NCBI GenBank assembly: GCA_016207245.1
Contig: JACQQA010000012.1
Span: 5,722 to 69,721 of the forward strand
Direction: 5' to 3'
Source: Candidatus Magasanikiibacteriota bacterium
Lineage (GTDB): Bacteria > Patescibacteriota > Patescibacteriia > Magasanikbacterales > UBA922
Length of the DNA: 64,000 nt
Shown: piece after piece, positions 1 through 64,000 of the stretch
Numbering within the stretch: the stretch's first letter is position 1
How the letters are laid out: every line of letters begins with the position of its first letter
Notes under the pieces: generated by a model
Seen by the model: the letters and a program-made list of their open reading frames with translations, nothing else
Database searches by the model: none
Told to the model about the DNA's origin: nothing
Program-made: the position numbers and the translations under genes

Positions 1-2763
1 TGTGCCACCAGCAAATATTCTAGCAGACGGATTGCTGGAAGACAAAGCAACTTCTACCTGACCGCCGGCTGTGCCGACTGTGAGAGGATTGGCGCTCGCG
101 CCGCTGATTACTTCGGTGACCTGATTCTTGGTTGTTTGACCAGTACCAGTCACATCATTAGCAGTGTTTACGTCAATTTGGTGCGTGCCAGCTGTCGCGC
201 CGCCAGCAATGTTAGCGTGGATTTCCACGAGCAATTTTTTGCCGGCTTTGACAACAAATTGGTCATCGCCGCTCAAATTCCAAGTATAATCCTCGTCGTC
301 ACCGGCATCACTGTCAGAACCAGCGACAACTTCGCTTAAAGCGACCATAGTACCTGAACCGTTGTTGCTATCCCCATCCTTATCCACCCACAGACGAATA
401 TTCTGCAAATCAATTGATTTCGCGGTTGTCACCACGTTAGTGGCAATAAACTGAGAAATCTTGATATCTTCGGTGGAAGCGGAAGCATCCAACATCACTT
501 TGCTAAACAAGACATCAGTAGTTCCCGGAGCGTACGTTTTGGCTGCCGGAGTTGACAGAGTGGTCACTGTCAAAGAAGCGGTCTGCACTGTCTTGGTATT
601 AGCAGTTACCAAGGCATTAGGAGTAGCATAAGGAGTGCCGGTGCCTAAAGTGATATCCAATGAGCTGTTGACACCTCTCGCTATAAAGTTTGCAGTGTTA
701 CGCATATCAATAGACACCGAGATAGTATCGCCAGCCGCCGGAGTAGTATCAATCGTACCTTTCAAAGTCAAGACATTATCACCTGGCTGCAAAGTAAAGG
801 TATCGGTGGAAGTGGCATAGCCGGGAGATGCCGCGCCAACGCCGTCAACTCCACCAATCACCGCCTTACCAGCGGCATCATACAAGACCAAACTATCCAA
901 ACCGGTTGGTACGACTGTGCCGGTGGTAGCAATCCTGAAAACCAAAGTCCTTACGTCAATCGGCTCGCCAACGACGTTGAAATTCCAGGAAGCCAATTCA
1001 ACACCAGTCGCGTTCTTTGGAACATTACCGGCTGGAACATTGTTCACTTTAGTAACATTCAATTTACCTTGTGAAACTGTGATAGTGTTTGTCATCGCAG
1101 TCGCGCTATCAGTCGGAGTAATATACACTCCGTTGGTAACATCTTTGACAGCGGCATGAGTGGCATACTGCAAATCAAGATTGATCGTGCGGCCGGAACC
1201 AGCGGTTAAATCAGCATAAACGTCATATGTGCGATCATAACCCTTGTCAAGAATACAATCGTCTCCGCACGCGGAAAGGTCAAAGTTAACATATTTGCCA
1301 ACCATTGACGCGCTCGCAAGCGTGACATTGTTGTATTTCAACTTGAAACTTGCAATGTCGGCATCAGCCACAGTACCAGAATTATAAAGAGTCAATTTTT
1401 CCATCTGAATCTTCTTAGCATCCGAACCAGTGGTACCGTTGGTCAACTTAACGCTGGCTACCAAGACGTTGGTAGCGCCAACCTGCTTGGTAACTGAACC
1501 AACTGCTGAACCCTCGGCAAATGTCGCGCTAGATAAAGTTAAACTCTCATTGGTAGTCAAAGCATTACCTTCAACCGGCAAACCAGAAACTGTACCAGCG
1601 CCAACCAGAGTAACAGAAGTAAGAGACAATTTCGGAACATTACCGGCAACGAATGAAGTGCTTGAACCATCAGCGGCGTCCATGTTGCCTACCAAAGTAT
1701 AGGTCTTGCTGGTGCCGGCAGGAATAGTGATATTCTCAGTGAAAGTCACCTCATGGTCAGAGTTCAATGTTTTACCAGAATCATTTAAGAAATTACCCTC
1801 TGGTGTCAAAACATTAAGTGTTGAGAAATCACCATCGGTTGCTGGTGAATTAGTGCGTTTTACCTTGAATGAATCAATGGTAACATCCGCATCGCCTGCC
1901 TTAAATACAACTTTGGTAAACGGCACGCGTGAAGCGCCGGCCATCGCATAACCACTTGCTGGGGTATCCGCGGCCAAACTCACGGTCAAACTGCCAGCTA
2001 CGGTTGTACCGCCGCCAGTTGTTCCGGTGTCACCCGTCGTTTCGCTGGCTTCTACTTGACCAGCATCTTCAGTCACGCTCGCGGCAGTAACGGTAGTATC
2101 AGATACTTCTAAAGCGTCAACAACGCTCGCTGCCGGCATCTGGACATACTTTGCCACAAAAGCTGGCAAAGAGCCGTCAACCTCATGCAAAGCACCGCCT
2201 TCTACTTTGTAAGTAACTGTGCCTTTCTTCACCAACATGCCTTCGTGCGGTTTGGTGCCGTCAACTTCTCCGCTTACTTCATCGTAGGTATCAAAATAGA
2301 TATCCGGAAGATCACGGACCATTTTTGCCCAATTATTTCCGTATAAAGCTTTGGCCGCGGCCTCGCTGGAAATTTTCTTTACATCGCTATTCGGTAATAC
2401 GGCATAAACATTCGGGGAAATAACGGTCTTGACGAGCAATGAACCAGGCAGATAACTGACGCCGCCGCCTGATGGATAAGCCGCCACGCATGTGTTATCA
2501 ATCGTCACAACTCCTGAAAAGTCCTCATACCAAGTATGATAAACTTCGGAGTTGAAGAAATACATTCTTTCCATGTCAGCATTGACATAATAAACGGCGG
2601 AATTGTCGGGAACCTTAAACAGATCTCCGGCTTCCAATTCCGGGCAATCAGCCGCGACAGCGACGAGCGGTACCAAAGCGGACACGCCCACGCTCCACAG
2701 AATTGTCATGACAACGACGGACACGGTAAAGACTTTTTTACCTATTTTTAATAAGTCTGTCAT
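1..2763 (-). CDS. Very large secreted cell-surface protein, N-terminal ~920 aa present, runs off window start. Not in the ORF track because no stop codon lies in the window.
   Basis: Manual minus-strand translation from ATG at 2761-2763 (MTDLLKIGKKVFTVSVVVMTILWSVGVSALVPLVAVAADCPELEAGDLFKV...) gives an uninterrupted frame to position 1. It has a signal-peptide-like hydrophobic N-terminus, T/S/V/G-rich repetitive beta-rich composition and no enzymatic motifs. Confidence 0.55.
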   Translation of the reverse strand, partial: MTDLLKIGKKVFTVSVVVMTILWSVGVSALVPLVAVAADCPELEAGDLFKVPDNSAVYYVNADMERMYFFNSEVYHTWYEDFSGVVTIDNTCVAAYPSGGGVSYLPGSLLVKTVISPNVYAVLPNSDVKKISSEAAAKALYGNNWAKMVRDLPDIYFDTYDEVSGEVDGTKPHEGMLVKKGTVTYKVEGGALHEVDGSLPAFVAKYVQMPAASVVDALEVSDTTVTAASVTEDAGQVEASETTGDTGTTGGGTTVAGSLTVSLAADTPASGYAMAGASRVPFTKVVFKAGDADVTIDSFKVKRTNSPATDGDFSTLNVLTPEGNFLNDSGKTLNSDHEVTFTENITIPAGTSKTYTLVGNMDAADGSSTSFVAGNVPKLSLTSVTLVGAGTVSGLPVEGNALTTNESLTLSSATFAEGSAVGSVTKQVGATNVLVASVKLTNGTTGSDAKKIQMEKLTLYNSGTVADADIASFKLKYNNVTLASASMVGKYVNFDLSACGDDCILDKGYDRTYDVYADLTAGSGRTINLDLQYATHAAVKDVTNGVYITPTDSATAMTNTITVSQGKLNVTKVNNVPAGNVPKNATGVELASWNFNVVGEPIDVRTLVFRIATTGTVVPTGLDSLVLYDAAGKAVIGGVDGVGAASPGYATSTDTFTLQPGDNVLTLKGTIDTTPAAGDTISVSIDMRNTANFIARGVNSSLDITLGTGTPYATPNALVTANTKTVQTASLTVTTLSTPAAKTYAPGTTDVLFSKVMLDASASTEDIKISQFIATNVVTTAKSIDLQNIRLWVDKDGDSNNGSGTMVALSEVVAGSDSDAGDDEDYTWNLSGDDQFVVKAGKKLLVEIHANIAGGATAGTHQIDVNTANDVTGTGQTTKNQVTEVISGASANPLTVGTAGGQVEVALSSSNPSARIFAGGT

Positions 2764-3103
2764 AATGAATTTATTCACTTATTCCGTAGCGCCCCGACGT
2801 TACGTCGGGATCAACGAAATAAGCAATTTGGTTAAATGTATCTATCGACTCTCGCGAGCCTCGACCTATTTGATAGACACTGCCCTTTTCTCCGCCTTGC
2901 TTTGCCAGCCTTGGGCTGTGGGCGGAGCCAACTGTATGGCTAAATAATTTCCCCCTAGCGGGGAATCACCGGCTTTGATTTATCTAAATTTATCAGAACC
3001 GCTGATCCCCCGCCATGGCGGGACTGACCATACAATTTTTAAAGAGCATTGTTAATAATTTATCCAGCACCTTCCCGGAATACCTCGCAAGAAGGTGCTG
3101 GAT

Positions 3104-4363
3104 TTATTTAATTTCGGTTTTAATCGTTGTTGTTGTGGCAGGAATAGGAGTATTATTTAAAACCCCGCTGTTTACCGCGTCCACGGCTTTTTTAACTTCA
3201 ACCACTGTTCTCTCCGCCTGTTCCGCTGCTTGAGTGGCATCTTTCACTTTACTTATAGCCTCCAACAAATGATTGCCTTCAACCAAAACTTTTGCCTCCT
3301 CTAATGTTTTCTGGCTTTCCTGTCCTTGCGCGATTGCTTGTTTGCTTACATCGCCCAATACATCTTTAATCGTGGAAGTCGGCAAAACAATCGGAGTAGT
3401 GGAACTTACAACAACTTGAATTGAAGAAGTTGAAATCAAAATCGTTGAAGAAACACTGACCACAACATCAGAAGGCAAGTTGTTGGAAGTGACCGGGGCT
3501 GTTTCAAGCACTTTCACCGTATCCTCCGCCTTGCTTTTCATATCACCGGTGTCTTGCATGGCTACATCAATCTGCGTTTTAACAATTGTTTTAGCATCTT
3601 CATCAGAAACAACTCCGCTGTCATCTTTATTTTTTTGCACAACCGTTTGCACAATATCCAAACTGCTATCTTTGACGATTTGCTTTGTCCCGGCGACATC
3701 AACATCTTTTCCGCCCTGTTCCGCCGCCGCAGTTAATGTCTGATTGATATCTTTCGCGGTTTCTTGCATGCCTTTTACAACTTCAACAATTTTTTCCGGC
3801 TCGGTTTCCACCACTTCTTTAATTACTTCATTGGCAGTTTGAATTGACTTTTCCAATTTTACCATTGCTTCCGCCGCTCTTTGCGGAGCATCATCCTCTT
3901 TGTTTTCAACCACTTTTTTTACTTCTTTGGCTCGGCGAGTGGCAAATTCCAAATGCATCTGCGCTTGTTGGTCTTTCGCGCCGGCGACTGATGTTACCAA
4001 TTCTTGAGTTTTTTCCGCAGCCAACTTCACCCCATAACAAACCTCGCCCGGCAAACAATTTTGCGTCGCGCCCACGCTGGCAATCCAACCGCTGGTCGCT
4101 ATCGCGCCGACTAAGATAAAAATCGCCGTTGGACGCACCACGGAATAAGCTAACCGACCCGGCACAAATATATTAATCGCCTGCCAGACATAGTCAAACC
4201 TAAAACGCGGTTTGTCTTCGGAAACCGTATTATTAATTTGCGACATTAATTTCTTCCGATTTTGCGTAACCCAAGCCGAATCTGGATTTAACCGATCATT
4301 TTTTTCTTTGACTGTTTTTAATTGTGCCTTGAGAATTCGCGGCATAGCCAGTGAATTATTCAA
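3104..4363 (-). CDS. Membrane-anchored protein co-transcribed with the ECF sigma factor; putative anti-sigma factor
   Basis: 419-aa ORF overlapping the sigma factor stop by 8 bp. It has a short cytoplasmic N-terminus, a single TM helix (AIFILVGAIATSGWIASV) and a long K/E/V/T-rich extracytoplasmic region. The anti-sigma role is inferred from its position only. Confidence 0.4.
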   Translation of the reverse strand: MNNSLAMPRILKAQLKTVKEKNDRLNPDSAWVTQNRKKLMSQINNTVSEDKPRFRFDYVWQAINIFVPGRLAYSVVRPTAIFILVGAIATSGWIASVGATQNCLPGEVCYGVKLAAEKTQELVTSVAGAKDQQAQMHLEFATRRAKEVKKVVENKEDDAPQRAAEAMVKLEKSIQTANEVIKEVVETEPEKIVEVVKGMQETAKDINQTLTAAAEQGGKDVDVAGTKQIVKDSSLDIVQTVVQKNKDDSGVVSDEDAKTIVKTQIDVAMQDTGDMKSKAEDTVKVLETAPVTSNNLPSDVVVSVSSTILISTSSIQVVVSSTTPIVLPTSTIKDVLGDVSKQAIAQGQESQKTLEEAKVLVEGNHLLEAISKVKDATQAAEQAERTVVEVKKAVDAVNSGVLNNTPIPATTTTIKTEIK

Positions 4364-4970
4364 TTCTATTTTTTTCTAAAAGCTCCTTTAATTTTTTCAG
4401 CGCGCGGTGTAAAGTTACTCTGACATTTATTTGGCTTTTCCCCAAAATCCGCGCCACCTCCCCGGCTGATAATTCTTCTATATAATGCAATAACACCGCT
4501 TCTTGATATTCCAATTTCATTTTTTTTAAAGTCTTCATTATTTTTTCCACTTCTCCGCTAATCATCAGCCGATGTTCACCGCCGGCTTCTTCAACTGCCA
4601 AAGTTTCCACCACTGCGTCTAATGACGACTCCGGCAATCGTTTCGCCCGTTCACGATAAAAATCAACCACTAAATTTCTTGCTATCCGATAAATAAAACT
4701 CGCGAAACTTCTGATCTCTTGTTCGCTGTTTTCCACCAGATAATTCCAAGCTTTTAAAAATACTTCGCTGGTCAAATCCTCCGCTTCCTCACGACTGCTG
4801 ATTTTAAAGAAAATAAAACGATAAATCTTTTTCACGTATAAATCATAAAGTAATCCGTACGCTTCCGGATCTCTCTTAATTCTTACTTTATATAATAGCA
4901 ACTTCTCGTTTATCACGTCCTTCATAATATAAGACGGAGATAAGACAGAAATGTTACACCCCTTTTTCAC
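4356..4970 (-). CDS. ECF-family RNA polymerase sigma-70 factor (sigma-24-like)
   Basis: Region-2 motif LYDLYVKKIYRFIFFKISSREEAEDLTSEVFLKAW and region-4 HTH LSAGEVARILGKSQINVRVTLHRALKKL. The tracked ORF starts with GTG at 4970; the in-frame ATG at 4923-4925 (MKDVINEK...) is the more likely start. Confidence 0.85.
   Translation of the reverse strand: MKKGCNISVLSPSYIMKDVINEKLLLYKVRIKRDPEAYGLLYDLYVKKIYRFIFFKISSREEAEDLTSEVFLKAWNYLVENSEQEIRSFASFIYRIARNLVVDFYRERAKRLPESSLDAVVETLAVEEAGGEHRLMISGEVEKIMKTLKKMKLEYQEAVLLHYIEELSAGEVARILGKSQINVRVTLHRALKKLKELLEKNRIE
4926..4960 (-). promoter_or_regulatory. Possible ECF-type autoregulated promoter (GTAAC-N16-CGTCT) directly upstream of the sigma factor ATG
   Basis: Minus-strand sequence GGTGTAACatttctgtcttatctcCGTCTtatattATG resembles the AAC-N16/17-CGT ECF consensus. 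It would give a near-leaderless transcript. Confidence 0.25.
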
Positions 4971-5264
4971 TGCACCACCTTAATCACTACACCACCGCAC
5001 CACTGCGATGTTTGACTGATTTTCTACTTATCCACAGCTAAATATATAACAAAAACTAACCCCCGCGGGGGAGCCAGACACTGTAGTCAAAATAGTATAG
5101 CATAAGTTAGTGTAAAAGGCAAAAAAATTTTGAAACAGAATGCAAAACACAGATAACAGAATGCAACGAGCGGAGCGCTTGTCAGTAAAGTTAAGAAGAA
5201 AATCACAACTGTATTTTGCTATCCCTGCCTGCCGGCAGGCAGGTGTATTCTGAATTCTAAAAAT

Positions 5265-5284
5265 TGTATACAACACTCTATACT
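5265..5284. promoter_or_regulatory. 20-bp inverted-repeat operator-like site, copy 1 (TGTATACAACACTCTATACT)
   Basis: AGTATA...TATACT inverted repeat with 8-bp spacer. Nearly identical to copy 2 at 5331-5350 and related to copy 3 at 5432-5451. Confidence 0.5.
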
Positions 5285-5330
5285 TTCATAAAACAAGGCT
5301 AATTTTTAGGCTAACCTAAAACACAAAAAT

Positions 5331-5350
5331 AGTATACAACACTCTATACT
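5331..5350. promoter_or_regulatory. 20-bp inverted-repeat operator-like site, copy 2 (AGTATACAACACTCTATACT)
   Basis: 19/20 identical to copy 1. Lies in the divergent intergenic region between the sigma factor and the HTH gene. Confidence 0.5.
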
Positions 5351-5402
5351 ATTTTTTATAATCCTCTTTTAATCGCCTATTTTGAATATCCACACCTAAA
5401 CA

Positions 5403-5451
5403 TTGACATTTTTCTGTAAATAATTTACAATAGTATACACTAGTCTATACT
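5403..5451 (+). promoter_or_regulatory. Sigma70-like promoter (TTGACA-N17-TACAAT) overlapped by operator copy 3 (AGTATACACTAGTCTATACT), directly upstream of the HTH gene
   Basis: TTGACA at 5403-5408, 17-nt spacer, TACAAT at 5426-5431. The near-perfect 20-bp palindrome at 5432-5451 sits between the -10 and the ATG at 5455, as expected for autorepression. Confidence 0.5.
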
Positions 5452-5454
5452 TCT

Positions 5455-5799
5455 ATGACTGAAATACGGACAAAAAACAGCCAAAAACAGATGGTTAGGG
5501 TGTCTATTTCAGAAGCCGCGAAGTTATTTGGCTTAAATCAGCAGACAATCCGCCGCGCCATTGCTAACCAAGAATTAACCTATATTGTCGTTGGCGGACG
5601 CTATAAAGTGAACTTTGAAAGTTTGGTGCGCTGGTCTCAGGCAAAAACAGCATTAAAAAATAAGCTGGACAAACAAGGTATTGGGCAGTATGTGGATAAG
5701 TGGAAAATAAAAAACACTCTTTACTCCCCTAGCCCGAAAGTTATACCAAAGATTGATGATATTGATGGCGAGGCAATACAAAATAAATCCGCTCAATAG
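5455..5799 (+). CDS. Excisionase/MerR-superfamily helix-turn-helix DNA-binding protein (HTH_17-like)
   Basis: VSISEAAKLFGLNQQTIRRAIANQELTYIVVGGRYKV matches the excisionase-family DNA-binding domain pattern; 114 aa. Confidence 0.65.
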   Translation: MTEIRTKNSQKQMVRVSISEAAKLFGLNQQTIRRAIANQELTYIVVGGRYKVNFESLVRWSQAKTALKNKLDKQGIGQYVDKWKIKNTLYSPSPKVIPKIDDIDGEAIQNKSAQ

Positions 5800-5846
5800 G
5801 CGGATTTTGTATGTTTTGTCTTAACGAGATATAATACTAACTGCCT

Positions 5847-7700
5847 ATGCGTTTTGTTGAAACACACCTAACAAAAGATCGTTTATTCCACAAACCCCAC
5901 AAGTGGTTCTTGGCTTTTTTGTTATCGCCAATTCATTTTCTTGAACTGCATTATAAAAATAAATACCATCTCAATTTTCAACATGCCAAAAAACTTTTTG
6001 TATTTGACATGGGACTGCTTCTGTCAGTCGTTATGCTTTTGGCCGCCACTATTTTTTGGTTCACTTACAACCCAACTATTACAAATTTAATTTTTTTATC
6101 AATTAACACATCTTCTCCTGACACCAAAATTATCAGCGGCGACTACCTCACCTACACTATCACCTACCAAAATAAAAGCGATATTAAAATTGTTTCTCCG
6201 TCTTTGACAACTAATTTGCCGTCGGGCTTTGTTATTGAGACGACAGAACCGAAAGAATCTTTTAATCCAATGGAGCGCAAATTTACTCTTGTCGATTTAT
6301 CACCCGAACAACATGGCCAAGCGGTGATCAGCGGCTGGTTTTACGGCACGCCGGGTGTTGAAAACAAAATTACCGCGATTTTAGAATATACGCAAGAAGG
6401 TCGGACAAACAAAGAGATAAAATCAACTCCCTTGTTTCAATTCCAACGCGGATCGGTTTTAAAAACTGAAATCAACGCGCCGGAAAAACTTATCGCCACC
6501 GGATCAACTCCGATCAAAATAACTTTAACTAATAATGGCAAACGGACGTTAAATAATATTACTCTGCCGCTCGCACTCCCTGCCGGGCTATCTCTGGTTG
6601 GACTAAAAACCGACAAAGAGAAAATAGAAAACAAGCGGTGGCAGATAGACGAATTAAAACCAAACGAAATAGTTAATCTTTCGGCCGAGTTAAAAACGAA
6701 TTTGTCGGAACAAACTAAAGCCGCGGCATTAAAGCTGACACCGTCAATAGAAGTAAACGGCGCAAAAATCGCCCAAAACACTGTTGAAAAAAACTTTTTG
6801 GTTTTGCATCCGCGAATTTCCGTCCAGTCTTATTGGACAAATGAATCTGAAAAAACGCAACCCGGACAAACGGTTGAGCTCAATTTATCCCTCGCCAACA
6901 ATGGCGATATTGATTTAAATAATTTGGAAATAACCGTGCCAATCCAAAGCGAAATTATAAACACCGCTAAATTGACAAAGTTAAACACCGGTAATTATAA
7001 AGACAAAATCTTTACCATCAATTCCAGACATAACGCCGGACTATTGATGCTGGCTAAAAATCAGACAAAAGATTTAACAATAAAAATTCCAATTCTTGAA
7101 TCGCCGGCTGACGGCGCTGACTTAATTTTGAAACTCAATCCGGAATTAAAAGCCAATCTTAATGAACTAACTGGCGCTGCTTATCAAACCAAAATTTCGG
7201 CTCCGGAAATAAAAATCGGCACGCAATTGGACTTAACCGGCGAGGTGCGTTATTTCACCGCTGACGGCGACCAGCTGGGCCGCGGTCCGCTCCCGCCAGA
7301 AGCTGGCAAGGAAACCAAATATTGGGCGCTGTTAAAAATCACAAACACCACCAGCAAAGTTACTAATTTGATTCTAACTGGTAAACTTCCCGAATATGTC
7401 GCGTGGACTAACAAAAGCAGTGTGAGCCACGGCAGTAGCGTAAATTTCAATGAAAAAACTAAAATAATTTCCTGGTCGCTTAACTCGCTCGCGCCGCAAC
7501 AAACTGTTGGCATCTATTTTGAATTAGCTTTAACGCCAACCGCCGAACAGGTTGGAACCGCGCCGATTATTTTACAAAATATTAAACTGGAAGCAACCGA
7601 CGACTTTATTAAAGAGAAAACCTCGCATACTCTGCAGGATTTAGATACTTCTTTGACACATGATTTGATTGGGAGAGAGAAAGGGGTGAAAATAAAATAA
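5847..7700 (+). CDS. Membrane-anchored protein with multiple DUF11/CARDB-like repeat domains
   Basis: N-terminal TM helix (LLLSVVMLLAATIFWFTY) followed by repeated ~100-aa units (e.g. TLTNNGKRTLNNITLPLALPAGLSL, LNLSLANNGDIDLNNLEITVPI). The true start may be the internal M near 6007. Confidence 0.5.
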   Translation: MRFVETHLTKDRLFHKPHKWFLAFLLSPIHFLELHYKNKYHLNFQHAKKLFVFDMGLLLSVVMLLAATIFWFTYNPTITNLIFLSINTSSPDTKIISGDYLTYTITYQNKSDIKIVSPSLTTNLPSGFVIETTEPKESFNPMERKFTLVDLSPEQHGQAVISGWFYGTPGVENKITAILEYTQEGRTNKEIKSTPLFQFQRGSVLKTEINAPEKLIATGSTPIKITLTNNGKRTLNNITLPLALPAGLSLVGLKTDKEKIENKRWQIDELKPNEIVNLSAELKTNLSEQTKAAALKLTPSIEVNGAKIAQNTVEKNFLVLHPRISVQSYWTNESEKTQPGQTVELNLSLANNGDIDLNNLEITVPIQSEIINTAKLTKLNTGNYKDKIFTINSRHNAGLLMLAKNQTKDLTIKIPILESPADGADLILKLNPELKANLNELTGAAYQTKISAPEIKIGTQLDLTGEVRYFTADGDQLGRGPLPPEAGKETKYWALLKITNTTSKVTNLILTGKLPEYVAWTNKSSVSHGSSVNFNEKTKIISWSLNSLAPQQTVGIYFELALTPTAEQVGTAPIILQNIKLEATDDFIKEKTSHTLQDLDTSLTHDLIGREKGVKIK

Positions 7701-7770
7701 GAGATAGTGTGAGATAATATAGAGATAAAAGAAACAGATAAGCAGTAATCTAAGCTGAAAAACAGCATTC

Positions 7771-7804
7771 AGCCCTTGACAAGAGGGCTTTTTTGTGGTA
7801 TAAT
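7771..7804 (+). promoter_or_regulatory. Rho-independent terminator hairpin (AGCCCTTGACAAGAGGGCTTTTTT) overlapping a consensus sigma70 promoter (TTGACA-N17-TGTGGTATAAT)
   Basis: TTGACA at 7776-7781, 17-nt spacer, extended -10 TGTGGTATAAT with TATAAT at 7799-7804. The hairpin plus T-run ends the upstream DUF11 gene. Confidence 0.6.
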
Positions 7805-7933
7805 TATCTGTCAATTTATGCCCAAATCGGGTATATTGGCAAGAGGAAGGACCGACGCTCTTTACAATAGATTGGATTCGCCATGTTGGCGAGTCTTGCG
7901 ATTTTCGTAATTTCAAGAAAAGCGAGGTGCGCG

Positions 7934-10399
7934 ATGGAGACTCTGGAAAAGGTCGTGGCGGTCGCAATGCTGTTCCTGTTCGCGATTCTGTTCGTTTCTG
8001 CGGGCTGTTCTACTGGAGTCAAATGGCAGTGCAAGAAGGACTTGGACTGCGACGACGACAATCTCTGCACCAAGGATTCTTGCAGTGCTGGCATCTGCCA
8101 CTTCGCGAAAGTCAAAGGGTGCGACAACCAGCAGGTGTGCGAAGACGACACTTGCGACAAGACTAACGACGGCGAGTCCAAGGTTGACTCGTCCCCGCCT
8201 CCAGACAATCCGTACAATCCACCGCCGGACACTACCACACCTGAACCCAGTCCGGACACAACGGACACTATTGACAGTGGAACGGAGAACGAGGAAGGCG
8301 GGACGACGGAGACGACCGACACCGCCAACCACGATACGGCGGATACGGACGCGACTAATGGAGATGCGGAAGTTGAGAGTGCTGACGAAGAAGTTGCCGG
8401 ACAGGATGCGGAAACGGCGGAAGCGGAGACAACTCAACTGCCGTGTATCACTTGTGACAATGACGTTGAAGCGTCAGATGCTGGTAGTGATACTGCCGGC
8501 AATGGAGCTGAGGCGTCAATCGCTAATCCCGATTCAAGTCCGGACACTACGGACAGCGGAACGGGGAACGATGGGACGGACGGGGACGGAGATGGCGGAA
8601 AAATCGTTCTGCCACTTCAAGATACTGTCGTCGGGACTGATACTCCAACTCCAGATGTTGTGATGACTAACGACAGCAGTGTCGGTCAAAACGACGATGG
8701 CACGGCAGGACTTGTAGAAATCGGAGTTGACAGTGAATCAGAGGTTGGTCAGAACACGGAAACGACGGAAGAGATATCTCAATCGCCGTGCATCTGCGCT
8801 GACGACAACAATCCATGCACCGACGACTTCTGCAACGACGCGAACCAGTGCGTTCACGAATCAATCGTGGACTGTTGCGTCAAGAACGTTGAATGCGACG
8901 ATAGCGATGTCTGCAATGGAGTGGAAACCTGCGACGCGAACAAGTGCGTCGGTGGTGAACCTCTCGTCTGCGACGACTTCAATGTCTGCACCGACGACTA
9001 CTGCGACTCGATGGACGGCTGCGTCTACGAGCCAAACTCAAACCCCTGTGACGATGGCAATGCCTGCACGATTGGCGATGTCTGCGAACAGGGCGAGTGT
9101 GCATACACGGAAACGTGTGAGTGCATCACAAATGCCGAATGCGGAGATGGAAACAAGTGCACCACTGAATCGTGCGTTAGCAACAAATGCAAGTACGATA
9201 ACGTGGGATGCAACGATTCCGACGCTTGCACCACAGACACCTGCGCTCCGGAAATCGGCTGTGTGTTCGCACAGATCGTCGTTGACGACAACGATGCCTG
9301 CACGGACGACAGTTGTAATTCGGACACGGGCGTGGCGCACATCATCAAGGACTGCGATGACAAGAATGCTTGCACTGCGGATTCCTGCGTCGATGGCCAG
9401 TGCGTCCACACTAACACTTGCGAGTGCATCACGAACCTTCAGTGCGATGACGAAGACATTTGCAGTGGAGTGGAAACCTGTGACGACAACAAATGTGTCG
9501 CGGGACAAAAACTCATTTGCAACGACTTCAACGTCTGCACCACCGACACATGCGACCCGGACAAGGGTTGCGTGTACGAACCGGTCAGCGGCTGCTGTAA
9601 GGCAGACGTTGACTGCAACGACCTCAACGAGTGCACCGGCGACGCGTGCGTCAAGTCCAGCGGTGAGTGTGTACACTTCGGCATCATGGGCAACTGTGAT
9701 GATACCAACGAATGCACCACTAACGACGCGTGCAAGGACAGCAAGTGCGTCGGCGGGCCAGCTCCTAGCTGCAATGACAACAATGTCTGCACCGCGGACT
9801 CGTGCGATTCGGCCATCGGCTGTCAGCATTCAGCTGTCAGCGACAACACGTCGTGCGCGGACAGCACAGTCTGCAATGGCGCGGAAACGTGCCAAAGCGG
9901 ACAATGCGAATCTGGCACGCCGCTTGTCTGCGACGACGGAAATCTGTGCACCGACGACTCATGCGACATGGCAGTCGGCTGCCAGCACGCCAACAACTCC
10001 AACCCCTGCGACGATGGCAACGCCTGCACGATTGACGACAGCTGTTCGCAGGGCGCATGTGAATCCGGTGCTCTCAAAAACTGTGGCGACGGGAAGAATT
10101 GCACCCTTGACATGTGCGATGTCAAGCTGGGATGTTTCAATCCTGTCTGGGGTGTTAACCCCAATGATGACTGCGGTAAATGGGACACAGACGGCGACGG
10201 CAAACAGGACAACGGCGCTGACGTGGACTCCGATAACGACGGGGTCTGCGATCCTGGCGAGTCGCAAACCACCGGACAACCTTGCGTCGGGTCGGATAAT
10301 TGCTGGCTAAAAACAAATCCCGCCCAAACCGATACCGACAACGATGGTCTTGGCGACGCCTGCGACCCGGACAAAAATGGAGATGGCATCCCCGACTAA
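7934..10399 (+). CDS. Secreted cysteine-rich repeat protein: CTDC-type (Dictyostelium-repeat / DUF4215 / Myxococcus Cys-rich-repeat-like) repeats followed by thrombospondin-type-3-like calcium-binding repeats
   Basis: At least 13 repeats with CxDxNxCTxDxCxxxxGC spacing (NVCTDDYC, NACTIGDVC, NKCTTESC, DACTTDTC, NACTADSC, NVCTTDTC, NECTGDAC, NVCTADSC, NLCTDDSC, NACTIDDSC, NCTLDMC). The C-terminus DTDGDGKQDNGADVDSDNDGVCDP...DTDNDGLGDACDPDKNGDGIPD has DxDxDG spacing. An acidic T/D/E-rich linker lies between them. Signal peptide METLEKVVAVAMLFLFAILFVSAGC follows an RBS (GAGGTG) before the ATG at 7934; the tracked ORF starts at 7883. GC content is clearly above the window average. Confidence 0.75.
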   Translation: METLEKVVAVAMLFLFAILFVSAGCSTGVKWQCKKDLDCDDDNLCTKDSCSAGICHFAKVKGCDNQQVCEDDTCDKTNDGESKVDSSPPPDNPYNPPPDTTTPEPSPDTTDTIDSGTENEEGGTTETTDTANHDTADTDATNGDAEVESADEEVAGQDAETAEAETTQLPCITCDNDVEASDAGSDTAGNGAEASIANPDSSPDTTDSGTGNDGTDGDGDGGKIVLPLQDTVVGTDTPTPDVVMTNDSSVGQNDDGTAGLVEIGVDSESEVGQNTETTEEISQSPCICADDNNPCTDDFCNDANQCVHESIVDCCVKNVECDDSDVCNGVETCDANKCVGGEPLVCDDFNVCTDDYCDSMDGCVYEPNSNPCDDGNACTIGDVCEQGECAYTETCECITNAECGDGNKCTTESCVSNKCKYDNVGCNDSDACTTDTCAPEIGCVFAQIVVDDNDACTDDSCNSDTGVAHIIKDCDDKNACTADSCVDGQCVHTNTCECITNLQCDDEDICSGVETCDDNKCVAGQKLICNDFNVCTTDTCDPDKGCVYEPVSGCCKADVDCNDLNECTGDACVKSSGECVHFGIMGNCDDTNECTTNDACKDSKCVGGPAPSCNDNNVCTADSCDSAIGCQHSAVSDNTSCADSTVCNGAETCQSGQCESGTPLVCDDGNLCTDDSCDMAVGCQHANNSNPCDDGNACTIDDSCSQGACESGALKNCGDGKNCTLDMCDVKLGCFNPVWGVNPNDDCGKWDTDGDGKQDNGADVDSDNDGVCDPGESQTTGQPCVGSDNCWLKTNPAQTDTDNDGLGDACDPDKNGDGIPD

Positions 10400-10608
10400 A
10401 ACCAACCAGCTCTTTCATAGCCGAAGCAATCCTTCCCGCTTCGGCTCCAATCCCTTTTGTTTATTTTAAAAGTAAACAGAAGAGAACCCCGCCCTGAGCT
10501 TGCCGAAGGACGGGGTTTTATTTATACTTGACTTATTGACCAAATTATTTTATAATTTCCGCAATAAAACAATGACACGCATTCGTCTCGCTTCGCGAGC
10601 CGAAACAA

Positions 10609-10680
10609 GCCGCCATCGTCTAGTGGTTAGGACACGAGGTTTTCAACCTTGTAACAGGGGTTCGATTCCCCTTGGCGGTA
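10609..10680 (+). tRNA. tRNA-Glu (anticodon UUC)
   Basis: GCCGCCATCGTCTAGTGGTTAGGACACGAGGTTTTCAACCTTGTAACAGGGGTTCGATTCCCCTTGGCGGTA. The acceptor stem pairs (G1-U72 wobble), the anticodon loop TTTTCAA gives UUC, and the T-loop GGTTCGATTCC is canonical. CCA is not encoded. Confidence 0.85.
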
Positions 10681-10687
10681 CAACCTT

Positions 10688-11782
10688 ATGCTCATCCTCG
10701 GCATTGAATCTTCCTGCGACGACACTTCAATCGCACTGATTGACGCGTCAGCGCGCGGTTTTAAAATACTGGCGGAAAAAACCGCGAGCCAAATTGAGGT
10801 GCACAAAAAATACGGCGGGGTGGTGCCGGAAATCGCGGGGCGGTGCCATGCGGAGCAAATTTTACCCTTGATTGAGAAAGTAATGAAACCCTTCGACTCC
10901 GCTCAGGGTAAACCGGATATAATCGCTGTGACATCAGGACCTGGTTTAATCACCGGCTTAATGGTGGGAGTGGAAGCGGCGAAGACATTGTCTTATTTGT
11001 GGAATATTCCTGTTGTTGCTGTCAATCATATTGATGGCCATATTCACAGTGTGGAGATTCAAAATTCAAAGAAACAAAAAACAAACAATATCAAATATCC
11101 CTGCCTCGCCGGCAGGCAGGCAATATCAAATATCCAATATCCCGCACTTGCGTTGATTGCGAGCGGCGGGCATACGGAGTTAATTTATATAAAAAAAGAA
11201 AACCATTATAAAAAAATCGGCACGACGTTGGATGATGCGGCCGGAGAATGTTTTGACAAAGTGGCAAAGTTGTTGGGGTTTGATTATCCGGGCGGACCAA
11301 AAATTTCTAAATTTGCTGAAACCGGCAATCCGCAGGCAATTAAATTTCCGCGTCCGATGTTAGACAAAAATAATTTTGATTTCAGCTTTGCAGGATTAAA
11401 AACATCCGCGCTTTATTGGCTTAGCGACAATTCTCCTAAAACCTATCACCTAAAACCTAAAACCTTAACAGACTTCTGCGCCAGTTTTGAACAAGCAATC
11501 ATAGATGTCCTCGTAGGCAAAACTCTCAAGGCAGCGGGAAAATACCAACCAAAAACTATTATCATGGGTGGAGGAGTAGCCGCCAATAAAAAATTACGAG
11601 AAACCTTGAAAGAACAAACCAACACACTTATTCCTAATTCATTATTCCTAATTCCTCAATTCGCCTACGCCATGGACAACGCCGCCATGATCGCTGTCGC
11701 CGGATATTATCACGCTATAAAAAAAGACTTCACGCCGTGGCAAAAACTCAAAGCCGATCCGGAGTGGGAGATAACGCGATAA
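10688..11782 (+). CDS. tsaD: tRNA N6-adenosine threonylcarbamoyltransferase TsaD (Kae1/Gcp family)
   Basis: N-terminal GIESSCDDTSIALI and the metal-binding HIDGHIHS motif. Carries an in-frame insertion encoded by a repeat element at 11087-11142. Confidence 0.85.
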   Translation: MLILGIESSCDDTSIALIDASARGFKILAEKTASQIEVHKKYGGVVPEIAGRCHAEQILPLIEKVMKPFDSAQGKPDIIAVTSGPGLITGLMVGVEAAKTLSYLWNIPVVAVNHIDGHIHSVEIQNSKKQKTNNIKYPCLAGRQAISNIQYPALALIASGGHTELIYIKKENHYKKIGTTLDDAAGECFDKVAKLLGFDYPGGPKISKFAETGNPQAIKFPRPMLDKNNFDFSFAGLKTSALYWLSDNSPKTYHLKPKTLTDFCASFEQAIIDVLVGKTLKAAGKYQPKTIIMGGGVAANKKLRETLKEQTNTLIPNSLFLIPQFAYAMDNAAMIAVAGYYHAIKKDFTPWQKLKADPEWEITR

Positions 11783-11784
11783 TG

Positions 11785-14700
11785 TTACTCGTCCACTTCC
11801 ACCCTCCCCTCTCCCACCACTTTCTTCAACTCATCTTCAACATTACTATTCCAATCAATCATCGCCTGCGCGCGGATGGTGTTGTCAGCGACTTTGACGA
11901 AAACTTGATAATCTCCCGGATGTTTAAGAAAAATATTTTTTAATTCCTGCGCCTTAGTTTTCAGTTCTTCTTTGCTTAAATTTATTACCACCGCCTTATC
12001 TGCCTGATGTTGTCGGACATTGTTGCCTGAAGTCGCGCCCAGAGATAATTCACGGCATACGCGCAAAGCGTTTTCTTTGGTCAGCAACAAAACTTTTTCC
12101 ACAAATACTTTGTTATCGCCCTTTTCTTTCGGGGTTTTGCCGACCACGCAGACGATATTCCCCTCTTGCCACAAGCCTTGTGTTTGTTCATATACCTTCG
12201 GAAACACCAACAGCTCCATCAGCCCGGTAGTATCTTGAATCACGGCGAATATCATCACGCCGCCTTTTTTGGTGATTTTTTTCTTGATGGAATCAACAAT
12301 CCCGCCGATTATCACCCAGCCGTCGCGCGAAGAATCTTCAATCTGATTCAACGGCACGAGCGAGCGCGCCATTATTTTTTGAAAATGCTCAAACGGATGC
12401 GCGGAAACATACAAGCCCAGCAATTCTTTTTCCCACTTTAATTTTTCGTCCAAACTTGCCGGCGACGCTTCTTTTAGTTTAACTTTATTGTCCAACATAA
12501 TCGCTGAACCGGCGAACAAAGAATTCTGCGAAGTATTTTTGTGCTCGCGCCGTTCTCTGACAAAAGCTAAAATATTTTCCACGTTAAAAAGCAAAAGACC
12601 GCGGTCAAAACCAAAACAATCCAGCGCGCCTGACTTGGCCAAACTTTCAACGGATTTTTTATTCAAATCTTTGTCATCGACGCGCTCTAAAAAATTTTCC
12701 AACGACTGATACGGCCCGCGTTCTTTCCGTTCGCGGTAAATCACGCCGCTGATATGTTCGCCTAAATTTTTGACAGCGTTCAAACCAAAACGGATGCGGC
12801 CAGGCTCCCCTGGTTTTGATACCATGGCGAAGTTGCGGTAACTTTCATTGACATCCGGCGGTAGAACCTCAATATTCATCCGCCGACATTCCGGCACAAT
12901 TTCCGATACTTTATCAGTATCGCCGGATTCCGCCTGCAAAATCGCGGTCATATATTGCACCGGATAGTGCGCTTTCAGATAAGCGGTCTGATAGGCCACG
13001 GTGCCGTAACTTGCGGCATGGGATTTATTAAAACCGTAAGCGGCAAACGGCTCTATTGTTTCCCACAACCGATTAATTTTTTCCTCTGATAATTTACCGT
13101 TGTCGCGGCACCCTTGAAAAAATTTAATCTTTTGTTTTTCCATTTCCGCGGGAATTTTCTTGCCAATCGCTTTTCTGAATTTATCCGCTTCCGTCCAACT
13201 GTATCCGGCCAACTCAATGGCGGTTAAAATAACATCGTCCTGATAAACCAGCAGGCCGAATGAAGCGCCCAAATATTTTTCCATTCGCGGATCAAGATAA
13301 TCCACTGATTCCGGATTATGTTTGCGGCGGATATATTCTGGGATTGATTCCATGGGCCCGGGACGATACAGAGCGACCATGGCCATGATATCGTCAATCG
13401 TGGTGGGTTTAAGTTCTTTAAGCCAGCGCGTCATTCCCGAACCGCCAAGCTGAAACGTGCCCATAGTTTCTCCGCGCGCGAGCATTTCAAATGTCTCCCG
13501 GTCATCAAAAGGCAGTTTATAAATATCTATTTTTTCACCGGTAGTTTTTTCCACAAATTCAACCGCTTTCCCTAAAATTGACAGGTTGCGGATACCTAAA
13601 AAATCCATCTTCAACAAACCGGCTGATTCCACCGCGTGCATTTCATATTGAGTGATGGTCTTCTCGCCGCCGGTTTCTTTTTGTATCGGAGTAAAGTCAG
13701 TCAGCGCCGTCGGCGCGATGACCACGCCCGCGGCGTGAATGGAGGTATGACGCGCGCAGCCCTCAACTTTTCGAGCTAAATCCAGCAGACGTTTCACTTC
13801 CGGGTTGGATCCGTAAAGTTTTTTTAAATCAGGTTCTTCAGCCAAAGCGCGGTCAATCGTCATGTGAAAACCCTGCGAACCCATGGGAATCAATTTCGCG
13901 ACTTGATCACAAAAACTGTAAGAATAGCCCAACGCACGGCCAACATCCCGTACGCTCGCCCGCGCCGCCATAGTTCCGAAAGTGATAATCTGCGCCACTT
14001 TTTCTTTTCCGTATTTATTGGTAACATAATCAATCATCTCATCGCGGCGGTCATCGGCAAAATCAGTGTCAATATCCGGCGGACTGGGTCGGAATGGATT
14101 CAAAAATCGTTCAAACGGCAATTTAAATCTAATCGGATCAACGGTTGTGATACCCATCACATAAGAAACGAGGGATCCGGCCGCCGAACCTCTGGTGGTT
14201 TCAACTATTCCATGCGCTTTCGCGTAATTTACGTAATCAGCCACGCAAAGAAAATACGGCGAATATCCTTTTTCGCTGATAATTTTTAATTCGTATTCCA
14301 TCCGCGCCCTGACTTCATCAGTTATTGGCTGATAATAATCGCCGACACGCGCGCTGACGATTTTTTGCATCACTTCCGCCGCGGTTTTCCCCGCAGGCAA
14401 TTCAACCGGCGCAAAATGCCAAGCGTTTAAATCAATTTCTAAGTTTACCCGCTCCGCTATTTTAACGGTGTTTTCAATCGCCTCCGGAACATGGCGAAAA
14501 CGGGAAATAATATCTTTGGCTTTATTTAACGAGCGGTCCACTTGGCGAAAATCTTTCCGATTCATCTGGCCGACTTTCCAGCCTTCGCGAATACAGGTTA
14601 AAATATCCTGCGCTTCCGCGTCATCAGTATCCAAATAATGAACATCGCGCGTTACCACCATCGAAATTCCGGTATCTTTTGACAATTGAATAATTTTTGT

Positions 14701-15267
14701 GTTCACATCCAACTGCCCCTCAATCGCCGGATGATCTTGGAGTTCCAAATAAAAATTGTCTTGACCAAAAATCTCATTATATTCCAAAGCTATTTTTTTC
14801 GCTTTCTCATGCTCCCCTTTTTTGAGCAATGCCGGCACTTCGCCCTCAATACAACCTGTTAAAGCAATGATGCCTCTGAAATGTTTTTTTAAAACTTCTT
14901 TATCAATTCTTGATTTGCCGTTAAAAAATCCTTCCAAATGCCCGATGGACGATAAACTCATTAAATTTTTATAACCCTCGTAATTTTCCGCTAACAAAAT
15001 CAAATGATAAAGTTCTTTGTCAGTCTGCGGATCTTTATCAGTCAATTTCCGCGGCCCCAAATACGCCTCAAATCCAATAATCGGTTTAATGCCTTCCGCG
15101 CGGCAAGCCTCATAAAACTCAATCGCGCCATACAACGAACCGCTGTCAGTCAAAGCCAGCATTAAAAAACCCCGCTCTTTCGCGGCCTTAACTAACGGCT
15201 TGATTTGCGTCAAACCGTCTAAAAGAGAATAGTGGGAGTGAACATGCAAGTGAATGAATTTATCCAT
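11785..15267 (-). CDS. dnaE: DNA polymerase III alpha subunit
   Basis: 1160 aa with the PHP domain HLHVHSHYSLLDG at the N-terminus. Length and motif arrangement are typical of DnaE. Confidence 0.9.
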   Translation of the reverse strand: MDKFIHLHVHSHYSLLDGLTQIKPLVKAAKERGFLMLALTDSGSLYGAIEFYEACRAEGIKPIIGFEAYLGPRKLTDKDPQTDKELYHLILLAENYEGYKNLMSLSSIGHLEGFFNGKSRIDKEVLKKHFRGIIALTGCIEGEVPALLKKGEHEKAKKIALEYNEIFGQDNFYLELQDHPAIEGQLDVNTKIIQLSKDTGISMVVTRDVHYLDTDDAEAQDILTCIREGWKVGQMNRKDFRQVDRSLNKAKDIISRFRHVPEAIENTVKIAERVNLEIDLNAWHFAPVELPAGKTAAEVMQKIVSARVGDYYQPITDEVRARMEYELKIISEKGYSPYFLCVADYVNYAKAHGIVETTRGSAAGSLVSYVMGITTVDPIRFKLPFERFLNPFRPSPPDIDTDFADDRRDEMIDYVTNKYGKEKVAQIITFGTMAARASVRDVGRALGYSYSFCDQVAKLIPMGSQGFHMTIDRALAEEPDLKKLYGSNPEVKRLLDLARKVEGCARHTSIHAAGVVIAPTALTDFTPIQKETGGEKTITQYEMHAVESAGLLKMDFLGIRNLSILGKAVEFVEKTTGEKIDIYKLPFDDRETFEMLARGETMGTFQLGGSGMTRWLKELKPTTIDDIMAMVALYRPGPMESIPEYIRRKHNPESVDYLDPRMEKYLGASFGLLVYQDDVILTAIELAGYSWTEADKFRKAIGKKIPAEMEKQKIKFFQGCRDNGKLSEEKINRLWETIEPFAAYGFNKSHAASYGTVAYQTAYLKAHYPVQYMTAILQAESGDTDKVSEIVPECRRMNIEVLPPDVNESYRNFAMVSKPGEPGRIRFGLNAVKNLGEHISGVIYRERKERGPYQSLENFLERVDDKDLNKKSVESLAKSGALDCFGFDRGLLLFNVENILAFVRERREHKNTSQNSLFAGSAIMLDNKVKLKEASPASLDEKLKWEKELLGLYVSAHPFEHFQKIMARSLVPLNQIEDSSRDGWVIIGGIVDSIKKKITKKGGVMIFAVIQDTTGLMELLVFPKVYEQTQGLWQEGNIVCVVGKTPKEKGDNKVFVEKVLLLTKENALRVCRELSLGATSGNNVRQHQADKAVVINLSKEELKTKAQELKNIFLKHPGDYQVFVKVADNTIRAQAMIDWNSNVEDELKKVVGEGRVEVDE

Positions 15268-15413
15268 AACAGTGCTATATTATAATATCCGGCCTTTTTT
15301 GACAATGCCGCTTATCATAACACAAAATACAGATAACAAAACACAAAAACAACCTGATTATTGTCAAAAACCAACTGTAATGTTAAAATCAATTTATACT
15401 TAACAAACCTGCT

Positions 15414-16163
15414 ATGCCAAAAATAGGTATTATCGGCGGATCTGGATTGGACAGCCCCGATATATTGGAAAAAAGCCAAGAAAAAAATGCGGAAAATAAA
15501 TATGGCAAACTATCTTCCTCGTTGATTGAAGGCAAAATCAACGGCGTTGACGTGATTTTGCTTGCCAGACACGGACGCGAGCACACCATACCGCCGACAC
15601 AGGTGAATTTTCGCGCTAATATCTTGGCGCTAAAAAACGAAGGATGTACCCACATTTTAGCTACCACCGCGGTTGGATCATTGCGTGAGGAAATCGGCCG
15701 CGGGCATTTGGTGATTCTAGACCAATTTATTGATTTTACCAAACATCGCTTCTCTACTTTTTACGAAGAATTCGCTCCGCACCAACCCCAACACACGCCC
15801 ATGGCAGAGCCGTTTTCCGCGGAGCTACGCCAACTGCTTATTGATGGCTGTAAAGATTTAAATTTAACTTTTCATGAGCGAGGCACCGTGGTGACGATTG
15901 AGGGGCCGCGATTTTCCACCAAAGCGGAAAGCAAAATGTTCCGCGCCTGGGGCGCGGATGTGATAAATATGAGCATCGCGCCGGAAGCGACACTGGCAAA
16001 AGAAGCCGGCATACCATACGCCGCGATTGCCATGTCAACAGATTATGACTGCTGGAAAGAAGACGAGGAGCCTGTTTCTTGGCAAGCAATTTTGGAAATC
16101 TTTAAACAGAATGCCGAAAAAGTTACTAACCTCATTTTGCGCGCTATCCCCAACATTAAATAA
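15414..16163 (+). CDS. mtnP: S-methyl-5-prime-thioadenosine phosphorylase / purine nucleoside phosphorylase family
   Basis: [10 protein letters not shown]-terminal phosphate-binding motif; [18 protein letters not shown]; 249 aa. Confidence 0.75.
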
Positions 16164-16164
16164 T

Positions 16165-16698
16165 ATGTCAAACTCATTAAAAGAAAAAATCCGCACCATT
16201 CCCAACTGGCCAAAACAGGGCATTATGTTCCGCGATATTACTACCCTGCTTCAAGACAGCGAAGGATTTAAACATTTGCTTGATCTGCTGTATGAAAGAT
16301 ACAAAAATTTTTCCATCGGCAAGGTGGCGGGAATTGAAGCGCGCGGTTTTATCATCGGCGCCGCTTTGGCTGATCGGCTCGGCGTTGGTTTTGTTCCGGT
16401 GCGCAAAAAAGGCAAACTGCCGGCGGAAACGATTCGGGAAGAATATGAAAAAGAATACGGCCCGGATATTATTGAAATCCACAAAGACGCGATTTGCTCT
16501 GGCGAAAAAATCCTGCTGATTGATGATCTGATAGCAACCGGCGGCACCGCCCTTGCCGCGTGCAAACTGATTAAAAAAACTGGAGCTAATATCATTGAGT
16601 GCGGTTTTGTGGTTGATTTACCGGAATTGGGCGGCAGCAAAAAAATTGAAGACGCGGGATTCAAAACTTTTCATCTGGTTGAGTTTGAAGGAGAATAA
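16165..16698 (+). CDS. apt: Adenine phosphoribosyltransferase
   Basis: [26 protein letters not shown] start and PRPP-binding motif [13 protein letters not shown]. The tracked ORF (16027) is extended upstream; the ATG at 16165 directly follows the mtnP stop. Confidence 0.85.
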
Positions 16699-16702
16699 AA
16701 AA

Positions 16703-16740
16703 CAGCGGCCTTATCGCCGCTGTAATATTTTATTAATATC
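16703..16740. terminator. Bidirectional rho-independent terminator between apt (+) and a DUF948-like gene (-)
   Basis: Hairpin CAGCGGCcttatCGCCGCTG flanked by A-run and T-run. Confidence 0.55.
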
Positions 16741-16754
16741 CTTTAATATTTTCG

Positions 16755-17081
16755 TTATATTCCCATTGTTTTATTTCTTCTTTTTTTCTCTCCCCTCTCA
16801 TCCAACTTACTCGCCAGCTTGTTGACCACAAACTTTTCCACCAAATTCGCCACCATTGTGCTCACCACACCCATGCTACTGGATAGGCCGTCAACTTTCT
16901 TGCGGATAAATTCCACCGCGTCGGTGATCAATTCTAATTTTTGCGTCAGATTTTCTATAATCCGATTGGCATTTCGCAAAACCCGCGCCGCTTGATACAG
17001 GAGCCAGCACAAAAAAACCGTGAACCACAAAATACTAAACGCGGAGACAATATATAAAAGATCCGAACTTGTTTCTAACAT
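16755..17081 (-). CDS. Small membrane protein, DUF948-like (coiled-coil)
   Basis: 108 aa with an N-terminal TM helix (IVSAFSILWFTVFLCWLLY) then a coiled-coil segment. Family assignment is tentative. Confidence 0.4.
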   Translation of the reverse strand: MLETSSDLLYIVSAFSILWFTVFLCWLLYQAARVLRNANRIIENLTQKLELITDAVEFIRKKVDGLSSSMGVVSTMVANLVEKFVVNKLASKLDERGEKKRRNKTMGI

Positions 17082-17111
17082 ATTTTTCCTCCTTAAAAAT
17101 AAGTAAGTGTA

Positions 17112-19667
17112 TTATACCACACTTTTCACAATAGTGGTACGCGTCTCCGCCCCAAACTTCTTCTTCAACACTTCTCCAACTCTCACATGCGCCGCGTCAA
17201 CTTCCGCGGATTCGAGTGTCTTGCTGTCTGAACGATAAGTAATGTGATACGCCAGACTCTTTTTACCGGCCGGTAAATTCTTGCCCTCGTAAACGTCAAA
17301 TATTTCCACGCTAGCAATCAGCCGGTCAACTTTTTTAAGCTCAAAAATAATTCGCGCGTGTTCAACTTTTTTATCAACCACAAAAGCAATGTCGCGAATT
17401 ACTTCCGGATAAACCGGCAATGGTTGATAGCGCAAAGAATTTTTTAAAACCAACAATAATTTTTCTAAATCCACTTCCGCCACTACCACTCGCTCGTTAA
17501 TTCCCAAACGCTCGGAAAATGACGGGCTGATCTCGGTAATCGCACCCACGCCTTCGCCATTTACTAAAATTTGCGCCTGCCTGCCCCTGTGGATAACTTT
17601 TCCGAGTTCATGGATTGCCGGCTTTAAAACCACGACACAACCAAGACGATCCAACACACCTGTCAAAGCCGCGGAAAGCTCATAAAATGGCGTTAAAACG
17701 CCTTTACCGGCAAAAACCAGACCCAAATACAGCGGCTGGCCGGGCAATAATTCATCGCTGTTTCCGGAAACCCGCAAACCGGCGACCTCGGAATTAAACA
17801 CTCTGCCGATCTCAAACATTCTTACCGCGTCAAAACGATGCAAATTCACTTCCGCGTTTTCCAACAGGCCGGGCCACAAACTGCGGCGCAAAAACGGACG
17901 ATCTTTAGCCACCGGATTGTCCAACTCTATTAAATCAGCGGGGTCAATTCCCAATCTCTCCAATAATTGTGGCGATACGAAAGAATAGTTATACACTTCG
18001 CTGAAACTAAATTCCAGCGCCAAAATTTCTTTTATTCTTCTTTCTAAACTTCTCAACTCGTTTTTAGGCGGAGGAACAATTGGAAACTTTGGCAATGATG
18101 TTGGAATATTGCCATAACCGTAAATCCGCGCCACTTCTTCCACCAAATCTTCGGCAATGGAAATATCTTTTGTCGCGCGCCAGGTTGGAATTTTAACCAA
18201 CAAAACATCTTTTTTTTCTTTAACTTCAAAATCAAGATCGGATAAAATTTTAACCGCCTGTTTCTTTTCTATTTCCAAACCGATTTTTTTAGATAAAAAC
18301 TCCAGCGGCAATTCAATCGGGCCTTGCTGTAAATGAAAATCTTTCACGTCAATAATTTTACTGGCGATTTTCGCGCCCGGGCACAATTCCAATGTCAATT
18401 CCAGCGCTTTTCGCAAAGCCAGTTCGCAATTGTTCGGGTCCAAACTCTTTTCAAACCGCGCCGAGCTGTCAGTGCGCAAACCAAGTTTGACGGAAGTCCG
18501 GCGCACATTCGCGGCATTAAAATTCGCTGATTCATAAATTACAGCAGTCGTCTCATCTTCAACTCCGCTTTCCCGCCCGCCCATCACCCCGGCCAACGCT
18601 ATCGCCTTATCATTTGAACTAATCACCAAATTCTCCGGTGTCAACTCAAACTCTTTCCCGTCCAAACTAACAAACCTCTCTCCCCCTTCCGCCCTTCGTA
18701 CAACAATCGTGATTTTTGATTTTTGATTTTTGATTTTTGATTTATCAAATGCGTGCATCGGCTGTCCCAAATCCAACATTACATAATTGGTGATATCCAC
18801 AATATTATTTATCGGCCGCAGACCGACTGCCAGCAATTTTTTTTGCAGCCAATCCGGCGACGGCGCGACTTTAATCCCCTCAATCGCCACCGCCATATAG
18901 CGAGGACATAATTTTTTATCCTCAACTCGTACGGACAGGTCGCGACCTGTCCCTATCTTGCAATCTTTAATTTTATAATTCACTAATTTTTTATTAAACA
19001 ACGCTCCCACTTCTCTCGCCATTCCATAATGTCCCCACAAATCCGGCCGATTGGACAAACTTTTGTTGTCAATTTCAAAAATAATGTCATCCAATCCGAG
19101 GACTGCGGACAACGCCTGCCCGCCGATGAGGTGGGGACTACCGACGATTTTGTCATTCCCGTGTAAACGGGAATCCATCGCGTTCGATTTCTGGATCCCC
19201 GCCTCCGCGGGGACGACAAATGAGAGGTCTAGAATCTCTTTCTCGTCTTTTAAGGGAAACCTGTCTCCCAATCCAATCTCGGTTGACGCGCAAATCATGC
19301 CGAATGATTCCACGCCGCGGATTTTCGCTTTTGCCAATTCAACCAATTCGCCTTCGCCGTGCCAGCGCACTTTCGCGCCAATTCTGCCAAACGCGACTTT
19401 CATCCCCTCTTTCACATTTGAGCCGCCGCAAACCACTTGCCAATCTTGCGCGCCGTCATTAACTATACAAACTTTTAACTTATCCGCGTCAGGATGTTTA
19501 ACAACTTTTTTTACCAAACCAACAACAATGTTATCCAAATCTTTTCCTTGCTTAACAATTTTTTCCACCTCCACCGTGCTCATTGTCAATTTCAACGCCA
19601 ACTCTTCCGGAGTGAGAGAGTTTGGCAGATCAATGTATTGTTTGAGCCAGTTAAAACTTATTAACAT
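17112..19667 (-). CDS. pheT: Phenylalanine--tRNA ligase beta subunit
   Basis: 851 aa; N-terminus MLISFNWLKQYIDL and a B3/B4 region (DDIIFEIDNKSLSNRPDLWGHYG). Contains apparent in-frame repeat-element insertions at 19152-19217, 18950-18969 and 18711-18745. Confidence 0.9.
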   Translation of the reverse strand: MLISFNWLKQYIDLPNSLTPEELALKLTMSTVEVEKIVKQGKDLDNIVVGLVKKVVKHPDADKLKVCIVNDGAQDWQVVCGGSNVKEGMKVAFGRIGAKVRWHGEGELVELAKAKIRGVESFGMICASTEIGLGDRFPLKDEKEILDLSFVVPAEAGIQKSNAMDSRLHGNDKIVGSPHLIGGQALSAVLGLDDIIFEIDNKSLSNRPDLWGHYGMAREVGALFNKKLVNYKIKDCKIGTGRDLSVRVEDKKLCPRYMAVAIEGIKVAPSPDWLQKKLLAVGLRPINNIVDITNYVMLDLGQPMHAFDKSKIKNQKSKITIVVRRAEGGERFVSLDGKEFELTPENLVISSNDKAIALAGVMGGRESGVEDETTAVIYESANFNAANVRRTSVKLGLRTDSSARFEKSLDPNNCELALRKALELTLELCPGAKIASKIIDVKDFHLQQGPIELPLEFLSKKIGLEIEKKQAVKILSDLDFEVKEKKDVLLVKIPTWRATKDISIAEDLVEEVARIYGYGNIPTSLPKFPIVPPPKNELRSLERRIKEILALEFSFSEVYNYSFVSPQLLERLGIDPADLIELDNPVAKDRPFLRRSLWPGLLENAEVNLHRFDAVRMFEIGRVFNSEVAGLRVSGNSDELLPGQPLYLGLVFAGKGVLTPFYELSAALTGVLDRLGCVVVLKPAIHELGKVIHRGRQAQILVNGEGVGAITEISPSFSERLGINERVVVAEVDLEKLLLVLKNSLRYQPLPVYPEVIRDIAFVVDKKVEHARIIFELKKVDRLIASVEIFDVYEGKNLPAGKKSLAYHITYRSDSKTLESAEVDAAHVRVGEVLKKKFGAETRTTIVKSVV

Positions 19668-19668
19668 A

Positions 19669-20733
19669 TCAGAATTGTTTTAAAAAACGCAGATCCCCGC
19701 CCTGTAAATGTCTAATATCATCAATACAATACCTTTGCATCACCAAACGAGTCATGCCTAAGCCAAAAGCGAAACCCGTCCATTCTTTCGGATCCAAACC
19801 GCCGTATGCCAAAACTTTCGGATGCACCAGACCGCACGGCATTGTCTCAATCCAGCCTGAATGTTTGCACGCCCCACAGCCAACACCGCCGCAGATCAAA
19901 CATTTTATATCCAATTCAAAACCGGGTTCAACAAATTGAAAATGCCCGGGACGCAAACGCGTCTCAACATCGCGCTTAAACACTCCTCGCAATAATTCCT
20001 TCATCACGCCGATTAGGTGAGAGACAGAAATATTTTTATCCACAACCAAACCTTCCAATTGACAAAAAGTGTGCTCATGCGCCGCGTCAGTCGCTTCGTT
20101 GCGGAAACAACGCCCAGGCACCACCATCCGAATTGGCGCGCCATACTTCTCCAAAGCGCGCACCTGCATAGACGATGTTTGGGTGCGCATTACCCAATCA
20201 GAATGGCTTTTGATATAAAAAGTGTCTTGGGTATCGCGAGCCGGATCGTCAGATGGCATATTAAGCGTGGTAAAATTATAATACTCGCTCTCCAACTCCG
20301 GCCCATCCAGCACCATAAAACCCATGGAAGTAAATAAATCTTCCAAATTATTCTGAACTAAAGTGTTGGGATGCAAATGTCCGGCCTCTTTTGCCGGTAA
20401 CTTTGGCTGAGTAACGTCAATAGTTTCTTTTTCTAAAATATCTCCCATTTCCGACATTTTAATTTCCTCTTTTTTCTTCGCGAACACTTCTTCCAGTTCA
20501 TGTTTAACTTCATTTGCTAATTTGCCAAACTCCTGCCGCGCTTCAACAGAAAGGTCTTTCAAATTTTTCATCGCCTGCGTCAGCTCGCCGGAACGGCGGG
20601 AAAAAAATCTTTGTTCCAATTCTTCCAACTGCAAGACATTCTTAATCTCCACCAAACTCTTCAAAAAATCCTTTTTAATTTTTTCTAATTGTTCCTTCAT
20701 AAATAAAGATACTAATGCTTTTTTATTTGTCAT
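19669..20733 (-). CDS. pheS: Phenylalanine--tRNA ligase alpha subunit
   Basis: Class II motifs FRNEATDAAHEHTFCQLEG and GFAFGLGMTRL. The tracked start at 20733 lies inside a tandem repeat element; the ATG at 20698-20700 (MKEQLEKIKKDF...) is the more likely start. Confidence 0.9.
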   Translation of the reverse strand: MTNKKALVSLFMKEQLEKIKKDFLKSLVEIKNVLQLEELEQRFFSRRSGELTQAMKNLKDLSVEARQEFGKLANEVKHELEEVFAKKKEEIKMSEMGDILEKETIDVTQPKLPAKEAGHLHPNTLVQNNLEDLFTSMGFMVLDGPELESEYYNFTTLNMPSDDPARDTQDTFYIKSHSDWVMRTQTSSMQVRALEKYGAPIRMVVPGRCFRNEATDAAHEHTFCQLEGLVVDKNISVSHLIGVMKELLRGVFKRDVETRLRPGHFQFVEPGFELDIKCLICGGVGCGACKHSGWIETMPCGLVHPKVLAYGGLDPKEWTGFAFGLGMTRLVMQRYCIDDIRHLQGGDLRFLKQF

Positions 20734-20798
20734 TCCCGCGAAAGCGGGAACCCAGAAATCGCGTTGTCATTCCCGCGAAAGCGGGAACCCAGAAATCG
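20729..20798. repeat. Tandem direct repeat (2 x ~37 bp) of hairpin unit GTCATTCCCGCGAAAGCGGGAACCCAGAAATCGCGTT
   Basis: Two near-identical units, each a GTCAT-led hairpin (TCCCGC-GAAA-GCGGGA). Member of the GTCAT...ATGAC hairpin element family. Confidence 0.8.
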
Positions 20799-20813
20799 TA
20801 AAAATCGCTCTCG

Positions 20814-21110
20814 TCAAATCATCTCCTCCCACAAATCATGCCAATTCAAGTTAAAATTTTCTATTAATTTTATTTTCCAAGCACGGTTCCATTTTTTTAA
20901 TTGTTTTTCTCTTTTGATCGCTTCTTTTATATCATCAAAAACTTCATAATAAACCAGATTGTGAACTTTGTATTTTTGAGTAAAACCGCGTACTATATTG
21001 TTTTTGTGTTCATACACTCTGCGTTGTAAGTCGTTGGTGACGCCGATGTATAATGTGCCGTTTCTTTGGCTGGCCATGATATATACGCAGTAATGCCGCT
21101 CCTTGAACAT
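20814..21110 (-). CDS. GIY-YIG nuclease superfamily protein (UPF0213-like)
   Basis: YCVYIMASQRNGTLYIGVTNDLQRRVYEH contains the GIY...YIG motif; 98 aa. Confidence 0.75.
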   Translation of the reverse strand: MFKERHYCVYIMASQRNGTLYIGVTNDLQRRVYEHKNNIVRGFTQKYKVHNLVYYEVFDDIKEAIKREKQLKKWNRAWKIKLIENFNLNWHDLWEEMI

Positions 21111-21130
21111 ACGATTGTGCGATTTTTTTC

Positions 21131-21162
21131 GATTTTTGGATCCCCTTTTTCAAGGGGATGAC
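21131..21162. repeat. Half-copy of the hairpin element (GATTTTTGGATCCCCTTTTTCAAGGGGATGAC)
   Basis: Reverse complement of the first half of the 29690-29755 element; ends in ATGAC. Confidence 0.7.
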
Positions 21163-21192
21163 AAGCCGCTTACTACAGTATATTTAGTATTA

Positions 21193-22335
21193 TTATTTTA
21201 TCAATCCCCATACATCTCTCCCCGTCACCACGACAATCAAAATCATAAGTAAGACAAAACCAATGGTGTGGGCGAGTTGTTCATATTTCATCGGCAAAGG
21301 CCGGCGGATTATTTTTTCAATTAAAATAAACAAAATGCGGCCGCCGTCCAGAGCCGGAATCGGCAGAATATTGATGGCGGCAAGAGATAGCGAAATCATC
21401 GCCGTCACATTGATTAAATAGCTAATACCCAACCGCGCGCTTTGGCCGACCATTACCGCGATTCCCACCGGACCGGAAACATCAAACATCAAACCCTGAC
21501 CCAAAATTAAATTTTTAATCAACAAATAAAAAGCGATAAAAATATTTATTAACCCGATACCCGCCGCAAAAAAACCTTTATACATGGCGATATACCATGG
21601 GTAGCGCACAATGCCAGCATCAGCGAGCATTACCCCAAAACGCGGACTGCCATCTCCGGGTTTTATCAAGCGCGGCGTCATTTTTAATTCCATCTTTTGC
21701 CCGCTTCTTTCAACCAACAACAACATTTCTTTGGCAAAATTCGCCTGCACATAACCAACCATGCTTTCCGAACTTTTAATTTCCTGCCCGTCTATTTTTA
21801 AAATCCGATCGCCGAATTTAATGCCAGCCTCTTCCGCGGGCGAGGCTTTATCCACTGCCTGCACCATTACCTGCGCCGGTTCAACTATTATCGCGTATTT
21901 CCCCGGATCAACCGACAGGTCAGTCGGCAAACCGATCATAAAACCAACAGACAAAAGCGCGCCGGCCAAAATCACATTCATGGTCACGCCGGCGGCTAAA
22001 ACCACGGCCCGTTTCCAAGCTTTTTGAAAACCAAAACTGTCAGGCTCATTCGCTTGCCCGCCGTCTTCGCCTTTGATACGAACAAACCCGCCCAGTGGCA
22101 ATAAGTTTAAAGAATATATAGTAGCCGGAATTTCTTCCTCATCTTTTTTCTTTCTAAATTTCCAAACCAACTTTTTTGTCGCTTGATCGCGATAGACACC
22201 CAACACTCGCGGCGGAAAACCAAAACCAAACTCAAAAACCCTCATTCCCGACTTGCGGGCAGTGATGAAATGGCCAAACTCATGTGCTAAAACAAGGAGG
22301 CCGAGAATTAATATGAAGATAATGATAGTTACCAT
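21193..22335 (-). CDS. rseP: RIP metalloprotease RseP (site-2 protease, M50 family, with PDZ domain)
   Basis: HEFGHF zinc motif inside the first TM helix; 380 aa with multiple TM segments and a central PDZ-like region. Confidence 0.85.
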   Translation of the reverse strand: MVTIIIFILILGLLVLAHEFGHFITARKSGMRVFEFGFGFPPRVLGVYRDQATKKLVWKFRKKKDEEEIPATIYSLNLLPLGGFVRIKGEDGGQANEPDSFGFQKAWKRAVVLAAGVTMNVILAGALLSVGFMIGLPTDLSVDPGKYAIIVEPAQVMVQAVDKASPAEEAGIKFGDRILKIDGQEIKSSESMVGYVQANFAKEMLLLVERSGQKMELKMTPRLIKPGDGSPRFGVMLADAGIVRYPWYIAMYKGFFAAGIGLINIFIAFYLLIKNLILGQGLMFDVSGPVGIAVMVGQSARLGISYLINVTAMISLSLAAINILPIPALDGGRILFILIEKIIRRPLPMKYEQLAHTIGFVLLMILIVVVTGRDVWGLIK

Positions 22336-22466
22336 AGTATATTGCGTCCAGATAGAATAGTTGGTATAATTATCTCACAATAACACATCTTATTCAATAG
22401 GCCAAACAAAGCTCGCAAAGCCTTTTAAGCTTTTCAAGCCTTTTGAGCCTTTTAAGCCTCTAAAAT

Positions 22467-23030
22467 ATGGCACTCGGATACATCATCCTCATCGTCGTAG
22501 CCGTGCTGGTGATTTGGGTAATCACCCTCTACAACGGTCTCATCCGCCTGCGCAACCGTGTCAAGGAAGCGTGGAGCGACATTGACGTGCAATTAAAACG
22601 CCGCCATGATTTAATCCCGAATTTAATCAACAGCGTCAAGGGATACATGCAACACGAACGAGGATTGCTGGAGGATATCACAAAAGCCCGTTCGCAAGCT
22701 ATGTCAGCGCAAACCGCTGGCAATACGGTCGAATTAGCCAAAGCCGAAAGCATGCTCGGCGGCATGTTGGGCAAACTGCAAATTGCGGTGGAAGCTTATC
22801 CGGATTTGAAAGCCAACCAGAATGTCGGCCAGCTGATGGACGAACTTTCCGACACGGAAAACAAAATTCAAGCCGCCCGCAGATTCTACAATGGCATGGT
22901 GCGCGACTTTAACACCAAAATTGAAGTCTTTCCAAACAGCTTCTTTGCCAATATGTTAAAATTCACCAAGTACGAATTCTTTGAGATAGAAGACGCGAAA
23001 GAGAGGGAGAATGTGGAAGTGAAGTTGTAA
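22467..23030 (+). CDS. lemA: LemA family membrane protein
   Basis: N-terminal TM helix followed by LYNGLIRLRNRVKEAWSDIDVQLKRRHDLIPNLI, typical of LemA; 187 aa. Confidence 0.8.
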   Translation: MALGYIILIVVAVLVIWVITLYNGLIRLRNRVKEAWSDIDVQLKRRHDLIPNLINSVKGYMQHERGLLEDITKARSQAMSAQTAGNTVELAKAESMLGGMLGKLQIAVEAYPDLKANQNVGQLMDELSDTENKIQAARRFYNGMVRDFNTKIEVFPNSFFANMLKFTKYEFFEIEDAKERENVEVKL

Positions 23031-23031
23031 T

Positions 23032-23919
23032 ATGTATAGCCAGATTGACTCTAACAAACGCAAGACTGTTTTGTTAGTCGCCATTTTTCTGGTCTTCATC
23101 ATCGCCCTTGGCTGGTTTATCGGCGTGTATTTGAATTATGGCTATGGTATTTTAGTGTTCGCGGTTGTATTTTCTGTCTTGACATCGTTGACGAGCTATT
23201 ACAAAGGCGACAGTATCGCGCTGTCTTCAACCAAAGCGCAAGCAATAAAAAAAGAAGATAATCCATATGTTTACCGGATGGTGGAAAATCTTTGTATCAC
23301 CGCCGGCGCGCCGACGCCGAAAGTATATATTATTGACTCCCCCGCTTTAAACGCCTTTGCGACAGGCCGAGACCCGCAACACGCTTCCATCGCGCTGACC
23401 ACTGGAATTATCAGCGCTTTGGAAAATGAAGAACTGGAAGGCGTTATCGCGCACGAATTATCGCATATTAAAAATTACGATATTCGTCTAATGACAATCG
23501 TCGTGGTGCTGGTCGGAATGATCGCGTTGATTTCCAATTTTTTCTTCCGCGCCAGATTGTTTGGCGGCAAACGCGATTCTGACAATCGCGGCGGAGGTGG
23601 ACAGCTGGGTGGAATAATTATGATAATCGGTTTAGTCTTATTAATCTTGTCGCCGATAATCGCCGAGTTGATAAAACTCGCCATTTCCCGCAAACGCGAA
23701 TATTTGGCCGACGCTTCTGGCGCGCTATTAACCCGTTATCCGGAAGGTCTTGCGCGCGCGCTGGAAAAAATATCGCAGTCAAAAATTCCGCTCGCGACCG
23801 CTTCCTCGGCCACCGCGCATCTTTTTATTTCCAACCCGCTTAAATCCGGAACTTTTTCTAATTTATTTTCCACCCATCCGCCGATAGAAGAGCGGGTTAA
23901 GAGGTTGAGAGAAACATAA
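23032..23919 (+). CDS. htpX: Zinc metalloprotease HtpX (M48 family)
   Basis: HELSHI (HExxH) motif and multiple TM helices. The adjacent LemA-HtpX pairing is common. Confidence 0.85.
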   Translation: MYSQIDSNKRKTVLLVAIFLVFIIALGWFIGVYLNYGYGILVFAVVFSVLTSLTSYYKGDSIALSSTKAQAIKKEDNPYVYRMVENLCITAGAPTPKVYIIDSPALNAFATGRDPQHASIALTTGIISALENEELEGVIAHELSHIKNYDIRLMTIVVVLVGMIALISNFFFRARLFGGKRDSDNRGGGGQLGGIIMIIGLVLLILSPIIAELIKLAISRKREYLADASGALLTRYPEGLARALEKISQSKIPLATASSATAHLFISNPLKSGTFSNLFSTHPPIEERVKRLRET

Positions 23920-23972
23920 AGATTGAATTGTTAAATTGTAAGAATCGACAGCGTTATTTATACTTCTTAAAG

Positions 23973-24067
23973 TCATTGCGAGCCTTCGCAGGCGAAGCAA
24001 TCCACACCGTTATCGCGTTCCCGTGCGATTGCTGGATTGCTTCGTCGCGCGAGCTCCTCGCAATGAC
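23973..24067. repeat. MITE-like element with terminal inverted repeats GTCATTGCGAG...CTCGCAATGAC (~95 bp)
   Basis: GTCATTGCGAGCCTTCGCAGGCGAAGCAATCCA ... GCTGGATTGCTTCGTCGCGCGAGCTCCTCGCAATGAC. Both halves are themselves hairpins. Related copies lie at 36880-36924 and 47103-47191. Confidence 0.8.
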
Positions 24068-24160
24068 TGTTTTGCCACATAAAGCTCGTAAAAGTATAAA
24101 CAACGCGACTAATTCTTACAGCTAAATTGTTAAAAAAAATCCTTCAAAAAGGATTGATTT

Positions 24161-24195
24161 GTCCCGCCTCTTGAGAGAGGCGGGACTTTTGGTAG
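24161..24195 (+). terminator. Hairpin GTCCCGCCTCTtgagaGAGGCGGGAC followed by a T-run
   Basis: Perfect 11-bp stem plus TTTTGG; sits in the region downstream of htpX. Confidence 0.5.
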
Positions 24196-24244
24196 GACAG
24201 GGCTTGCCCGCCGCCTGCCTGCCGACGAGGCAGGATGAGGAGGG

Positions 24245-24955
24245 CTATGCTGCCTGTTTGAGAGTGAAGTTGTTGGCTGGTTCGGTTCCGAGCAGAAAAA
24301 AACTCACCAATTCGCCCCTTGCGATTTCATCCCAGGATAATAGATAAATTTTATAACCGAACCACCGGTCATAACTGATCAACGCTCTCTTGCTGTTGGG
24401 AAAAAATTCGGTTGACACCCAGCGGTCATAAGGAAGGGCAGACCGGCCCGTGAGACGGTGGTAGCGCAGCAAAAGCAAATACAGGACCAGAACGCGTCCG
24501 CGAGACACCGAATGACTGTCCGGCAGACCCCATTCTTCTTTCAGGACAGATGGGCCACAATCAGTCCGCTCGCTGAAAATCTCCAAAGGGGACCAGAAAA
24601 CGATCGTGGGTTGACTGGGCCAGATGCCGTCGGTCTGCTGACCGAAGATCTTCCGCAGTACCATCGCGTGGCCGAATTCAGCGACGAGCTCCGCGAACGT
24701 CACATTGCCTCGAAAGTACCACGCTATCGGTCCGTGGTAGTTTTTCACCAAGGCAGCTTCACGCCTGATGGTGACGATCGGCTGGAGGTGTTCCGGCACC
24801 TGACTGTCCTCCAGCGGCGTGATGATGTCATCGCCGCCCCTCTTCGCCGGCACGCAGATCCAATCAATGATGTCAAGCGCCAGCGCCGCAATCGTTCCCA
24901 GGACGAATATAGCTAACAGCCACACAGCGCGAACCAGATCCCGCAACTTATTCAT
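24245..24955 (-). CDS. Hypothetical membrane-anchored protein (GC-rich islet)
   Basis: 236-aa ORF with an N-terminal TM helix (LLAIFVLGTIAALALDII). Local GC is clearly higher than the surrounding sequence. No recognisable motif. Confidence 0.45.
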   Translation of the reverse strand: MNKLRDLVRAVWLLAIFVLGTIAALALDIIDWICVPAKRGGDDIITPLEDSQVPEHLQPIVTIRREAALVKNYHGPIAWYFRGNVTFAELVAEFGHAMVLRKIFGQQTDGIWPSQPTIVFWSPLEIFSERTDCGPSVLKEEWGLPDSHSVSRGRVLVLYLLLLRYHRLTGRSALPYDRWVSTEFFPNSKRALISYDRWFGYKIYLLSWDEIARGELVSFFLLGTEPANNFTLKQAA

Positions 24956-25042
24956 CTCTCTCCTCCTTATTAAAAAAGAACAACCCGGCCGAACTTCGGC
25001 ACGATGATTGATATGGTATAATGAACGCTAAACGGTGTCAAT

Positions 25043-25603
25043 ATGATAATTATAAAACAAAAATTACACCACCGAAAAAATAATCGCCTGCGTGGCTACG
25101 ATTATTCATCGAACGGTTTGTATTTCATAACAATTTGCGTCAAACACCGATTAAAACACCTCGGCGGTGTTTGGAACGCAAAAATGTGCGTCAATCGATT
25201 CGGTTCAATCGTTTTGCAACAATGGAATTGGTTGGCCGAACAATATCCGTATATTATATTGCACGAATTCGTCGTCATGCCAAATCACGTACACGGTATT
25301 GTGCAAATTGATTCATCATTGTTATCGTGTAGGGACAGGTCGCGACCTGTCCCTACACCGAATGCCGACACCACAATCAACCATATAACAAATAAAAAAA
25401 CGAAAATAAAACCATTGTCCGAAATCGTCGGCGCGTTCAAAACCACATCATCAAAATCAATCCATCGGAATGGTTTCCCACAATTCCAATGGCAACGATC
25501 ATTTTACGACCATATTATCCTTGACGAAAAATCATATTTTGCCATCACCAATTATATAAAACAAAATCCCGTCATTTGGTGGCGGGATAGAAATAATTTG
25601 TGA
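25043..25603 (+). CDS. REP-associated tyrosine transposase (RAYT)-like / IS200-IS605 TnpA-family HuH Y1 transposase
   Basis: GYDYSSNGLYFITICVKHR (N-terminal RAYT-like block), HuH motif VMPNHVHGIV and catalytic Tyr block YFAITNYIKQNPV. A 28-bp perfect palindrome (25329-25356) sits between the HuH and Tyr motifs. Confidence 0.7.
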   Translation: MIIIKQKLHHRKNNRLRGYDYSSNGLYFITICVKHRLKHLGGVWNAKMCVNRFGSIVLQQWNWLAEQYPYIILHEFVVMPNHVHGIVQIDSSLLSCRDRSRPVPTPNADTTINHITNKKTKIKPLSEIVGAFKTTSSKSIHRNGFPQFQWQRSFYDHIILDEKSYFAITNYIKQNPVIWWRDRNNL

Positions 25604-25609
25604 TTTCAT

Positions 25610-27043
25610 TTATTCCAACGATTCCAAATTCACGCACAATTGATCTTTCCAAATCATTTCCGGATAATATTTTAACATTTTTCTAACGTACGCCTTCCTT
25701 TCATCATACGTTGTCTGATTTTTAGCTTCAAATTTTACGGTGATATACGGACCATTCTGCGAATATCGAAACACCATCATGCCATCAGCAAAATCAATCC
25801 TGGTGCCGTCATCACCGGGAATAACTGATTCATCCGTCACTTCGCCGTTAGGAAAATCTTTCCTAAACCTTATCGCCAAATCTCGAATCACGGCGACTTT
25901 TTTATCGTCAGGACAGCCGATTTTAATTTCCGGAGAAGAAATAAATTTCGGGAAGGTTTCATAAAGTTCACCCAAATTTTTACCAGTCTCAGATAAATAT
26001 TCCAAAACCCGCAGTTCGGCATAACAGCCATCGTCATGCCCGTAAGCATTGTCGGCAAAAAAGAAATGCCCGGATAATTCGCCGCCAAACGCCGCTCGCT
26101 CTTCCGCGATTTTTGCCTTGATAAATGAATGTCCGGTTTTCCAAATTACCGGCACACCGCCGTTCTGTTTAACAACCTCCCTGACTATCTGCGAACATAA
26201 AGTATTATAGATAATTTTAGATTTTGGAAAACGAGTCAAAATTTCTTTGGCAAAAATCGCAATCAAAACATCATTCCACAGGATCCTCCCCTTCTCATCC
26301 ACCGTGCCGATACGATCGCCATCGCCATCAAATGCCACACCCATGTCTGCCTGTTCCGCCAAAACCGCCCTGCTCACCCTATCCATAACTTCTTTAGCGG
26401 TCGGGTCCGGAGTGCCCATCGGAAAATGGCCGTCCACTTTCATGTTTTTTCCGATTACTTTACAACCGGCGCGAGTAAATAATTCTTCCACGTACTTGCC
26501 GGTTGTGCCGCAACCGGAATCAATCACGATCTTAAATTTTTTATTTAATTGCACTCGTTTTAAAACATCCTCAAAATAATCTTCGGTCACGTCCTTTTTG
26601 GTTACCGCGCCTTTTTCTAAAGATTTATAATAGTTTTCTTCTTCAATAATCTTTCTAATCTCTTGAACTTCGTCAGGGCCGGTAGTTTGCGAATAACCTA
26701 CCCCCAACTTAAAACCATTAAAATTCCAAGGATTATGGGAAGCTGTAATCATTACCCCGCCATTTGTCTGATAACGATACTGCGAATAATACATCATCTG
26801 TGTCATTACCATACCCAAATCAAAAATGTTAACCCCGGTTTCCGTCATGCCTTTAATCATGGCCTTTTTATAATCCTCCCCCGTTAAACGACAATCACTA
26901 CCCACGACCGCATGGCGAATCTTGCGCCGACGCAAAAACGTAGCGTAAGCCCGGCCGATTGCTTCTACTTTTTCCGGATCCAAGTCTACGTCAACTATCC
27001 CACGGATATCATAGTTTCTAAAGACGAATGGGTTGATTTTCAT
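25610..27043 (-). CDS. Phosphomannomutase/phosphoglucomutase (alpha-D-phosphohexomutase family)
   Basis: Active-site phosphoserine loop TASHNP; 477 aa. Confidence 0.8.
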   Translation of the reverse strand: MKINPFVFRNYDIRGIVDVDLDPEKVEAIGRAYATFLRRRKIRHAVVGSDCRLTGEDYKKAMIKGMTETGVNIFDLGMVMTQMMYYSQYRYQTNGGVMITASHNPWNFNGFKLGVGYSQTTGPDEVQEIRKIIEEENYYKSLEKGAVTKKDVTEDYFEDVLKRVQLNKKFKIVIDSGCGTTGKYVEELFTRAGCKVIGKNMKVDGHFPMGTPDPTAKEVMDRVSRAVLAEQADMGVAFDGDGDRIGTVDEKGRILWNDVLIAIFAKEILTRFPKSKIIYNTLCSQIVREVVKQNGGVPVIWKTGHSFIKAKIAEERAAFGGELSGHFFFADNAYGHDDGCYAELRVLEYLSETGKNLGELYETFPKFISSPEIKIGCPDDKKVAVIRDLAIRFRKDFPNGEVTDESVIPGDDGTRIDFADGMMVFRYSQNGPYITVKFEAKNQTTYDERKAYVRKMLKYYPEMIWKDQLCVNLESLE

Positions 27044-27120
27044 ATATTGCTTGATTATGTTGCGTAAAAGATAAAAACAGTATATAATATAGACGAAAAA
27101 TACACAAACTGCAATACCGT

Positions 27121-29673
27121 TTGCGGTGTATGGCTATACCTATGTCTACCAACCCAACCCAGCTTCTGGATCGTTTTTCCACGCATTTGCGCAATGTAAT
27201 CGCCAAAGCCATGACGCTGGCAAATTCTCTTGAACATGACGAGGTGTCGCCTCTGCATCTTTTGTTATCTTTAAGCGAGGAAAAAGGCTCGGTCGGCGCG
27301 GAAGTACTAATACGGTTTAACTTTAATCAAAAATACGCCTTAAACCTGCTTTCGGAAAAACCTCAGTTGCGCCGAAATAAGGGCGACATCGCCATCGCTA
27401 ATCTGCCGGAACTTGACGCTAAAGCCAAACAAGCGGTTGAACGCGCGATTTTAATCGCTTACGAGCGCAACCACCATCATATCGGCACTGAACATTTGCT
27501 GTTTGCTTTGGTCGTCGGACATAGCCAAGAAATTGAAACCGCGCTGAAACAAAATAAAATATCTCTTGAGGATGTTAATAATCAGCTTGATGATATTTTC
27601 CAAAGCACCAGCCGCTTTCCGGAAATTGAAGACGTGTCTAGTGTGATGGAACATTTGGAAGAAATGGTGGGAAAAGAAAATATCGGCGCGCTCCCCCGCC
27701 CGCAACCGCTTGCCGCCAACAGTAAAAATAAAAAACCGCAAATCACGGCTTTGGATATTTTTACCAATAATTTAACTGACAAAGACGCGCAAAAAAATAT
27801 TGATCCGGTCATTGGCCGGGAAAATGAAATTGAGCGGGTAATCCACATTCTCTCACGCCGAACAAAAAACAATCCGGTCTTGGTCGGCGAACCGGGCGTA
27901 GGCAAAACCGCGATTGTTGAGGGATTGGCAAAAAGAATCAGCGAGGGTAATGTGCCTGACATTTTAAAAAATAAAAAAATCTTCGCGCTTGACGTTACTC
28001 TGCTTTTGGCCGGAACGATATATCGCGGTGAATTTGAAGCGCGCCTGAAACAAATCGTGGACGAAATCGCCAAATCGCCGGATTATATTCTATTTATTGA
28101 CGAACTGCACAATATTATCGGCGCCGGCTCCAGCCAAGGCGCGATGGACGCGGCGAATATTTTGAAACCGGCCTTAGCGCGCGGCAACCTGCGCTGTATC
28201 GGCGCCACCACGATTGATGAACACAAAAAATATATCGCTTCCGACCCGGCGCTGGAACGGCGTTTTCAATCGGTCATCATTGATGAGCCGACTGAAGCCG
28301 AAGCTAAAATGATAACGCGCGGAATTAAAAAATATTACGAAGATTATCATAACGTGAAAATCAGCGATGACGCCACGGACGCGGCCGTGGAATTAAGCGT
28401 CCGCTATATCCACGATAATTTTCTGCCGGACAAAGCGATAGATCTGCTTGACGAAGCCTGCGCCGCGGCGCGAACCAAACAAAAACACACGCCGATTGAG
28501 GCGCAAAGACAAAGATTTTTGGCGTTAAAAGAGCGGTGCATAAATTTAAAAATAACCGCGATCAAAAAAGAACAACTGGACGCGGCGTTGGAATTAAAAA
28601 ACGAATTGAAAGAAATAGAAGACCAGATCAGTCTTTTAAATCAAAAAACGGCTAACGCGAAAAAAACCGTCGGCAGTAAAATCACGCGCCAAGACATCGC
28701 CCGCGTGCTGGAGCGGCGGCTGAATATTGGTCTGGAAACAATATTGGCGGATGAATGGAAAAAACTGGCAGACCTGTCAGACAGATTGGAAAAACAAATC
28801 ATTGGCCAAGATGAAGTAATAGGATCAATCATCAAACACCTGCGCCAATCTTATTTGGGTTTGCGCGATCGCAAAAAACCTTTAGCATCTTTTCTTTTTG
28901 CCGGACCGAGCGGGGTTGGCAAAACCGAATTGGCAAAATTGCTGGCGCGCGAACTTTATAATGATGAAAAATCGCTGGTCAAACTTGATATGAGCGAATT
29001 TTCCGAACCGCACAGCACCGCGAAGCTCCTCGGCTCCCCGGCCGGATACATCGGCCACAAAGACCGCAATCGATTTTTGGATGATATCAAACAAAAGCCG
29101 TATTGCGTGGTATTGTTTGATGAAATTGATAAAGCCCACCGCGACGTGGTTAAGTTGCTTTTGCAGATTCTTGACGAAGGGCAGTTGACTGACAGCAATG
29201 GCAAAAAAACCTATTTTAATCACGCGATAATTATCTTAACCACCAATCTCGGCTCGGAATTCTTCAAATCCGCCGGCATCGGCTTTGGCCGGGACGCGAA
29301 AGACACAAAAAATCGCGATCAGACTGTCATTGGCAAATTAAAAGACGAATTTTCGCCGGCGTTGATCAACCGCTTGGATTCGGTGGAAATTTTCTCGCCC
29401 CTCACCCAAGCCGCGGTCGCCAAAATCGTGGAAGCAAACTTGAAGCAGGTCAATGAACAGCTGGGTAAAAATCAACAGCTTAATATCAAGTCCGACCAAA
29501 CCGCGATCGCCTCTTTGGCTTCTGAATCTTTCAGCGAAGAATTCGGCGCGCGGCAGGTGGACAAATTCATCAGAGACGTAATGCAGGAGCTGGTGGTTAA
29601 GATTATGGAAAAAGAAAAAAAGAAAAAAAATTACACTCTCAAGAGAGAAAAGACGGGGTATAGTTTGAGATAG
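27121..29673 (+). CDS. clpC: Clp/Hsp100 AAA+ chaperone (ClpC/ClpB family)
   Basis: Clp N-domain repeats at the N-terminus, two nucleotide-binding domains with Walker A GEPGVGKT and GPSGVGKT, and a short coiled-coil middle domain; 850 aa. Confidence 0.85.
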
Positions 29674-29689
29674 AGGCTTGTCATCCCCT

Positions 29690-29755
29690 TGAAAAAGGGG
29701 ATCCAAAAATCACACACGATGGATTCCCGTTTCCACGGGAATGACAATTCATAAA
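29690..29755. repeat. Complete two-hairpin MITE-like element (GTCATCCCCTTGAAAAAGGGGATCCAAAAATC ... GATTCCCGTTTCCACGGGAATGAC)
   Basis: Terminal inverted repeats GTCAT/ATGAC; each half is a GC-stem hairpin. Lies downstream of clpC. Confidence 0.8.
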
Positions 29756-29768
29756 GCATTAGTATTTT

Positions 29769-30110
29769 ATGCCCGATTTTGAGCAAAAATGGCAGTTGGC
29801 GATGCAGAAGGCAAGACAACAGCAGGTGAAACAAAAAACCGGCGCGCCTTTGGCAACGCAGGAGAAGCAAAATAAAGAAGAAATGGATTATTTTAAACAA
29901 AAAATTTTAAAATCATTCCAACGCGGCGATAAAGAAGAAACTAAAAAAACCGCGGCCGCTCTGATTAAATTGCGCGCAAAATCAGCGGCGATTAAAATCC
30001 AAAAAACCCGCGCCGAGTCCGGATTTTTAAGCGAAGCGACAATTAAAAAAATAGTCGCTAAATATACTCTGGATTGCTTAAGATTAGTCCAATCATTAGG
30101 TTATAAATAA
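29769..30110 (+). CDS. Small basic hypothetical protein, first gene of a tightly packed five-gene operon
   Basis: 113 aa, K/Q-rich, no motif. Its stop and the next start are 1 nt apart. Confidence 0.4.
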   Translation: MPDFEQKWQLAMQKARQQQVKQKTGAPLATQEKQNKEEMDYFKQKILKSFQRGDKEETKKTAAALIKLRAKSAAIKIQKTRAESGFLSEATIKKIVAKYTLDCLRLVQSLGYK

Positions 30111-30111
30111 T

Positions 30112-31443
30112 ATGCCGGAGGAAGGAGAAAAAAACGCACCTGACGTAAAAGCACCGCCGGCATCGGAATGGATGACGCAAATTGAAAATGCTTTGGAAAA
30201 AACCTTGCCGGACTTGCCGCCTGACGCGCTTCGGCAAATTAATGATATTATAAAAAAAACTGTTCAGGGAGAATTAGAAAAATTGCGGGACAGTCTTGCG
30301 GAAAATCCGCCCGAACAAAATTTAGAAGACGCGCTTGATGAATTTGAAGAAGAGGAAGAGCCCGTTAATCAAGCCCTTGATTTTGGCGATGAACTGGAAC
30401 AAGATTACGCCGAATTAGGAATAGAAAACACAGCGGAACCGGAGAATAGTCAAAAATCGCCGCCTCAACCGACCAAAAAACACATTGGGAGGAGAACACC
30501 GGAGCAAACTCCGACTGAACCAGTCGAGTCAGCCGGACAACCGTCGTTGGCAAAAGAAGAATCTACCGAACCATCGCCTGCCTATGTTCCCTCGCCGTCA
30601 ACAGAACCGCAAGAACCGACGGAAACACCACTGCAGACTGATTCAGCCGCTCAACCGAAAGAACCAAGCGGGCCGCAAGAAAAAAAATCAGAAGAAGCGC
30701 GACCAGAAGAGCAGGAAGAAAAACCGGCCGAAAAACTAACAAAAACGCCCGCTAAACAAGAGCAGTCGCAAGAAGAGGTGGAGCCAAAAGATGGGGAGGG
30801 GAAAAAACCGCCGGAGCAATCGCCTGAACAGCCGACTGACAAACAACAAAATAAACAGCCGGACGAACAACAGCCGGAAACAACGCCGGCCGAACAGGAA
30901 ACCGCGCCTCAACAGCAAGAACAGGATCAACAACCGCCTCCGCAGCAGCAAGAGCAGATTAAAGATCTGACAGAAAAACTGCAATTGGCGCAAAAAGACA
31001 CGGGAAAAAAAGTTGATAAAGCGATTAAACCGTTTCAAAAAGAAATCGCGGTTTTAAAAAACGAAATTAAATTGCTGGAAGCGAAAAAAGCCGCCGTGTA
31101 TGTTAAAATGACAATTGCCGCCGCGCGTTATTTCGCGATGCTTGTCATTGCCGCTATCGTATTTATCATCGGGGTTATTTTGAGTCTGTTCGGCATCGGC
31201 GAAGTGCTTATGGGCTGGGCCGCCAAACAAGCAATCAGCGAATCTGCGACTTTCAGCAAAAATATGTTAGAATATAATAACGAACTGCAAAAACTAAACG
31301 CGCAGATAAGAGAAAAGACAGCGAGAATTAAAATTTTGGAAAAGCAAATGATGAACATTCAGCGCGCGGCCAATATAAAATTCGCCGCTTTGCAGGGAAA
31401 AATCGCCGCACGAATTCAACAACTCCACCAGCCTAATCAATAA
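30112..31443 (+). CDS. Hypothetical membrane protein with a long acidic P/E/Q-rich disordered N-terminal region, a single TM helix and a C-terminal coiled coil
   Basis: 443 aa. Residues ~60-300 are low complexity (PEQ-rich, e.g. QQQEQDQQPPPQQQEQ), then the TM helix AMLVIAAIVFIIGVILSLFGIG, then heptad-like repeats. Confidence 0.5.
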   Translation: MPEEGEKNAPDVKAPPASEWMTQIENALEKTLPDLPPDALRQINDIIKKTVQGELEKLRDSLAENPPEQNLEDALDEFEEEEEPVNQALDFGDELEQDYAELGIENTAEPENSQKSPPQPTKKHIGRRTPEQTPTEPVESAGQPSLAKEESTEPSPAYVPSPSTEPQEPTETPLQTDSAAQPKEPSGPQEKKSEEARPEEQEEKPAEKLTKTPAKQEQSQEEVEPKDGEGKKPPEQSPEQPTDKQQNKQPDEQQPETTPAEQETAPQQQEQDQQPPPQQQEQIKDLTEKLQLAQKDTGKKVDKAIKPFQKEIAVLKNEIKLLEAKKAAVYVKMTIAAARYFAMLVIAAIVFIIGVILSLFGIGEVLMGWAAKQAISESATFSKNMLEYNNELQKLNAQIREKTARIKILEKQMMNIQRAANIKFAALQGKIAARIQQLHQPNQ

Positions 31444-31450
31444 AAATAAT

Positions 31451-32677
31451 ATGGATAAAAGAAAAATAATTTTCGCGGGCATATTTCTAGTTATCTGCGT
31501 GGCAGTCGGTTTTCTGCTTTATTGGGTATTTTTCGCTAAGAAAATACCGTCAACAACTACGGGTCAGCCGGGAACGGAAGTCCCGGTTGCCGGCCAATTC
31601 CCTACTGCCGGCGTCGGCCAGCCGACTTTGCCGACTACCAAGCCGGGCAAACTGCCGACCGCGGTAAGCAAACCGATTACGCCGAAAACCGTTACTCCAA
31701 CAGTCAAACCATCTTTCCCAATCACAAACAAAGTTGACAGCTCAATTCTTGGTAGTAGCAAAGACACGGTTGGTTCGGCAAAATTTTATAATACCACTGA
31801 CGGCAGATTTTATCGCTTAAACAAAGACGGTTCAATTGCGTCTTTAAGCGACGAAGTATTTTTTAATGTTCAAAAAGCGACCTGGTCGCCGACAAAAAAC
31901 GAATCTATTATTGAATATCCTGACGGTTCAAACATTTATTATAATTTTGACACAAAAAAACAAGTCACTTTGCCAAAACATTGGCAGGATTTTTCTTTCT
32001 CGCCTTTGGGGGATAAAATCGCCAGTAAAAGCATGGGGCTGGCAACGGAAAATCGCTGGCTCGTTACCGCTGATCCGGAAGGAAAAAGCGTTAAATTAAT
32101 CGCGCCGCTTGGGGAAAACGCTGATAAAGTAACCGTCAACTGGTCGCCGAATAAACAAATCGTAGCCACCTCCGCCACCGGAGACCCGCAGGGAGCGGAC
32201 AAACAAGAAATTTTGTTCGTCGGCTTGCAGGGAGAAAATTTCCGCTCCATTGTCGTGGAAGGCCGCGGATTTGAAAGCCAGTGGTCAACCAGCGGGAAAA
32301 AACTGCTTTACAGCGTCTATAGCGCCAGAAGCAACTTCAAACCGGAACTCTGGATCGTTAACGCCGAAGGCGACAGTATCGGCACTGGCAGAAAAATGTT
32401 AAATTTAAATACTTGGTCGGAAAAGTGCGCGTTCAGCGATGATCGCTTTATTTACTGCGCCGTACCAACGCAAATGCAAACCGGCGCCGGCTTCGCGCCC
32501 GGACTGGCAGATGCCACCAATGATAAAATTTATAAAATAGACACGGAAACCGGCATTAAAACCGAGCTGACCACTGACGGTTACCACACGGTTGACAGCA
32601 TGTTCCTCGGCGATAATAACAAAACGATTTATTTCACGGATAAAAACAGCTCCGGACTATTTAGCGTGCCAATATGA
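31451..32677 (+). CDS. Membrane-anchored TolB-like / WD40-like beta-propeller (PD40) protein with proline/threonine-rich linker
   Basis: N-terminal TM helix, PT-rich linker (TTGQPGTEVPVAGQFPTAGVGQPTLPTTKPGKLPT), then repeated ~40-aa units with DG/SP/DG patterns typical of PD40 blades (e.g. WSPTKNESIIEY, FSPLGDKIASKS, WSPNKQIVATSA). Confidence 0.45.
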   Translation: MDKRKIIFAGIFLVICVAVGFLLYWVFFAKKIPSTTTGQPGTEVPVAGQFPTAGVGQPTLPTTKPGKLPTAVSKPITPKTVTPTVKPSFPITNKVDSSILGSSKDTVGSAKFYNTTDGRFYRLNKDGSIASLSDEVFFNVQKATWSPTKNESIIEYPDGSNIYYNFDTKKQVTLPKHWQDFSFSPLGDKIASKSMGLATENRWLVTADPEGKSVKLIAPLGENADKVTVNWSPNKQIVATSATGDPQGADKQEILFVGLQGENFRSIVVEGRGFESQWSTSGKKLLYSVYSARSNFKPELWIVNAEGDSIGTGRKMLNLNTWSEKCAFSDDRFIYCAVPTQMQTGAGFAPGLADATNDKIYKIDTETGIKTELTTDGYHTVDSMFLGDNNKTIYFTDKNSSGLFSVPI

Positions 32678-33327
32678 TAAAAACCAAACTCCTCGCGGTC
32701 GTTTTTATTCCGGCAATTTTGGTTGCCGGCTTGGCGCTGTTTGTCCGCGTTATTCAATATGAACCGCTCTACCCGGAAATAGATAAAAATAAAGAGGCCG
32801 AAGTTAAAAAAGACAGTCTGATTACTATCCCCATTTATCCAACTGATCCGATTATCGGCGAGAAAAAAGCGCCGCGAACGGTCATTGCTTTTGAAGATTT
32901 CGGCTGTGAACACTGCCAAGCGCAGTTTGCGGTGATTGAAGAATTCATGGCCAAACACCCGGGCACGGTTAAAATAATTTGGAAGAGTTTGCCGGTTACT
33001 AAATTCCCCTATGCCAGCGACACGGCGAACGAATATGCTTACTGTTTGAACGAGCAAAATAAATTCATGGACTTCGCGCGGCTGGCGTTTACTAATAGCT
33101 ATCAATTAAAGCAGGATATCTTAGACGCGATTGTTAAAGAGATTAACGCCAATGAAAAAAAACTTAGCGCCTGCGTCCAATCCGGAACCGCGAAACAACA
33201 AATTGAGCGGGTTAAAGAAATCGCGCGATTGTTGAATATTCAAGCCATCCCCGCGATATTTTTAGACAACAAACAAGTCAACCCGCCGGCGACAGTGGAG
33301 GGGTGGGAGGCGATGATGAGGCTGTAA
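32674..33327 (+). CDS. DsbA-like thioredoxin-fold thiol:disulfide oxidoreductase
   Basis: N-terminal TM anchor and CEHC active-site motif (FEDFGCEHCQAQF) in a thioredoxin-like context. Overlaps the upstream gene by 4 bp. Confidence 0.6.
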   Translation: MIKTKLLAVVFIPAILVAGLALFVRVIQYEPLYPEIDKNKEAEVKKDSLITIPIYPTDPIIGEKKAPRTVIAFEDFGCEHCQAQFAVIEEFMAKHPGTVKIIWKSLPVTKFPYASDTANEYAYCLNEQNKFMDFARLAFTNSYQLKQDILDAIVKEINANEKKLSACVQSGTAKQQIERVKEIARLLNIQAIPAIFLDNKQVNPPATVEGWEAMMRL

Positions 33328-33380
33328 CGCCCGTCGCCATGGTGTCATTACTTATTTTAATGCCTCTTTCGGTATGTTAG

Positions 33381-33428
33381 AAAGGGATCCCTCGGCTCTC
33401 CCGCCATGGCGGGATCGCTCGGGATGAC
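33381..33428. repeat. Partial hairpin element containing perfect palindrome CCCGCCATGGCGGG and an ATGAC terminus
   Basis: GGGATCCCTCGGCTCTCCCGCCATGGCGGGATCGCTCGGGATGAC. Same CCCGCCATGGCGGG core as at 3008-3021, 36836-36849 and 47163-47176. Confidence 0.7.
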
Positions 33429-33443
33429 AATGCCAAGAATCTT

Positions 33444-34877
33444 ATGAAAAAAATCTTCCTCGGTATTTTTTTAGCAATGTTTTTCCTGCTCCCATCAAAC
33501 AGCGCTTCTGCCGGGACACTCTCCATTGGCTCTCCATGTGAAGGTAACGGCGAATGCGCGAGCAACCAATGCGAAAACAGCTCTAAAACCGATCCCGAGG
33601 ACAAAAAGCTGGCTTTTTGCGTTTGCGGAGAATTTGACACATCAATAATAAACCCTGCCGGCAGTCCGAACTGCAAAGAAGCTTACGGCGGTTCTGAAGA
33701 TGACTGGACATGCAAAGACGGCGCCAATATGACCTGGGACTTAAATTACTGTTTAAATAAAGATTACAGCAAAACCAAATTTGCCATTCCCGTGAAAGAA
33801 ACCGGCGCCAGCACTGAAACAATTGTTGACATGTTGCTTGATCCATCGGCGGTAACCGCGAATATGTTTAAGGAGATTGATAACATCGTGGCAAAACCGA
33901 CAGTAAAAATTTCCATTCCCGGCCTAAAATTTTCCGAACCAAAAACCGTTGAAGAATCTGGCGGAAAATTCTTATATATCCCCTTTCTCGGCGACTATAT
34001 ATCATCCCTTTATAAATATCTAATCATTGTCGCGAGTATTATCGCGACCGCGATGATAATAAAAGCCGGATTTGATTGGCTGATGTCCGGCGGCGAAGCG
34101 GAAAAAATCACTCATGCCAAAACCCGCATCGGCCAATCGCTCATGGGGCTTTTCATCGCCGTGTCTTCGTATTTTATTTTATACACCATCAACCCGAATC
34201 TGGTGGAATTTAAAAATCTGCGGGTGAGGTACGTAGAGACAATACCTTTAGCGGAAGATTCTATCACTACCGAAGAGGCCGCGGAACAGGCTGGTGGAAC
34301 AATTTCAACGCCTTCCGGGAACATTCCGATTCCCACTACAGTTGTTTGCGATAATCCAACTGCCGCAGGTACCGGATTAGTGCCGCTGGAGCCGTCCGTG
34401 GGACTAAAACTACCTGCTAAATCAACCGCTTTTCTTAACCCCCAAGCGGCTGAAGCGTTAAAAAAAGCAGGGGCGATCGCCGCCAATGAAGGATACCTGT
34501 TGCAAGTCACTTCCGCCTGCCGCACGACAGCCACCCAAGCTAAAAAAGCCGCGGAAAGCCCGAGTAGTGTTGCTGCAGGCACCATCGCGCATCCGGGTAA
34601 TTCTCCGCACGGGTTTGGCATTGCTGTTGATATTCAATTAAAAAAAGATGGCGTAGTATTGGTGCCATCTGGTGGTTCAGAATCCCAGTGTAAAATAAAT
34701 CCCGCGTATGTAAGAAAACTTTCAGAAATTATGTATACCGCGGGGTTTTACCGCTTGGGGATTGAAAATTGGCATTTTGAACTACCGCCGAAAAACAATT
34801 ATTGCCGCGTAAAAAATAAATACGATCCGGCCCCATGCCGCGTTGGCAACAATAAAGTGCCGTGCATTACCAAATAA
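33444..34877 (+). CDS. Secreted chimeric protein: Cys-rich N-domain, pilin-like TM hairpin, C-terminal M15 (VanY-type) D-Ala-D-Ala carboxypeptidase domain
   Basis: Signal peptide MKKIFLGIFLAMFFLLPSNSASA; an 8-Cys segment; two TM helices separated by a short loop (YLIIVASIIATAMIIKAGFDWLMSGGEAEKITHAKTRIGQSLMGLFIAVSSYFILYTI); then the zinc-ligand motifs SPHGFGIAVD (SxHxxGxAxD) and ENWHFE near the C-terminus. Confidence 0.6.
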   Translation: MKKIFLGIFLAMFFLLPSNSASAGTLSIGSPCEGNGECASNQCENSSKTDPEDKKLAFCVCGEFDTSIINPAGSPNCKEAYGGSEDDWTCKDGANMTWDLNYCLNKDYSKTKFAIPVKETGASTETIVDMLLDPSAVTANMFKEIDNIVAKPTVKISIPGLKFSEPKTVEESGGKFLYIPFLGDYISSLYKYLIIVASIIATAMIIKAGFDWLMSGGEAEKITHAKTRIGQSLMGLFIAVSSYFILYTINPNLVEFKNLRVRYVETIPLAEDSITTEEAAEQAGGTISTPSGNIPIPTTVVCDNPTAAGTGLVPLEPSVGLKLPAKSTAFLNPQAAEALKKAGAIAANEGYLLQVTSACRTTATQAKKAAESPSSVAAGTIAHPGNSPHGFGIAVDIQLKKDGVVLVPSGGSESQCKINPAYVRKLSEIMYTAGFYRLGIENWHFELPPKNNYCRVKNKYDPAPCRVGNNKVPCITK

Positions 34878-36247
34878 GCGATATGAAAAGCGGTAATAAT
34901 ACAATCTTCATCTGCTCCAACTGCGGCGCCCAATACCAAAAATGGACGGGTAGATGTTTAGAGTGTGGAAAATGGGGAACCGTCGTTGAACAGAATGCAG
35001 AATACAGCGAACAGAAAGCAAACGAAAAGAATTATGCACCGACTAAAACAATTAAATTATCAGAAATTAAAGGAGAAAATGTAAAAAGACAGCAGACGAA
35101 TTTGGCTGAATTTGATCGGGTGTTGGGCGGCCCTTCGACAAGCTCGGGGCAAGGCGGGATTGTGCCGGGGAGTTTAATTTTGCTGGGCGGAGAACCGGGA
35201 ATCGGCAAATCAACCTTGGCAATTCAATTGGCCGCAATAATACCAAACACGTTATATATTTCCGGCGAAGAATCCGTGGAACAAATAAAATTACGCGCTG
35301 AACGTCTACGGCTTACGGCTTCTAGCTTACGGCTGGCCAATGAAACATTGGTGGAAAAAATCTGCGCCACGATTAAAGAAACAAAATCGCCGTTGGCGAT
35401 AATTGATTCCATCCAAACAATTTATTCCGACGAAGTTCCCGGTGAACAAGGCAACATCAATCAAATTAAAGCCTGCGCGGTAAAACTTTTGGAAACCGCG
35501 AAATCAACCAACACCGCGATAGTCATTGTCGGCCACGTGACCAAAGACGGCGAGGTCGCCGGACCAAAAACCTTGGAACATTTGGTTGATGTTGTTCTTT
35601 ATCTTGAAGGCGAGCGCTATCATCAATATAGAATTTTAAGAACGGTAAAAAACCGATTTGGCCCGACTGATGAAGTGGGTATTTTTGAAATGAAAGAAAA
35701 TGGCTTGCAGGAAGTAAAGAATCCTTCCGCCAGTTTTCTTTCCGAACGCGGAGAAAATATGCCGGGAAGCGTTGTTACTTGTTTGTTGGAAGGAACGCGT
35801 CCGCTGTTGGTGGAAATTCAAGCGCTGGTAAATAAAACATCATTCGGCTATCCGGTGCGCAAAGCCAGCGGGTTTGATTTGAATCGTCTGCATGTTTTAA
35901 CCGCGGTTTTGCAAAAACGCGCCGGCTTGAATCTGGCGCAATATGATATTCATCTCAATGTTGTCGGCGGCATCACTGCCGACGAACCCGCGGCTGACTT
36001 GGCTGTTTGTCTCGCCATCGCCAGCGCTTACAAAGATAAAAAACTCGGCGCGGATTTAGCTGTCTTCGGCGAGGTCGGACTCGGCGGCGAAGTGCGCGGC
36101 GTTACGCAAATTGAAAAAAGAGTGAGAGAGTGCGAGAAGTTAGGAGTGAAGAGGGTGATTACACACCTAAATACGCAAGCACTTAAACACTTAAACATCA
36201 AAGTGACAGATGTGAAGAACATACAGGAGCTGATAAGACAGACGTAA
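34862..36247 (+). CDS. radA: DNA repair protein RadA (Sms)
   Basis: Zinc finger CSNCGAQYQKWTGRCLECGKWG, Walker A GGEPGIGKSTL and a Lon-like C-terminal domain. The probable start is M at ~34883. An in-frame repeat-derived insertion (PSTSSGQG) lies at 35133-35158. Confidence 0.85.
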   Translation: MHYQISDMKSGNNTIFICSNCGAQYQKWTGRCLECGKWGTVVEQNAEYSEQKANEKNYAPTKTIKLSEIKGENVKRQQTNLAEFDRVLGGPSTSSGQGGIVPGSLILLGGEPGIGKSTLAIQLAAIIPNTLYISGEESVEQIKLRAERLRLTASSLRLANETLVEKICATIKETKSPLAIIDSIQTIYSDEVPGEQGNINQIKACAVKLLETAKSTNTAIVIVGHVTKDGEVAGPKTLEHLVDVVLYLEGERYHQYRILRTVKNRFGPTDEVGIFEMKENGLQEVKNPSASFLSERGENMPGSVVTCLLEGTRPLLVEIQALVNKTSFGYPVRKASGFDLNRLHVLTAVLQKRAGLNLAQYDIHLNVVGGITADEPAADLAVCLAIASAYKDKKLGADLAVFGEVGLGGEVRGVTQIEKRVRECEKLGVKRVITHLNTQALKHLNIKVTDVKNIQELIRQT

Positions 36248-36377
36248 AAGTGAAGAGTTGTTAAATTGTTGAACCCCCAAAGAATTAAACCCGCAATCAT
36301 CTCAAAAAAAATTTAAGATAATTGTGGGTGGCAACGCAGTATTTTTTCCTCCTTTCTTCACCACCCACCACTTCACC

Positions 36378-36536
36378 CTACGAGGGCCACACCGGCGACA
36401 ATCCAACGGCCCCCCAGAACCAATTGCCTTCAGTTGGTGTTTGATGACCGGACTTGCCCTCCTGCTGGAAAAGATCCTCCCGGGCCGGCTCCTGCGAACC
36501 GTCCCCGCTCTGACGAACCTGTTCTTCCTGCGTCAT
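36378..36536 (-). CDS. Small acidic hypothetical protein (52 aa), second gene of a two-gene mini-operon in the GC-rich islet
   Basis: SD AAAAAGGAGGG precedes ATG (MTQEEQVRQSGDGSQEPAREDLFQQEG...). The tracked 123-aa ORF is an upstream extension in a frame overlapping the previous gene. Confidence 0.35.
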   Translation of the reverse strand: MTQEEQVRQSGDGSQEPAREDLFQQEGKSGHQTPTEGNWFWGAVGLSPVWPS

Positions 36537-36577
36537 TTCACTTCCCTCCTTTTTCATCTCTCTCTGCCAGATGACCA

Positions 36578-36781
36578 TCATCTGACCTGCTGCATCGACT
36601 TTCCGAGCGTCAGTCTCTCCACCTTCTGTCCGAACCCGTTCAGTCCCGCGAGAATTTTTTTCTGCGCTTCCGGCACGTATTCCGTGCCTTTGCCATCCAA
36701 ATGGCCTTCCTCGCAGAACCGACCGTTTGGCTGCACAGCAGCCCCGCACTTAGCGCATCTCCTCGGCCTCTTCTTTCCCAT
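36578..36781 (-). CDS. Small zinc-ribbon protein (67 aa) in a GC-rich islet
   Basis: Strong SD (AAAGGAGGGG) 5 nt upstream of the ATG. Sequence MGKKRPRRCAKCGAAVQPNGRFCEEGH fits the CxxCG...FCxxxG zinc-ribbon pattern. The tracked 91-aa ORF is an upstream extension. Confidence 0.45.
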   Translation of the reverse strand: MGKKRPRRCAKCGAAVQPNGRFCEEGHLDGKGTEYVPEAQKKILAGLNGFGQKVERLTLGKSMQQVR

Positions 36782-36835
36782 TACCCCTCCTTTTTTGTAA
36801 TTAACATATACTGCGTTGCCTCGCCACGCCGTAGT

Positions 36836-36924
36836 CCCGCCATGGCGGGACAAAAGCGGGCATTGTAAAGAACGAACGACTGGATTGCTTAGTCAACGCC
36901 TCATCGGCGACTCCTCGCAATGAC
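36836..36924. repeat. Hairpin elements: palindrome CCCGCCATGGCGGG (36836-36849) plus half-element CTGGATTGCTTAGTC...CTCCTCGCAATGAC (36880-36924)
   Basis: Related to the right half of the 23973-24067 element. A terminator-like hairpin (AAAACCCCGCTTTTTCAGCGGGGT) follows at ~36931-36958. Confidence 0.7.
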
Positions 36925-37145
36925 AGAATTAAAAACCCCGCTTTTTCAGCGGGGTATTATTCTTGGTATTATTCGCGCTTACGCACGGATATTCCTTGAA
37001 CAATTCGCCCCGCCGGATACAACGTAAAACAAACGAATCCAGTCAATACGCTTTACGGTTGTCGGACAAATTGTTCTTTGTAAGTTTTTCATACTATTTT
37101 TAGTATATCAAAAACTAGTTTTTACGCAAATCCACTTATCCACAC

Positions 37146-37754
37146 CTACTCAAGTATCCCATCCAAATTCACATCATACAAAATCTCCTCTTGCACCAAA
37201 CGATAGCTAATCAACTCTTCCGGCGCGAACCAGTGTTTGATTTCCATTTCCGCTTCAGGAACCGAACCGGAGGCGTGAATCAAATTGCGAATGGCGCGGT
37301 CGTCTACATCGCTCATTTCGTAAGAATCCAAAACATAATCGCCGCGAATTGACCCGACGTCAGACGTCAGCGGTTCTGTCCCGCCGACCAGTTTGCGGAT
37401 AATTTTCACCGCGTGCGCGCCCTCCCAAACCATCGCCACGACCGGTCCGCAAGAAAGATATTTTTTTAAATTAATTAAAAGTTTATCGGTAATTTCAAAC
37501 GGATTTTCGGTCGGCGGAGTTAAGCCTTTATCTTTGTAGCCCTTGATCGTCTTCTCACCCGTCACTTTGCGCCAATTCGAATCTAAAGTATAATGCTGTT
37601 CCACCTGCTCCGGCGTCGGCACTATCATCTTTAACGCGATCAGTTTCAAGCCGATTGATTCAAAACGTTTAATCACCTCGCCGATAAGCGAACGTTGGAT
37701 TCCGTCCGGTTTGATTATCACCAAACTTTTTTCTTTTTTGCCTGTGTAGGACAT
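37146..37754 (-). CDS. ndk: Nucleoside diphosphate kinase (with lineage-specific insertions)
   Basis: LVIIKPDGIQRSLIGEVIKRFE, GPVVAMVWEG, the active-site region NLIHASGS and the C-terminal WF. At 202 aa it is ~50 aa longer than typical Ndk. Confidence 0.8.
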   Translation of the reverse strand: MSYTGKKEKSLVIIKPDGIQRSLIGEVIKRFESIGLKLIALKMIVPTPEQVEQHYTLDSNWRKVTGEKTIKGYKDKGLTPPTENPFEITDKLLINLKKYLSCGPVVAMVWEGAHAVKIIRKLVGGTEPLTSDVGSIRGDYVLDSYEMSDVDDRAIRNLIHASGSVPEAEMEIKHWFAPEELISYRLVQEEILYDVNLDGILE

Positions 37755-37854
37755 ATTCTTAGATTAAATTTAGTTGATGAAATTATAACAAATTGACCTG
37801 AAAAGTCAAGCTGATCGCTTGCCAAACAGCTGAAATAATGTAAAATATGATTAT

Positions 37855-39360
37855 ATGCTGGAGCAAGAGGAAATCATCGGTAAAAACCCCACCATTGGGT
37901 CTTTGCTGAAAAAAGTTAAAACATACGATGCCAAAGCTGATACTGATCTTATTCGGCTTGCTTATGATTTCGCGGAAAAAGCGCATAGCGGCCAAACCAG
38001 AAAATCAGGCGAACCATACATTATTCATCCTTTGGCAACCGCTCACATTTTGGCCAACATGAGAATAGACCCGGTGATTGTTATCGCGGCGCTCCTGCAC
38101 GATGTGCCCGAAGACACCAAAGTAACCTTGGAAGAACTGGAAAAAAATTTCGGCAGCGAAGTCGCTTCAATGGTCAGAGGCATTACGAAATTGGGAAAAT
38201 TAAAATACCGCGGCGTTGAACGATATATTGAAAACCTGCGCAAAATGTTTATTTCCATGGCTGAAGACGTGCGCGTGATGATTATCAAATTCGCGGACAG
38301 AATCCACAATCTCACCACGCTTGACGCCCTTCCAGCGCCGAAACAATATCGCATCGCTTTGGAAAGTTTGGAAATCTACGCGCCGATCGCCGGACGGCTG
38401 GGTATGGATGAAATCAAAGGCTGGCTGGAAGATTTGTCTTTTAAATATGTTTATCCGAAAGAATACGCGCACATCAAACAAATCCGCGATGAACGGATGC
38501 GCGGAAAAGAAAAATTTTTGCAAGACGCGCAGGACCGCGCCTGGGATGAATTAAAAACCGCCGGCATCAAAACCATAGACCTCTACGGACGTAACAAACG
38601 GCTCTATAGTTTATACCAAAAACTACAGCGTAAAGGCAATGAAATCGCCAAAGTCCATGACATCGTCGCTCTGCGCATTATTGTCCCGACTTTAGCGGAT
38701 TGTTACGCGGCTTTGGGGATTTTGCATAAAATCTGGCGGCCAATGCCTGGCCGAATTAAAGATTATATCGCTCAGCCAAAACCAAACGGCTACCAATCTC
38801 TCCATACCACTGTATTTACGGAAACGGGGGAAATGGTTGAGTTTCAAATTAGAACTCTGGAAATGCACGAGGAGGCGGAGTTCGGCGTCGCGGCGCATTG
38901 GCATTATGATGAACGCGGGCACAAACGGCCGGCGAAAGAAATCAGCTGGGTGAAAGAACTGGCGGAAATACAAAAAGACGTATTGAGCCGACTTTCTGAT
39001 TTAGATGAAATAAAGGTTGATTTTTTGAAATCTCGCATCTTCGTTTTCACTCCTAAAGGCGACGTGATTGATCTGCCGGAAGGCGCCACACCGATTGATT
39101 TCGCCTATCACATCCACACCGCGATCGGCAACAAGTGCAACGGCTCTATAGTTAACGAACAAATGACAAGTTTGGATACCGCTTTAAAAAATGGCGATGT
39201 GGTGGAAATTATTACTGACAAAAATCGCAAAGGTCCGAACCGCGATTGGTTAAAATTCACCAAAACCCATACCGCCAGAATGAATATAAAAAATGCCCTT
39301 CGCTTGCAGGAAAAGAGCTTTATCACCGGATGGATCAAGCAGGTGGTAGGGAAGAAATAG
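37855..39360 (+). CDS. relA: (p)ppGpp synthetase/hydrolase RelA/SpoT homolog (HD, synthetase and TGS domains; no ACT domain)
   Basis: HD motif HSGQTRKSGEPYIIHPLATAHIL and LLHDVPEDT; synthetase motif RIIVPTLADCYAALGILHKIW; TGS DVIDLPEGATPIDFAYHIHT. 501 aa. Confidence 0.85.
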   Translation: MLEQEEIIGKNPTIGSLLKKVKTYDAKADTDLIRLAYDFAEKAHSGQTRKSGEPYIIHPLATAHILANMRIDPVIVIAALLHDVPEDTKVTLEELEKNFGSEVASMVRGITKLGKLKYRGVERYIENLRKMFISMAEDVRVMIIKFADRIHNLTTLDALPAPKQYRIALESLEIYAPIAGRLGMDEIKGWLEDLSFKYVYPKEYAHIKQIRDERMRGKEKFLQDAQDRAWDELKTAGIKTIDLYGRNKRLYSLYQKLQRKGNEIAKVHDIVALRIIVPTLADCYAALGILHKIWRPMPGRIKDYIAQPKPNGYQSLHTTVFTETGEMVEFQIRTLEMHEEAEFGVAAHWHYDERGHKRPAKEISWVKELAEIQKDVLSRLSDLDEIKVDFLKSRIFVFTPKGDVIDLPEGATPIDFAYHIHTAIGNKCNGSIVNEQMTSLDTALKNGDVVEIITDKNRKGPNRDWLKFTKTHTARMNIKNALRLQEKSFITGWIKQVVGKK

Positions 39361-39361
39361 T

Positions 39362-39482
39362 CCACTAATACGACGACCACCAATTACACTAATAAATAAA
39401 GATGGTAAACAGAAATTACCATCTTTTGTTTTCCTAATTGGCTTTATTGTATTAATGTCGATTAGTGGTCGCGTATTAGTGG
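39362..39482. repeat. ~121-bp MITE-like element with 18-19-bp terminal inverted repeats (CCACTAATACGACGACCAC ... GTGGTCGCGTATTAGTGG) enclosing a bidirectional terminator
   Basis: Inner hairpin GATGGTAAacagaaaTTACCATC followed by TTTTGTTTT, located between the convergent relA and parB genes. Confidence 0.6.
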
Positions 39483-39485
39483 GCT

Positions 39486-40370
39486 CTACGCCAACTCCTC
39501 TAAAATCCTCTTCAAATCACTGGACGAATAATAATCAATAATAATCCTCCCTCTCTCCCCAACTTTTGTAATCTGGACTTTGGTTCCCAATCTTTCTTCC
39601 AACATTTTTTCCTGCGCCAAGACATTCGGATCGCGGCGGACAGAACCTTTGCGGGATTTTTGCCCGTAATCCGCGACAGTACGCTCAACTTCGCGCACGG
39701 TAATATTCTGCCCGATCATGCTGTGGAATAACTTCATCATTTCTTTTTCATCTTTCAAACTCAACAGCGCACGCGCTTTCCCCGTGCTGATCCGGCCGTC
39801 AATCAGCGCTTTCTGCGCCTCTTCCGGCAAATTAAGCAAACGTAGCATGTTGCTCACGGTCGGACGCTCTTTGCCGACCTGTTCCGCGACCTCCTGGTGC
39901 GACAGGCCAAACTCCTCAATCAGACGTTTGTAAGCAAACGCTTCTTCAATCGGATTCAAATCCTGGCGCTGGATATTCTCTATCAAGGCCAATTCAAGTT
40001 TTTCCTGCTGGGTCGCGGAACGGACAATCGCCGGAATCGTAACCAGGCCGGCGATCTGCGACGCGCGCAATCTCCTTTCGCCGCTTATCAATTCATAACC
40101 GCCGTCAGCTTTTTCCGTTGCGGTAATCGGCTGTAAAATGCCGTGCTTTTTAATTGAAGCGACCAAATCTTCCAAATCCTGATGAGAAAAATTGCGCCGC
40201 GGCTGTTCCGGATTCGGCGCGATTTCCGATAGCGGAATATTCCAAACCCGCGCCCCGTCGCCTTGGCCGTTTTCCTTGTGGATAACTTTCCGCGGCTTAA
40301 TCTGCGGAATCAGCGAACTAAGTCCCTTCCCTAATGGCATAGTAATCAATTTTAATTTCCAATTTAACAA
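39486..40370 (-). CDS. parB: Chromosome partitioning protein ParB (Spo0J)
   Basis: ParB box ISGERRLRAS and an N-terminal GLSSLIP motif; 294 aa. Confidence 0.85.
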   Translation of the reverse strand: MLNWKLKLITMPLGKGLSSLIPQIKPRKVIHKENGQGDGARVWNIPLSEIAPNPEQPRRNFSHQDLEDLVASIKKHGILQPITATEKADGGYELISGERRLRASQIAGLVTIPAIVRSATQQEKLELALIENIQRQDLNPIEEAFAYKRLIEEFGLSHQEVAEQVGKERPTVSNMLRLLNLPEEAQKALIDGRISTGKARALLSLKDEKEMMKLFHSMIGQNITVREVERTVADYGQKSRKGSVRRDPNVLAQEKMLEERLGTKVQITKVGERGRIIIDYYSSSDLKRILEELA

Positions 40371-40393
40371 TTTTATAATTTAACCATAACTCA

Positions 40394-41167
40394 TCAATCC
40401 ACTCGCTGATGTTTTTCCAAAACTTCTTTCGCCAGTCGCTCGTACGCTCGTCCGCCCTTGCCATACGGGTCATAGTGCAAAATTGACTTTCCAAAACTCG
40501 GCGCTTCCGCCAAACGCACAGTGCGCGGAATAACCGTGCGGAAAATCGCGTCAGGAAAATATTTATATAATTCATTCATCACATCTTCCGATAATCTGGT
40601 GCGCTGGTCAAACATAGTTAACACCGCGCCCAAAACTTTCAACTCCGGCTTGATATGCGTTTGCACTAAATTGATTGTTTCCAAAAGCTGGCCCAATCCC
40701 TCAAGCGCGTAATATTCCGCTTGCACGGGAATTAATAATTCATCCGCCGCCACCAAACTATTAACTGTCAAAAGCCCTAACGATGGCGGACAATCAACGA
40801 TAATATAATCATAAGCGTGATTCGCTTCTGCCAATAAATCCGCCAGTTGATGCTCTCGACGCTCAACATCAATCAATTCGATATTCGCGCCAGCTAGATT
40901 CGGCGTGCTGGGAGCCAGCCGCAGTCCTTCGTGAGCGGTATTCCTCACAATATCATGCAAGCGTCTTTGCTTTGCCAGCGCTTCGTAAATTCCCTGCTCA
41001 ACTTTATCTTTACCAAAACCCAAACCACTGGAAGCGTTGCCTTGCGGGTCCATATCAACTAACAATACAAAACGACCCAGCTCTGACAAATAAGCCGCCA
41101 AATTCATCGCTGTCGTGGTCTTTCCCACCCCGCCCTTTTGATTGACAATGGAAATTATTTTCGCCAT
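40394..41167 (-). CDS. parA: Chromosome partitioning ATPase ParA (Soj)
   Basis: Deviant Walker A KGGVGKTTT beginning MAKIISIVNQKGGVGKTTTA. The tracked ORF extends to 41185. Confidence 0.85.
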   Translation of the reverse strand: MAKIISIVNQKGGVGKTTTAMNLAAYLSELGRFVLLVDMDPQGNASSGLGFGKDKVEQGIYEALAKQRRLHDIVRNTAHEGLRLAPSTPNLAGANIELIDVERREHQLADLLAEANHAYDYIIVDCPPSLGLLTVNSLVAADELLIPVQAEYYALEGLGQLLETINLVQTHIKPELKVLGAVLTMFDQRTRLSEDVMNELYKYFPDAIFRTVIPRTVRLAEAPSFGKSILHYDPYGKGGRAYERLAKEVLEKHQRVD

Positions 41168-41230
41168 GCTCACATTATACACCAAATTGACAAAAAAAAG
41201 AATATCCTATATGATATTATCAGCAAAAAT

Positions 41231-41314
41231 GCCCGAGTGGCGGAATTGGTAGACGCGCACGACTCAAAATCGTGTGGCCGTAAGGTCATGAGAGTTCGAT
41301 TCTCTCCCCGGGCA
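41231..41314 (+). tRNA. tRNA-Leu (anticodon CAA), long variable arm
   Basis: GCCCGAGTGGCGGAATTGGTAGACGC D-arm. The anticodon stem-loop CACGA-CTCAAAA-TCGTG gives CAA. Variable arm TGGCCGTAAGGTCATG; T-arm GAGAGTTCGATTCTCTC. The acceptor stem has one A6-C67 mismatch. Confidence 0.75.
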
Positions 41315-41333
41315 CTTTAACACTTACTAACAT

Positions 41334-42371
41334 TTACTCTAGCCATTTATAATTATTGAACGCCCATTCGGAGATTTTTTTTGCTTCATTAAATCTGGCC
41401 TCGTGGCTCTCCGCGCCTAAAATAACAACATCAACCACATGTCCGACACCGTCGCCAACCCGCATGGTGAAATTATAACCGGAAGCGGCAATATAACCGG
41501 TTTTTCCGCCATAAAATTCCTTAAATTGATGCGGAATCCAGCCTAAAAGCAGCCAGTCCGTATTCCACATGTGATGATTTTTTTCTCTCTCTTTTGAATA
41601 TAAATTATATTCGGTTGTCAACAGCGCCTTAGTAATTTTTTCTTTTTTCATTACTTCATTCAACAAAATCGCCGTGTCTGACGCGCTTGCCATATCTCCG
41701 GCATCCAATCCGGTGGGATCAACAAACACTGAATCAGCCATACCTAATTCGCGCGCTTTCTGATTCATGCGCTCTACAAACGCGGTTTCTGTCCAACCCA
41801 AAGCGCTCACTAATGATATGATGGCTTTGTTTGAAGAACCAATTAGACCCGCCTGCCACAATTCATCAAGCGTATACACATCACCGGCATACATATGCGC
41901 GTCTAAAGCGTCCTCTCCTATCACAATAGTTGAGGTAGCCCAGTCAGGATTATTTTCTAAAATAACCAGCGCGCTCATCAGTTTGGTGATACTGGCCAAC
42001 GGCCACTTGTCATATTCATTTTTGCGATACAACAATGCGCCAGTCTCGCGATCTTTTACCATTACGCTGTGCGCGGTAAAACTCTCCGGCGGCAAAATTT
42101 CTCCAATCAATTCCGGCAGTTGGGGTTTAACAATCGGCGGCGGAACTTCAATATCTCCGCCGATTTTAAATTTTTGCATTACTTTATTCGGTGTCAATGA
42201 TTCAATTTTTTCTAAAACCATTTGATTACCAACACCTAACTGCCTCAACAGTCCTCCGGCGCCAACCAAAACCAAAACTAATACGGCCACGACAGCGCGC
42301 CAGCGCTCGCCCTGAGCGAACGAAGTGAGTCGAAAGGGATTATTATTGTTTTCCAAAAAATTTAATGCCAT
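41334..42371 (-). CDS. D-alanyl-D-alanine carboxypeptidase (serine peptidase S11 / PBP5 family)
   Basis: SxxK (ASITKLM), SxN (GSSNKA) and KTG (GGKTGY) motifs in canonical order; N-terminal TM anchor. Confidence 0.7.
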   Translation of the reverse strand: MALNFLENNNNPFRLTSFAQGERWRAVVAVLVLVLVGAGGLLRQLGVGNQMVLEKIESLTPNKVMQKFKIGGDIEVPPPIVKPQLPELIGEILPPESFTAHSVMVKDRETGALLYRKNEYDKWPLASITKLMSALVILENNPDWATSTIVIGEDALDAHMYAGDVYTLDELWQAGLIGSSNKAIISLVSALGWTETAFVERMNQKARELGMADSVFVDPTGLDAGDMASASDTAILLNEVMKKEKITKALLTTEYNLYSKEREKNHHMWNTDWLLLGWIPHQFKEFYGGKTGYIAASGYNFTMRVGDGVGHVVDVVILGAESHEARFNEAKKISEWAFNNYKWLE

Positions 42372-42374
42372 AAG

Positions 42375-42923
42375 TCAACTCTGCTGTTCAGTGATATTAA
42401 GCGTGTTTTCCAAATGTTCGTGTTTATGCAGAGTTGAGTAATCTGGCAACTCTGACGCTGAACTGACGCCCAGATGCCGCAATGCTTCCATCGATAAACT
42501 ATAAACCGGCAGGGGTTTCTCTTGATCCTCATTCTCATCAATCAAACCACGCATTAATAAATTGCGCAAAATAATCGCGCAATTAACACCGCGGATCTGC
42601 TCCAATTCCGGCCGGGTAATCGGCCCGCGGTAAGCGATAACGGTTAGAGTTTCCAATTGCGGTTTGGTCAACTCCCCGGCCGCTTCATCTTTGATAAATA
42701 AATCGACTGCCGCGCTGTTGTCCGGATCAGTAGCCATTTGATAATTTTCGCCTTCATGCAAAATACGCAAACCGGATGCCGTTTGATTGTATCTTGCTTT
42801 CAAATCCTCCAGCGCCGATTCCACATCAACAGTTTTTTGCCCCAAGGCCTTGGCAATCTGCCGAGCGGACAGCGGCTTGGAAGCGACAAAGAGGATCGAT
42901 TCAATTTGAGAGGTCAGTGACAT
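42375..42923 (-). CDS. scpB: Segregation and condensation protein B
   Basis: SQIESILFVASKPLSARQIAKAL winged-helix N-terminus; 182 aa, immediately downstream of scpA. Confidence 0.75.
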   Translation of the reverse strand: MSLTSQIESILFVASKPLSARQIAKALGQKTVDVESALEDLKARYNQTASGLRILHEGENYQMATDPDNSAAVDLFIKDEAAGELTKPQLETLTVIAYRGPITRPELEQIRGVNCAIILRNLLMRGLIDENEDQEKPLPVYSLSMEALRHLGVSSASELPDYSTLHKHEHLENTLNITEQQS

Positions 42924-42935
42924 AAAAATAAAATG

Positions 42936-43634
42936 CTAACATGCTTTCACCCTTTCCATCATAATATCTTCAAAATTCCCCCCCTGTTTCAAAAAAATCC
43001 CTTCCTGTTTAACCAATTCCAGCAAAGCCAAAAAACTCACAATCAGTTCCGTCCGGCTTCTGCTACCCTTGAGAATGCCGAACAAACTTGCCTGCTTCGC
43101 CCTTGCCAATATTTTTTTAATCTCTTCAATTTTTTCTTTCACGGAAACAGTTTTATCAATCTGCGTCTGCGGCAATGGCGGCAGTGGCTTCAACTTCCTA
43201 ATTAGTTTCTCCAAACTTGACCGCAGATTTTCAGCGGAAAAATTTTTCGGCGGGATAAATTCAGCTGGACGGCGGGGCGGTTCCACCCTAAATACCGAAC
43301 GCCGCGGCTCGTTCCAGCGCCGATTAAACTTCTTGCTTGCTGAAATAAACGCCTGATAAAGCCGTAGTTGATCTGCCAAAGATGGTCCGTCTTCCTCATC
43401 CTTGCCCAATTGCGGCAATAATTCTCTGGATTTAATAAACAACAACCGAGTGGCCACCACTAAAAAATCGGCCAAGTCTTCCGGCCGCTTATCCTCTATT
43501 TTGGAAAGATGATCCAAAAACTGTTCCGTAACTTCCGACAGCGCCAGTTCGCTCACGCTCATTTGCTTTTCTTCTATCAAGTTAAGCAGAACATCCAATG
43601 GACCGGAAAACTTGTCTAGTTTGAAATGCATAAC
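42936..43634 (-). CDS. scpA: Segregation and condensation protein A
   Basis: Starts MHFKLDKFSGPLDVLLNLIEEKQMSV (ScpA N-terminal signature). The tracked ORF extends upstream to 43790, overlapping aspS. Confidence 0.7.
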   Translation of the reverse strand, partial: VMHFKLDKFSGPLDVLLNLIEEKQMSVSELALSEVTEQFLDHLSKIEDKRPEDLADFLVVATRLLFIKSRELLPQLGKDEEDGPSLADQLRLYQAFISASKKFNRRWNEPRRSVFRVEPPRRPAEFIPPKNFSAENLRSSLEKLIRKLKPLPPLPQTQIDKTVSVKEKIEEIKKILARAKQASLFGILKGSRSRTELIVSFLALLELVKQEGIFLKQGGNFEDIMMERVKAC

Positions 43635-43743
43635 GACAAAAAACAGAATACCGATAGCAGAATGCCACGAGTTGGCGATAGCAGTTAAAAATTCTTCGCA
43701 AATGTATTCTGTTATCTGATTTCTGTATTCTGAAAACCAATTT

Positions 43744-45108
43744 TCAATCCTTTTTTTGTTTATATTCCGGCGGAGAAATCTGCAAATCAATCCGGTTTAA
43801 GTCGCGCGGGAACAGCGTGGCGTATTTGATATTATCAATATCCAGCAGTTTGGCGGTCATGCGCTCCAAACCGATTGCCAGCCCGCCTTCCGGAGGCATG
43901 CCATATTTAAACGCCTCCAAATAAAACTCAAATTTTTCCGGCTTTAAGCCCCACTTTTTAATATTGGCAACCAACTGATCATAATCATTAATACGCTGAC
44001 CGCCGGTGGTCACCTCTACCCCGCGGAAAAGCAGATCAAAACTCTTGGTAAATTCCGGATCGGTTTCATCAGGATAAGTATACATTGGACGTTTGACGGT
44101 TGGATAATGCGTTACAAAAACAAAATCCGACTGAAATTTTTTCTTTGCATACTCACAGATCCATTTTTCTTCATTCGGTTCTAAATCAGGCTCTTTGGTG
44201 TGGTCAATTTTTGTTTCTTGTTTAATTATTTCCTGCGCCTCGCGTAATTTGAAAACCGGTATTTTTTCCGGCAATTCCGGACGAATATAATTTAATAATT
44301 TTAATTCCCGCGCGACTGTTTTATCCAGATGATCCAACAAAAAGCGCAAAAATTTTGTTTCCAATTCCATGACATCGGTATGGTCTTTTATCATGCCAAA
44401 TTCCAAATCCAAACTGGTATATTCATTTATATGACGCGTAGTGGCATGCTCCTCGGCGCGGTAAACATTGCCGACCGTGAACACGCGCTCAAACGCGCCA
44501 ACCATTATTTGCTTATAAAACTGCGGACTTTGCGCCAAATATGCTTTGGTATCAAAATATTTAATTTCAAAAACATTGGAGCCACCCTCGGTGGAATCAC
44601 CAACGATTTTTGGACACTGAAATTCAGTAAAACTTTCACCGCGCAAAAATGCCCGAAACGCTTCCACGATTTCGCTCTGCACCTTAAACACTGCACGCCA
44701 CTTTTCAGAGCGCAATGTGAGCGGTAAATTATCCAAATGCACGTCTAAACCGATTTTCTCGTCCTCTAAATCCAACGGCAGTGGCTCGGCTTTTGCCAAC
44801 ACTTTAAATCCTTTTGCCAACACCTCAATTTCGCCGGTGGCCAAATTCGGATTAATATTTTTTACCCCGCGTTTATTTACCAGACCCTTGATTTCAACTA
44901 CATACTCGCTATGAACGTCTTTAAGTAAATCATAATCCACGCCCAAATCATTTGGCACGCAAACTACCTGGACTAAACCGGCGCGGTCGCGCACATCCAA
45001 AAACACAATTTTGCCCAAATTGCGTCTAGTCTGCACCCAGCCGGCGATAGTTACTTCTTGGCCGACATGATTGACATTAAGTTCTCCGCAAGTGTTTGTA
45101 CGATTCAT
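43744..45108 (-). CDS. aspS: Aspartate--tRNA ligase, short archaeal/eukaryal-type (class IIb)
   Basis: Anticodon-binding OB fold (FLDVRDRAG), the AspRS-specific QSPQFYKQ motif and motif 3 GGLAIGLERMTAKLL. 454 aa rather than ~590. Confidence 0.8.
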   Translation of the reverse strand: MNRTNTCGELNVNHVGQEVTIAGWVQTRRNLGKIVFLDVRDRAGLVQVVCVPNDLGVDYDLLKDVHSEYVVEIKGLVNKRGVKNINPNLATGEIEVLAKGFKVLAKAEPLPLDLEDEKIGLDVHLDNLPLTLRSEKWRAVFKVQSEIVEAFRAFLRGESFTEFQCPKIVGDSTEGGSNVFEIKYFDTKAYLAQSPQFYKQIMVGAFERVFTVGNVYRAEEHATTRHINEYTSLDLEFGMIKDHTDVMELETKFLRFLLDHLDKTVARELKLLNYIRPELPEKIPVFKLREAQEIIKQETKIDHTKEPDLEPNEEKWICEYAKKKFQSDFVFVTHYPTVKRPMYTYPDETDPEFTKSFDLLFRGVEVTTGGQRINDYDQLVANIKKWGLKPEKFEFYLEAFKYGMPPEGGLAIGLERMTAKLLDIDNIKYATLFPRDLNRIDLQISPPEYKQKKD

Positions 45109-45235
45109 AACATCGATTAAAATAAACTAAAAAACAGATTCAGACAGACAACATTCAGTTTTAATCATCATCTTTATCAGTCTAAATCAATGCTTATATT
45201 CTACCAATTCTTGGCTTTTTTGGCAAGACTAAAAC

Positions 45236-45270
45236 AAAAACCCCCCGACGTAAAGTCAGGGGTCGCTCTT
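45236..45270 (-). terminator. Rho-independent terminator downstream of the Cys-rich lipoprotein gene
   Basis: On the minus strand: GACCCCTGACtttacGTCGGGGGG followed by TTTTTGTTTT. Confidence 0.5.
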
Positions 45271-45343
45271 AATATTCATCAAAAAAATAAATATTCAGAG
45301 GGATTTTGCGCGCTGGGTGTCACAGCGCGCGAGGTGGGGTAGA

Positions 45344-46399
45344 TTAATCATCGTACCAGCACAACGAATAGACATTATCGTCACTATCGTAGACTTTTTG
45401 ACAGGAGGTGTGCGGGAAGATGTTAGTTGGGCAGTCGGCGTCCGACTCGCAGTTGCAGAATGATGGATCGCCGTCATCACACCCCAGCGGGCAGATAGTT
45501 TGCGCCTTAAAGGGGTAAGTGCAGATGCTGTCCACGCACTTGCGATCTTTCATACCCGTGACGTACCAAACACCATCTTTGCATGAAGGAAGGTACGCGA
45601 CGTTCAAGTCACAGTCCTCATCGGACTCACACGGGCCCCATCCCGATGCGCAACCTCCAGTTTGGTAGTCGCACACATCGATGGTATCAGGGTCTCCATC
45701 GTTGCAGTCCGGCACATGCTCACACTGTTGGGAGACAGTACTGAAAAAGTCTACTGTGCAAGCGATGCTGTCATCGCAGTTTCCGTAGGGGTATTTCTGG
45801 CATTTAGCCGGAAAGAAGCTATCATCGTAACAATACCCATCCGGACCCAAAGCATCCTTACAGTCTTCGTACTCCACTAAATGTTCGCATTTGCCGTACA
45901 CGCATATGAACGTGTCCGACGATTCGTATGCCAGGTTGTCGCCCTGGCACCATGTAAGGTTGTTCCAGAATATATCTAACGTTCCGTTCGAATACGCAAG
46001 TTGGCAGTCGAACCCATCTTTGCACAACGTGCAGTAGGGTTCCTTGATTTTCGCGCACCCGCCCCCCTCCCATGTAGAGTGTACGCAGGCGTTGTCTTTG
46101 TACTCCTCCCCTTCTTCGCACGACCCAATGCAGTGTGGAATGGTAGCATGAGCGCAGTGTCTGTCTTGCGGATAGTATTTTTCCACAGTGCACGGATCAC
46201 CATCGTCGTCGCAGTCTTCATCAATTGTGCGTAGCCCGACATTGCTGTCAGCGTCGATGGAGGACGTCGTGTCCACATCACCGCTGTCCTCCGACGTGGA
46301 CTGGTAGGCGGTATCAACCGAGAGACTGGAACCGGAATCGGGACAGGCGGTCAGAAACAAAAACGAGAACAGGAACATGGTCGTCACGAAACGGTACAT
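45344..46399 (-). CDS. Cysteine-rich secreted lipoprotein
   Basis: Signal peptide with lipobox LFLTAC (MYRFVTTMFLFSFLFLTAC) after RBS GGGAG. An acidic S/D-rich linker, then >40 Cys in CDDGDPC / CxDxDxD-type repeats. GC content is above the window average. The tracked ORF starts upstream at 46426. Confidence 0.65.
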   Translation of the reverse strand: MYRFVTTMFLFSFLFLTACPDSGSSLSVDTAYQSTSEDSGDVDTTSSIDADSNVGLRTIDEDCDDDGDPCTVEKYYPQDRHCAHATIPHCIGSCEEGEEYKDNACVHSTWEGGGCAKIKEPYCTLCKDGFDCQLAYSNGTLDIFWNNLTWCQGDNLAYESSDTFICVYGKCEHLVEYEDCKDALGPDGYCYDDSFFPAKCQKYPYGNCDDSIACTVDFFSTVSQQCEHVPDCNDGDPDTIDVCDYQTGGCASGWGPCESDEDCDLNVAYLPSCKDGVWYVTGMKDRKCVDSICTYPFKAQTICPLGCDDGDPSFCNCESDADCPTNIFPHTSCQKVYDSDDNVYSLCWYDD

Positions 46400-46416
46400 G
46401 GTAATCTCCCTTGCGC

Positions 46417-46434
46417 GATTGCGCAATTATTGTA
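46417..46434. promoter_or_regulatory. Near-palindromic 16-bp operator-like site TTGCGCGATTGCGCAA between the putative -10 (TACAAT) and RBS of the Cys-rich lipoprotein gene
   Basis: TTGCGC..GCGCAA inverted repeat. A second inverted repeat, GGGACAccatTGTCCC (46443-46458), lies just upstream in the -35 to -10 spacer. Confidence 0.4.
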
Positions 46435-46625
46435 AAGTATGCCCGGGACACCATTGTCCCAAACACTCCATCCAACAGATCACCATATATTTACTTGATC
46501 TTCTAGATGGAATGTTTAGGAATTCCGGACTATTGTAAAAGAGCTGTTTCACTGTAAAAGTGAATAAATTATCTTAACAAAAAAATTAACTCTTGTCAAT
46601 CTTGAATTGTGGATAAACGTTCCGC

Positions 46626-47705
46626 CTAATTTTGTGCGGATTTCCTCAACTTACACACAAAAAACCCCTCAATCTCCTTTGTCGGCATTATCCGCAGGGC
46701 TTTTTTGACAACATCTGGATTTACCACCTTATTTTTCCACAACTTCACACACGACAATCGCCGAATATCTAATACTCCAATATCCAATATCTCGCCATCG
46801 CCATTCCGTTCCAAAAATTTCGTCATCTGCAATTCGTTCTCCTCCGGCGCGAAGGTGCAAGTGGAATAAACTAAAATCCCGCCGGGTTTTAGCGCGCTCC
46901 AGGCGGCGAGCAAAAGCCCCCATTGCTTATACGTCATTTCTTTTATTTTTTGCTCTTTCCAATAACCGTGGGTTTTCGGCTCGCCGGCGATAAACCGCGC
47001 TTCGGCGCTGCAGGGGGCGTCAAGCAATATCTTGTCAAAATATTCCGGATACTCGCGGCACAGAGCGCCGCCGTGCTCCATCCTCAACGAAAACCGCCAA
47101 CTGTCATTGCGAGCGACCGAAGGGAGCGCGGCAATCCAGTATCCGTCCTGGATTGCTTCGTCCCCCGCCATGGCGGGGTCCTCGCAATGACAGACGATAC
47201 CGAGCGCCTCCATATTATGCTTTAACTTAAAAAATCTAATTTTGTTATTATCATTCGCCACTAATTCACCTCTTAGCCCTCCGCCCAAGGCGGATCCGTC
47301 TGGGTCGGACATCAACGCCGCGATCTGCGAAGTTTTGCTTCCGGGCGCGGCGGTCAAATCCAAAACTTTTTCTCCGGGTTGGGGATCCAAAACCAACGGC
47401 GGAATCATACTCGCCAAACTTTGGATATAAATTTTTCCCTCATTATAAATATCCAAATCCGTTAATTCTCTTTTGCTTTTGTTTAACAAAATAAACGCGT
47501 CTTTATACCACGAAACTTGTCTGATCTTAAATCCTCGCTCAACGAGTGATGTAGTGATGATGTGATGCGGTGATTTAAGTGTATTAACGCGAAAAGTAGT
47601 AGAACGTTCAACAAAAGTTTTCTCAATCTCGCGAAACAAAGAAACGCCAAACATCTCTGTCAGGCGCTCTAAAAATTTTTCCGGCAGACTACGATCATGG
47701 AACAT
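46626..47705 (-). CDS. rRNA (cytosine-C5) methyltransferase, RsmB/RsmF (NOL1/NOP2/Sun) family
   Basis: SAM-binding DLTAAPGSKTSQIA, catalytic DAPCS and YSTCT motifs. Contains three apparent in-frame repeat-derived insertions (46764-46791, 47103-47191, 47283-47297). Confidence 0.8.
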   Translation of the reverse strand: MFHDRSLPEKFLERLTEMFGVSLFREIEKTFVERSTTFRVNTLKSPHHIITTSLVERGFKIRQVSWYKDAFILLNKSKRELTDLDIYNEGKIYIQSLASMIPPLVLDPQPGEKVLDLTAAPGSKTSQIAALMSDPDGSALGGGLRGELVANDNNKIRFFKLKHNMEALGIVCHCEDPAMAGDEAIQDGYWIAALPSVARNDSWRFSLRMEHGGALCREYPEYFDKILLDAPCSAEARFIAGEPKTHGYWKEQKIKEMTYKQWGLLLAAWSALKPGGILVYSTCTFAPEENELQMTKFLERNGDGEILDIGVLDIRRLSCVKLWKNKVVNPDVVKKALRIMPTKEIEGFFVCKLRKSAQN

Positions 47706-47719
47706 AGAACATGGAACAA

Positions 47720-48088
47720 CTACCGCCCGAGCTTCCTTCTAATACCTTCATTGGTACTATAAAGCATAGCGCTGATTTCGTTTTCTAAAGTTTTTGCCTT
47801 TTTGTATTCTTCTTCAGTGATATGTCCTAAATTCTTTGCTAAAAATTTAACATAAATTGACTCTTTCAAAGAGCCAAAAGATGTTTCGTAAAAATTCAAT
47901 TTTACCGCGTCCCGCATTCTTGCATAACCTTCCAAATAATTCAACATCACCGAGACTGACGCTCGCCGATCTTGCGAAATCAAACCGAACCGTTCATCAG
48001 GTGGATACTTCGCGCTTAATCTATAACTTAACAAAACATATTCATGAATCAAAACTTTCAATCTATCATGAAAATAATGCTCCTCCAT
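47720..48088 (-). CDS. Four-helix-bundle protein (family often encoded in 23S rRNA intervening sequences)
   Basis: LSAKYPPDERFGLISQDRRASVSVMLNYLEGYAR resembles the conserved core of the four-helix-bundle family (TIGR02436-like); 122 aa. Confidence 0.5.
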   Translation of the reverse strand: MEEHYFHDRLKVLIHEYVLLSYRLSAKYPPDERFGLISQDRRASVSVMLNYLEGYARMRDAVKLNFYETSFGSLKESIYVKFLAKNLGHITEEEYKKAKTLENEISAMLYSTNEGIRRKLGR

Positions 48089-48132
48089 AAATTTGTTAAA
48101 TGCTCAATGTTCCATTCTCCATGTTCCATCCG

Positions 48133-49452
48133 TCATGGTCTCAAACGATTAATCGTCCGCGGAAAGGGAACACACTCTCTGATGTGCTCGGCGCCGGAAA
48201 TCCAACGCACGACGCGCTCCACGCCAATACCAAAGCCGGAATGCGGCACCGAACCATATTTGCGCAAGTCTAAGTACCATTCATAATCTTTCTCGCTCAA
48301 ACCTTCGTGACCGATTCTCTCTATCAACAAATCATAATCATCCTCGCGCTGGGACCCGCCGATTAGCTCACCCGCGCCCTCAATCCCGATTAAATCATCA
48401 TTCAAAACCAAATCTGAATTTCCCGGATCTATTTTCATATAAAACGGCTTAATATTTTTAGGCCATTTTTCTATAAACACCGGCACGTCAGAATCTTTTG
48501 TTAAAAGCCCCTCGTCATCATTACCCAAATCCTCGCCATGTTTTATATCACTGCCTAATTTATTTAACTTTTTAATCGCCTCATCATAAGTATAACGAAC
48601 AAAAGGTTTATCAACCATCACCCTCAAAGCAGTCACATCGCGTTCCAAAATTTTAAATTCTTGTTGGCAATCTTCCAAACATTTTTTTACTATCGCCTTA
48701 ACTAAATTTTCTTGAATTTTCAAGTTTTCGTCATGTTCCACAAACGCGGCTTCAGCATCCATCATCCAAAACTCGGTCAAATGGCGTTTAGTCGCTGATT
48801 TTTCCGCGCGAAAAACCGGGCCAAAATCATAACACCGCCCGACTGACGCGATCGCGGCTTCAATATATAACTGGCCGGATTGAGATAAATAAGCTGTGCC
48901 TAAATCAAAATATGGCACGGGGAAAAGCGTGGTCGTGCCTTCGCAGGCATTTGGAGTAAAAATCGGCGAGTCAGTACGGATAAAATTCTCGCTGTGCAGA
49001 TATTTGTTAATCGCGGTCTCCACCGTGTCTCTAATCCGCAAAATCGCCCATTGTTTTTTTGACCGCAACCACAAATGCCGATTATCCATCAAAAATTCCG
49101 GCCCATGGTCTTTTTTGCTTATTGGGTATTCTTGCGCGAGTTGTATAATCTTGAAACTTGCTTGCCCTGAGCTTGCCGAAGGGATAATTTGCAACTCATA
49201 CACCCCTTCCTGCTTCGGATGCTTTGTGACTTTCCCCGTCACTTCAACCGATGACTCCTGCGTCGTCTTATCAATCGCTTCCCAAACTTCCGCCGGTAAA
49301 CCTTCTTTCACTGCCACGGCCTGCGCAAAACCAGAACCATCGCGGATTTCCAAAAACGCAATCTTGCCGGACGAACGTTTGTTGTTCAGCCAGCCTTTAA
49401 TTGTTACCTCCTCACCGACTTCGGTTGATAAATCTTTGATAAATGTTTGCAT
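48133..49452 (-). CDS. asnS: Asparagine--tRNA ligase (class IIb)
   Basis: OB fold FLEIRDGSG, the AsnRS-type LSQSGQLY motif (versus QSPQ in AspRS) and motif 3 GFGIGVERVVRWI; 439 aa. An in-frame repeat-derived insertion (PSASSGQAS) lies at 49168-49192. Confidence 0.65.
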   Translation of the reverse strand: MQTFIKDLSTEVGEEVTIKGWLNNKRSSGKIAFLEIRDGSGFAQAVAVKEGLPAEVWEAIDKTTQESSVEVTGKVTKHPKQEGVYELQIIPSASSGQASFKIIQLAQEYPISKKDHGPEFLMDNRHLWLRSKKQWAILRIRDTVETAINKYLHSENFIRTDSPIFTPNACEGTTTLFPVPYFDLGTAYLSQSGQLYIEAAIASVGRCYDFGPVFRAEKSATKRHLTEFWMMDAEAAFVEHDENLKIQENLVKAIVKKCLEDCQQEFKILERDVTALRVMVDKPFVRYTYDEAIKKLNKLGSDIKHGEDLGNDDEGLLTKDSDVPVFIEKWPKNIKPFYMKIDPGNSDLVLNDDLIGIEGAGELIGGSQREDDYDLLIERIGHEGLSEKDYEWYLDLRKYGSVPHSGFGIGVERVVRWISGAEHIRECVPFPRTINRLRP

Positions 49453-49690
49453 ATTTTCCAGACTTAAGACATAAGGCGTATGACGTAAGACGATAGATAA
49501 GAAAATCGTCCTAAACCCTATGCCCTACACCCTACGTCAGATTTTACCATTTTCCGCTTAAATAAGCAAGATTAAAAATGATGAAGCCCGATCGGATGAC
49601 CGGGCGAAGGTGGGTATCCGCCCAAGGCGGACAAGTTCGCGCGAGGCGAATAAGAAAAAAGAGCAACGGAGGAAGTGGCTGGCGTCGTTT

Positions 49691-50170
49691 TTATTGATCC
49701 TTCAAGACCAGAAATGCCGGATAAGAGTATCGCCATTGAATGTTGCGCCGTTCGACAAAGAGATCCCGGGTGTGGGGGCTGAACACCAACACATTCGCCC
49801 CATCGTCTTGGCCCAATGCGATTATATTGGCACTGCGCGCCATGAAATCCGTATCGCGCGGAAGGTGCGGATTAAGCGCATATCGCAACATGGCGAATGT
49901 CCCTCCCGGCGTCTGATGCCGTTTGCGCATTTCCGCCAACACTTGCATTCTCGTGACCGGCGGCTCAAAGAACACGGCGACGACATCGTCGGCAGACAGA
50001 TCGGCCTGCAGTGCCGGCAAGCGGCGCAGTAACGCTATCACCTTCTCGTCTATTGAAGGAAGATGGAGCGTCTTGAGCAGAGCGTCTAGTAGCGAATCCC
50101 ACTGCACAGCGACCACGCTGGCAGGTTCAGCGGAACTTTTCCGCTTTGTTCTGGGTACCATGACCACCAT
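49691..50170 (-). CDS. Hypothetical protein in a GC-rich islet
   Basis: 159-aa ORF with no recognisable motif. Local GC is clearly above the window average. Flanked at 49623-49637 by a TCCGCCCAAGGCGGA hairpin. Confidence 0.4.
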   Translation of the reverse strand: MVVMVPRTKRKSSAEPASVVAVQWDSLLDALLKTLHLPSIDEKVIALLRRLPALQADLSADDVVAVFFEPPVTRMQVLAEMRKRHQTPGGTFAMLRYALNPHLPRDTDFMARSANIIALGQDDGANVLVFSPHTRDLFVERRNIQWRYSYPAFLVLKDQ

Positions 50171-50221
50171 CCTTTCTATTTGTTTGTGTGGTTATATTAA
50201 AATACTAACACTAAATGTTTT

Positions 50222-50683
50222 TTATTTCAAGATAATCCCCTTTCGCAATTCTCTCCGAGATTCCCGACATTTCGGCACGGCCACCGCCAACAAATTCCAA
50301 AAATCGCGCGAGTGGTTGAATTCCCGCAAATGGCACAATTCATGCGCGATAATATACTCGGCTAATCTTTCCGGTAAAAAAATAATTTTATAATTAAAAT
50401 TCAGATTCCCCTTTTTGGAACAACTGCCCCAACGGGTCTTTTGATTCCTGATTGATATTTTTTTAAAAGAAAAATTATAAATTTTATTCATATTTTCTAC
50501 TTTCTTAAGAACAAACTCGCGCGCTTGCTCGCGGCGTTTTTTATACTCACGCTTGCCGCCGCCAATCCGCACGATTTTACCCATCACCCGCGCGTCGCAA
50601 TGCACCGCCACCCGCAACCGCTGAGCGCGGAGGCTTTTTTTAATTTGATACTCAATTTCGCGATTGTTTAGAAGCGTTTTCAT
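50222..50683 (-). CDS. YgjP-like metal-dependent hydrolase (DUF45 / M48-like)
   Basis: WGSCS...N followed by HELCHL (HExxH) and NHSRDFW, the DUF45 signature arrangement; 153 aa. Confidence 0.7.
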   Translation of the reverse strand: MKTLLNNREIEYQIKKSLRAQRLRVAVHCDARVMGKIVRIGGGKREYKKRREQAREFVLKKVENMNKIYNFSFKKISIRNQKTRWGSCSKKGNLNFNYKIIFLPERLAEYIIAHELCHLREFNHSRDFWNLLAVAVPKCRESRRELRKGIILK

Positions 50684-50705
50684 TTGATAATTATAACATA
50701 CAATT

Positions 50706-50780
50706 TGGCTCCCGGGGCTGGATTCGGACCAGCGATATCCACGTTAACAGCGTGGCGTTGTACCACTCAACTACCCGGGA
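50706..50780 (-). tRNA. tRNA-Asn (anticodon GUU), CCA encoded
   Basis: Minus strand TCCCGGGTAGTTGAGTGGTACAACGCCACGCTGTTAACGTGGATATCGCTGGTCCGAATCCAGCCCCGGGAGCCA. Perfect 7-bp acceptor stem; the anticodon loop CTGTTAA gives GUU; T-arm GCTGG-TCCGAAT-CCAGC. Confidence 0.85.
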
Positions 50781-50993
50781 TTAATTTAAACACCCACCTA
50801 TTCGGCGGGTGTAATCGGTTTTTCAATATGGAAAGCTACACTCCGCCGGCGGGTGAATTATTGTTATTATTATTTAATCGCGTAGTTTTCATATGGACAT
50901 AGTATAGCACAGAAAGAGAGCTTTGTCAAACTTTACCTTGACACCCGCCTCCCAAACCCATATAATTCTAATGTTAATTCTTAACCAACTTCT

Positions 50994-52406
50994 ATGTCAT
51001 TAATCAAAGACTCGGCGCGTAACTCGGTAATTTTACGGTTAATTTTAATTGGTGTGCTGTCGCTTTTACTCCTAATTCCTACCGGCATGATCAGCTCTAT
51101 AGTTTATGAGCGGGAATCTCGAAGCCAGGAAGCGATTAATGAGGTGAGTTCAAAATGGAGCAACGAACAAACTGTCGCCGGCCCGATTTTAACTATTCCC
51201 TACAAAAAGTATCTTAAAGACAAAGATAACCCAACCAAAGTAATTGAAACTGTTTCTTACGCGCATTTTTTGCCGGAACGTTTGGACATCAGCGGAAACA
51301 TAGAACCGAAAATGCTCAATCGCGGAATGTATGATGTCGTGGTATATAATTCCAAACTTGATTTAAGCGGCGGATTCAAAGCGCCGGATTGGGACAAATT
51401 GAATATCAACCCGACTGACACGTTTTTGGATCAAGCCACCGTATCTGTTAATATTCCGGACATGCGCGGAATAAAAGAAAAAATCGCCTTTGCCTGGAAT
51501 GGCGTGGCGATTAATTTAGAACCGGGAGTTCAGGGAGATATCGCCAAGTATTTAGATTTGACCGTGCCGATTCAATATAACGACACCGAACGATTCGACG
51601 AAGCGATGCCGACAAAAATAATGCCGCCGGACGCTGTTTCCAGGGGCGGATCCGGAGTCAGCGCCAAAGTTCCGGTTGGCAGTGATGGCGCGTATAATTT
51701 CAAATTAGTATTGGATCTAAACGGCAGCCAAAGATTAAATTTCCTGCCATTAGGCAGTGAGACTAATGTGGAAGTAAAATCAAGCTGGAATAATCCGAGT
51801 TTTGATGGAACATTTTTACCGGATGAACGTAATGTTACTAGCTCCGGCTTTACCGCGAAATGGAAAGTCCTGCAATTCAACCGAAATTATCCGCAAAGTT
51901 TCTCGGAATTATCCAACTCCAATTTAATTGGCTCGGCATTTGGCGTAAAACTGATGGTGCCGGTGGATCAATATCAAAAAACCTCCCGCGCGGTAAAATA
52001 CGCTATTTTGACCATCGCGCTGACTTTCCTGATATTTTTCTTTGTGGAAATATTCAACCGCACCCGCATTCATCCTTTCCAATATATTTTGGTTGGTCTG
52101 GCGCTGGTGCTGTTTTTCACTCTCCTGCTTTCCATTTCCGAACATTTGGGATTCAACTACGCTTATCTGACTTCCGCCGCGTCAATTTTGCTGATGACAT
52201 CTCTCTATACAAAAACCGTATTCAAAAACACCCGCGCGACAGTAATTTTATCTCTAATTCTTGTCGCTATTTACACCTTTATCTACACCATTCTGCAACT
52301 GCAAGATTACGCGCTCTTAATCGGCAGTATCGGCCTATTCTTCATCTTGGCCGCGGTGATGTTCATCTCGCGGAAGATTAATTGGTACGAAGTGGCAAAT
52401 CAGTAG
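50994..52406 (+). CDS. creD: Cell-envelope integrity inner-membrane protein CreD family
   Basis: N-terminal TM plus IVYERESRSQEAINEVSSKWSNEQTVAGPILTIPY resembles the CreD N-terminal signature. A large periplasmic region is followed by several C-terminal TM helices; 470 aa. Confidence 0.55.
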   Translation: MSLIKDSARNSVILRLILIGVLSLLLLIPTGMISSIVYERESRSQEAINEVSSKWSNEQTVAGPILTIPYKKYLKDKDNPTKVIETVSYAHFLPERLDISGNIEPKMLNRGMYDVVVYNSKLDLSGGFKAPDWDKLNINPTDTFLDQATVSVNIPDMRGIKEKIAFAWNGVAINLEPGVQGDIAKYLDLTVPIQYNDTERFDEAMPTKIMPPDAVSRGGSGVSAKVPVGSDGAYNFKLVLDLNGSQRLNFLPLGSETNVEVKSSWNNPSFDGTFLPDERNVTSSGFTAKWKVLQFNRNYPQSFSELSNSNLIGSAFGVKLMVPVDQYQKTSRAVKYAILTIALTFLIFFFVEIFNRTRIHPFQYILVGLALVLFFTLLLSISEHLGFNYAYLTSAASILLMTSLYTKTVFKNTRATVILSLILVAIYTFIYTILQLQDYALLIGSIGLFFILAAVMFISRKINWYEVANQ

Positions 52407-53023
52407 ATTGCCTCCACACCCCAATCAACCACTTTCCTTTCCAACCTCTCAACTAAAAAATTATAAATAAAATTATGTAATTCTCTGTGTTCTGTTAACT
52501 GTGTTATGTGTTTTGAAATAACCGGCCAATCTTGATTCTTCATAATTTCCAAATCACGCAAAAAGCGGAACTCAACGCCAGACGCAGTTATATCATACCC
52601 TAAACAATTTAACAATTTGACAATGAAACCATCTAATAACTTAAGATTTAAGATTGAAGATTTAAGATTGACGAACTCTAACCACGATTTTAATAAATCA
52701 AAAATTCTCTCATCCTTCTCACCAACATGCAGAATTTTATCTAAAAGCGAAACCACATAACCGGCGGCTAAACTTTTTTGCAAATCTTGTCTGATATTAA
52801 CAAAGTAATTTATCGGCTGGACTTTGGTGAGGTGGTCAATCCCCTTTCCGGGCGCGATTTCAATATCAACCAAAGAAAACGGCTCCAAATGAGCCGAGTT
52901 TTTAGAAATAATTTTTTTAACCCCGCGAGCCATCAGCTCTACTTTGCCTCTTTCTTTGGTGTAGCAACTTATGATCTGGTCGGATTCGCGGAAGTCTCGC
53001 CTAGTCAAGACAATAGCTTGCAT
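52400..53023 (-). CDS. recO: DNA repair protein RecO
   Basis: MQAIVLTRRDFRESDQIISCYTKERGKVELMARGVKK (RecO N-terminal OB-fold signature); 207 aa. Confidence 0.7.
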   Translation of the reverse strand: MQAIVLTRRDFRESDQIISCYTKERGKVELMARGVKKIISKNSAHLEPFSLVDIEIAPGKGIDHLTKVQPINYFVNIRQDLQKSLAAGYVVSLLDKILHVGEKDERIFDLLKSWLEFVNLKSSILNLKLLDGFIVKLLNCLGYDITASGVEFRFLRDLEIMKNQDWPVISKHITQLTEHRELHNFIYNFLVERLERKVVDWGVEAIY

Positions 53024-53025
53024 AA

Positions 53026-54273
53026 CTAAAATTTATAGAAGAATGAAGAAACCACCAACACCGCTGTCGCCGCAATTATCCCAACAACCGTCAGCCACGC
53101 GATAACATTCCCGATAGGTTTATTAACATGCTCACCCATGATATTTTTATTATTTATAATCTTCAAAACAAAAATTAAAATAATCGGCAGTAAAATTCCG
53201 TTGACGTCTTGCGACAACAACATTACCCTGACTAATGGCAAGCCGGGAATGAGAACCAGCAGAGCCGGCAAGGCGATTGACAACAAAATTATGCCGTAAA
53301 AAATCCGCGCTTCCCGCCATTTGCGGTCAAAACCATATTCCCAGCCGAACGCCTCGCAAATGGCATAGCCGGTGGCGACCGGCAGAATAAACGCGCCGAG
53401 CATTGACGCCACGAATAATCCGAAGCCGAATAAAAATTTAGCAAACTGGCCGGCGATTGGCGCCAAGGCCATGGCCGCGTCTTTCGCGTCAGTGATTCTA
53501 ATGCCGGCTTTATATAATGTGTAAGCAGTGCTGATAATGATAAAAAAACTGACAATATCAGTGATAAAAGCGCCAATAAATACCTCTGCCTTTTCAATTT
53601 TATAATGCCTAAGATTAAGACCCTTGTCAACCACGTATGATTGAATAAAAAACTGGCCCCAAGGTGTGATCGTGGTGCCGATTAAAGCGATCATGGTGAG
53701 CAAAAACGGAGCGCTGAATTCCAAAGTCGGCTTGATTAAAGCCAGCGCGGCCTCGCTAAAGTCCGGCTTGATGATAAAGCCGTTGATAATATACACGAGA
53801 TAAAACGCGGAAAAAACCAAAAATATTTTTTGCGTGGTTTTAAACGAACCCTTGTACAGAATAAACCACACCGCGATCGCCGACATCGGCACCGCTATAT
53901 ATTTGCTGACGCTGAAAATTGAAAAAGCCGAACCAATGCCGGCAAATTCCGCGGTCATAGTGCCGAGATTGGCGATTAGCATCACCAGCATGGCAAAAGT
54001 AGTCCAACGTACGCCAAAATTTTCGCGAATCACTCCACCCAGCCCCTGACGAGTAACCAAGCCGATGCGCACGCCCATTTCCTGCGTTACCGCCAGAGCG
54101 AAAGTAATCAAAAACAGCACCCACAGCATTTTAACGCCAAAATGCGCGCCCACGACAGAATAAGTGCTGATCCCGCCGGCGTCATTGTCCGCGTTCGCGG
54201 CAATAATGCCCGGTCCGATAACCGAGAAAAAAAACAACAACTTTAACCAAAAATGTTGTAATCTTTTCCCCAT
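53026..54273 (-). CDS. mntH: NRAMP-family divalent metal cation transporter (MntH-like)
   Basis: GPGIIAANADNDAGGISTYS near the N-terminus (NRAMP DPGN-type motif) and ~11 predicted TM helices; 415 aa. Confidence 0.65.
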   Translation of the reverse strand: MGKRLQHFWLKLLFFFSVIGPGIIAANADNDAGGISTYSVVGAHFGVKMLWVLFLITFALAVTQEMGVRIGLVTRQGLGGVIRENFGVRWTTFAMLVMLIANLGTMTAEFAGIGSAFSIFSVSKYIAVPMSAIAVWFILYKGSFKTTQKIFLVFSAFYLVYIINGFIIKPDFSEAALALIKPTLEFSAPFLLTMIALIGTTITPWGQFFIQSYVVDKGLNLRHYKIEKAEVFIGAFITDIVSFFIIISTAYTLYKAGIRITDAKDAAMALAPIAGQFAKFLFGFGLFVASMLGAFILPVATGYAICEAFGWEYGFDRKWREARIFYGIILLSIALPALLVLIPGLPLVRVMLLSQDVNGILLPIILIFVLKIINNKNIMGEHVNKPIGNVIAWLTVVGIIAATAVLVVSSFFYKF

Positions 54274-54279
54274 AATAAA

Positions 54280-55500
54280 TTACGCGTTTGGCACCAAGTG
54301 CCTCATAATATCATCAACCGTAACCACGCCCAGCAATTTTTGCTTATTGTCAACCACCGCGACTGACAGCAAATTATATTTTGTCATAATCGCCGCGACT
54401 TCCGTCACTTTTTGCGTCACATTCACAACCGGCGTGCGCCGCGAACGTTTCATAATCGATTTGATGGTCTGCGCGGGTTCGGCGATTATCAAACGCCGCA
54501 AAGACGCTACGCCTAAATAATGTTTTTTATCATCCACCACATAGACAAAGTGTATCGCCCGGTGTTGATGTGAATCCCGCTTTATTTTCTCCGCCACCTC
54601 TGACACCGTGGTGTGTGGCTGGGCGGCGATAAATTCCGTGGTCATCAAACCGCCGGCCTCGTCTTCATCATAAGACAGAATTTTTTTTACCTTGCCGATG
54701 TCTTTTTGCGGCGGCAGTTTTTCTATAATCTCCTGCGATTCGCGTGAGGGCAAGAGCTGAATCAAATCCACCAGTTCATCCATTGACATTTTTTCCAAAA
54801 TCACGGCCGCTCGTTCCGAACCCAAATGCTCAATCAGCATTTTTTGAATCCGCGGGCTGACTTCTTCCATAACTTTCGCGGCAGTTGATTTATCCAATGA
54901 ACGCAACAGCGAACTTCCTTGTTTAATGTTCAGCTTTTCCACGATGTTGGCGATATCAGCCGGATGCAGGCGGACCAGATCTTCCCGGCCGGTGCTTAAC
55001 TGCAATCTATCACCGATTAAATGCGCCTGATTCCACTCCAAGAGATGGGGCTTAAGCCAACCATCCGCCGGCGTCCGCAAACCAACGCGACGCAAAAGCC
55101 CGCTGGTGCTGACATCAATCGCCAAAAGGCAAAGATGATTTTGCACCGGTCCGAATTGCAGATCATTCACGCGCACCACTCTGATTCCGGCCAAGTCAAC
55201 AATTTGCCGGTCAACGATGTTTTTCCGCAAAAACAAAATACCCTCATTCGGCTGAACGCTTTCCGCTTCCGCGACCGAGGTGTTTAACACCAAACCATCA
55301 TGGCTCCAGGCCGCGACTTTATCAGCGCTGATATAGATATCTTGTTTTTTCTTGCGATTGCGCACCATAAGACCGACTACGGAAGGAAATTTTTTTCCTT
55401 TAGCCAGTTCAATCGCCACATCTTTCAATTTTCCGACTGGCTCGTCATTCTTGTCCTGCACCGGCGCGTTGATTATAGTGCTAAGAAAAAACATACTCAA
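54280..55500 (-). CDS. Soluble MgtE-N plus tandem CBS-domain protein (no transporter TM domain), possibly preceded by a PRC-barrel-like segment
   Basis: MgtE N-terminal helical region (DELVDLIQLLPSRESQEIIEKLP) followed by two CBS domains (ending ...GVVTVDDIMRHL). The ORF ends 6 bp before the NRAMP gene. No hydrophobic helices. Confidence 0.6.
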   Translation of the reverse strand: MSMFFLSTIINAPVQDKNDEPVGKLKDVAIELAKGKKFPSVVGLMVRNRKKKQDIYISADKVAAWSHDGLVLNTSVAEAESVQPNEGILFLRKNIVDRQIVDLAGIRVVRVNDLQFGPVQNHLCLLAIDVSTSGLLRRVGLRTPADGWLKPHLLEWNQAHLIGDRLQLSTGREDLVRLHPADIANIVEKLNIKQGSSLLRSLDKSTAAKVMEEVSPRIQKMLIEHLGSERAAVILEKMSMDELVDLIQLLPSRESQEIIEKLPPQKDIGKVKKILSYDEDEAGGLMTTEFIAAQPHTTVSEVAEKIKRDSHQHRAIHFVYVVDDKKHYLGVASLRRLIIAEPAQTIKSIMKRSRRTPVVNVTQKVTEVAAIMTKYNLLSVAVVDNKQKLLGVVTVDDIMRHLVPNA

Positions 55501-55575
55501 TTAAAAGTGTGCAAGTTAATAGGTGTATAAGTTTATAAGTTACAAAACTTACCCACTTATACACTCATATACCTA

Positions 55576-55968
55576 CTAACTTGACTTTGCCAAATAAGCT
55601 TCTAATATAATCATAGCAGACTTTTCATCTCTACTTGCCCCCACTACTCCACTATCCGTCCTATCCGCTTGCACGGAAGTGAAACGCTCGTCAACAAAAT
55701 CTACGGAAATTTTTATTTCTTTTTTCAATTCATCAGCAAATTTTCTAACCCGCCTGGTATTATCATTCTCTTTTCCATCCAACCCCAGCGGCAATCCCAC
55801 CACCAGTTTATCAATTTTTTCTTTTTTTATCAATTCCGCAACTTGGTCTTTTAATCTTCCGTTCCTTTGATCTCCAACCACTCCAAACGGCAAAACAACC
55901 TTAAGCGCTGTGTCCACCCACGCTAAGCCAATTTTCTTTGATCCATAATCCACTCCTAGTATGTTCAT
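55576..55968 (-). CDS. ruvX: Holliday junction resolvase-like RuvX/YqgF
   Basis: Starts MNILGVDYGSKKIGLAWVD (YqgF signature). The tracked ORF extends to 56046; the ATG at 55968 overlaps the map stop by 4 bp. Confidence 0.75.
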   Translation of the reverse strand: MNILGVDYGSKKIGLAWVDTALKVVLPFGVVGDQRNGRLKDQVAELIKKEKIDKLVVGLPLGLDGKENDNTRRVRKFADELKKEIKISVDFVDERFTSVQADRTDSGVVGASRDEKSAMIILEAYLAKSS

Positions 55969-56795
55969 AATTTTTCTGATGGCCGGCGAGTTACAACTAT
56001 CGGTTCTTTTTCTGTAATCACGATGGTATGTTCCTGGTGTGCGCACAAGCTGTTGTCCGCGGTTTTGACACTCCAGCCGTCATCGGCAGTAACAATATGC
56101 CAATCTCCCATTGTTATCATCGGCTCAATCGCGATAACTACACCGGGCTGTAAGACCCATTTCTCACCCTCTTTATCATAGTAATTCGGCACCCGCGGTT
56201 CTTCATGCACCGCGTGGCCAACGCCATGGCCGACTAAATCTCGCACAATGCCGTAACCCTGCGGCTCAACATATTTCTGAATCGTCCGACCTATGTCCGC
56301 CACGGTATTTCCAACTACACATTGTTTAATTCCGATTTCCAGCGCTTTTCTCGTCACATTCAACAACTGCTTCGTCCTATCCGGAATCTTCCCCACCGCC
56401 AATGTAATCGCCGTATCAGTAAAATATCCTCGCTCAGATTTGATATTGGATATTGGATATTTGATATTCTTTGTGGGATATTCCATTCCAATATCAATAC
56501 TAAAAATATCACCGTCTTTCAAAACTTTATTTTTGCTGGCAATACCATGCACCAGCTCATCATTCACGCACGCACAAATTGTGGTTGGAAACGGCGGGTC
56601 ATTTTTTTTGCCCTTATAACCCTTAAAAGCCGGTTTTCCACCAGCTTCGCGAATCAAACGCTCGGCTTCTTGATCGATTTCCAAAGCGCAAACACCAGGC
56701 TTAACCATTTTGCTTAATTTTTCTAAAATCTCACCCAAAATCAACCCGCCCTCTTGGATGAATTTGATTTCGTCGGTGGTTTTAGTGTAGGACAT
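55965..56795 (-). CDS. map: Methionine aminopeptidase type I
   Basis: Metal-binding residues in DGDIFSIDIG, GHGVGHAVHEEP and ITEKEP. Contains a ~15-aa in-frame insertion (PTKNIKYPISNIKSE) encoded by AATATC-type repeats at 56442-56469. Confidence 0.85.
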   Translation of the reverse strand: MSYTKTTDEIKFIQEGGLILGEILEKLSKMVKPGVCALEIDQEAERLIREAGGKPAFKGYKGKKNDPPFPTTICACVNDELVHGIASKNKVLKDGDIFSIDIGMEYPTKNIKYPISNIKSERGYFTDTAITLAVGKIPDRTKQLLNVTRKALEIGIKQCVVGNTVADIGRTIQKYVEPQGYGIVRDLVGHGVGHAVHEEPRVPNYYDKEGEKWVLQPGVVIAIEPMITMGDWHIVTADDGWSVKTADNSLCAHQEHTIVITEKEPIVVTRRPSEKL

Positions 56796-56830
56796 AAAAA
56801 GTTTAAAAGTGATCAGTCGGTCAGCGTTTA

Positions 56831-58042
56831 TTAGATTGAGTGGGACAAAAAATCTCTGATATTTTCTTGACGAACACCTTTATACCCGCCCTTAACCAAC
56901 AACTCGTCCATAGAAACTACTATTTTAGGATAATTATCGCGAATCGCCAGTAAATTGCCAAACTCTCTTTCTTTATTTTCTTCAGTAATCAAATAAGCCA
57001 CTTGGACATATAATCTTTGTCCGGCTTTTTCACAAACAAAGTCAACCTCCCGCCCGCCTTCCTGCTGTCCAACGGTTACTGTGTATCCGGCTACCAAAAG
57101 ATGCAAAAAAACTAAATTTTCCAGCACCTTATTAATATCCGGCTGATGGTAGCTAACTATCGCGTGGCGCAAGCCTAAATCGCCAAAATAATATTTCTCG
57201 TTGATTTCAAAAACCTTTTTTCCCTGAATATCCGAACGCCGCACTTGAAAGATAAAAAATGCTTGAGCCAGAAAAGAAAGATAATCTAAAACCACACCTG
57301 GAGAAATTTTAATTTTTTGAGATTTCAAAAAATCGCTGATTTTCTTGGCCGACACCAAACTACCCAGATTGTCAGCAAGATATTCCACTAGCCGCCCTAA
57401 AAACGCCAAATTGCGAATTTTGTGCACTGACACGACATCTTTAAACAAAATGGTGTTGTAAATATTACGCAGATAATCATAAACCACAGCGTCTTCTTTG
57501 GCCAGATGCATCAAATAAGGCAAACCGCCATATTTAATATATTGAATAAAAGCGTCATGGCTTTCTTTTAACTTATGGAATTCTAAAAATTCGGCGTAAG
57601 ATAAGCCAAACACCGGAATTTCCACTGCCCGACCGCTTAGATGGGTGGCTAATTCGCTGGAGAGAAAATAAGCGTTGCTACCTGTGCAATACAAATCATA
57701 ACCACCTTTGGCTTGCAAACCGCGCAAGGCCTTTTCAAATTTTTCTATTTCTTGTATCTCATCAATAAAAACATAATGTTTGCCGCTTTGACTGCGGGTT
57801 TTCTGCTTGATGTAAGCGAGCAAATCCCGATAATTTTTTATTCCATCAAATTCGTTTAATTCTTTATTGATGTAAATGAGATTGGGATTTTTATGGAGTC
57901 CCTTGATAATATCCATGATCTGAAACAGCAGATAGCTTTTGCCCACTCGTCTCTGACCAATAATAACCTTAATAACCTCTTTATCAATAAAGGGCGTGAT
58001 CCGTTCCAGATAGATTTTGCGTGGAATGTAGGTTTTAATCAT
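56831..58042 (-). CDS. AAA+ ATPase of the AAA_14/DUF4143 family
   Basis: Walker A IIGQRRVGKSYLL near the N-terminus, with a C-terminal DUF4143-like region; 403 aa. Confidence 0.65.
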   Translation of the reverse strand: MIKTYIPRKIYLERITPFIDKEVIKVIIGQRRVGKSYLLFQIMDIIKGLHKNPNLIYINKELNEFDGIKNYRDLLAYIKQKTRSQSGKHYVFIDEIQEIEKFEKALRGLQAKGGYDLYCTGSNAYFLSSELATHLSGRAVEIPVFGLSYAEFLEFHKLKESHDAFIQYIKYGGLPYLMHLAKEDAVVYDYLRNIYNTILFKDVVSVHKIRNLAFLGRLVEYLADNLGSLVSAKKISDFLKSQKIKISPGVVLDYLSFLAQAFFIFQVRRSDIQGKKVFEINEKYYFGDLGLRHAIVSYHQPDINKVLENLVFLHLLVAGYTVTVGQQEGGREVDFVCEKAGQRLYVQVAYLITEENKEREFGNLLAIRDNYPKIVVSMDELLVKGGYKGVRQENIRDFLSHSI

Positions 58043-58172
58043 ACTTAAAACTTTTTAGAAATTTGTTAATGTTTTAAGTATACTGAAATGATTAATTACT
58101 GTCAAGCGCCGGCTGTTTTCCTTACCCAGGCAATGTGGGGGCGGCGGTTTCAGTTAGAAATTTTAAAAAATA

Positions 58173-58225
58173 AAAACTGCGGTCGCCTCTGGTAAACCAG
58201 AGAGGACCGCAGTGGGGTTAACTGT
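58173..58225 (-). terminator. Rho-independent terminator of the radical-SAM-like gene
   Basis: Minus strand CTGCGGTCCTCTCTGGtttaCCAGAGGCGACCGCAG followed by TTTTTATTTTTT. Confidence 0.6.
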
Positions 58226-58287
58226 CTTAAGTATAACAAGCCCGCAGATGCTTGTCAAGTGCGTCAAATGCCTTGCGTGGATAAGCA

Positions 58288-58326
58288 AAATTTTTATGAG
58301 TTTGATTTCGTCGGTGGTTTTGATAT
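58288..58326 (-). pseudogene. Duplicated 5-prime fragment of map (MAYIKTTDEIKLI...)
   Basis: Minus-strand ATGGCTTATATCAAAACCACCGACGAAATCAAACTCATA matches the real map start (ATGTCCTACACTAAAACCACCGACGAAATCAAATTCATC), including a 20-nt identical core (56764-56783 vs 58295-58314). Downstream it reads into the terminator with no further map similarity. Confidence 0.55.
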
Positions 58327-58387
58327 AAGCCATATGCGGCTATTTTACCAAAACTAACCGATAAGTTCAAATTTGCTGGATAAAAAT

Positions 58388-59398
58388 TTAATTGTCTTTG
58401 CCCTTACATTCACACCTCAGTCCTTCAAATTCTTTTAAATCTTGAGTGCCATTATACCTTATAATCGCCTCAGCCACCTTTTTATCACATTTTCCGCAAT
58501 TATGAGTAAACCTATCACTCGATAAATTTTCATCATACATTCCCACCCAAATTGAATTTGGCTGGTATTCTTTCAATTTCGTTATCTTCTTAACAATCTC
58601 TATAACATTCCACAAAGTAGGAAGCTGATATTTTCCTTCTTCAAATTGTTTCTCAATCCCTGTGCCTTTGGGTATAAACATCGGTTTTATAGCAAGAAAG
58701 GCTTCTATGCCTCTGGCATTCGCGACTTCATAAGCATATCTTGCAGTTTCCACTGTATCTTCAATCACTTCCGATTCCGTCAAAGTGGGAGAACCAATCA
58801 AAATGTAAGATCTCATCCTTGAACCTGTTTCCTGGCAAATATCAGCGAAGTGTTCGTATCCAGTCTTAGTAAGGCCTTTATGCAAAACGATGTTTCTAAC
58901 TTTATCATTCGCGCTTTCCAAACCTATTGCTAATTCAAGTTTCTGATCACTTCTCAACAATTTTTGTGAATCTATTACTTTTTCTAAAGTCAAATAATCT
59001 ACTCTTGTTTCAACCATCACGTGTTTAACTTCCGGAAGTTTAGCCGCCTCCTTAAACAAGTACGCTCTTGATTTTGATGACATTTCGTTATCATTATAAA
59101 ATGATCCGGCGGTGGGAAAATCCAATTTTTTTACCCCTTTCAAATCAACGGTTTTTATACCATCCTGATATTGTTTTACAATATTTTCGTGTATGACACT
59201 ACAGCTGGCATTATTATCAAATCCGCACATGGTGCATTTATTATAAGCGCAGGGAGGTGTCCTAAATATGAACGTTAGCATCTTTGTTTCTTCGCCATAA
59301 ATATTAGCCGGCCCGCGCGCGATAAATGCCGGCTTGTTGTCCAAGCTTGTTTCTTTGGTTAACTCTGGAGCGCCACCCTTTTTGTTTTCAGTTTTCAT
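58388..59398 (-). CDS. Elp3-like radical SAM superfamily protein (TIGR01210-like, archaeal-type)
   Basis: Cx4Cx2C cluster CAYNKCTMCG as in the Elp3-type radical SAM motif, a TIM-barrel-like core with GLES, and a C-terminal Cys cluster HNCGKCDKK; 336 aa. Confidence 0.45.
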   Translation of the reverse strand: MKTENKKGGAPELTKETSLDNKPAFIARGPANIYGEETKMLTFIFRTPPCAYNKCTMCGFDNNASCSVIHENIVKQYQDGIKTVDLKGVKKLDFPTAGSFYNDNEMSSKSRAYLFKEAAKLPEVKHVMVETRVDYLTLEKVIDSQKLLRSDQKLELAIGLESANDKVRNIVLHKGLTKTGYEHFADICQETGSRMRSYILIGSPTLTESEVIEDTVETARYAYEVANARGIEAFLAIKPMFIPKGTGIEKQFEEGKYQLPTLWNVIEIVKKITKLKEYQPNSIWVGMYDENLSSDRFTHNCGKCDKKVAEAIIRYNGTQDLKEFEGLRCECKGKDN

Positions 59399-59555
59399 AG
59401 ATTTGTTCTTATTGAACCACCAAAAATCGTTTTATTTATATCTCCTATAACAATGCATTATACTTGATTTTGATAAATAAATCAATGGTTTTATAATATA
59501 AACACATATAAATTAAGCTAAAATTAACCTATTTTATATACTGCTGTCAAAAAAC

Positions 59556-59584
59556 TTGACAAATGGTGGTTTTTGTGGTATAAT
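59556..59584 (+). promoter_or_regulatory. Consensus sigma70 promoter TTGACA-N17-TGTGGTATAAT upstream of the TrmB-like gene
   Basis: TTGACA 59556-59561, 17-nt spacer ending TTTTTGTGG, TATAAT 59579-59584, ATG at 59593. Same architecture as the promoter at 7776-7804. Confidence 0.6.
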
Positions 59585-59592
59585 GGTATTAT

Positions 59593-60396
59593 ATGTTTTT
59601 AGAAGAGCACCTCAAAAAATTAGGCCTAACAGAAAAAGAGGCTAAAATATATTTAGCCGCTTTGGAGTTGGGCGCGGATACGATTCAAAATATCGCTAAA
59701 AAGGCCGAACTGAAAAGACCGACTGTGTATGTGTTAGTAGATGAATTAATCCGAAAGGGCCTCCTTTCACGCAAGCCGATGCCGAGAGGCGATATTTTTA
59801 TTCCGGAGAATCCGGAAAATCTAAAAAATATTTTAAAAGAAAAGGAGCTGGCTTTAAGCGACGCTCTCCCCTTTTTGCGGGCTATTTATAATGTGGAAAA
59901 AGGCAAACCGCAAGTGCAAGTTTATGAGGGCATAGATAATATGCGCCGCATTTATTTAGATATGATTTGGAAAAGTAAAACCGAGATTTTATTTTTCTCG
60001 TCAATCAAAAAAATCTACGAAGCGATACCGGATCTGCTGGAATCTTGGCTGGCAAATTTCAACGCGCGAAAAGACAAGCCGCTAACCGCCCGAGAATTCA
60101 TCAACCCTGATCCGACTGATATTGAGTACGGTTTGAAAGTCATTAAAACCGGATTCGCGCAAGTGCGAGTAATTCCAAAGGAATTTAAACACTTTTTTGT
60201 GGGAACAGATAATGCTATTTTTGAAGATAAACTGATAGTAGTCTCTTTTGAACAAAAATTATTCACCACTATCATCCAAAGCCGAGCCATTGCCGACACG
60301 ATGCGAGCGTTATATGAACTAGCGTGGGAAAAAGGAACACCGGTTGAAGAATTTGTTAAACAACATCCGAAAATAAAACCGAAAAACTCCCGGTAG
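59593..60396 (+). CDS. TrmB-family (archaeal-type sugar-responsive) transcriptional regulator
   Basis: N-terminal winged HTH LTEKEAKIYLAALELGADTIQNIAKKAELKRPTVYVLVDELIRKGLL typical of TrmB; a C-terminal effector-binding-like domain; 267 aa. Confidence 0.65.
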   Translation: MFLEEHLKKLGLTEKEAKIYLAALELGADTIQNIAKKAELKRPTVYVLVDELIRKGLLSRKPMPRGDIFIPENPENLKNILKEKELALSDALPFLRAIYNVEKGKPQVQVYEGIDNMRRIYLDMIWKSKTEILFFSSIKKIYEAIPDLLESWLANFNARKDKPLTAREFINPDPTDIEYGLKVIKTGFAQVRVIPKEFKHFFVGTDNAIFEDKLIVVSFEQKLFTTIIQSRAIADTMRALYELAWEKGTPVEEFVKQHPKIKPKNSR

Positions 60397-60447
60397 GGGA
60401 ATTTTACAATAGAACAATTTAACAACCTGTCTGCCGGCGAGGCAGAT

Positions 60448-61110
60448 TCAACAATTCAACACTTTCTCTATCTCTCTCTCAACATCCCCGATCTCCGGTT
60501 CGCCATCAACTCTTTTCAAAACACCCAAATTATTATAATAATCCAAAATCGGTTTAATCGCCTGATTGCCCTGCTCCACAATCCGTTTTTTGATTGTTTC
60601 CGGATTATCATCGGCGCGGACGACTAATTTACCGTTACACTCTGGACAATCCATTTTTAATTCGTTTTCCGGCGAATAAGGCAGGATGAAACCACAAATC
60701 GGACACACCTTGCGTTTGGTCAAACGGTTATAACTTGATTCATCAGATAACACGACTTCAATTACCAATACTTCATTTTCTAATTTCTTGCCAACAAAAT
60801 ATTCCTGATATTTTTTTGCTTGTTCAACATTTCTAATCGCGCCGTCCAAAACAACGCCTTTATCAGTATCAAAATATCTGTCCATTTCCGCGAAAGCAAG
60901 TTTATAAATCAATTCATCAGCGACTAATCTGCCCGCTTTCATTTCCGCCAGCTTTTTTTTATCTTCCGGATCAGCGTTCCGGTCATTATCCAGCGCGCGC
61001 AACAAATCGCCGGTGGAAATATGGCCGTAATTGTATTTTTTAGCGATTTTTTTGGCTTGCGTGCCCTTGCCGCTGCCGGGAACGCCCATCAGGATGATGA
61101 TTTTTTTCAT
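60448..61110 (-). CDS. adk: Adenylate kinase (long form with zinc-binding lid)
   Basis: P-loop GVPGSGKGTQA and lid Cys pairs CPICG...CPECNG. The likely start is MKKIIILMG at 61110; the tracked ORF extends to 61170. Confidence 0.85.
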   Translation of the reverse strand: MKKIIILMGVPGSGKGTQAKKIAKKYNYGHISTGDLLRALDNDRNADPEDKKKLAEMKAGRLVADELIYKLAFAEMDRYFDTDKGVVLDGAIRNVEQAKKYQEYFVGKKLENEVLVIEVVLSDESSYNRLTKRKVCPICGFILPYSPENELKMDCPECNGKLVVRADDNPETIKKRIVEQGNQAIKPILDYYNNLGVLKRVDGEPEIGDVEREIEKVLNC

Positions 61111-61111
61111 A

Positions 61112-62383
61112 TCACATCCGATCATACTCATACACTTCCAACTGCGCGTCAATTTGTTTGGCGGTTTCAATCGCGACCGAGACGACGATTAAGAGCGAGG
61201 TGCCGCCGATGGCGAGCGATTGGGTGCCGGTGAATGCCCGAAGTAATAAAGGCAGAATGGCAATAAGAGCGAGAAATAACGCGCCGACAAATATCAATCT
61301 GCTCATGGTGTGCGCTAAATATTTTTCGGTTTCTTTGCCCGGACGAATGCCCGGGATAAAACCGCCTTGGCGCTGTAAATTCTCGGCGATTTTTTGCGGA
61401 TGGAAAATTACCGCGGTGTAAAAATATGTGAAACCGAATACCAAGACAAAATACATGCCCGCGTAAACCGCTTGATTATTGAAAAATCCCACCACTTGGC
61501 GCGCGATTGACGCTGACAAGCCGGTGCCATTGACAAAAAACTGCGCGATCATTGACGGGAACAAAATGATTGAAATCGCGAAAATGATTGGAATCACGCC
61601 GGCCATATTCACGCGCAATGGCAAATGGGTGTTGGCCCCGCCATACACGCGATTGCCGCGAATTTGCTTAGCGTAACTCACCGGCACATTTCTCTGTCCT
61701 TCGCTGATCACCACCACGCCGACAACTGTCGCCACCGCGATTGCCGCGAATAAAACATAAGTATAAAGATCAGCCGGTGTGTAGTTTACCGCCGCTTTCT
61801 GCACCGCTTGCGGCAAGCCCGCCATAATGCCGGCAAAAATCAATAATGAAACGCCGTTGCCGATCTTGCGTTCGGTAATCAGTTCGCCAATCCACATTAA
61901 AAAAACCGTGCCCGCGGTAATCGTTAGCATCATTGCCAATAAATGATACATGTTCAAATCCGGCAAGATCCGATACTGCGACCGGTTTAATAATTGAATC
62001 ATGCCGTAGGCCTGCAATAATGCCAATGGTATCGTCGCCCAACGAGTATACATGTTAATCTTTTGCTGGCCCGCCTCGCCTTCTTTTGATAATTCTTCCA
62101 AACTCGGAACCACCATTGCCAAAAGCTGAAAGATAATGGAAGCGGTGATATACGGCGCCACGCCCAACATGATTACGGAAAAATTTTCCATGGTGCCGCC
62201 GGAAAACACATTCAATAATCCCAAAATCTGATTGCCGGCTAAAAACTTACGCAAATTTTCCGCGTCAATACCCGGCACTGGAATATGAGCCGCCAGCCGG
62301 ACAATAACCAGCATCGCCAAAACAAAAAGAACGCTGTTGCGCAGACTTTTTATTTTCCAAATTTGTCTGAATTTATCCCACAT
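61112..62383 (-). CDS. secY: Preprotein translocase subunit SecY
   Basis: 423 aa with 10 TM helices; conserved plug/TM2 region and a C-terminal cytoplasmic loop. Position between rplO and adk is canonical. Confidence 0.9.
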   Translation of the reverse strand: MWDKFRQIWKIKSLRNSVLFVLAMLVIVRLAAHIPVPGIDAENLRKFLAGNQILGLLNVFSGGTMENFSVIMLGVAPYITASIIFQLLAMVVPSLEELSKEGEAGQQKINMYTRWATIPLALLQAYGMIQLLNRSQYRILPDLNMYHLLAMMLTITAGTVFLMWIGELITERKIGNGVSLLIFAGIMAGLPQAVQKAAVNYTPADLYTYVLFAAIAVATVVGVVVISEGQRNVPVSYAKQIRGNRVYGGANTHLPLRVNMAGVIPIIFAISIILFPSMIAQFFVNGTGLSASIARQVVGFFNNQAVYAGMYFVLVFGFTYFYTAVIFHPQKIAENLQRQGGFIPGIRPGKETEKYLAHTMSRLIFVGALFLALIAILPLLLRAFTGTQSLAIGGTSLLIVVSVAIETAKQIDAQLEVYEYDRM

Positions 62384-62476
62384 AACAATTCACGGTGCAA
62401 GACACAAGTAACAAGATACAAACAAATTACAAATTTTAATTTCCAAAATACAAATTTGTAAATTTTGATTTGATTA

Positions 62477-62944
62477 TTATTTGTTTCTTGTTTCTTGATT
62501 ATTATCAATCACTTTTCCCCCCGCTTTCTCTATCAATTCTACCGCCTTTTTGCTGGCAAGACAATCTTGCAAAGTAATTGGTTTTTTAATTTCACCGGTG
62601 GCGACAACTTTAACGCCAAATTTGACATTGCCAATCAAACCGCGTGTTTTCAAAAATTTCGGCGTTATAATTTGGTTCTTTTCCGCAATCCGTTCAATGT
62701 CGCTTAAAGTGACGGTGGCTTTTTTTATTTGCAAACTTTTAAATCCGCGCAATTTTGGCACTCTAAGCAAAGCCGCTTTGAAAGCGCGAATACGGCGCCG
62801 GCTCTTGCCGCCGGAACGAGCGGTTTGGCCTTTACCGCCGCGGCCTGAATAAGTTCCCCGGCCGGAGGCATTGCCGCGTCCAACACGTTTGGTATAGCGA
62901 TGTGAACTACGGGCTGGTTTAATTGTTGCGGGTGTTAGCGTCAT
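62477..62944 (-). CDS. rplO: 50S ribosomal protein L15
   Basis: GRGNASGRGTYSGRGGKGQTARSG glycine/arginine-rich N-terminus; 155 aa. Confidence 0.85.
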   Translation of the reverse strand: MTLTPATIKPARSSHRYTKRVGRGNASGRGTYSGRGGKGQTARSGGKSRRRIRAFKAALLRVPKLRGFKSLQIKKATVTLSDIERIAEKNQIITPKFLKTRGLIGNVKFGVKVVATGEIKKPITLQDCLASKKAVELIEKAGGKVIDNNQETRNK

Positions 62945-63480
62945 ACAATTGCAGGTTCTTTTTTCTCTACCGGCTTTTCCGCCGGTTTAAACACTTTGGC
63001 CTTCACCTTAAAACAATGCAGGGCGTCAAAAGTTGCTTTTATATTATTCATTTTGTTTCCGGTGCGGCCCAATATTTTTGCTGACGCGTTTGGCACGCCG
63101 GCGATTTCCAACACCACGCGAACTGCGCCGCCAGCGATAATGCCGGAACCGCGCGGAGCGGGTTGGATGAGCACTTTGGCCGCTCCATATTTCGCCATTA
63201 CCGCGTGAGGAACAGTGTCACGGATGATGGGCACGGTAAACAAGGTTTTGTGCGCTTGATTAACCGCCTTATTAACCGCCATTTGCACGTCTTTGCCTTT
63301 ATCAACGCCAAAACCAACGCGTCCGCGATGATCGCCAATCAGGACTGTGGCGCGGAAACTCATTTGCTTGCCGCCTTTCGTAACGCGAGTAACCCGCGCT
63401 AAATCCAAAATTTGCTGATCAAATTCCGGCTTTTCCGCTTTTGGCTTGTTAGATCGATTTTTATCTTTACCTTTTGCCAT
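62941..63480 (-). CDS. rpsE: 30S ribosomal protein S5
   Basis: [37 protein letters not shown] (S5 dsRBD signature); 179 aa. Overlaps the rplO start by 4 bp, so there is no L30 gene between them. Confidence 0.85.
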   Translation of the reverse strand: [179 protein letters not shown]

Positions 63481-63494
63481 AGATTTAATAATTA

Positions 63495-63866
63495 TTAAAA
63501 TTCCAACCCGCCATCGCGCACACCGTCAGCCACTGCCGCCACTCGTCCGTGATATTTATAACCGCCGCGATCAAAAACCGCTTTGCTGACACCTGATTTC
63601 TTTGCCTTTTCCGCGATCATTTTACCGGCTAAAAAAGCTAGTGCGACTTTGCCTTTTCTATCTTTGATATCCGACTTTTTAATATCGATCTCTTTGCCAT
63701 GAACAGAAACCAGAGTCTTGCCGGCTGAATCGTCAATCAGCTGGACATATAAGCCGCGTAAACTGCGAAACACGTTCAGCCTCGGCTTTTCCGCGGTGCC
63801 AAAAACTTTCGCGCGCACGCGTTTTTGCCTTTTTGCTCTATTTTTATTTCTGATAGAATTTTTCAT
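63495..63866 (-). CDS. rplR: 50S ribosomal protein L18
   Basis: RLNVFRSLRGLYVQLIDDSAGKTLVSVHGKE plus the C-terminal GGYKYHGRVAAVADGVRDGGLEF; 123 aa. Confidence 0.85.
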   Translation of the reverse strand: MKNSIRNKNRAKRQKRVRAKVFGTAEKPRLNVFRSLRGLYVQLIDDSAGKTLVSVHGKEIDIKKSDIKDRKGKVALAFLAGKMIAEKAKKSGVSKAVFDRGGYKYHGRVAAVADGVRDGGLEF

Positions 63867-63888
63867 AAAACTTTTCTCAACTTTCTAC

Positions 63889-64000
63889 TTACGCCGCGGC
63901 TTTAGCCGCGGCTTTGCCGGCTTTATGGCGGACAACCTCGCCGACATATCTTATTCCCTTGCCTTTATACGGCTCCGGACATTTGGTATCGCGAATTTCC
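63889..64000 (-). CDS. rplF: 50S ribosomal protein L6, C-terminal end (partial; runs off the window end)
   Basis: The minus-strand translation ends ...[36 protein letters not shown]-stop, matching the L6 C-terminus ([11 protein letters not shown]). Confidence 0.7.

Follow-up and report, generated by a model that had tools for sequence, protein, structure and literature searches.

We propose that an 821-aa protein encoded by a member of Candidatus Magasanikbacteria is a lipid-anchored, disulfide-rich, Ca2+-binding surface stalk, and that its gene sits in an accessory slot and was acquired by horizontal transfer, a joint reading that we hold with moderate confidence. The source is a MAG of the CPR/Patescibacteria with a reduced genome, as the first-pass annotation of this DNA had supposed, and the host is a tiny groundwater bacterium; the window analysed here is a stretch of 64 kb of that genome. 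The protein is most likely a DsbA-dependent, calcium-binding stalk. Following Sec export, Cys25 would be lipidated and the DsbA-like oxidoreductase of the window would oxidise the other 90 cysteines to form about 45 disulfides, which would make the CTDC repeats a stalk both rigid and resistant to proteases. By way of the acidic spacer this stalk would reach outward through the cell envelope, stalk and tip would bind Ca2+ (the mature chain has a net charge of -146, with 176 Asp and Glu residues), and the protein as a whole would act as an accessory surface fibril attaching to a host cell or particle. What is unusual about it is the foreign-looking composition of the gene together with its patchy presence in relatives; the repeat family itself is ordinary.

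The gene, its signals and its product

The CTDC gene occupies 7934-10399 on the plus strand. The first-pass annotation had the coordinates right and the length wrong, and its two figures are mutually inconsistent since 838 aa belongs to the ORF that opens at 7883 (7883..10399, +), while the genuine start at ATG 7934 gives 821 aa. We place the start there because GAGG (7924-7927) lies 6 nt before this ATG, because the ortholog in a related genome, L004, begins at the matching ATG with its version of the upstream ATG out of frame, and because two independent Logan contigs carry a called gene for exactly this 821-aa product. The gene is genuine, given the L004 ortholog with a flank-like dS and the identical product in two independent assemblies.

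Transcription is predicted to run from the gene's own sigma-70 promoter to its own terminators. The promoter (7776..7804, +; TTGACA-17-TATAAT with an upstream TG) matches the sigma-70 consensus perfectly, with 12/12 consensus matches in the scan, and its -35 hexamer is embedded in a hairpin resembling a terminator (7771-7789, with a T-run), at which the upstream DUF11 transcript would end. L004 has nearly the same promoter and ~130-nt leader, despite a coding dS of ~1. The conserved leader (7805..7933, +; fold z-score -2.7), which holds both the GAGG and the false-start ATG 7883, is near-identical there except for two insertions in L004, of 36 nt and 5 nt. Two tandem terminator hairpins follow the stop codon (10419-10446 and ~10479-10523, +; -15 and -18 kcal/mol; z-scores -5.0 and -3.7), the second being a stem followed by a U-run that is kept in L004 via compensatory changes, and beyond them lie a tRNA-Glu promoter and gene (10609-10681).

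From N- to C-terminus the product has a lipoprotein signal and a short Cys module, an acidic spacer of 211 aa, an array of 17 CTDC units and a TSP3-like tail, so that the exported, cysteine-rich, acidic repeat protein initially described is also what the signal peptide with its lipobox, the repeats and the spacer predict. By inspection, the signal peptide (7934..8008, +; METLEKVVAVAMLFLFAILFVSAG followed by C) has a K-containing n-region, a 15-residue hydrophobic core and then VSAG-C, with Cys25 as the predicted lipidated residue; it fits a PROSITE PS51257-style lipoprotein pattern. A lipobox is present in 4/4 Magasanikbacteria versions, the orthologs or positional equivalents reading VLCG-C (L004), LSSS-C (L057) and MVG-C (L058), and the protein is predicted to be a lipid-anchored cell-surface lipoprotein. 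Neither lgt nor lspA was seen among the ORFs scanned in the window. The membrane-proximal Cys module (aa 33-74; 8030..8155, +) holds ~1.75 CTDC units (CKKDLDCDDDNLCTKDSCSAGIC...CDNQQVCEDDTC) and keeps 8/8 cysteines in L004 at 69% identity. The low-complexity spacer after it (aa 75-285; 8156..8788, +) is rich in T/D/E/G/S/P; over the sampled stretch aa 81-285 it is 16% T, 15% D and 10% E with a net charge of -50, which bears out the acidic T/D/E-rich stalk reported ahead of the array. It has a GC3 of 0.49, near the host value, and a dN/dS of 0.34, and its alignment with L004 shows indels and one extra unit in L004, a full CTDC unit standing there where the window copy has the 2-Cys remnant LPCITC.

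The array itself (aa 286-734; 8789..10135, +), delimited by PF00526 and cysteine spacing, contains 17 four-cysteine units. Pfam PF00526 (Dicty_CTDC) scores it at 135.7 bits (E=3.9e-40; 12 scored stretches; gathering threshold 27 bits) and the L004 ortholog at 98.6 bits, which confirms the CTDC repeats of the first-pass annotation; by cysteine spacing the protein has ~19 units in total, 17 in the array and ~1.75 near the N-terminus. The spacing C-x5-C-x4/5-C-x4/5/6-C, with a period of 24-33 aa, is found in 16/17 array units (one is degenerate), 66/67 array cysteines are kept in L004, and the cysteine columns do not vary among the 30-42 homologs of the family consensus; cysteine spacing, proposed at the outset as the test of the repeats, is thus conserved. 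Unit types A (CxDxNxCTxDxCdxxxGC) and B (CxDGxxCxxxxxCxxGxC) alternate along the array, which also contains three scattered CC or CxC caps, and the DNA shows repeat families D1-D3 and a higher-order repeat of ~158 nt. In AF2 models each unit forms one beta-hairpin (pLDDT 75.8 for 537 aa, 93.6 for 5 units), and the array forms an elongated hairpin string with a pTM of 0.35 despite its pLDDT of 75.8. Other initial expectations fared less well. The cysteines number 91, 90 of them in the mature chain, and not more than 100. PF13948 (DUF4215) and TIGR02232 have no match in the protein in Pfam or NCBIfam at E<=1, nor does the TraA-type Cys-rich repeat model TIGR04201, the NCBIfam scan giving no family at E<=1, so neither membership of DUF4215 nor likeness to the Myxococcus cysteine-rich repeats is upheld; the family homologs P0019 and P0021 do bear PF13948.

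The C-terminal tail (10136..10396, +) carries the putative calcium-binding motifs DTDGDGKQD, DSDNDGVCD and DNCWLKTNPAQTDTDNDGLGDACDPDKNGDGIPD, one strict DxDxDGxxDxxD and four looser motifs in all. Pfam does not report TSP_3 (PF02412) for the full-length protein at E<=1; on the last 75 aa it gives 23.6 bits (E=4e-5; profile positions 1-23/36) against a gathering threshold of 25 bits, and the L004 tail reaches 50.5 bits with 3 repeats. A phmmer search of the PDB finds COMP (3fby, E=1.3e-12), TSP-2 (3.7e-6) and TSP-1 (1.4e-5), aligned over residues 787-821, and with these matches the proposed TSP3-type tail finds support; AF2 confidence in the tail is <50. Its end appears to be a natural C-terminus and not a truncation, because P0020 terminates at the equivalent point (NGDGVKD, then stop) and homology of the 3′ UTR extends from the stop codon on.

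Two further genes of the window had been singled out and prove to be as described. The DsbA-like thiol-disulfide oxidoreductase (32674..33327, +) matches Thioredoxin_4 (E=3.1e-24) and DSBA (E=2.5e-9), has a CEHC active site and an N-terminal membrane anchor, and is a candidate oxidant of the 90 extracytoplasmic cysteines; the window ORFs that were scanned yielded neither a DsbB nor a VKOR partner. The second Cys-rich lipoprotein (45344..46399, -; 351 aa, 35 Cys, LTAC lipobox) has a high GC3 of 0.63 and is weakly similar to CTDC units (pairwise E=8e-4), with no Pfam match and no homolog in the search.

A variable slot and the origin of the gene

Directly upstream lies the gene of a 617-aa DUF11/CLIPPER and CARDB-like protein with a hydrophobic N-terminal stretch (5847..7700, +; Pfam DUF11 E=3.9e-17), for which 152 homologs were found; the 120 listed are of ~530-650 aa, and those with a named source are nearly all Magasanikbacteria. 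Divergently oriented from it are genes for an ECF-type sigma factor (4356-4970, -; Pfam Sigma70_r2/r4_2) and a DUF5667 protein (3104-4363, -; Pfam DUF5667). This arrangement recurs in L004, L057-L061 and L063, and also in L062, where the slot is missing since the contig ends. Magasanikbacteria conserve the DUF11 gene, and wherever the CTDC gene is present it always follows directly 3′ of that gene. The suggested search for homologs in related genomes places the CTDC gene at this same slot in 4/7 distinct genomes sampled (the window, L004, which equals L063, L057 and L058), with the slot empty in 3/7 (L059, L060 and L061). Independent acquisition into one slot in several lineages would be unparsimonious, which counts against the transfer part of our reading.

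Between the window and L004 the gene has a dS of 1.09 (flanks 0.86-1.14) and a dN/dS of 0.24, with 0.19 in the array, 0.34 in the linker and 0.05-0.14 in the neighbours. From the dN/dS of ~0.2 against the ortholog we infer purifying selection, more relaxed than on the neighbours, and the diversifying selection for which a check had been advised leaves no sign. The composition of the gene is what sets it apart. Its GC is 55.8% vs ~45% in the surrounding region, and its GC3 ranges from 0.65 to 0.84 across all four hosts, against 0.2-0.5 for the hosts' own genes (window 0.65 vs ~0.47; L004 0.65 vs 0.42-0.45; L057 0.84 vs 0.32-0.49; L058 0.72 vs 0.21-0.35). The bias is not common to the highly expressed reference set, which consists of only the two ribosomal protein genes available: GAC, AAG and GTC stand at 0.36, 0.22 and 0.14 in these and at 0.71, 0.61 and 0.53 in the CTDC gene. 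Because GC3 is high in four hosts and the two ribosomal protein genes lack the bias, the sequence points to a foreign origin, most reasonably by horizontal transfer into Magasanikbacteria from a GC-rich bacterial lineage rich in the CTDC repeat family. With calibration on the flanks, an amelioration model fits, giving an ancestral array GC3 of ~0.87 and an fSW predicted at 0.31 and observed at 0.28; a stationary model does equally well. The search gave no close donor, the best matches other than orthologs being 33-43% identical over the repeats, and the nearest relatives may have been missed because the word-indexed search missed even the query itself and its ortholog.

Two other explanations of this composition have to be considered. 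A fragment of a GC-rich organism, chimerically joined into the CPR contig during assembly or binning, would account for the GC contrast, and repeats are the kind of sequence where assemblies break, the L062 contig ending directly after the DUF11 gene. This explanation is effectively refuted, its probability being negligible: CPR genes flank the gene on both sides within one contig, independent assemblies from different projects (L004, L063, L057 and L058) show the same junctions, Logan contig L001 joins the gene to the start of tsaD at 100% identity, promoter and terminators are kept in L004, and gene and flanks have equal dS. That equality also fits an old Magasanikbacteria gene, passed on vertically with repeated losses, whose high GC3 is actively maintained, be it by selection for C- or G-ending codons (35% of residues are Asp, Cys or Asn), by selection for a GC-rich stable mRNA or by GC-biased gene conversion among repeats. 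This explanation, which we regard as doubtful, draws on the slot, lipoprotein N-terminus and TSP3-type tail shared by the four copies (the strict TSP3 motif occurs in ~3-6% of other family matches, and a terminal tail in none among the C-termini listed), on the perfect promoter, which suggests high expression, and on the equal fit of the stationary model, which is compatible with a sustained force on GC3. GC3 also tracks cysteine density (r = 0.71 in the window, 0.52 in L004), the linker being host-like in these two. Against this, the codon preference is absent from the ribosomal protein genes, the bias reaches AAG, CAG and GTC and so extends beyond NAY and TGY codons, and the signal peptide and linker of L057 and L058 are GC3-rich too (0.78, and 0.57-0.65 vs 0.2-0.3 in the host). 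The repeat units, only 60-80% identical at the DNA level, are a poor substrate for gene conversion, and the Magasanikbacteria copies are mutually 34-39% identical, no closer to each other than to deltaproteobacterial matches. Horizontal transfer is the origin that we favour.

Possible roles at the cell surface

The current view of CPR/Patescibacteria is that they live attached to other cells, and we know of very few proteins by which they attach. A role of the CTDC protein as an adhesin or host-interaction protein is plausible, as a candidate only: as in the stalk of a fibrillar adhesin, 17 tandem units are modelled as an elongated string, and neither Pfam nor NCBIfam finds a binding, catalytic or adhesive head domain beyond the CTDC units and the TSP3-like tail. 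The missing head would also suit a structural or ion-handling envelope component. In that case the protein would be a polyanionic coat fibril binding Ca2+ or metals, with a part in buffering divalent cations or, together with the DUF11/CLIPPER protein, in stabilising the envelope. The charge of the mature chain, the TSP3 motifs of putative calcium-binding type, the constant adjacency to the conserved gene of that stalk-domain protein and the strong promoter, which suggests abundance, are all consistent with such a component; a core structural part should, however, not be missing from 3/7 related genomes, and evolution faster than that of the neighbours, with gain and loss of modules, is more typical of interaction proteins, so we consider this role unlikely. 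Less likely by a good measure is that the lipoprotein is a swappable docking protein, captured repeatedly from host bacteria into one slot and attaching to the CTDC proteins of those hosts. The hosts would be Myxococcota- or Desulfobacterota-like lineages, where the family is very abundant, the slot behind the sigma/DUF5667/DUF11 locus with its consensus promoter would be a dedicated expression site, and attachment would be like-with-like, in the homotypic manner of TraA, or Ca2+-bridged; if so, the GC3 excesses of 0.84, 0.72 and 0.65 would be separate captures of different ages. Read as an accessory surface stalk, the protein makes a well-defined candidate for study, being, by prediction, strongly promoted, lipid-anchored and held by ~45 disulfides. 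It is of added interest in that within one CPR lineage only some members have it and that it is compositionally foreign in every host examined, and, if GC-rich neighbours were the source of the gene or its exchange partners, it would illustrate how a symbiont with a reduced genome gains surface machinery.

Relation to known repeat proteins

An exhaustive HMMER search returned 15,766 cluster representatives at E<=1e-3 (2,611 at E<=1e-30), and all source-named matches are bacterial MAGs: Deltaproteobacteria, Myxococcota/Myxococcales, Binatia, Pseudomonadota and Magasanikbacteria. The eukaryote-like architecture first read into the protein is a naming artefact, because PF00526 is named after Dictyostelium while the named matches are bacterial; the repeat family is an ordinary and very common one in bacteria. 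To our knowledge the CTDC repeat has no solved structure despite >15,000 sequence clusters, and any experimental structure would be informative because the 5-unit model, at its pLDDT of 93.6, has no good PDB match. The nearest solved structure to the array model is the heavy-chain arm of the Entamoeba Gal/GalNAc lectin (E=9e-6). In Entamoeba histolytica Hgl (PDB 9gjc and related), ~20-residue modules of beta-strand pairs are joined by disulfides into the elongated arm of a surface adhesin. The match is weak (14-20% identity, TM 0.1-0.24, E=0.011 for the 5-unit model). That arm is rigidified by disulfides, and it is the light chain and not the Cys-rich arm that binds sugar (PMC12948311).

The tail is closest to the type 3 repeats of thrombospondin and COMP (PF02412; PDB 3fby, 1yo8, 1ux6), with which DNCwlktNPaQtDtDnDGlGDaCDpDknGDGipD aligns residue for residue, Asp ligands and Cys pair included. 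Those proteins have at least 7 such repeats vs ~1.5-2 here, and an L-lectin-like C-terminal domain follows that the CTDC protein lacks. The CTDC proteins of Dictyostelium (PsiA, DicA1/PsiF and prespore or extracellular-matrix proteins) are likened to ours through the shared Pfam repeat model; they are secreted, disulfide-rich and extracellular (PMC3325183), but eukaryotic, often with a PA14 domain, and without lipobox or TSP3 tail. Myxococcus xanthus TraA (PA14, TIGR04201 repeats, MYXO-CTERM) is likewise a bacterial surface protein with tandem Cys-rich repeats, which were proposed to be a rigid stalk and noted to resemble PF00526 (PMC3325183). The TraA stalk is proposed to present a recognition domain, whereas the CTDC protein has no PA14 head, and TraA carries a C-terminal sorting tag in place of the predicted N-terminal lipid anchor. 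The nearest kin are the bacterial PF00526 proteins of Deltaproteobacteria, Myxococcota and Binatia MAGs (e.g. P0001, P0003 and P0128), which have the same alternating four-cysteine units in the forms CxDxNxCTxDxCdxxxGC and CxDGxxCTxxDxCxxGxC, an array identity of 33-43% and, by a loose pattern, a lipoprotein-like N-terminus in about half of the matches. They are mostly of 1,000-5,400 aa, have other partner domains and come from GC-rich genomes, L056 for example being 62% GC with three adjoining paralogs. The Magasanikbacteria protein differs from them in being short, in belonging to a reduced CPR genome and in combining its repeats with a long acidic spacer and a terminal TSP3 tail.

Gene limits, architecture and family

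The longest open reading frame at the locus (7883..10399, forward strand) spans 838 aa, a length that the first-pass annotation had attached to a gene at 7934-10399; the start at 7934 was correct, whereas the length belongs to the other ATG, at 7883. We place the true start at ATG 7934, giving a protein of 821 aa, since a GAGG lies 6 nt 5' of that ATG, the 911-aa ortholog in the closest genome (L004) begins at the equivalent ATG and gene callers report 821 aa. A start at ATG 7883 is ruled out by the Shine-Dalgarno before 7934, by the 821-aa calls and by L004, in which the copy of the upstream ATG, at a distance of 56 nt, is out of frame. The exact 821-aa product is called on two independent Logan assemblies, and one of the two Logan contigs extends into the beginning of tsaD, the next gene downstream, with 100% identity.

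In the 821-aa numbering, a signal peptide ending in a lipobox (aa 1-25, VSAG/C, read from sequence) is followed by ~1.75 four-cysteine (CTDC) units at aa 33-74, with 8/8 cysteines kept in the L004 ortholog, a T/D/E/G/S/P-rich spacer at aa 75-285, an array of 17 four-cysteine units at aa 286-734 and a tail with four DxDxDG-type motifs at aa 735-821. The array units are spaced C-x5-C-x4/5-C-x4/5/6-C with a period of 24-33 aa, one unit being degenerate, and two unit types alternate along the array with a higher-order repeat of ~158 nt. The acidic T/D/E-rich stalk described earlier is borne out by aa 81-285, where T makes up 16%, D 15% and E 10% and the net charge is -50; the mature chain as a whole, with 176 Asp+Glu against 30 Lys+Arg, has a net charge of -146. 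It holds 90 cysteines, so the earlier count of more than 100 was wrong.

The protein is a further member of a very large bacterial CTDC family. Pfam Dicty_CTDC (PF00526) matches it in 12 stretches (E=3.9e-40, 135.7 bits vs a cutoff of 27) and is the one family that Pfam reports when the protein is scanned whole, which, together with the 17 array units counted by cysteine spacing, upholds the original CTDC-repeat assignment. The accompanying DUF4215 assignment falls away, with no DUF4215 or Myxococcus-repeat match in Pfam or NCBIfam, the latter giving zero matches at E<=1. The thrombospondin type 3 (TSP3) reading survives in part: the whole-protein Pfam scan gives no TSP_3, which emerges only from a scan of the last 75 aa by themselves (23.6 bits, E=4e-5, cutoff 25), but the tail matches the type 3 repeats of COMP motif by motif (3fby, E=1.3e-12), and likewise those of TSP-2 and TSP-1. 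The tail of the L004 ortholog reaches 50.5 bits against TSP_3, with three repeats. We accept the tail, on this likeness, as a putative TSP3-type calcium-binding motif of only ~1.5-2 repeats.

Exhaustive HMMER searching of 1.84 billion cluster representatives returned 15,766 at E<=1e-3, 7,959 at E<=1e-10 and 2,611 at E<=1e-30; giant proteins of 2,000-5,400 aa are common among these. The source-named matches of a word-indexed search were all bacterial MAGs (Deltaproteobacteria, Myxococcota/Myxococcales, Binatia, Pseudomonadota and one Magasanikbacteria), few taxon names having come from a cluster look-up of the top matches. The Dictyostelium name of PF00526 is historical, and the "eukaryote-like" architecture of the first-pass annotation is not supported by these matches. 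The best word-indexed match (P0001), which is also the best non-CPR match, lies on a 62% GC contig (L056, 495-14831) with two CTDC paralogs of 1,045-1,094 aa in the same orientation, one directly adjoining and the other ~4 kb upstream, an example of expansion of the family in GC-rich bacteria. Both the word-indexed and the representative searches recovered neither the query nor its 911-aa ortholog; for the former, the probable reason is a candidate list filled up by long repeat proteins. Inference of closest relatives from these searches is unreliable for this family, and naming a donor from the word-indexed search is ruled out. A literature search turned up no publication on CTDC proteins from bacteria or CPR.

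PF00526 was among the repeat families lacking a known structure in a 2021 list (PMC8078820). An AF2 model of aa 285-821 (mean pLDDT 75.8; array 70-96, tail <50) folds each CTDC unit as one beta-hairpin, and its pTM of 0.35 is as would be expected for an elongated chain; a five-unit model reaches a pLDDT of 93.6. Foldseek matches in the PDB were limited to the Entamoeba Gal/GalNAc lectin heavy chain, in its cysteine-rich arm (E=9e-6 with the long model, 0.011 with the short, TM 0.1-0.24), and to ADAM disintegrin/Cys-rich modules. In the lectin heavy chain, modules of ~20 residues build an elongated arm that is rigidified by interdomain disulfides (PMC12948311).

Expression signals and the variable slot

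A perfect TTGACA-17-TATAAT promoter with a TG upstream lies at 7776-7804 on the forward strand, its -35 hexamer embedded in a terminator-like hairpin that would terminate the transcript of the upstream DUF11 gene. The stretch from the -35 hexamer through the start codon is near-identical in the window and L004, and the intergenic DNA farther 5' has no conservation between them. Two hairpins follow the stop codon, the second with a U-run and preserved in L004 by compensatory changes. The non-coding flanks are much better conserved than synonymous sites, at which dS is ~1 and the third positions of fourfold sites have an identity of 0.48-0.63. Promoter, 5' leader and 3' UTR with terminators (7773-7933 and 10397-10608, against 6773-6975 and 9709-9882 in L004) are ~90% or more identical, the leader in L004 carrying a 36-nt GC-rich insertion. 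As this identity has persisted despite a dS of ~1, the 5' leader may carry a regulatory element.

The DUF11 protein upstream matches an NCBI protein of a Candidatus Magasanikbacteria MAG (locus tags HY569_) at 100% identity, and the relatives of TsaD bear out this lineage. L004 is RIFCSPLOWO2_12_FULL_43_12, whose DnaE is 90% identical to that of the window, and the two share the gene order DUF5667, ECF sigma, DUF11, CTDC gene, tRNA-Glu, tsaD, dnaE. Loci of other Magasanikbacteria, sampled through their DUF11 homologs, place the gene in a wider frame (window 3104-7700; L004, L057-L061, L063): one strand carries genes for a ~1,250-aa protein, a DUF5667-like protein and an ECF sigma factor, the opposite strand has those for an HTH_17 protein of ~110 aa and a DUF11/CLIPPER protein of ~615 aa, and a variable slot comes next. 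A CTDC lipoprotein occupies the slot in the window, L004 (equivalent to L063), L057 (P0020, 1,149 aa) and L058 (751 aa), while L059, L060 and L061 have no CTDC gene there. The CTDC gene is thus accessory, with its position fixed. For the DUF11 protein 152 homologs were found; among 120 listed, ~530-650 aa in length, the source-named ones are nearly all from Magasanikbacteria. A survey of domains that form intramolecular isopeptide bonds recently gave DUF11 the name CLIPPER (PMC12617251). A metagenome scan for further close orthologs yielded only two distant loci; the contig of one homolog (P0149) stops short of the slot, and that of another (P0148) holds the identical 911-aa gene in the context seen in L004. 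On the L057 contig, ~8 kb downstream of P0020 (19297-19450), lies a second gene with a weak Dicty_CTDC match, 403 aa and running off the locus, so some CPR genomes may carry more than one CTDC gene.

Between the window and L004 the whole CTDC gene has a dS of 1.09, equal to that of five flanking genes (0.86-1.14), which indicates co-inheritance with its flanks since the two split. Its dN/dS of 0.24, against 0.05-0.14 for the flanks, indicates purifying selection, though less strict than on the neighbouring genes. The array (dN/dS 0.19) keeps 66/67 cysteines in the L004 ortholog, in line with the conserved spacing that the first-pass annotation supposed, and the linker stands at 0.34; with pairwise values of 0.19-0.34, the diversifying selection also raised there leaves no gene-wide signal.

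Modules have nevertheless turned over. Relative to the window protein, that of L004 has one more CTDC unit within the linker, one more TSP3 repeat and a ~90-aa Cys-rich C-terminal domain, and it has no counterpart of the two final array units. The C-terminus is polymorphic (window 10136-10399; L004 9100-9711; L058 8499-10754): the proteins of the window and L057 share a short ending, NGDGxxD and then a stop just after the first TSP3 repeat, and those of L004 and L058 continue with the ~90-aa Cys-rich domain. This pattern is at odds with genome relatedness and suggests that recombination or recurrent deletion shaped the C-terminus. Truncation or a pseudogene had been considered, as the TSP_3 match ends at profile position 23/36 and the L004 protein is ~90 residues longer, and is ruled out since P0020 ends at the same residue and homology in the 3' UTR begins at the stop codon. 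No remnant of the L004 C-terminal domain was found downstream of the window stop codon.

Foreign composition and origin of the gene

The CTDC gene is 55.8% GC in a region of ~45% GC, and its GC3 of 0.65 (array 0.71, linker 0.49) compares with 0.35-0.57 for 25 other genes of the window. The same holds in L004 (0.65, neighbouring genes 0.42-0.45), L057 (0.84, neighbours 0.32-0.49) and L058 (0.72, neighbours 0.21-0.35). Codon preference in the array is inverted relative to the background (GAC 0.74 vs 0.38, AAC 0.68 vs 0.33, AAG 0.76 vs 0.17, GTC 0.61 vs 0.17). Such a bias could arise from ordinary translational selection, which is unlikely since the window's two ribosomal protein genes (L15, S5) and secY are without it. 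The signal peptide and linker are likewise GC3-rich in L057 and L058, which favours a foreign origin of the whole gene rather than a repeat-specific force. In a two-state amelioration model, its rate calibrated on flanking genes, the array would have had a GC3 of ~0.87 at the window/L004 split, and the fraction of S/W differences is predicted at 0.31 vs 0.28 observed; a stationary model fits equally well as decay, and simple amelioration is not rejected. We favour horizontal acquisition from a GC-rich lineage as the probable origin; it requires either several captures into one slot or some force that maintains the bias.

A proposed model for the CTDC lipoprotein

The DsbA-like oxidoreductase reported at 32674-33327 is confirmed by a Thioredoxin_4/DSBA fold, a CEHC motif and an N-terminal anchor. 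It overlaps the end of a 408-aa gene by 4 nt (31451-33327), and the two are probably co-transcribed. The 408-aa product does not resemble DsbB/VKOR, having a single N-terminal hydrophobic segment, only 3 Cys and no Pfam match, and no DsbB/VKOR gene was seen among the scanned window ORFs. A second Cys-rich lipoprotein had likewise been recognised correctly at 45344-46399 (reverse strand; 35 Cys, LTAC lipobox, GC3 0.63); Pfam gives no match for it, the word-indexed search yielded no homolog, and its resemblance to CTDC units is weak, with faint CTDC-like motifs only. It lies with an RsmB-like methyltransferase between two Asp/Lys/Asn-type class II aminoacyl-tRNA synthetases, <5 kb apart (43744-45108 and 48133-49452, reverse strand).

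The CTDC gene, accessory, held by purifying selection and with its own strong promoter, encodes an exported and heavily acidic protein with a lipobox, conserved four-cysteine hairpin repeats and a TSP3-type tail. In the model that we propose, the protein would be lipid-anchored following export, and ~45 disulfides could be formed by the DsbA-like enzyme. The acidic spacer would keep the resulting rigid stalk away from the membrane, the protein would bind Ca2+ and it may have a role in attachment. The interest of the protein lies in its CPR setting, its fixed variable slot and its persistent foreign composition. Its nearest functional analogy is myxobacterial TraA, for which a rigid Cys-rich stalk has been proposed (PMC3325183).

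Follow-up and report, generated by a model that had tools for sequence, protein, structure and literature searches.

Short palindromes that lie in frame in unrelated housekeeping genes, where they encode extra loop peptides, have been described as intragenic REPs and Rickettsia palindromic elements (RPEs) (PMC3733652; review, PMC10969869). RPEs are approximately 100–150 bp long and carry a CGTC tag, and classical REPs carry GTAG or CGTC and are recognised by RAYTs (PMC3733652). In REP/RAYT subclass 2.4 (Bertels group 4), double-foot REPs are inserted inside tnpA_REP; this subclass was described mainly from Cyanobacteria and Bacteroidetes, with Patescibacteria unmentioned (PMC6006769). Heptanucleotide SSRs are in excess in bacteria, and one proposed cause is polymerase slippage that depends on how long a piece of DNA the polymerase binds (PMC4692102). 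Cyanobacterial SDRs (Elhai et al. 2008, Genome Res 18:1484), as cited in PMC5861425, PMC2884548 and PMC3116915, are elements of about 20 nt that are thought to be mobile and occur in heptamer-rich genomes, and an insertion of SDR5 into the HIP1 palindrome has been reported. Fast-evolving tandem repeats that lie inside ORFs and add disordered regions occur in Borgs (PMC9879509). A literature search pairing one taxon name with one topic returned nothing relevant on heptamers or REP/RAYT in Patescibacteria/Candidate Phyla Radiation (CPR, used here for both names).

Patescibacteria have tiny genomes, and their essential genes are under strong constraint. In the window (the whole stretch of 64,000 nt that was analysed), the tsaD gene carries the following features:
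10688 to 11782, plus strand: tsaD CDS, the host gene, an intact ORF with PDB TsaD matches and 120 orthologues named TsaD
11087 to 11100, plus strand: heptamer array, left part, AATATCA AATATCC, its last C in common with the hairpin
11100 to 11120, plus strand: 21-nt GC-rich imperfect palindrome CCTGCCTCGCCGGCAGGCAGG, translated (P)CLAGRQA, absent from the relative L052
11122 to 11142, plus strand: heptamer array, right part, AATATCA AATATCC AATATCC, period 7, 3.1 copies
11435 to 11465, plus strand: second in-frame heptamer array, CCTAAAA x4.4, HLKPKTL (Tandem Repeats Finder)
11630 to 11662, plus strand: third in-frame heptamer array, ATTCCTA x4.6, TLIPNSLFLIPQ (alignment to 6nak_B)

The segment 11087–11142 reads AATATCAAATATCC-CTGCCTCGCCGGCAGGCAGG-CAATATCAAATATCCAATATCC and is translated in frame as NNIKYPCLAGRQAISNIQYP within an ORF of 364 aa, as claimed in the original prediction, which had been made from the letters of this DNA. 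That prediction also described a 20-bp palindrome; the palindrome is present, but it measures 21 nt, with a 1-nt ambiguity at its boundary. The right part of the array continues into the conserved YPALALIA codons, and the two parts become continuous when the 21 nt are taken out. The protein matched TsaD structures in a PDB sequence search (E 3e-75), and its exact sequence has no record elsewhere; the best match in a species collection was 72% identical. Residues 127–147 had no counterpart in Thermotoga TsaD (6nak_B), and in an AlphaFold2 model with a mean pLDDT of 90.9, residues 129–144 formed the sole segment with pLDDT <50; the 21-residue segment is predicted to be a disordered loop. Neither the HxxxH metal motif nor the SGGHT motif is disrupted by the inserted segment, and conservation of the frame suggests that the segment is translated.

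In the syntenic relative L052, the flanks of the tsaD loop are identical and a five-unit AATATC[A/C/G] array runs uninterrupted, the sole difference from the window at this loop being the absence of the 21 nt. Comparison with this empty site allowed us to show, at the level of sequence, that the hairpin is a clean in-frame insertion without target duplication, inside a pre-existing array. Because L052 has the full array without the hairpin, the 14-bp direct repeat around the palindrome, previously taken for a target-site duplication, is the earlier tandem array. A related hairpin, CCCCGCCTCATCGGCGGGTAGGC, is present in tsaD of L053/P0005, in another register and another reading frame, and differs by a compensatory stem change (CCTGCC/GGCAGG to CCCGCC/GGCGGG). 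Exactly 7 aa are missing from TsaD of P0008, a near relative of L053/P0005, and the aligned proteins thereby show a second gain or loss. The basal TsaD loop is 19–22 aa long, and in other genomes the loop holds arrays of ATTTTCA, AAATCAA, GAAATCC, GATACAA, AATCTCC or GATGTCA. Between the window and L052, dnaE is 94% identical with 1 indel and tsaD 81% identical with 6 indels; L052 has a 17-aa palindrome-derived insert, KKRDSSTSLRSARNDIG, instead of the second tsaD array, and four pheT loops hold different repeats. As far as these alignments reach, they show that the loops turn over fast.

Repeats of both kinds were also found in other housekeeping genes of the window:
56436 to 56469, minus strand: array AATATC[A/C] x4-5 in map (MetAP, CDS 55965–56795), translated KNIKYPISNIKS (Tandem Repeats Finder)
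46764 to 46791, minus strand: heptamer array in the RsmB/F-like methyltransferase gene (CDS 46626–47705), GEILDIGVLDI
52639 to 52671, minus strand: in-frame heptamer array in recO (CDS 52400–53023) (Tandem Repeats Finder)
18707 to 18747, minus strand: array AAAATCA x5 in pheT (CDS 17112–19667), KSKIKNQKSKI, within the B3_4 domain
18930 to 18955, minus strand: double-foot REP core copy GGGACAGGTCGCGACCTGTCC in pheT, translated KIGTGRDLSVRV
19114 to 19136, minus strand: tsaD-type hairpin family member in pheT, CCCCACCTCATCGGCGGGCAGGC (SPHLIGGQA), near-identical to the L053 tsaD hairpin

Every array-bearing host gene in the window is in frame. Compared with 1o0x_A, MetAP has 14 additional residues between VDVGAVY and QGLYGD, so that alignment bore out the insertions proposed for TsaD and MetAP alike; consistent with insertions, the peptides are not conserved in distant orthologues. 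The MetAP loop is hypervariable among 120 orthologues and behaves in the same way as the TsaD loop, and the NIKYPISNIK array is kept in MetAP orthologues of 86–100% identity. In the rsmB-like gene, the predicted motif and peptide are present, but the array adds little length relative to 1ixk_A, and it is the non-coding strand that carries the AATATC unit, with GATATTG on the coding strand. In pheT, L052 has another array of another length at the loop of the AAAATCA array and an (AAATTAC)x5 array instead of the REP core, whose copy in the window has degenerate feet (ATAG...GTAC). Four Logan assemblies of the same population, from different samples (consensus assemblies, limited sampling), were 100% identical to the window over 52641–62101, including the map array, and thus gave no sign of ongoing copy-number change. 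Within this sampling, the identity and the intact frames of all host genes speak against a phase-variable contingency locus.

When up to one mismatch was allowed, AATATCMAATATCC had 7 matches in the window compared with 0.14 expected, and 0 of 100 shuffles reached 7, which upholds the earlier statement that the motif exceeds chance. These matches sit in tsaD, map (56441–56468, minus strand) and the RsmB/F-like gene (46779–46792). Exact runs of at least nine matches in the window numbered 6, 8 and 8 at periods 7, 14 and 21, against 0–4 at other periods and 0.1–0.5 in shuffles, and period 7 accounted for 19 of the 62 Tandem Repeats Finder rows. Magasanikbacteria-like loci had 8.0 arrays per 100 kb; the corresponding density was 6.3 for the remaining CPR loci and 0.4 for controls from outside the CPR. 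At periods other than 7, the Magasanikbacteria-like loci had 0–1.2 arrays per 100 kb, except at period 14, a multiple of 7 (3.4). With at least about 2.5 head-to-tail 7-nt copies and an excess over both chance and other periods, the arrays are heptamer SSRs; at 8 arrays of approximately 25 nt in every 100 kb, they make up roughly 0.2% of the sequence. The units differ by locus throughout this genome and its relatives, indicating that arrays grow locally and do not transpose. AATATCC corresponds to native codons at both sites (...[Q/K/E]-Y-P in TsaD, M-E-Y-P in MetAP), and the native seed GAATATCC was found in tsaD of an array-free orthologue (L008). For the TsaD and MetAP arrays, the reading that fits best is local expansion from similar seeds; the array in the RsmB/F-like gene has the opposite orientation and falls outside this explanation. 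Array anatomy suggests an origin by slippage. On coding strands, most arrays contain little G, and their peptides are rich in K/N/Q/S/T/P.

A period-7 tandem excess is shared with the known heptamer SSRs (cyanobacterial STRR; GGGNATC of Xanthomonas and Nostoc), but those are reported to be mainly intergenic and to comprise few genome-specific units, whereas the units here are AT-rich, specific to their locus and in frame in essential genes even though a 7-nt unit is not divisible by three. The 2007 SSR survey is reportedly that of Mrazek and colleagues. Borg repeats belong to archaeal extrachromosomal elements, in contrast to the 7-nt unit in bacterial chromosomal essential genes described here. 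The coding repeats of Borgs are reported to have unit lengths divisible by three.

The tsaD-type hairpin, CCTGCCT(N)GCCGGCAGGCAGG, has four family members in the 64 kb (at 5224, 11100, 19114 and 24214), two of which are intergenic:
5224 to 5243, no strand assigned: perfect 20-nt palindrome CCTGCCTGCCGGCAGGCAGG, folding at -8.0 kcal/mol
24214 to 24234, minus strand: 21-nt copy CCTGCCTCGTCGGCAGGCAGG, with one mismatch to the tsaD copy

Folded in its sequence context, the tsaD copy forms a DNA hairpin of about -7.4 kcal/mol. Its absence from L052 and the other members in the window agree with the earlier proposal that the GC palindrome is an inserted element. The two further copies listed in that proposal exist, but the coordinates given for them (5223–5244 and 24199–24222) are replaced by those above. 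Both the motif and the palindrome occur elsewhere, and the hairpin family was found in more than 120 metagenome contigs and 58 viral stretches; because the metagenome scan took exact matches and its count is a lower bound, the diversity of the family is under-sampled. The 20-mer is (CCTG)2CC-GG(CAGG)2, and its host contigs range in GC from 0.29 to 0.71. The 21-mers include two distinct subtypes, one with a central C and one with a central T, and both are found repeatedly in different contigs. The 21-mers are enriched in ORFs and the 20-mers elsewhere, as reading-frame selection predicts, and the element is read in three frames, as PALPAGR, LPRRQAG or CLAGRQA.

Flank profiles (194 + 30 ends, among the matches listed) revealed no GTAG/CGTC tag or conserved tetranucleotide. 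Nor did they reveal a conserved flank, a stem extension or the common target motif that had been considered for the copy sites, and the ends of the element are sharp. Non-array copies have no flanking direct repeats, including 7-bp ones, which eliminates a 7-bp duplication from insertion/excision cycles as the source of the arrays. A MITE was ruled out by the lack of duplication at the L052 empty site, the lack of flanking direct repeats and the size of 20–21 nt, and an RPE by the length of 21 nt, the absence of CGTC and the use of three frames, where RPEs encode a conserved peptide. The tsaD hairpin resembles REPs and RPEs as an in-frame palindrome that is tolerated in loops of unrelated housekeeping proteins, and it is a short stem-loop palindrome as REPs (20–40 nt) are; it differs from the far longer RPEs in its 20/21 nt and from both in lacking the GTAG/CGTC tag and a conserved flank, and it comes from Patescibacteria. 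Its embedding in heptamer arrays is a feature not described for REPs or RPEs. The best reading is that this is intragenic REP/RPE biology, here as a new variant. SDRs differ from the hairpin in phylum and sequence and are described as intergenic. They reportedly measure 21–27 nt and are said to lie within tandem heptamers.

Hairpin and array are associated beyond this locus. Among the matches listed, 15 of 124 copies had a flanking array, as did 17 of the 2371 positions used as controls, which were random and mostly constrained coding DNA (odds ratio 19, p 3e-12). Seven of the 30 21-mers among the matches listed were in array phase, exactly at offset 0. Viral contigs replicated the preference (4/67 versus 6/1305, p 9e-4) for period 7 only. 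All in-array 21-mers (7/7) shared one orientation when measured against the C-rich array strand (p 0.016), whereas orientation was split (11/23) for those outside arrays. In-array copies elsewhere were located in a Mur ligase, another TsaD, LigA (three copies), TrmD, PurL and a GT2 glycosyltransferase, as named by eye from the translations rather than by family search.

A candidate enzyme for REP mobilisation, judged by its motifs, is encoded in the same window:
25043 to 25603, plus strand: candidate RAYT / TnpA_REP gene, 186 aa, with the HuH motif NHVH, a WQ motif and a YIKQNP motif
25327 to 25358, plus strand: 32-nt perfect palindrome GTGTAGGGACAGGTCGCGACCTGTCCCTACAC (GTAGGGACAGGTCGCGACCTGTCCCTAC), a GTAG...CTAC double-foot REP, in frame within the RAYT gene

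The candidate RAYT ORF matched NCBIfam NF047646 (E 2.7e-16, 59.8 bits, cut-off 80) in two parts separated by the insert, and scored 22.7 bits against Pfam Y1_Tnp (threshold 23). A PDB sequence search gave no significant match, probably because the insert splits the domain. Homologues of the ORF are annotated RayT, and the protein is identical to NCBI HY569_03000 from a Candidatus Magasanikbacteria MAG. The internal REP (fold -15.1 kcal/mol, z -6.75) is placed between NHVH (aa 81–84) and YIKQNP (aa 171–176), as in the double-foot subclass 2.4; in most homologues among the matches listed (120), the palindrome occupies the same loop, in two reading frames. It recurs in frame in pheT. The candidate RAYT of the window agrees with published features of subclass 2.4 (PMC6006769) in its NHVH, WQ and YIKQNP motifs, its internal double-foot REP and the pheT copy. 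No flanking REPs were seen around the gene. The RAYT's own REP differs in sequence from the CCTGCC hairpin, and the tsaD hairpin has no GT[AG]G foot, unlike a subclass 2.4 REP. In the homologue L106, a 20-mer hairpin interrupts the RAYT, leaving a frameshifted gene.

Our preferred reading, which we regard as probable, is that slippage-grown heptamer arrays and REP-like hairpins are translated as disordered loops, and that the two repeats are superimposed in the TsaD loop. The AATATC[A/C] array would grow locally by an expansion of the slipped-strand type from native loop-end codons (...Q/K-Y-P = AATATCC), in a lineage with a strong, period-7-specific tendency to form arrays. In genes only net length changes in multiples of three survive, so that arrays gather in loops of housekeeping proteins, here those of TsaD, MetAP, PheT, RecO, the RsmB/F-like methyltransferase and L15. 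The 21-nt hairpin would belong to a dispersed family of REP-like elements of 20/21 nt, one copy of which entered the pre-existing array as a discrete unit; insertion without duplication or loss leaves the array in phase, and a length of 21 nt preserves the reading frame. The hairpin may be copied through HUH/Y1-type chemistry on single-stranded DNA hairpins, for which the RAYT of this genome is a candidate, with tandem arrays perhaps offering exposed single strands as targets. The segment is most likely neutral, selfish DNA.

The association could be partly due to shared tolerance of permissive sites. As a full account, in which arrays and hairpins are independent and coincide without targeting at a few insertion-tolerant spots (loops, intergenic DNA), we consider this rather unlikely. 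Close genomes do have an array in one and a palindrome in the other at the same loops, the control positions were not matched for tolerance, and the distribution of 21-mers and 20-mers between ORFs and other DNA fits such a view. However, arrays at ~0.2% of the sequence hold 7 of the 30 21-mers although intergenic DNA offers a much larger tolerant space, orientation is uniform inside arrays and mixed outside, and the association was replicated in viral contigs.

A bolder reading, in which a single ssDNA editing activity working in 7-nt steps gives rise to both the arrays and the 20/21-nt hairpins, is speculative and, in our judgement, clearly unlikely. If it were true, the enzyme could be a HUH/Y1 protein of the subclass-2.4 type, or a partner; the activity would be common to Patescibacteria and heterocystous Cyanobacteria, where heptamers, small dispersed repeats and group-4 RAYTs coexist; new peptide loops would continually be written into essential proteins; and the hairpin would travel from host to host in phage genomes.

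That the palindrome is instead made de novo at stalled forks, by fold-back or template switching on a (CCTG)n-like seed, with convergent recurrence, is quite improbable. The 20-mer is indeed a simple-sequence palindrome found in contigs of widely different GC, but the AT-rich flanks hold no CCTG seed, identical sharp-ended 20/21-mers recur in unrelated contexts, and so do the two 21-nt subtypes across contigs. A selected function, as peptide loops (interaction, solubility) or as RNA/DNA hairpins regulating translation or replication, would fit the G-poor coding strands with their biased peptides and the retention of NIKYPISNIK in MetAP; it is very improbable, since sequence, length and element type vary between close relatives at the same loop, the hairpin is translated in more than one frame, the prediction for the loop is disorder and the hosts are functionally unrelated. 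Scarcely tenable is the model of the original prediction, a MITE-like hairpin with a 14-bp target-site duplication and AATATC as one mobile family in tsaD, map and the rsmB-like gene. The flanking direct repeat and the AATATC excess in three genes had spoken for it, but the L052 array is complete without the hairpin, this genome and its relatives also contain arrays built from many other units, the unit represents native YP codons in TsaD and MetAP, and non-array hairpins lack direct repeats. We give next to no credence to the idea that the segment (including NIKYPCLAGRQAISNIQYP) is an assembly artefact or is left untranslated through RNA-level excision or ribosomal bypass, which does occur at GC-rich hairpins in AT-rich genes of some yeast mitochondria, because inserts in genes are stop-free multiples of three, frame-breaking 20-mers give frameshifted genes such as the L106 RAYT, independent assemblies agree, and relatives from other studies have the same kind of insert.

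On the preferred reading of local arrays and inserted hairpins, housekeeping proteins of Patescibacteria hold, despite the constraint on them, fast-turnover segments derived from two very small kinds of repeat, one of which has a 7-nt unit and would be expected to be frameshift-prone. It would explain the odd low-complexity peptides (NIKYP, KSKIKN, PAGRQ, GTGRDLS...) in proteins from these genomes, which should not be taken for functional motifs or annotation errors, and would make the repeats markers for recent strain divergence. A clean, in-phase, oriented and untagged 21-nt hairpin in arrays offers a concrete entry point to the copying of the smallest repeats of bacteria; with a candidate RAYT in the same genome and the hairpin in viral contigs, its copying is testable, as is the special status of period 7.

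At Rfam gathering thresholds, the window yielded three tRNAs and no other known RNA family. The RsmB/F-like gene also contains palindromes of another sequence:
47122 to 47178, minus strand: nested GC-rich palindromes (CHCEDPAMAGDEAIQ...), including CCCCGCCATGGCGGGG at 47163–47178

Their core, CCCGCCATGGCGGG, is also found in intergenic DNA at 3009, 33400 and 36836.

Re-reading the window at 11087-11142 returned exactly the sequence given in the original prediction, within an ORF whose product is TsaD (PDB matches to E 3e-75; 120 orthologues named TsaD, mostly from Candidatus Magasanikbacteria/Patescibacteria). A window search for AATATCMAATATCC at no more than one mismatch gave 7 matches against 0.14 expected, spread over three genes:

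10688-11782, plus strand: tsaD, intact 364-aa ORF containing 11087-11142
55965-56795, minus strand: map CDS (Peptidase_M24), hosting a AATATCMAATATCC match
46626-47705, minus strand: RsmB/F-like methyltransferase CDS, hosting a AATATCMAATATCC match

The TsaD and MetAP segments had been taken for insertions, and alignment to solved structures bore this out: TsaD residues 127-147 have no equivalent in Thermotoga TsaD, and between VDVGAVY and QGLYGD of 1o0x_A the window MetAP is longer by 14 residues, in a loop where a second solved MetAP, 4km3_A, naturally has an even longer insert. Across the 120 TsaD orthologues, the loop between HxxGH and SGGHT ranged from 19 to 63 residues. Its extra residues were mostly translated 7-nt tandem repeats, or heptamer arrays (ISNIQYP is AATATCC x3; LPITNYQ, back-translated from the peptide alone, would be TTACCAA x3), and others were translated GC-rich palindromes (PASSAGRQ, SERSLVVPPRDE, IPAFAGMT). 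The MetAP loop was hypervariable (basal 4, 7 or 14 residues, up to 32), and its heptamer peptides differed by lineage, NIKYPISNIK being restricted to orthologues of 86-100% identity. Modelling the window TsaD with AlphaFold2 from a 58-sequence alignment gave a mean pLDDT of 90.9, with values below 50 only at residues 129-144, which are the insert. The invariant H114, H118 and S159-G160-G161-H162 were kept. The most fitting view of the segment is a disordered surface loop that the protein tolerates.

The palindrome reported in tsaD is present, but is 21 nt long rather than 20 (CCTGCCTCGCCGGCAGGCAGG, 11100-11120). The lone copy is a perfect 20-mer at 5224-5243, and the supposed variant, found on the minus strand at 24214-24234, is a 21-mer with one mismatch to the tsaD copy. 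In all, the window holds four members of this hairpin family, at 5224, 11100, 24214 and, in pheT, 19114-19136.

The mechanism first proposed, a target-site duplication around the hairpin together with a single mobile AATATC family, is largely wrong; the finding itself is real and opens onto a wider phenomenon. In L052, a contig of the closest relative that is syntenic with the window (tsaD-prs-dnaE-...-pheT-pheS), the tsaD loop has the same flanks and an unbroken five-unit AATATC[A/C/G] array, its sole difference being the absence of the 21 nt. The hairpin therefore entered or left an existing array with neither duplication nor loss. A related hairpin with a compensatory stem change (CCCGCCTCATCGGCGGGTAGG) occurs in the tsaD of L053/P0005, in a different register of an AATATCC array and a different reading frame; P0008, its near relative, has exactly 7 residues fewer. 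A single AATATC family is contradicted by the diversity of the units, by AATATCC coinciding with native codons at both the TsaD and MetAP sites, and by the DNA of the TsaD loop, where the heptamer is lineage-specific:

Heptamers at the TsaD loop in fetched loci
L001: GATACAA plus AATATCC
L002: ATTTTCA
L004: AAATCAA
L006: GAAATCC
L012: AATCTCC
L017: GATGTCA

The loop of an array-free TsaD orthologue (L008) ends ...GAATATCC(A)GC, encoding E/Q-Y-P-A, and MetAP loops start M-[EQ]-[YW]-P; no seed accounts for the opposite-orientation array of the RsmB/F-like gene. Unit diversity favours local expansion of the arrays over transposition.

Exact periodic runs in the window were enriched at periods 7, 14 and 21 only, and period 7 made up 19 of 62 TRF rows. 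In-frame heptamer arrays were found in the following genes:

tsaD: three arrays
pheT: KSKIKNQKSKI
recO, map and the RsmB/F-like gene
rplO: at the end of the gene

Density of exact period-7 arrays
Magasanikbacteria-like loci (414 kb): 8.0 per 100 kb
Other Candidate Phyla Radiation (CPR) loci (158 kb): 6.3 per 100 kb
Non-CPR TsaD loci (273 kb): 0.4 per 100 kb

Other periods in the Magasanikbacteria-like loci reached 0-1.2 per 100 kb, except period 14, a multiple of 7 (3.4). Having such arrays is a trait of the lineage. A Logan contig (L175) stops at window 52641, the exact start of the recO array, possibly because the repeat broke the assembly.

Repeat turnover between the window and L052 is concentrated in loops. 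dnaE showed 94% identity and one indel, and tsaD 81% identity and six indels, every one in repeat-bearing loops. Four pheT loops carried differing elements between the two:

a palindrome versus none
two distinct palindromes
the GGGACAGGTCGCGACCTGTCC palindrome versus an (AAATTAC)x5 array
two distinct heptamer arrays

The window pheT (17112-19667) contains at least four repeat-derived inserts. In L052, pheT (8358-10792) was called as two ORFs whose frames differ; somewhere between residues ~333 and 433 this points to either a frameshift or an assembly error. Over 52641-62101, the window was 100% identical to four Logan contigs, which are independent assemblies, each from a different sequencing run, of the same population; the arrays are therefore not hypermutable at that scale.

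An exact-match scan found the hairpin in more than 120 metagenome contigs (GC 0.29-0.71) and in predicted viral contigs (58 stretches, L178-L235; e.g., IMGVR_UViG_3300037242_000417), several copies in some. One 29.5-kb viral contig has six, a sign that the element is carried, and possibly spread, by phages. Among the matches listed, the ends were sharp with no conserved flanking motif found, and the stem was confined to the 20-mer in 68 of 97 copies. A period-7 array lay within 28 nt of 15 of the 124 copies among the matches listed, versus 17 of 2371 control positions drawn from those contigs (odds ratio 19, p 3e-12); no other period was enriched near copies in this contig set. The viral set replicated the association (4/67 vs 6/1305, p 9e-4). 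Excising the element joined the flanks into an in-phase array at the exact offset for 7 of 30 21-mers (0-2 at other offsets). Taking the array's C-rich strand as reference, all seven in-array 21-mers pointed one way (p 0.016), against an 11 of 23 split outside arrays. As a dispersed 20/21-nt element, the hairpin thus shows a statistically strong preference for heptamer arrays. In-array hosts, named by eye from ORF translations alone, were a Mur ligase, another TsaD (different loop), LigA (three inserts), TrmD, PurL and a GT2 glycosyltransferase. Many 21-nt copies lay within long ORFs, and the 20-nt form was also found in long open frames, in low-GC contigs; survival of copies may be filtered by reading frame. 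The 20-nt palindrome was also seen inside or adjoining tRNA-like sequence in L143 (664-683 and 839-858; after ...GCTCAATGGTAGA, within the D-arm, in a tRNA cluster), L156, L095 and L108; ARAGORN called none of these interrupted copies as a tRNA.

The window also encodes a probable REP-associated tyrosine transposase (RAYT; REP, repetitive extragenic palindrome). The ORF at 25043-25603 matched the NCBIfam model of that name in two pieces (E 2.7e-16; 59.8 bits, under the 80-bit cut-off), and contains NHVH, WQ and YIKQNP motifs; a Candidatus Magasanikbacteria MAG encodes an identical protein. In frame between its HuH and Tyr motifs lies a double-foot REP (GTAG...CTAC):

25327-25358: 32-nt perfect palindrome GTGTAGGGACAGGTCGCGACCTGTCCCTACAC, folding at -15.1 kcal/mol

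Most of the 120 RAYT homologues listed, among them Bacteroidota (e.g., Pontibacter), show GTGRDLSL or CRDRSRPVPT at the equivalent loop; these are two reading frames of one palindrome, repeated in some homologues. Both gene and REP match TnpA_REP subclass 2.4, which has double-foot GT[AG]G...C[TC]AC REPs and is plentiful among the Cyanobacteria and Bacteroidetes (Quentin et al. 2018, PMC6006769), whereas the host here is a member of the Patescibacteria; Bertels' group 4 RAYTs are likewise common in Cyanobacteria. A RAYT with an internal double-foot REP is thus known biology, here in Patescibacteria. The REP core also occurs in frame in pheT. Since the tsaD hairpin carries no GTAG/CGTC tag, we can only infer a tie to the window RAYT, a candidate enzyme for it. 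In L106 (GC 0.60), a RAYT homologue (3386-4137) is broken by the 20-nt CCTGCCTGCCGGCAGGCAGG at 3593-3612, precisely between ...HVDIGE and FVVMPNHVH, shifting the frame by 2 nt; it is either a pseudogene or requires frameshifting.

In-frame insertion of REPs and Rickettsia palindromic elements (RPEs) in housekeeping genes is known (PMC3733652, PMC10969869). Bacterial heptamer repeats are over-represented, with polymerase slippage proposed hypothetically (PMC4692102), and very small, possibly mobile ~20-nt repeats are reported for Nostoc genomes rich in heptamers (as cited in PMC5861425, PMC2884548 and PMC3116915). The phenomenon joins a variant form of intragenic REP/RPE biology to a heptamer expansion specific to the lineage. 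Literature searches combining one taxon name and one topic (CPR with tandem/heptanucleotide repeats or with REP/RAYT/REPIN; Patescibacteria with "heptamer") returned no relevant paper. What appears to be new is the density of in-frame 7-nt arrays within Patescibacteria essential genes, the untagged 20/21-nt palindrome family common to many contigs and phage contigs, and the oriented, in-phase position of the palindrome within heptamer arrays.

Further features were seen in the window. The RsmB/F-like methyltransferase (46626-47705) has a large extra segment (residues ~137-213) that splits its Pfam and PDB matches and contains nested palindromes (CHCEDPAMAGDEAIQ...IAALPSVARND). Intergenic copies of the CCCGCCATGGCGGG core lie at 3009, 33400 and 36836. 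The 5' end of pheS (20727-20798) holds a perfect 2 x 37-nt tandem of TTGTCATTCCCGCGAAAGCGGGAACCCAGAAATCGCG, itself hairpin-forming; its relative is the AGIQ/MDSR/GND palindrome, which lies in pheT (19168-19201) and at 29697-29728. An 838-aa cysteine-rich protein (7883-10399), probably located at the surface, contains six Dicty_CTDC repeats as well as long, acidic stretches of low complexity. The nucleoside diphosphate kinase (37146-37754) matched Pfam in two stretches, and may carry a further in-frame insert.

Follow-up and report, generated by a model that had tools for sequence, protein, structure and literature searches.

CGTC-tagged hairpin repeats, an SRM-flanked ssn-like gene and in-frame repeat insertions in a Candidatus Magasanikbacteria contig

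Background

Rickettsia palindromic elements (RPE), from work by Ogata and colleagues in 2000 and 2002, are reportedly palindromic repeats whose in-frame insertion is tolerated by housekeeping genes. The CGTC-tagged REPs were described by Di Nocera, De Gregorio and Rocco (2013, BMC Genomics 14:522; PMC3733652); in their CGTC-1 family, a repeat has a CGTC or TGTC tag, an 8-bp stem starting with AT, a 4-nt loop and a CCA tail, and forms inverted dimers. CGTC REPs were equated in that study with Neisseria dRS3 and with Rickettsia RPE-6 (CGTC-1) and RPE-4 (CGTC-4), and in-frame intragenic CGTC pairs encoding 20–30 amino acids, some of them in tRNA synthetase genes, were already published there in 2013 (PMC3733652). 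The pairing of a repeat (NTS/SRM) with a nuclease (Ssn) was described by Chenal et al. (2025, Nat Commun 16:2388; PMC11893778). Ssn binds the hairpin solely in single-stranded DNA and cuts upstream of the tag, at a distance of a few nucleotides, and Ssn together with NTS makes NTS-flanked DNA transform N. meningitidis less efficiently; the single-strand DNA cleavage and the effect on transformation were demonstrated, and transposition was merely hypothesised (PMC11893778).

Family Assignment of the Repeats

The repeat units in the window (the 64,000-nucleotide stretch of DNA analysed here) are CGTC-tagged REPs or dRS3/NTS-type, Ssn-related motifs, a published family and not a new one, and the finding is now placed in a well-described repeat class. 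Unit TGTCATTCCCGCGAAAGCGGGAACCCAG differs from the Neisseria NTS consensus CGTCATTCCCGCGMAVGCGGGAATCYRG only at its first base and at a single base of the tail, and the hairpin at 19151–19178 has the CGTC-1 geometry, reading TGTC-ATTCCCGT-GTAA-ACGGGAAT-CCA. The long-type copies (23973 and 47103) lie outside this geometry and also outside families 1–4 as described. The likeness to CGTC-1 extends to the tag, the 8-bp AT stem, the 4-nt loop, the CCA tail and the inverted pairs with two different stems, as well as to in-frame intragenic pairs with tRNA synthetase genes among their hosts (PMC3733652). Unlike the CGTC REPs of that study, for which no dedicated enzyme was found, the window contains an ssn gene, and its host belongs to the Patescibacteria, outside the five phyla listed there (PMC3733652).

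With the SRM/NTS-SsnA system the window shares the GTCAT head, GC hairpin and ATCCAG tail (the published search pattern matches the window), and a single-domain GIY-YIG gene of ~95–100 amino acids with the motif on both sides and gene-less copies nearby; in contrast to the published system (PMC11893778), the host here is a member of Candidatus Magasanikbacteria, which are CPR bacteria, and the enzyme is a predicted one. We count a CPR host of this repeat family as new here. In N. meningitidis ~2% of NTS are inside genes (PMC11893778), whereas two of the nine loci listed by an earlier sequence-only reading of the window are in-gene copies, both in frame inside essential genes. As with RPE, insertion is in frame in conserved protein genes that remain intact (pheT and an RsmB/F gene). 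The same reading had taken the repeats for an RPE analogue in a different lineage; by published definitions (PMC3733652) they and RPE-6/RPE-4 are instead one superfamily, not mere analogues, and it is the longer RPE-1 type that is a different element (PMC3733652).

Repeat Anatomy and Distribution

The hairpins of this family in the window are GC-rich, with (T/C)GTCAT at the head and ATCCAG at the tail, and most of them form head-outward inverted pairs of 66–95 nt; in each unit a (T/C)GTC tag precedes a stem of ~8 bp beginning with AT, a short loop and a CCA(G) tail. A strict scan (GTCAT, hairpin, then (A/C/T)TCCA or ACCCA) recovered 6 units, compared with 0.2 in the Markov-shuffled window. The published SRM pattern, used as HGTCWYN(0-2)YYVSBRHN(0-5)WNVSBRGN(0-2)RNCYNB, matched three times (19151, 20728 and 20765) versus 0.14 in shuffles of the same kind, and the remaining units combine the head and tail of these matches with stems outside the strict published pattern. 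A repeat search of the window paired 19150–19219 with 29678–29747 (70 nt, 83% complementarity) and 21131–21170 with 29672–29711 (40 nt, 98%, with 39 of 40 positions identical). When folded as single-stranded DNA, the inverted pairs gave z-scores of -4.4 to -7.4. The scans against shuffles, the repeat search and the folds confirm that the hairpin family is real and well above chance frequency in the window, and they bear out the modular family with inverted pairs proposed from the letters.

Inverted pairs begin at 19150, 23973, 29676 and 47103, with similar pairs at four homologous loci (L007, L010, L023 and L035). The short pairs (folded as 19148–19221 and 29676–29749) adopt a four-way arrangement of outer stem, two hairpins and central stem, while the long pairs (folded as 23969–24071 and 47099–47195) form mainly a single extended imperfect hairpin; long variants have additional palindromes nested at the hairpin tip. 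The short-type pair in pheT consists of two CGTC-1/SRM hairpins with heads outward, one head being mutated to GTCGT; it is in frame, encodes FVVPAEAGIQKSNAMDSRLHGNDKIV and folds with z = -5.1, and its true extent is 19150–19219 rather than the 19152–19217 given before. The second short-type pair (29676–29749, core 29678–29747; z = -4.4) occupies the intergenic space that separates clpB from the following ORF; a repeat had rightly been noticed there and misplaced at 29690–29755. Its left arm and the 5′ end of the cassette that carries ssn (described below) agree at 39 of 40 positions. Of the long-type copies already listed, three stand as given: the intergenic pair GTCATTGCGAG...CTCGCAATGAC at 23973–24067 (z = -6.8), the pair at 47103–47191 (z = -7.4), which is in frame in the RsmB/F-like gene and encodes VCHCEDPAMAGDEAIQDGYWIAALPSVARNDS, and the intergenic minus-strand monomer GGAT...CCCGCCATGGCGGG...ATGAC at 33381–33428. 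The copy listed at 36836–36924 is convincing only in its right half, an intergenic minus-strand long-type monomer, CTGGATTGC...CTCGCAATGAC, at 36879–36924; the whole stretch has z = -1.7, and the left half (36836–36878) is a mere CCCGCCATGGCGGG palindrome plus spacer. The copy listed at 2948–3021 is a probable decayed pair (2948–3030, intergenic; z = -2.4) with both heads mutated. A weak copy at 43484–43520 and a GTCATTCCCG match at 13430 were set aside as chance or over-decayed.

It is improbable that the hairpins act at the RNA level, as transcript terminators, stabilisers or processing sites, and were spread or kept for that reason. Most copies are intergenic, directly after or before genes, their folds are stable, and many REPs have been argued to be transcribed and to lie downstream of ORFs (Di Nocera et al., PMC3733652), all of which would suit such a role. 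However, copies in mid-pheT and mid-rsmF would terminate or cleave essential mRNAs, the hairpins are not followed by a T-run, and an Rfam scan of the whole window returned three tRNAs only, no RNA family covering the hairpins at gathering threshold. Ssn, moreover, does not bind RNA (PMC11893778), and the strand-specific conservation of head and tail agrees with the data on single-strand DNA recognition.

The ssn-Like Gene and Its Cassette

On the minus strand at 20814–21110 lies a gene for a 98-amino-acid, single-domain GIY-YIG protein, in which PF01541 spans residues 7–80 (7e-20). Residues Y10, Y21, R31, H35, E68 and N87 are invariant across 30 homologues; homologues 65–74% identical come from very distant phyla, and the distant PDB relatives are UPF0213 proteins. 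NCBIfam offered no specific model for the protein, and tblastn found no paralogues of the gene in the window. The sequence of the gene is consistent with membership of the Ssn family (cd10448), whose nucleases are specific for hairpins in single-stranded DNA, and we liken its putative product to SsnA by description. This Ssn-type gene had been overlooked in the sequence-only reading.

The ORF is SRM-flanked on both sides. The 5′ SRM monomer (21131–21170, minus strand, head at 21165–21158 on that strand) includes the listed copy 21131–21162, correctly recognised as a repeat and found to be a monomer of opposite orientation. On the other side are two tandem direct SRM monomers (20725–20798, plus strand; 20728–20755 and 20765–20792 match the published SRM pattern), which when read on the minus strand form the 3′ end of the cassette; the 3′ arms of the cassette and of the pair at 29676–29749 are 84% alike. 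A lenient detector, which also reported 2.7 units per kb far out in the flanks, placed tag-led hairpins within 250 nt on both sides of the ORF at 69 of the 80 homologous loci, which span many phyla; the flank evidence rests instead on the printed flanks of the first 40 loci and on a count made with no pairing rule. Most of those 40 loci have the order GTCAT-hairpin-ATCCAG, ORF, CTGGAT-hairpin-ATGAC, and GTCAT-N16-ATCC, the pattern counted without a pairing rule, was recorded 134 times in total and in 61 of the 81 sources. Among its 128 distinct sequences, the six variable stem positions are paired in 96–99%, with many compensatory pair types.

Genes for a 99% identical Ssn protein occur in three different neighbourhoods. 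Nucleotide homology of the cassette to one of these relatives (L089) begins at the cTTGTCAT head (21165), and homology to another (L087) stops at ATGACAA; each boundary comes from one cross-context comparison only, because both of those sequences are cut by contig ends. We count these breakpoints at repeat heads, one sighting each, as new here. Three relatives (L081, L083 and L085) run from the M50 peptidase gene to pheS without ssn between, and the synteny M50-[ssn]-pheS-pheT is common to independent assemblies.

The conserved N-terminus of PheS, MKEQLEKIKKDF, starts at ATG 20700, and the upstream ATG used for pheS in the ORF listing is the ATGAC head of a repeat. The tandem copy at 20725–20798 lies in intergenic DNA, upstream of where pheS really starts, and the claim that it (as 20729–20798) covered that start does not hold, although two tandem monomers are indeed present. 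An ORF at 20522..20854 that had been called a translation artefact overlaps the tandem repeats and is plausibly that, because frame 2 of the repeat unit, translated by hand, reads CHSRESGNP and fits the peptide quoted for it. Start codons within ATGAC heads, such as this pheS call, are annotation artefacts, and where strings such as VIPAKAGIQ, DSRLRGND, CHSRESGNP and SLRSAQND turn up in CPR proteins or in proteins annotated as hypothetical, they are translated CGTC-REP/SRM hairpins. We also considered the flank AAAGCATTAGTAT, common to 20706–20720 and 29753–29765, as an outward promoter or part of the element; this was dropped because the relative L081 carries ATTAGTATCTTT ahead of pheS with no repeat there, and because the window shows no enrichment of the 10-mer.

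In-Frame Insertions in pheT and the RsmB/F Gene

Both host genes, pheT (17112–19667, minus strand; phenylalanyl-tRNA synthetase beta chain, 851 amino acids, five Pfam domains) and the RsmB/F-family rRNA methyltransferase gene (46626–47705, minus strand; 359 amino acids), read through their repeats in frame and keep all Pfam domains. Compared with PDB PheT, the protein encoded by pheT has ~26 extra residues in the stretch that links tRNA_bind to B3_4; the placement just before B3/B4 in an unbroken gene, as first noted, agrees with the open ORF, the complete set of domains and the ~26 residues preceding B3_4. In an AlphaFold2 model, residues 153–179 are the sole internal segment with pLDDT below 50, and the insert is thus predicted to sit in a disordered linker, in line with the suggestion that it occupies a loop. 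The segments in PheT and in RsmB/F are both missing from most close homologues, and this comparison supports their reading as lineage-specific in-frame insertions, as had been proposed. The peptides that they encode matched no Pfam or NCBIfam family at E <= 10, the RPE model content of these libraries being unconfirmed.

That the segments are ancestral protein sequence, or products of metagenome misassembly or chimeric joins, is scarcely credible. The window does come from a metagenome-assembled contig, and misjoins at repeats are possible in principle; against this, the ORFs are open with all domains in order, the segments are missing from most homologues, and the M50-[ssn]-pheS-pheT synteny and the same kind of in-frame element recur in independent assemblies, which contradicts assembly artefacts as the source of the repeat copies or of the in-gene segments.

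At the DNA level, five other pheT genes contain genuine pairs near the same site, with differing insertion points. PheT proteins with an SRM-derived insert (~10% of 120 homologues) are scattered over a neighbour-joining tree of the 120 sequences, beside insert-free sisters. At the corresponding position, the closest PheT relative (L081, 77% identity) carries a different insert of low complexity, EILDIGNWK, and a search of its pheT for the empty site defined no clean pre-insertion sequence or target duplication. We count as new here that insertion of the repeats recurs at the same hot spots in PheT and RsmF.

The in-gene copies retain their pairing. One pheT copy (L084) has a compensatory stem change that is synonymous, and between two others (L091 and L092) a compensatory change costs two amino acids. 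A synonymous test on the PheT sister pair L083 and L090 yielded no orthologous comparison because their insertion points differ, and the pair L091 and L092 gave the compensatory change as a purely qualitative result. In RsmF, the element arms have 0/22 synonymous differences, compared with 78/263 (30%) in the rest of the gene (Fisher p = 0.0009). We show here that in-gene copies are constrained or homogenised at the DNA level, beyond the protein level; for the RsmF copy, gene conversion or a recent parallel insertion, and not selection, could explain why the arms have no synonymous differences. The retention of hairpins by in-gene copies, seen in the compensatory changes and in 0/22 versus 78/263, is likewise new here.

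Such retention might be expected if the repeats served the host as DNA marks. As has been put forward for NTS in Neisseria, they would be Ssn cleavage signals on incoming or exposed single-stranded DNA and would restrict recombination or transformation near certain genes; in-gene copies would then be kept since marking essential genes is useful. The perfect hairpins of the in-gene copies, the RsmF arms without synonymous change against 30% in the rest of the gene, the stem change retained at the cost of two amino acids, and the lowered transformation by Ssn and NTS in N. meningitidis (PMC11893778) are consistent with host marks, which we nonetheless consider doubtful. Presence in PheT is patchy (the ~10% of 120 homologues above), insertion points vary even among sister lineages, the window contains decayed copies (2948–3030 and the left half at 36836), and the ssn gene shifts between genomic contexts; this patchiness, variation, decay and movement fit selfish-element turnover better than a conserved host function. 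The selfish-element and host-mark readings are compatible with each other.

Proposed Mobility of the Family

We consider it likely that the window carries a CGTC-REP/SRM family with an Ssn partner gene in an SRM-ssn-SRM cassette, whose mobility is selfish and Ssn-dependent and whose survivors in genes have been filtered. Ssn would act as reported, binding the single-stranded hairpin and cutting upstream of the tag (PMC11893778); the cassette and the gene-less pairs would form a selfish, REP/MITE-like mobile family depending on it, with new copies landing widely. Survival in essential genes would require a disordered linker, a length that is a multiple of three, and avoidance of the one stop-bearing frame of the repeat (TGA inside ATGAC). 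The surviving in-gene copies would be translated as loops of 24–33 amino acids (VIPAKAGIQ...DSRLRGND) and would remain constrained or homogenised as DNA. Counting against this mechanism, a heads-outward pair implies two expected cuts on opposite strands, which does not map simply onto IS200/IS605 peel-and-paste, and transposition activity has been shown for no Ssn (PMC11893778). More tentatively, SRM-ssn-SRM may be an autonomous GIY-YIG insertion sequence of a new type, dependent on single-strand DNA, with the 66–95 nt pairs as its miniatures and the in-gene copies of Magasanikbacteria as active or selected hairpins, the latter because pairing is kept despite an amino-acid cost and the arms are without synonymous drift.

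From the present data, the mobile-element hypothesis that was only raised by Chenal et al. (PMC11893778) gains element boundaries as well as several genomic contexts. With varied cassette contexts, recurrent linker insertion and DNA-level constraint, CPR genomes offer natural experiments on whether Ssn drives repeat spread; if Ssn cassettes are transposons, these small genomes suit the definition of their ends and target choice.

The label "MITE" given earlier to the repeats holds in part. The inverted ends are present, and there is a gene-carrying partner with the same ends (29672–29711 versus the 5′ end of the cassette), cassette homology stopping at the heads. Unlike MITEs, the inspected copies in the window have no visible target-site duplication or conserved target sequence, direct flanking repeats being absent around every copy inspected (the window copies and the in-gene pheT copies of relatives), and, unlike a MITE partner, Ssn is a demonstrated nuclease with no known transposase activity. 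The resemblance to the REP/REPIN-RAYT systems (IS200/IS605-related) lies in the tagged hairpins, the inverted pairs, a small gene between its own repeats and the action on single-strand DNA; the differences are the CGTC rather than GTAG tag, the GIY-YIG nuclease in place of an HUH/Y1 transposase, and the recognised hairpins of a window pair being on opposite strands. A true GTAG-type REP and a RAYT gene are likewise present in the same window.

Hairpin Repeats: Anatomy and Affiliation

The sequence-only reading had described a modular family of hairpins with inverted pairs, and this description holds. In the copies it proposed, each unit comprises a (T/C)GTCAT head, a GC-rich hairpin and an ATCCAG tail, often with aaatcg next, and complete elements in the window consist of two mutually inverted units with heads facing out. 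A scan of the window for GTCAT, a hairpin and (A/C/T)TCCA or ACCCA recovered six units versus 0.2 in Markov shuffles. The folding check suggested by that reading was performed on short and long pairs as single-stranded DNA, with z-scores of -4.4 to -7.4: the two short pairs form a TTGTCA/TGACAA outer stem, two independent hairpins and an ATCCA/TGGAT central stem, and the two long pairs form chiefly one extended imperfect hairpin. The stems covary; a search for GTCAT-N16-ATCC, without any pairing requirement, returned 134 occurrences in 61 of 81 sources, and the variable stem positions of these copies are paired in 96–99%, with many compensatory types.

Within the window, the pair at 19150–19219 is repeated at 29678–29747 (70 nt, 83%), which corrects the position 29690–29755 assigned earlier to the second copy. 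A gene-less pair at 29672–29711 matches the 5′ end of the ssn-like cassette (21131–21170) in 39 of 40 positions (40 nt, 98%). Of the copy proposed at 36836–36924, only the right half is convincing; those at 33381–33428 and 2948–3021 are present in weaker form, as a monomer and a decayed copy, respectively. No target-site duplication was seen at the repeat copies inspected, and peptides translated from the repeats have no match among Pfam or NCBIfam models. The window contains four copies of a perfect 14-nt palindrome, CCCGCCATGGCGGG (3009–3022, 33400–33413, 36836–36849, and 47164–47177; 0.01 expected), always at the tip of, or adjoining, long-type repeats. The hairpin tip is exchanged between orthologous RsmF elements (CCCGCCATGGCGGG in the window, a different tip in locus L086), and CCCGCCATGGCGGG resembles a small module of its own, nested within hairpin loops.

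The literature already describes this phenomenon, as a repeat family and also as a repeat–nuclease pair. The window units belong to the CGTC-tagged REPs as defined by Di Nocera et al. (2013; PMC3733652): a CGTC or TGTC tag, an 8–9 bp stem starting with AT, a 4–5 nt loop and a CCA tail, organized mostly as inverted dimers, for which those authors concluded that no dedicated transposase is known. The in-frame habit has also been described, as intragenic CGTC dimers encode 20–30 aa in frame, some in tRNA synthetase genes (PMC3733652). Because the same study equates CGTC-tagged REPs with dRS3 and with RPE-6 and RPE-4 of R. conorii, the window repeats and Rickettsia palindromic elements form one superfamily by those definitions; the earlier comparison with the latter was thus apt for the in-frame habit, but not in proposing a mere analogy in a different lineage. 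In Neisseria, the repeat is defined as the NTS, CGTCATTCCCGCGMAVGCGGGAATCYRG, and generalized as Ssn-related motifs (SRMs) (Chenal et al., 2025; PMC11893778). SsnA, a 94-aa single-domain GIY-YIG protein (cd10448), binds the hairpin in single-stranded DNA only and cuts upstream of it; the motif is found at 71% of ssnA loci and on both sides at 42%, and NTS-ssnA-NTS resembles an insertion sequence according to the authors (PMC11893778). The published SRM search pattern (Chenal et al., 2025) has three matches in the window versus 0.14 expected. New from the window are the CPR host, the evidence on cassette mobility across several genomic contexts, the near-identity of a gene-less pair to the 5′ end of the cassette, and the DNA-level constraint in coding copies.

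The ssn-Like Cassette

The window likewise encodes a motif-flanked single-domain GIY-YIG protein (20814..21110, minus strand; PF01541, 7e-20), of 98 aa compared with 94 aa in SsnA; the sequence-only reading did not mention it. This putative ssn gene lies between an M50 peptidase gene (21193..22335, minus strand) and pheS, and is bordered by repeat copies at 21131–21170 and 20725–20798. The closest homologues of this protein, as of PheT and the methyltransferase discussed below, are from Candidatus Magasanikbacteria (CPR/Patescibacteria), and homologues with 65–74% identity are present in very distant phyla. Among 80 homologous ssn loci, taken from one-genome-per-species contigs, a lenient detector found hairpins led by a tag within 250 nt of the ORF, upstream in 71, downstream in 78 and on both sides in 69; the usual layout in the first 40 loci is GTCATTCCCGCGAAAGCGGGAATCCAG, the ORF, then CTGGATTCCCGC..GCGGGAATGAC.

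Genes for ssn with 99% protein identity occur in three neighbourhoods: M50|ssn|pheS (window and L088), adjoining a CLIPPER-like ORF and RNase III (L087), and adjoining an IS256-type transposase gene (L089). In relatives L081, L083, and L085, ssn is absent from the syntenic position. Each cassette boundary comes from one comparison: homology with L089 at the nucleotide level begins at cTTGTCAT (21165), and that with L087 ends at ATGACAA (20764). Both motifs flanking ssn in L088 (243–302 and 640–697) are long variants with an additional hairpin nested in the loop, and the 3′ end of the L087 locus (300–420) contains several partial heads and tails; together these indicate that cassette ends evolve by nesting and tandem duplication.

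The tandem copy at 20725–20798 had been thought to cover the pheS start, but it lies upstream. The longest pheS ORF (19669..20733, minus strand) starts at an ATG within the ATGAC head of the repeat (20731–20733); the conserved N-terminus MKEQLEKIKKDF begins 33 nt downstream at ATG 20700 (20698–20700), a start shared by L081, L083, L084, and L085. Such false upstream starts from repeat heads may occur elsewhere in such genomes.

In-Frame Insertions in pheT and an RsmB/F-Like Gene

The complete pheT gene (17112..19667, minus strand) retains all five Pfam domains, and relative to solved PheT structures its product is longer by ~26 residues in the region separating the tRNA-binding domain from B3/4. 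Alignment with orthologs, a check proposed with the original claim of in-frame insertion, found this segment to be lineage-specific: FVVPAEAGIQKSNAMDSRLHGNDKIVGSPH is missing from most of the 60 closest homologues, including the nearest (P0001, 77% identity). Other lineages carry different repeat-derived inserts at the same site, after EILDLS, and genuine GTCAT...ATGAC pairs are present there in the DNA of L082, L083, L084, L085, L090, L091, and L092, with slightly shifted insertion points and differing spacers. Of 120 PheT sequences placed in a neighbour-joining tree, ~11 have a repeat-derived insert; these fall in at least six separate places, beside sisters without one, and the site is a recurrent insertion hot spot. 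Structural modelling, also proposed earlier, places the in-frame insertion of the window in a predicted disordered linker: in the AlphaFold2 model (mean pLDDT 85.7), the insert (residues 153–179) is the sole internal stretch beyond a few residues with pLDDT <50.

The second proposed in-frame insertion, at 47103–47191 in an RsmB/F-family methyltransferase gene (46626..47705, minus strand), is also upheld, as many homologues lack the segment and have HNMEvLGV joined directly to LRMEHG. VCHCE...ARNDS is common to the window protein and homologue P0242, and others have different repeat-derived segments. The in-gene copies of both genes are insertions. Translated by hand, the left half of the unit is open in all three frames and the right half has a TGA in one frame, within ATGAC, which fits a filter on which insertions survive. 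A second variable site in the RsmB/F-like protein (47240–47300; residues ~134–148, SDPDGSALGGGLRGE) has SDPDGSxSGGKLRG or SQALLRQGYGGQ in a subset of homologues and nothing in most; the segment there probably stems from in-frame translation of a further repeat family.

The in-gene copies are conserved at the DNA level. Between the window and L086, the arms of the RsmF element have 0/22 synonymous differences versus 78/263 in the rest of the gene (Fisher p = 0.0009). A compensatory stem pair in the L084 pheT copy is synonymous, and a compensatory stem change between L091 and L092 alters two amino acids (VKT vs. AKA). This conservation may reflect function, gene conversion or recent insertion.

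According to the literature, Ssn recognizes the hairpin in single-stranded DNA and cuts upstream of it; we propose that the cassette and gene-less pairs would spread in dependence on Ssn. Selection would then remove all copies in essential genes except those that are stop-free, of compatible length and located in tolerant loops. Ssn is not known to have strand-transfer activity.

Other Repeats in the Window

An ORF at 25043–25603 (plus strand) is assigned by sequence to the REP-associated tyrosine transposases (RAYT): it matches NCBIfam NF047646 at 2.7e-16 (59.8 bits, below the curated cut-off of 80 bits) and, weakly, Pfam Y1_Tnp, and contains HUH-like PNHVHGIV and SFYDHI motifs. A GTAG-tagged palindrome, GTAGGGACAGGTCGCGACCTGTCCCTAC, lies in frame within the RAYT gene itself (25330–25356; RDRSRPVP). 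Thus, with ssn and the CGTC repeats, both REP superfamilies are represented in the window, each with an enzyme gene. A second GTAG-type copy (18929–18955) is in frame in pheT (residues ~238–246, IGTGRDLSVR) and marks a second hot spot, preceding VEDKKLCPRY, at which several other Magasanikbacteria have TGRDLSV or TGLDLSV and others QDTRNKQITNYKLQ; in contrast to the SRM insert, this stretch is modelled at high confidence by AlphaFold2.

A/C-rich low-complexity repeats (AACAGAATGCAAAACACAGATAACAGAATGCAA and relatives) occur at 5134–5166, 15314–15346, 34989–35021, and 43635–43667, and also at 62398–62490. Some copies may lie within window ORFs, and we would guess that a sequence like AACAGAATGCAAAACACAGATAACAGAATGCAA underlies the QDTRNKQ-type and GNWK-type inserts of homologous PheT. 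An 838-aa ORF (7883–10399, plus strand), in which cysteine-rich repeats are numerous (CDDDNLCTxDSC-like units; families D1–D3), probably encodes a repetitive surface protein. Three direct copies of AAAAATTGTATACAACACTCTATACT within 5259–5451 (spacing 66 and 101 nt), just upstream of an ORF starting at 5455, have the appearance of an array of operators or iterons.
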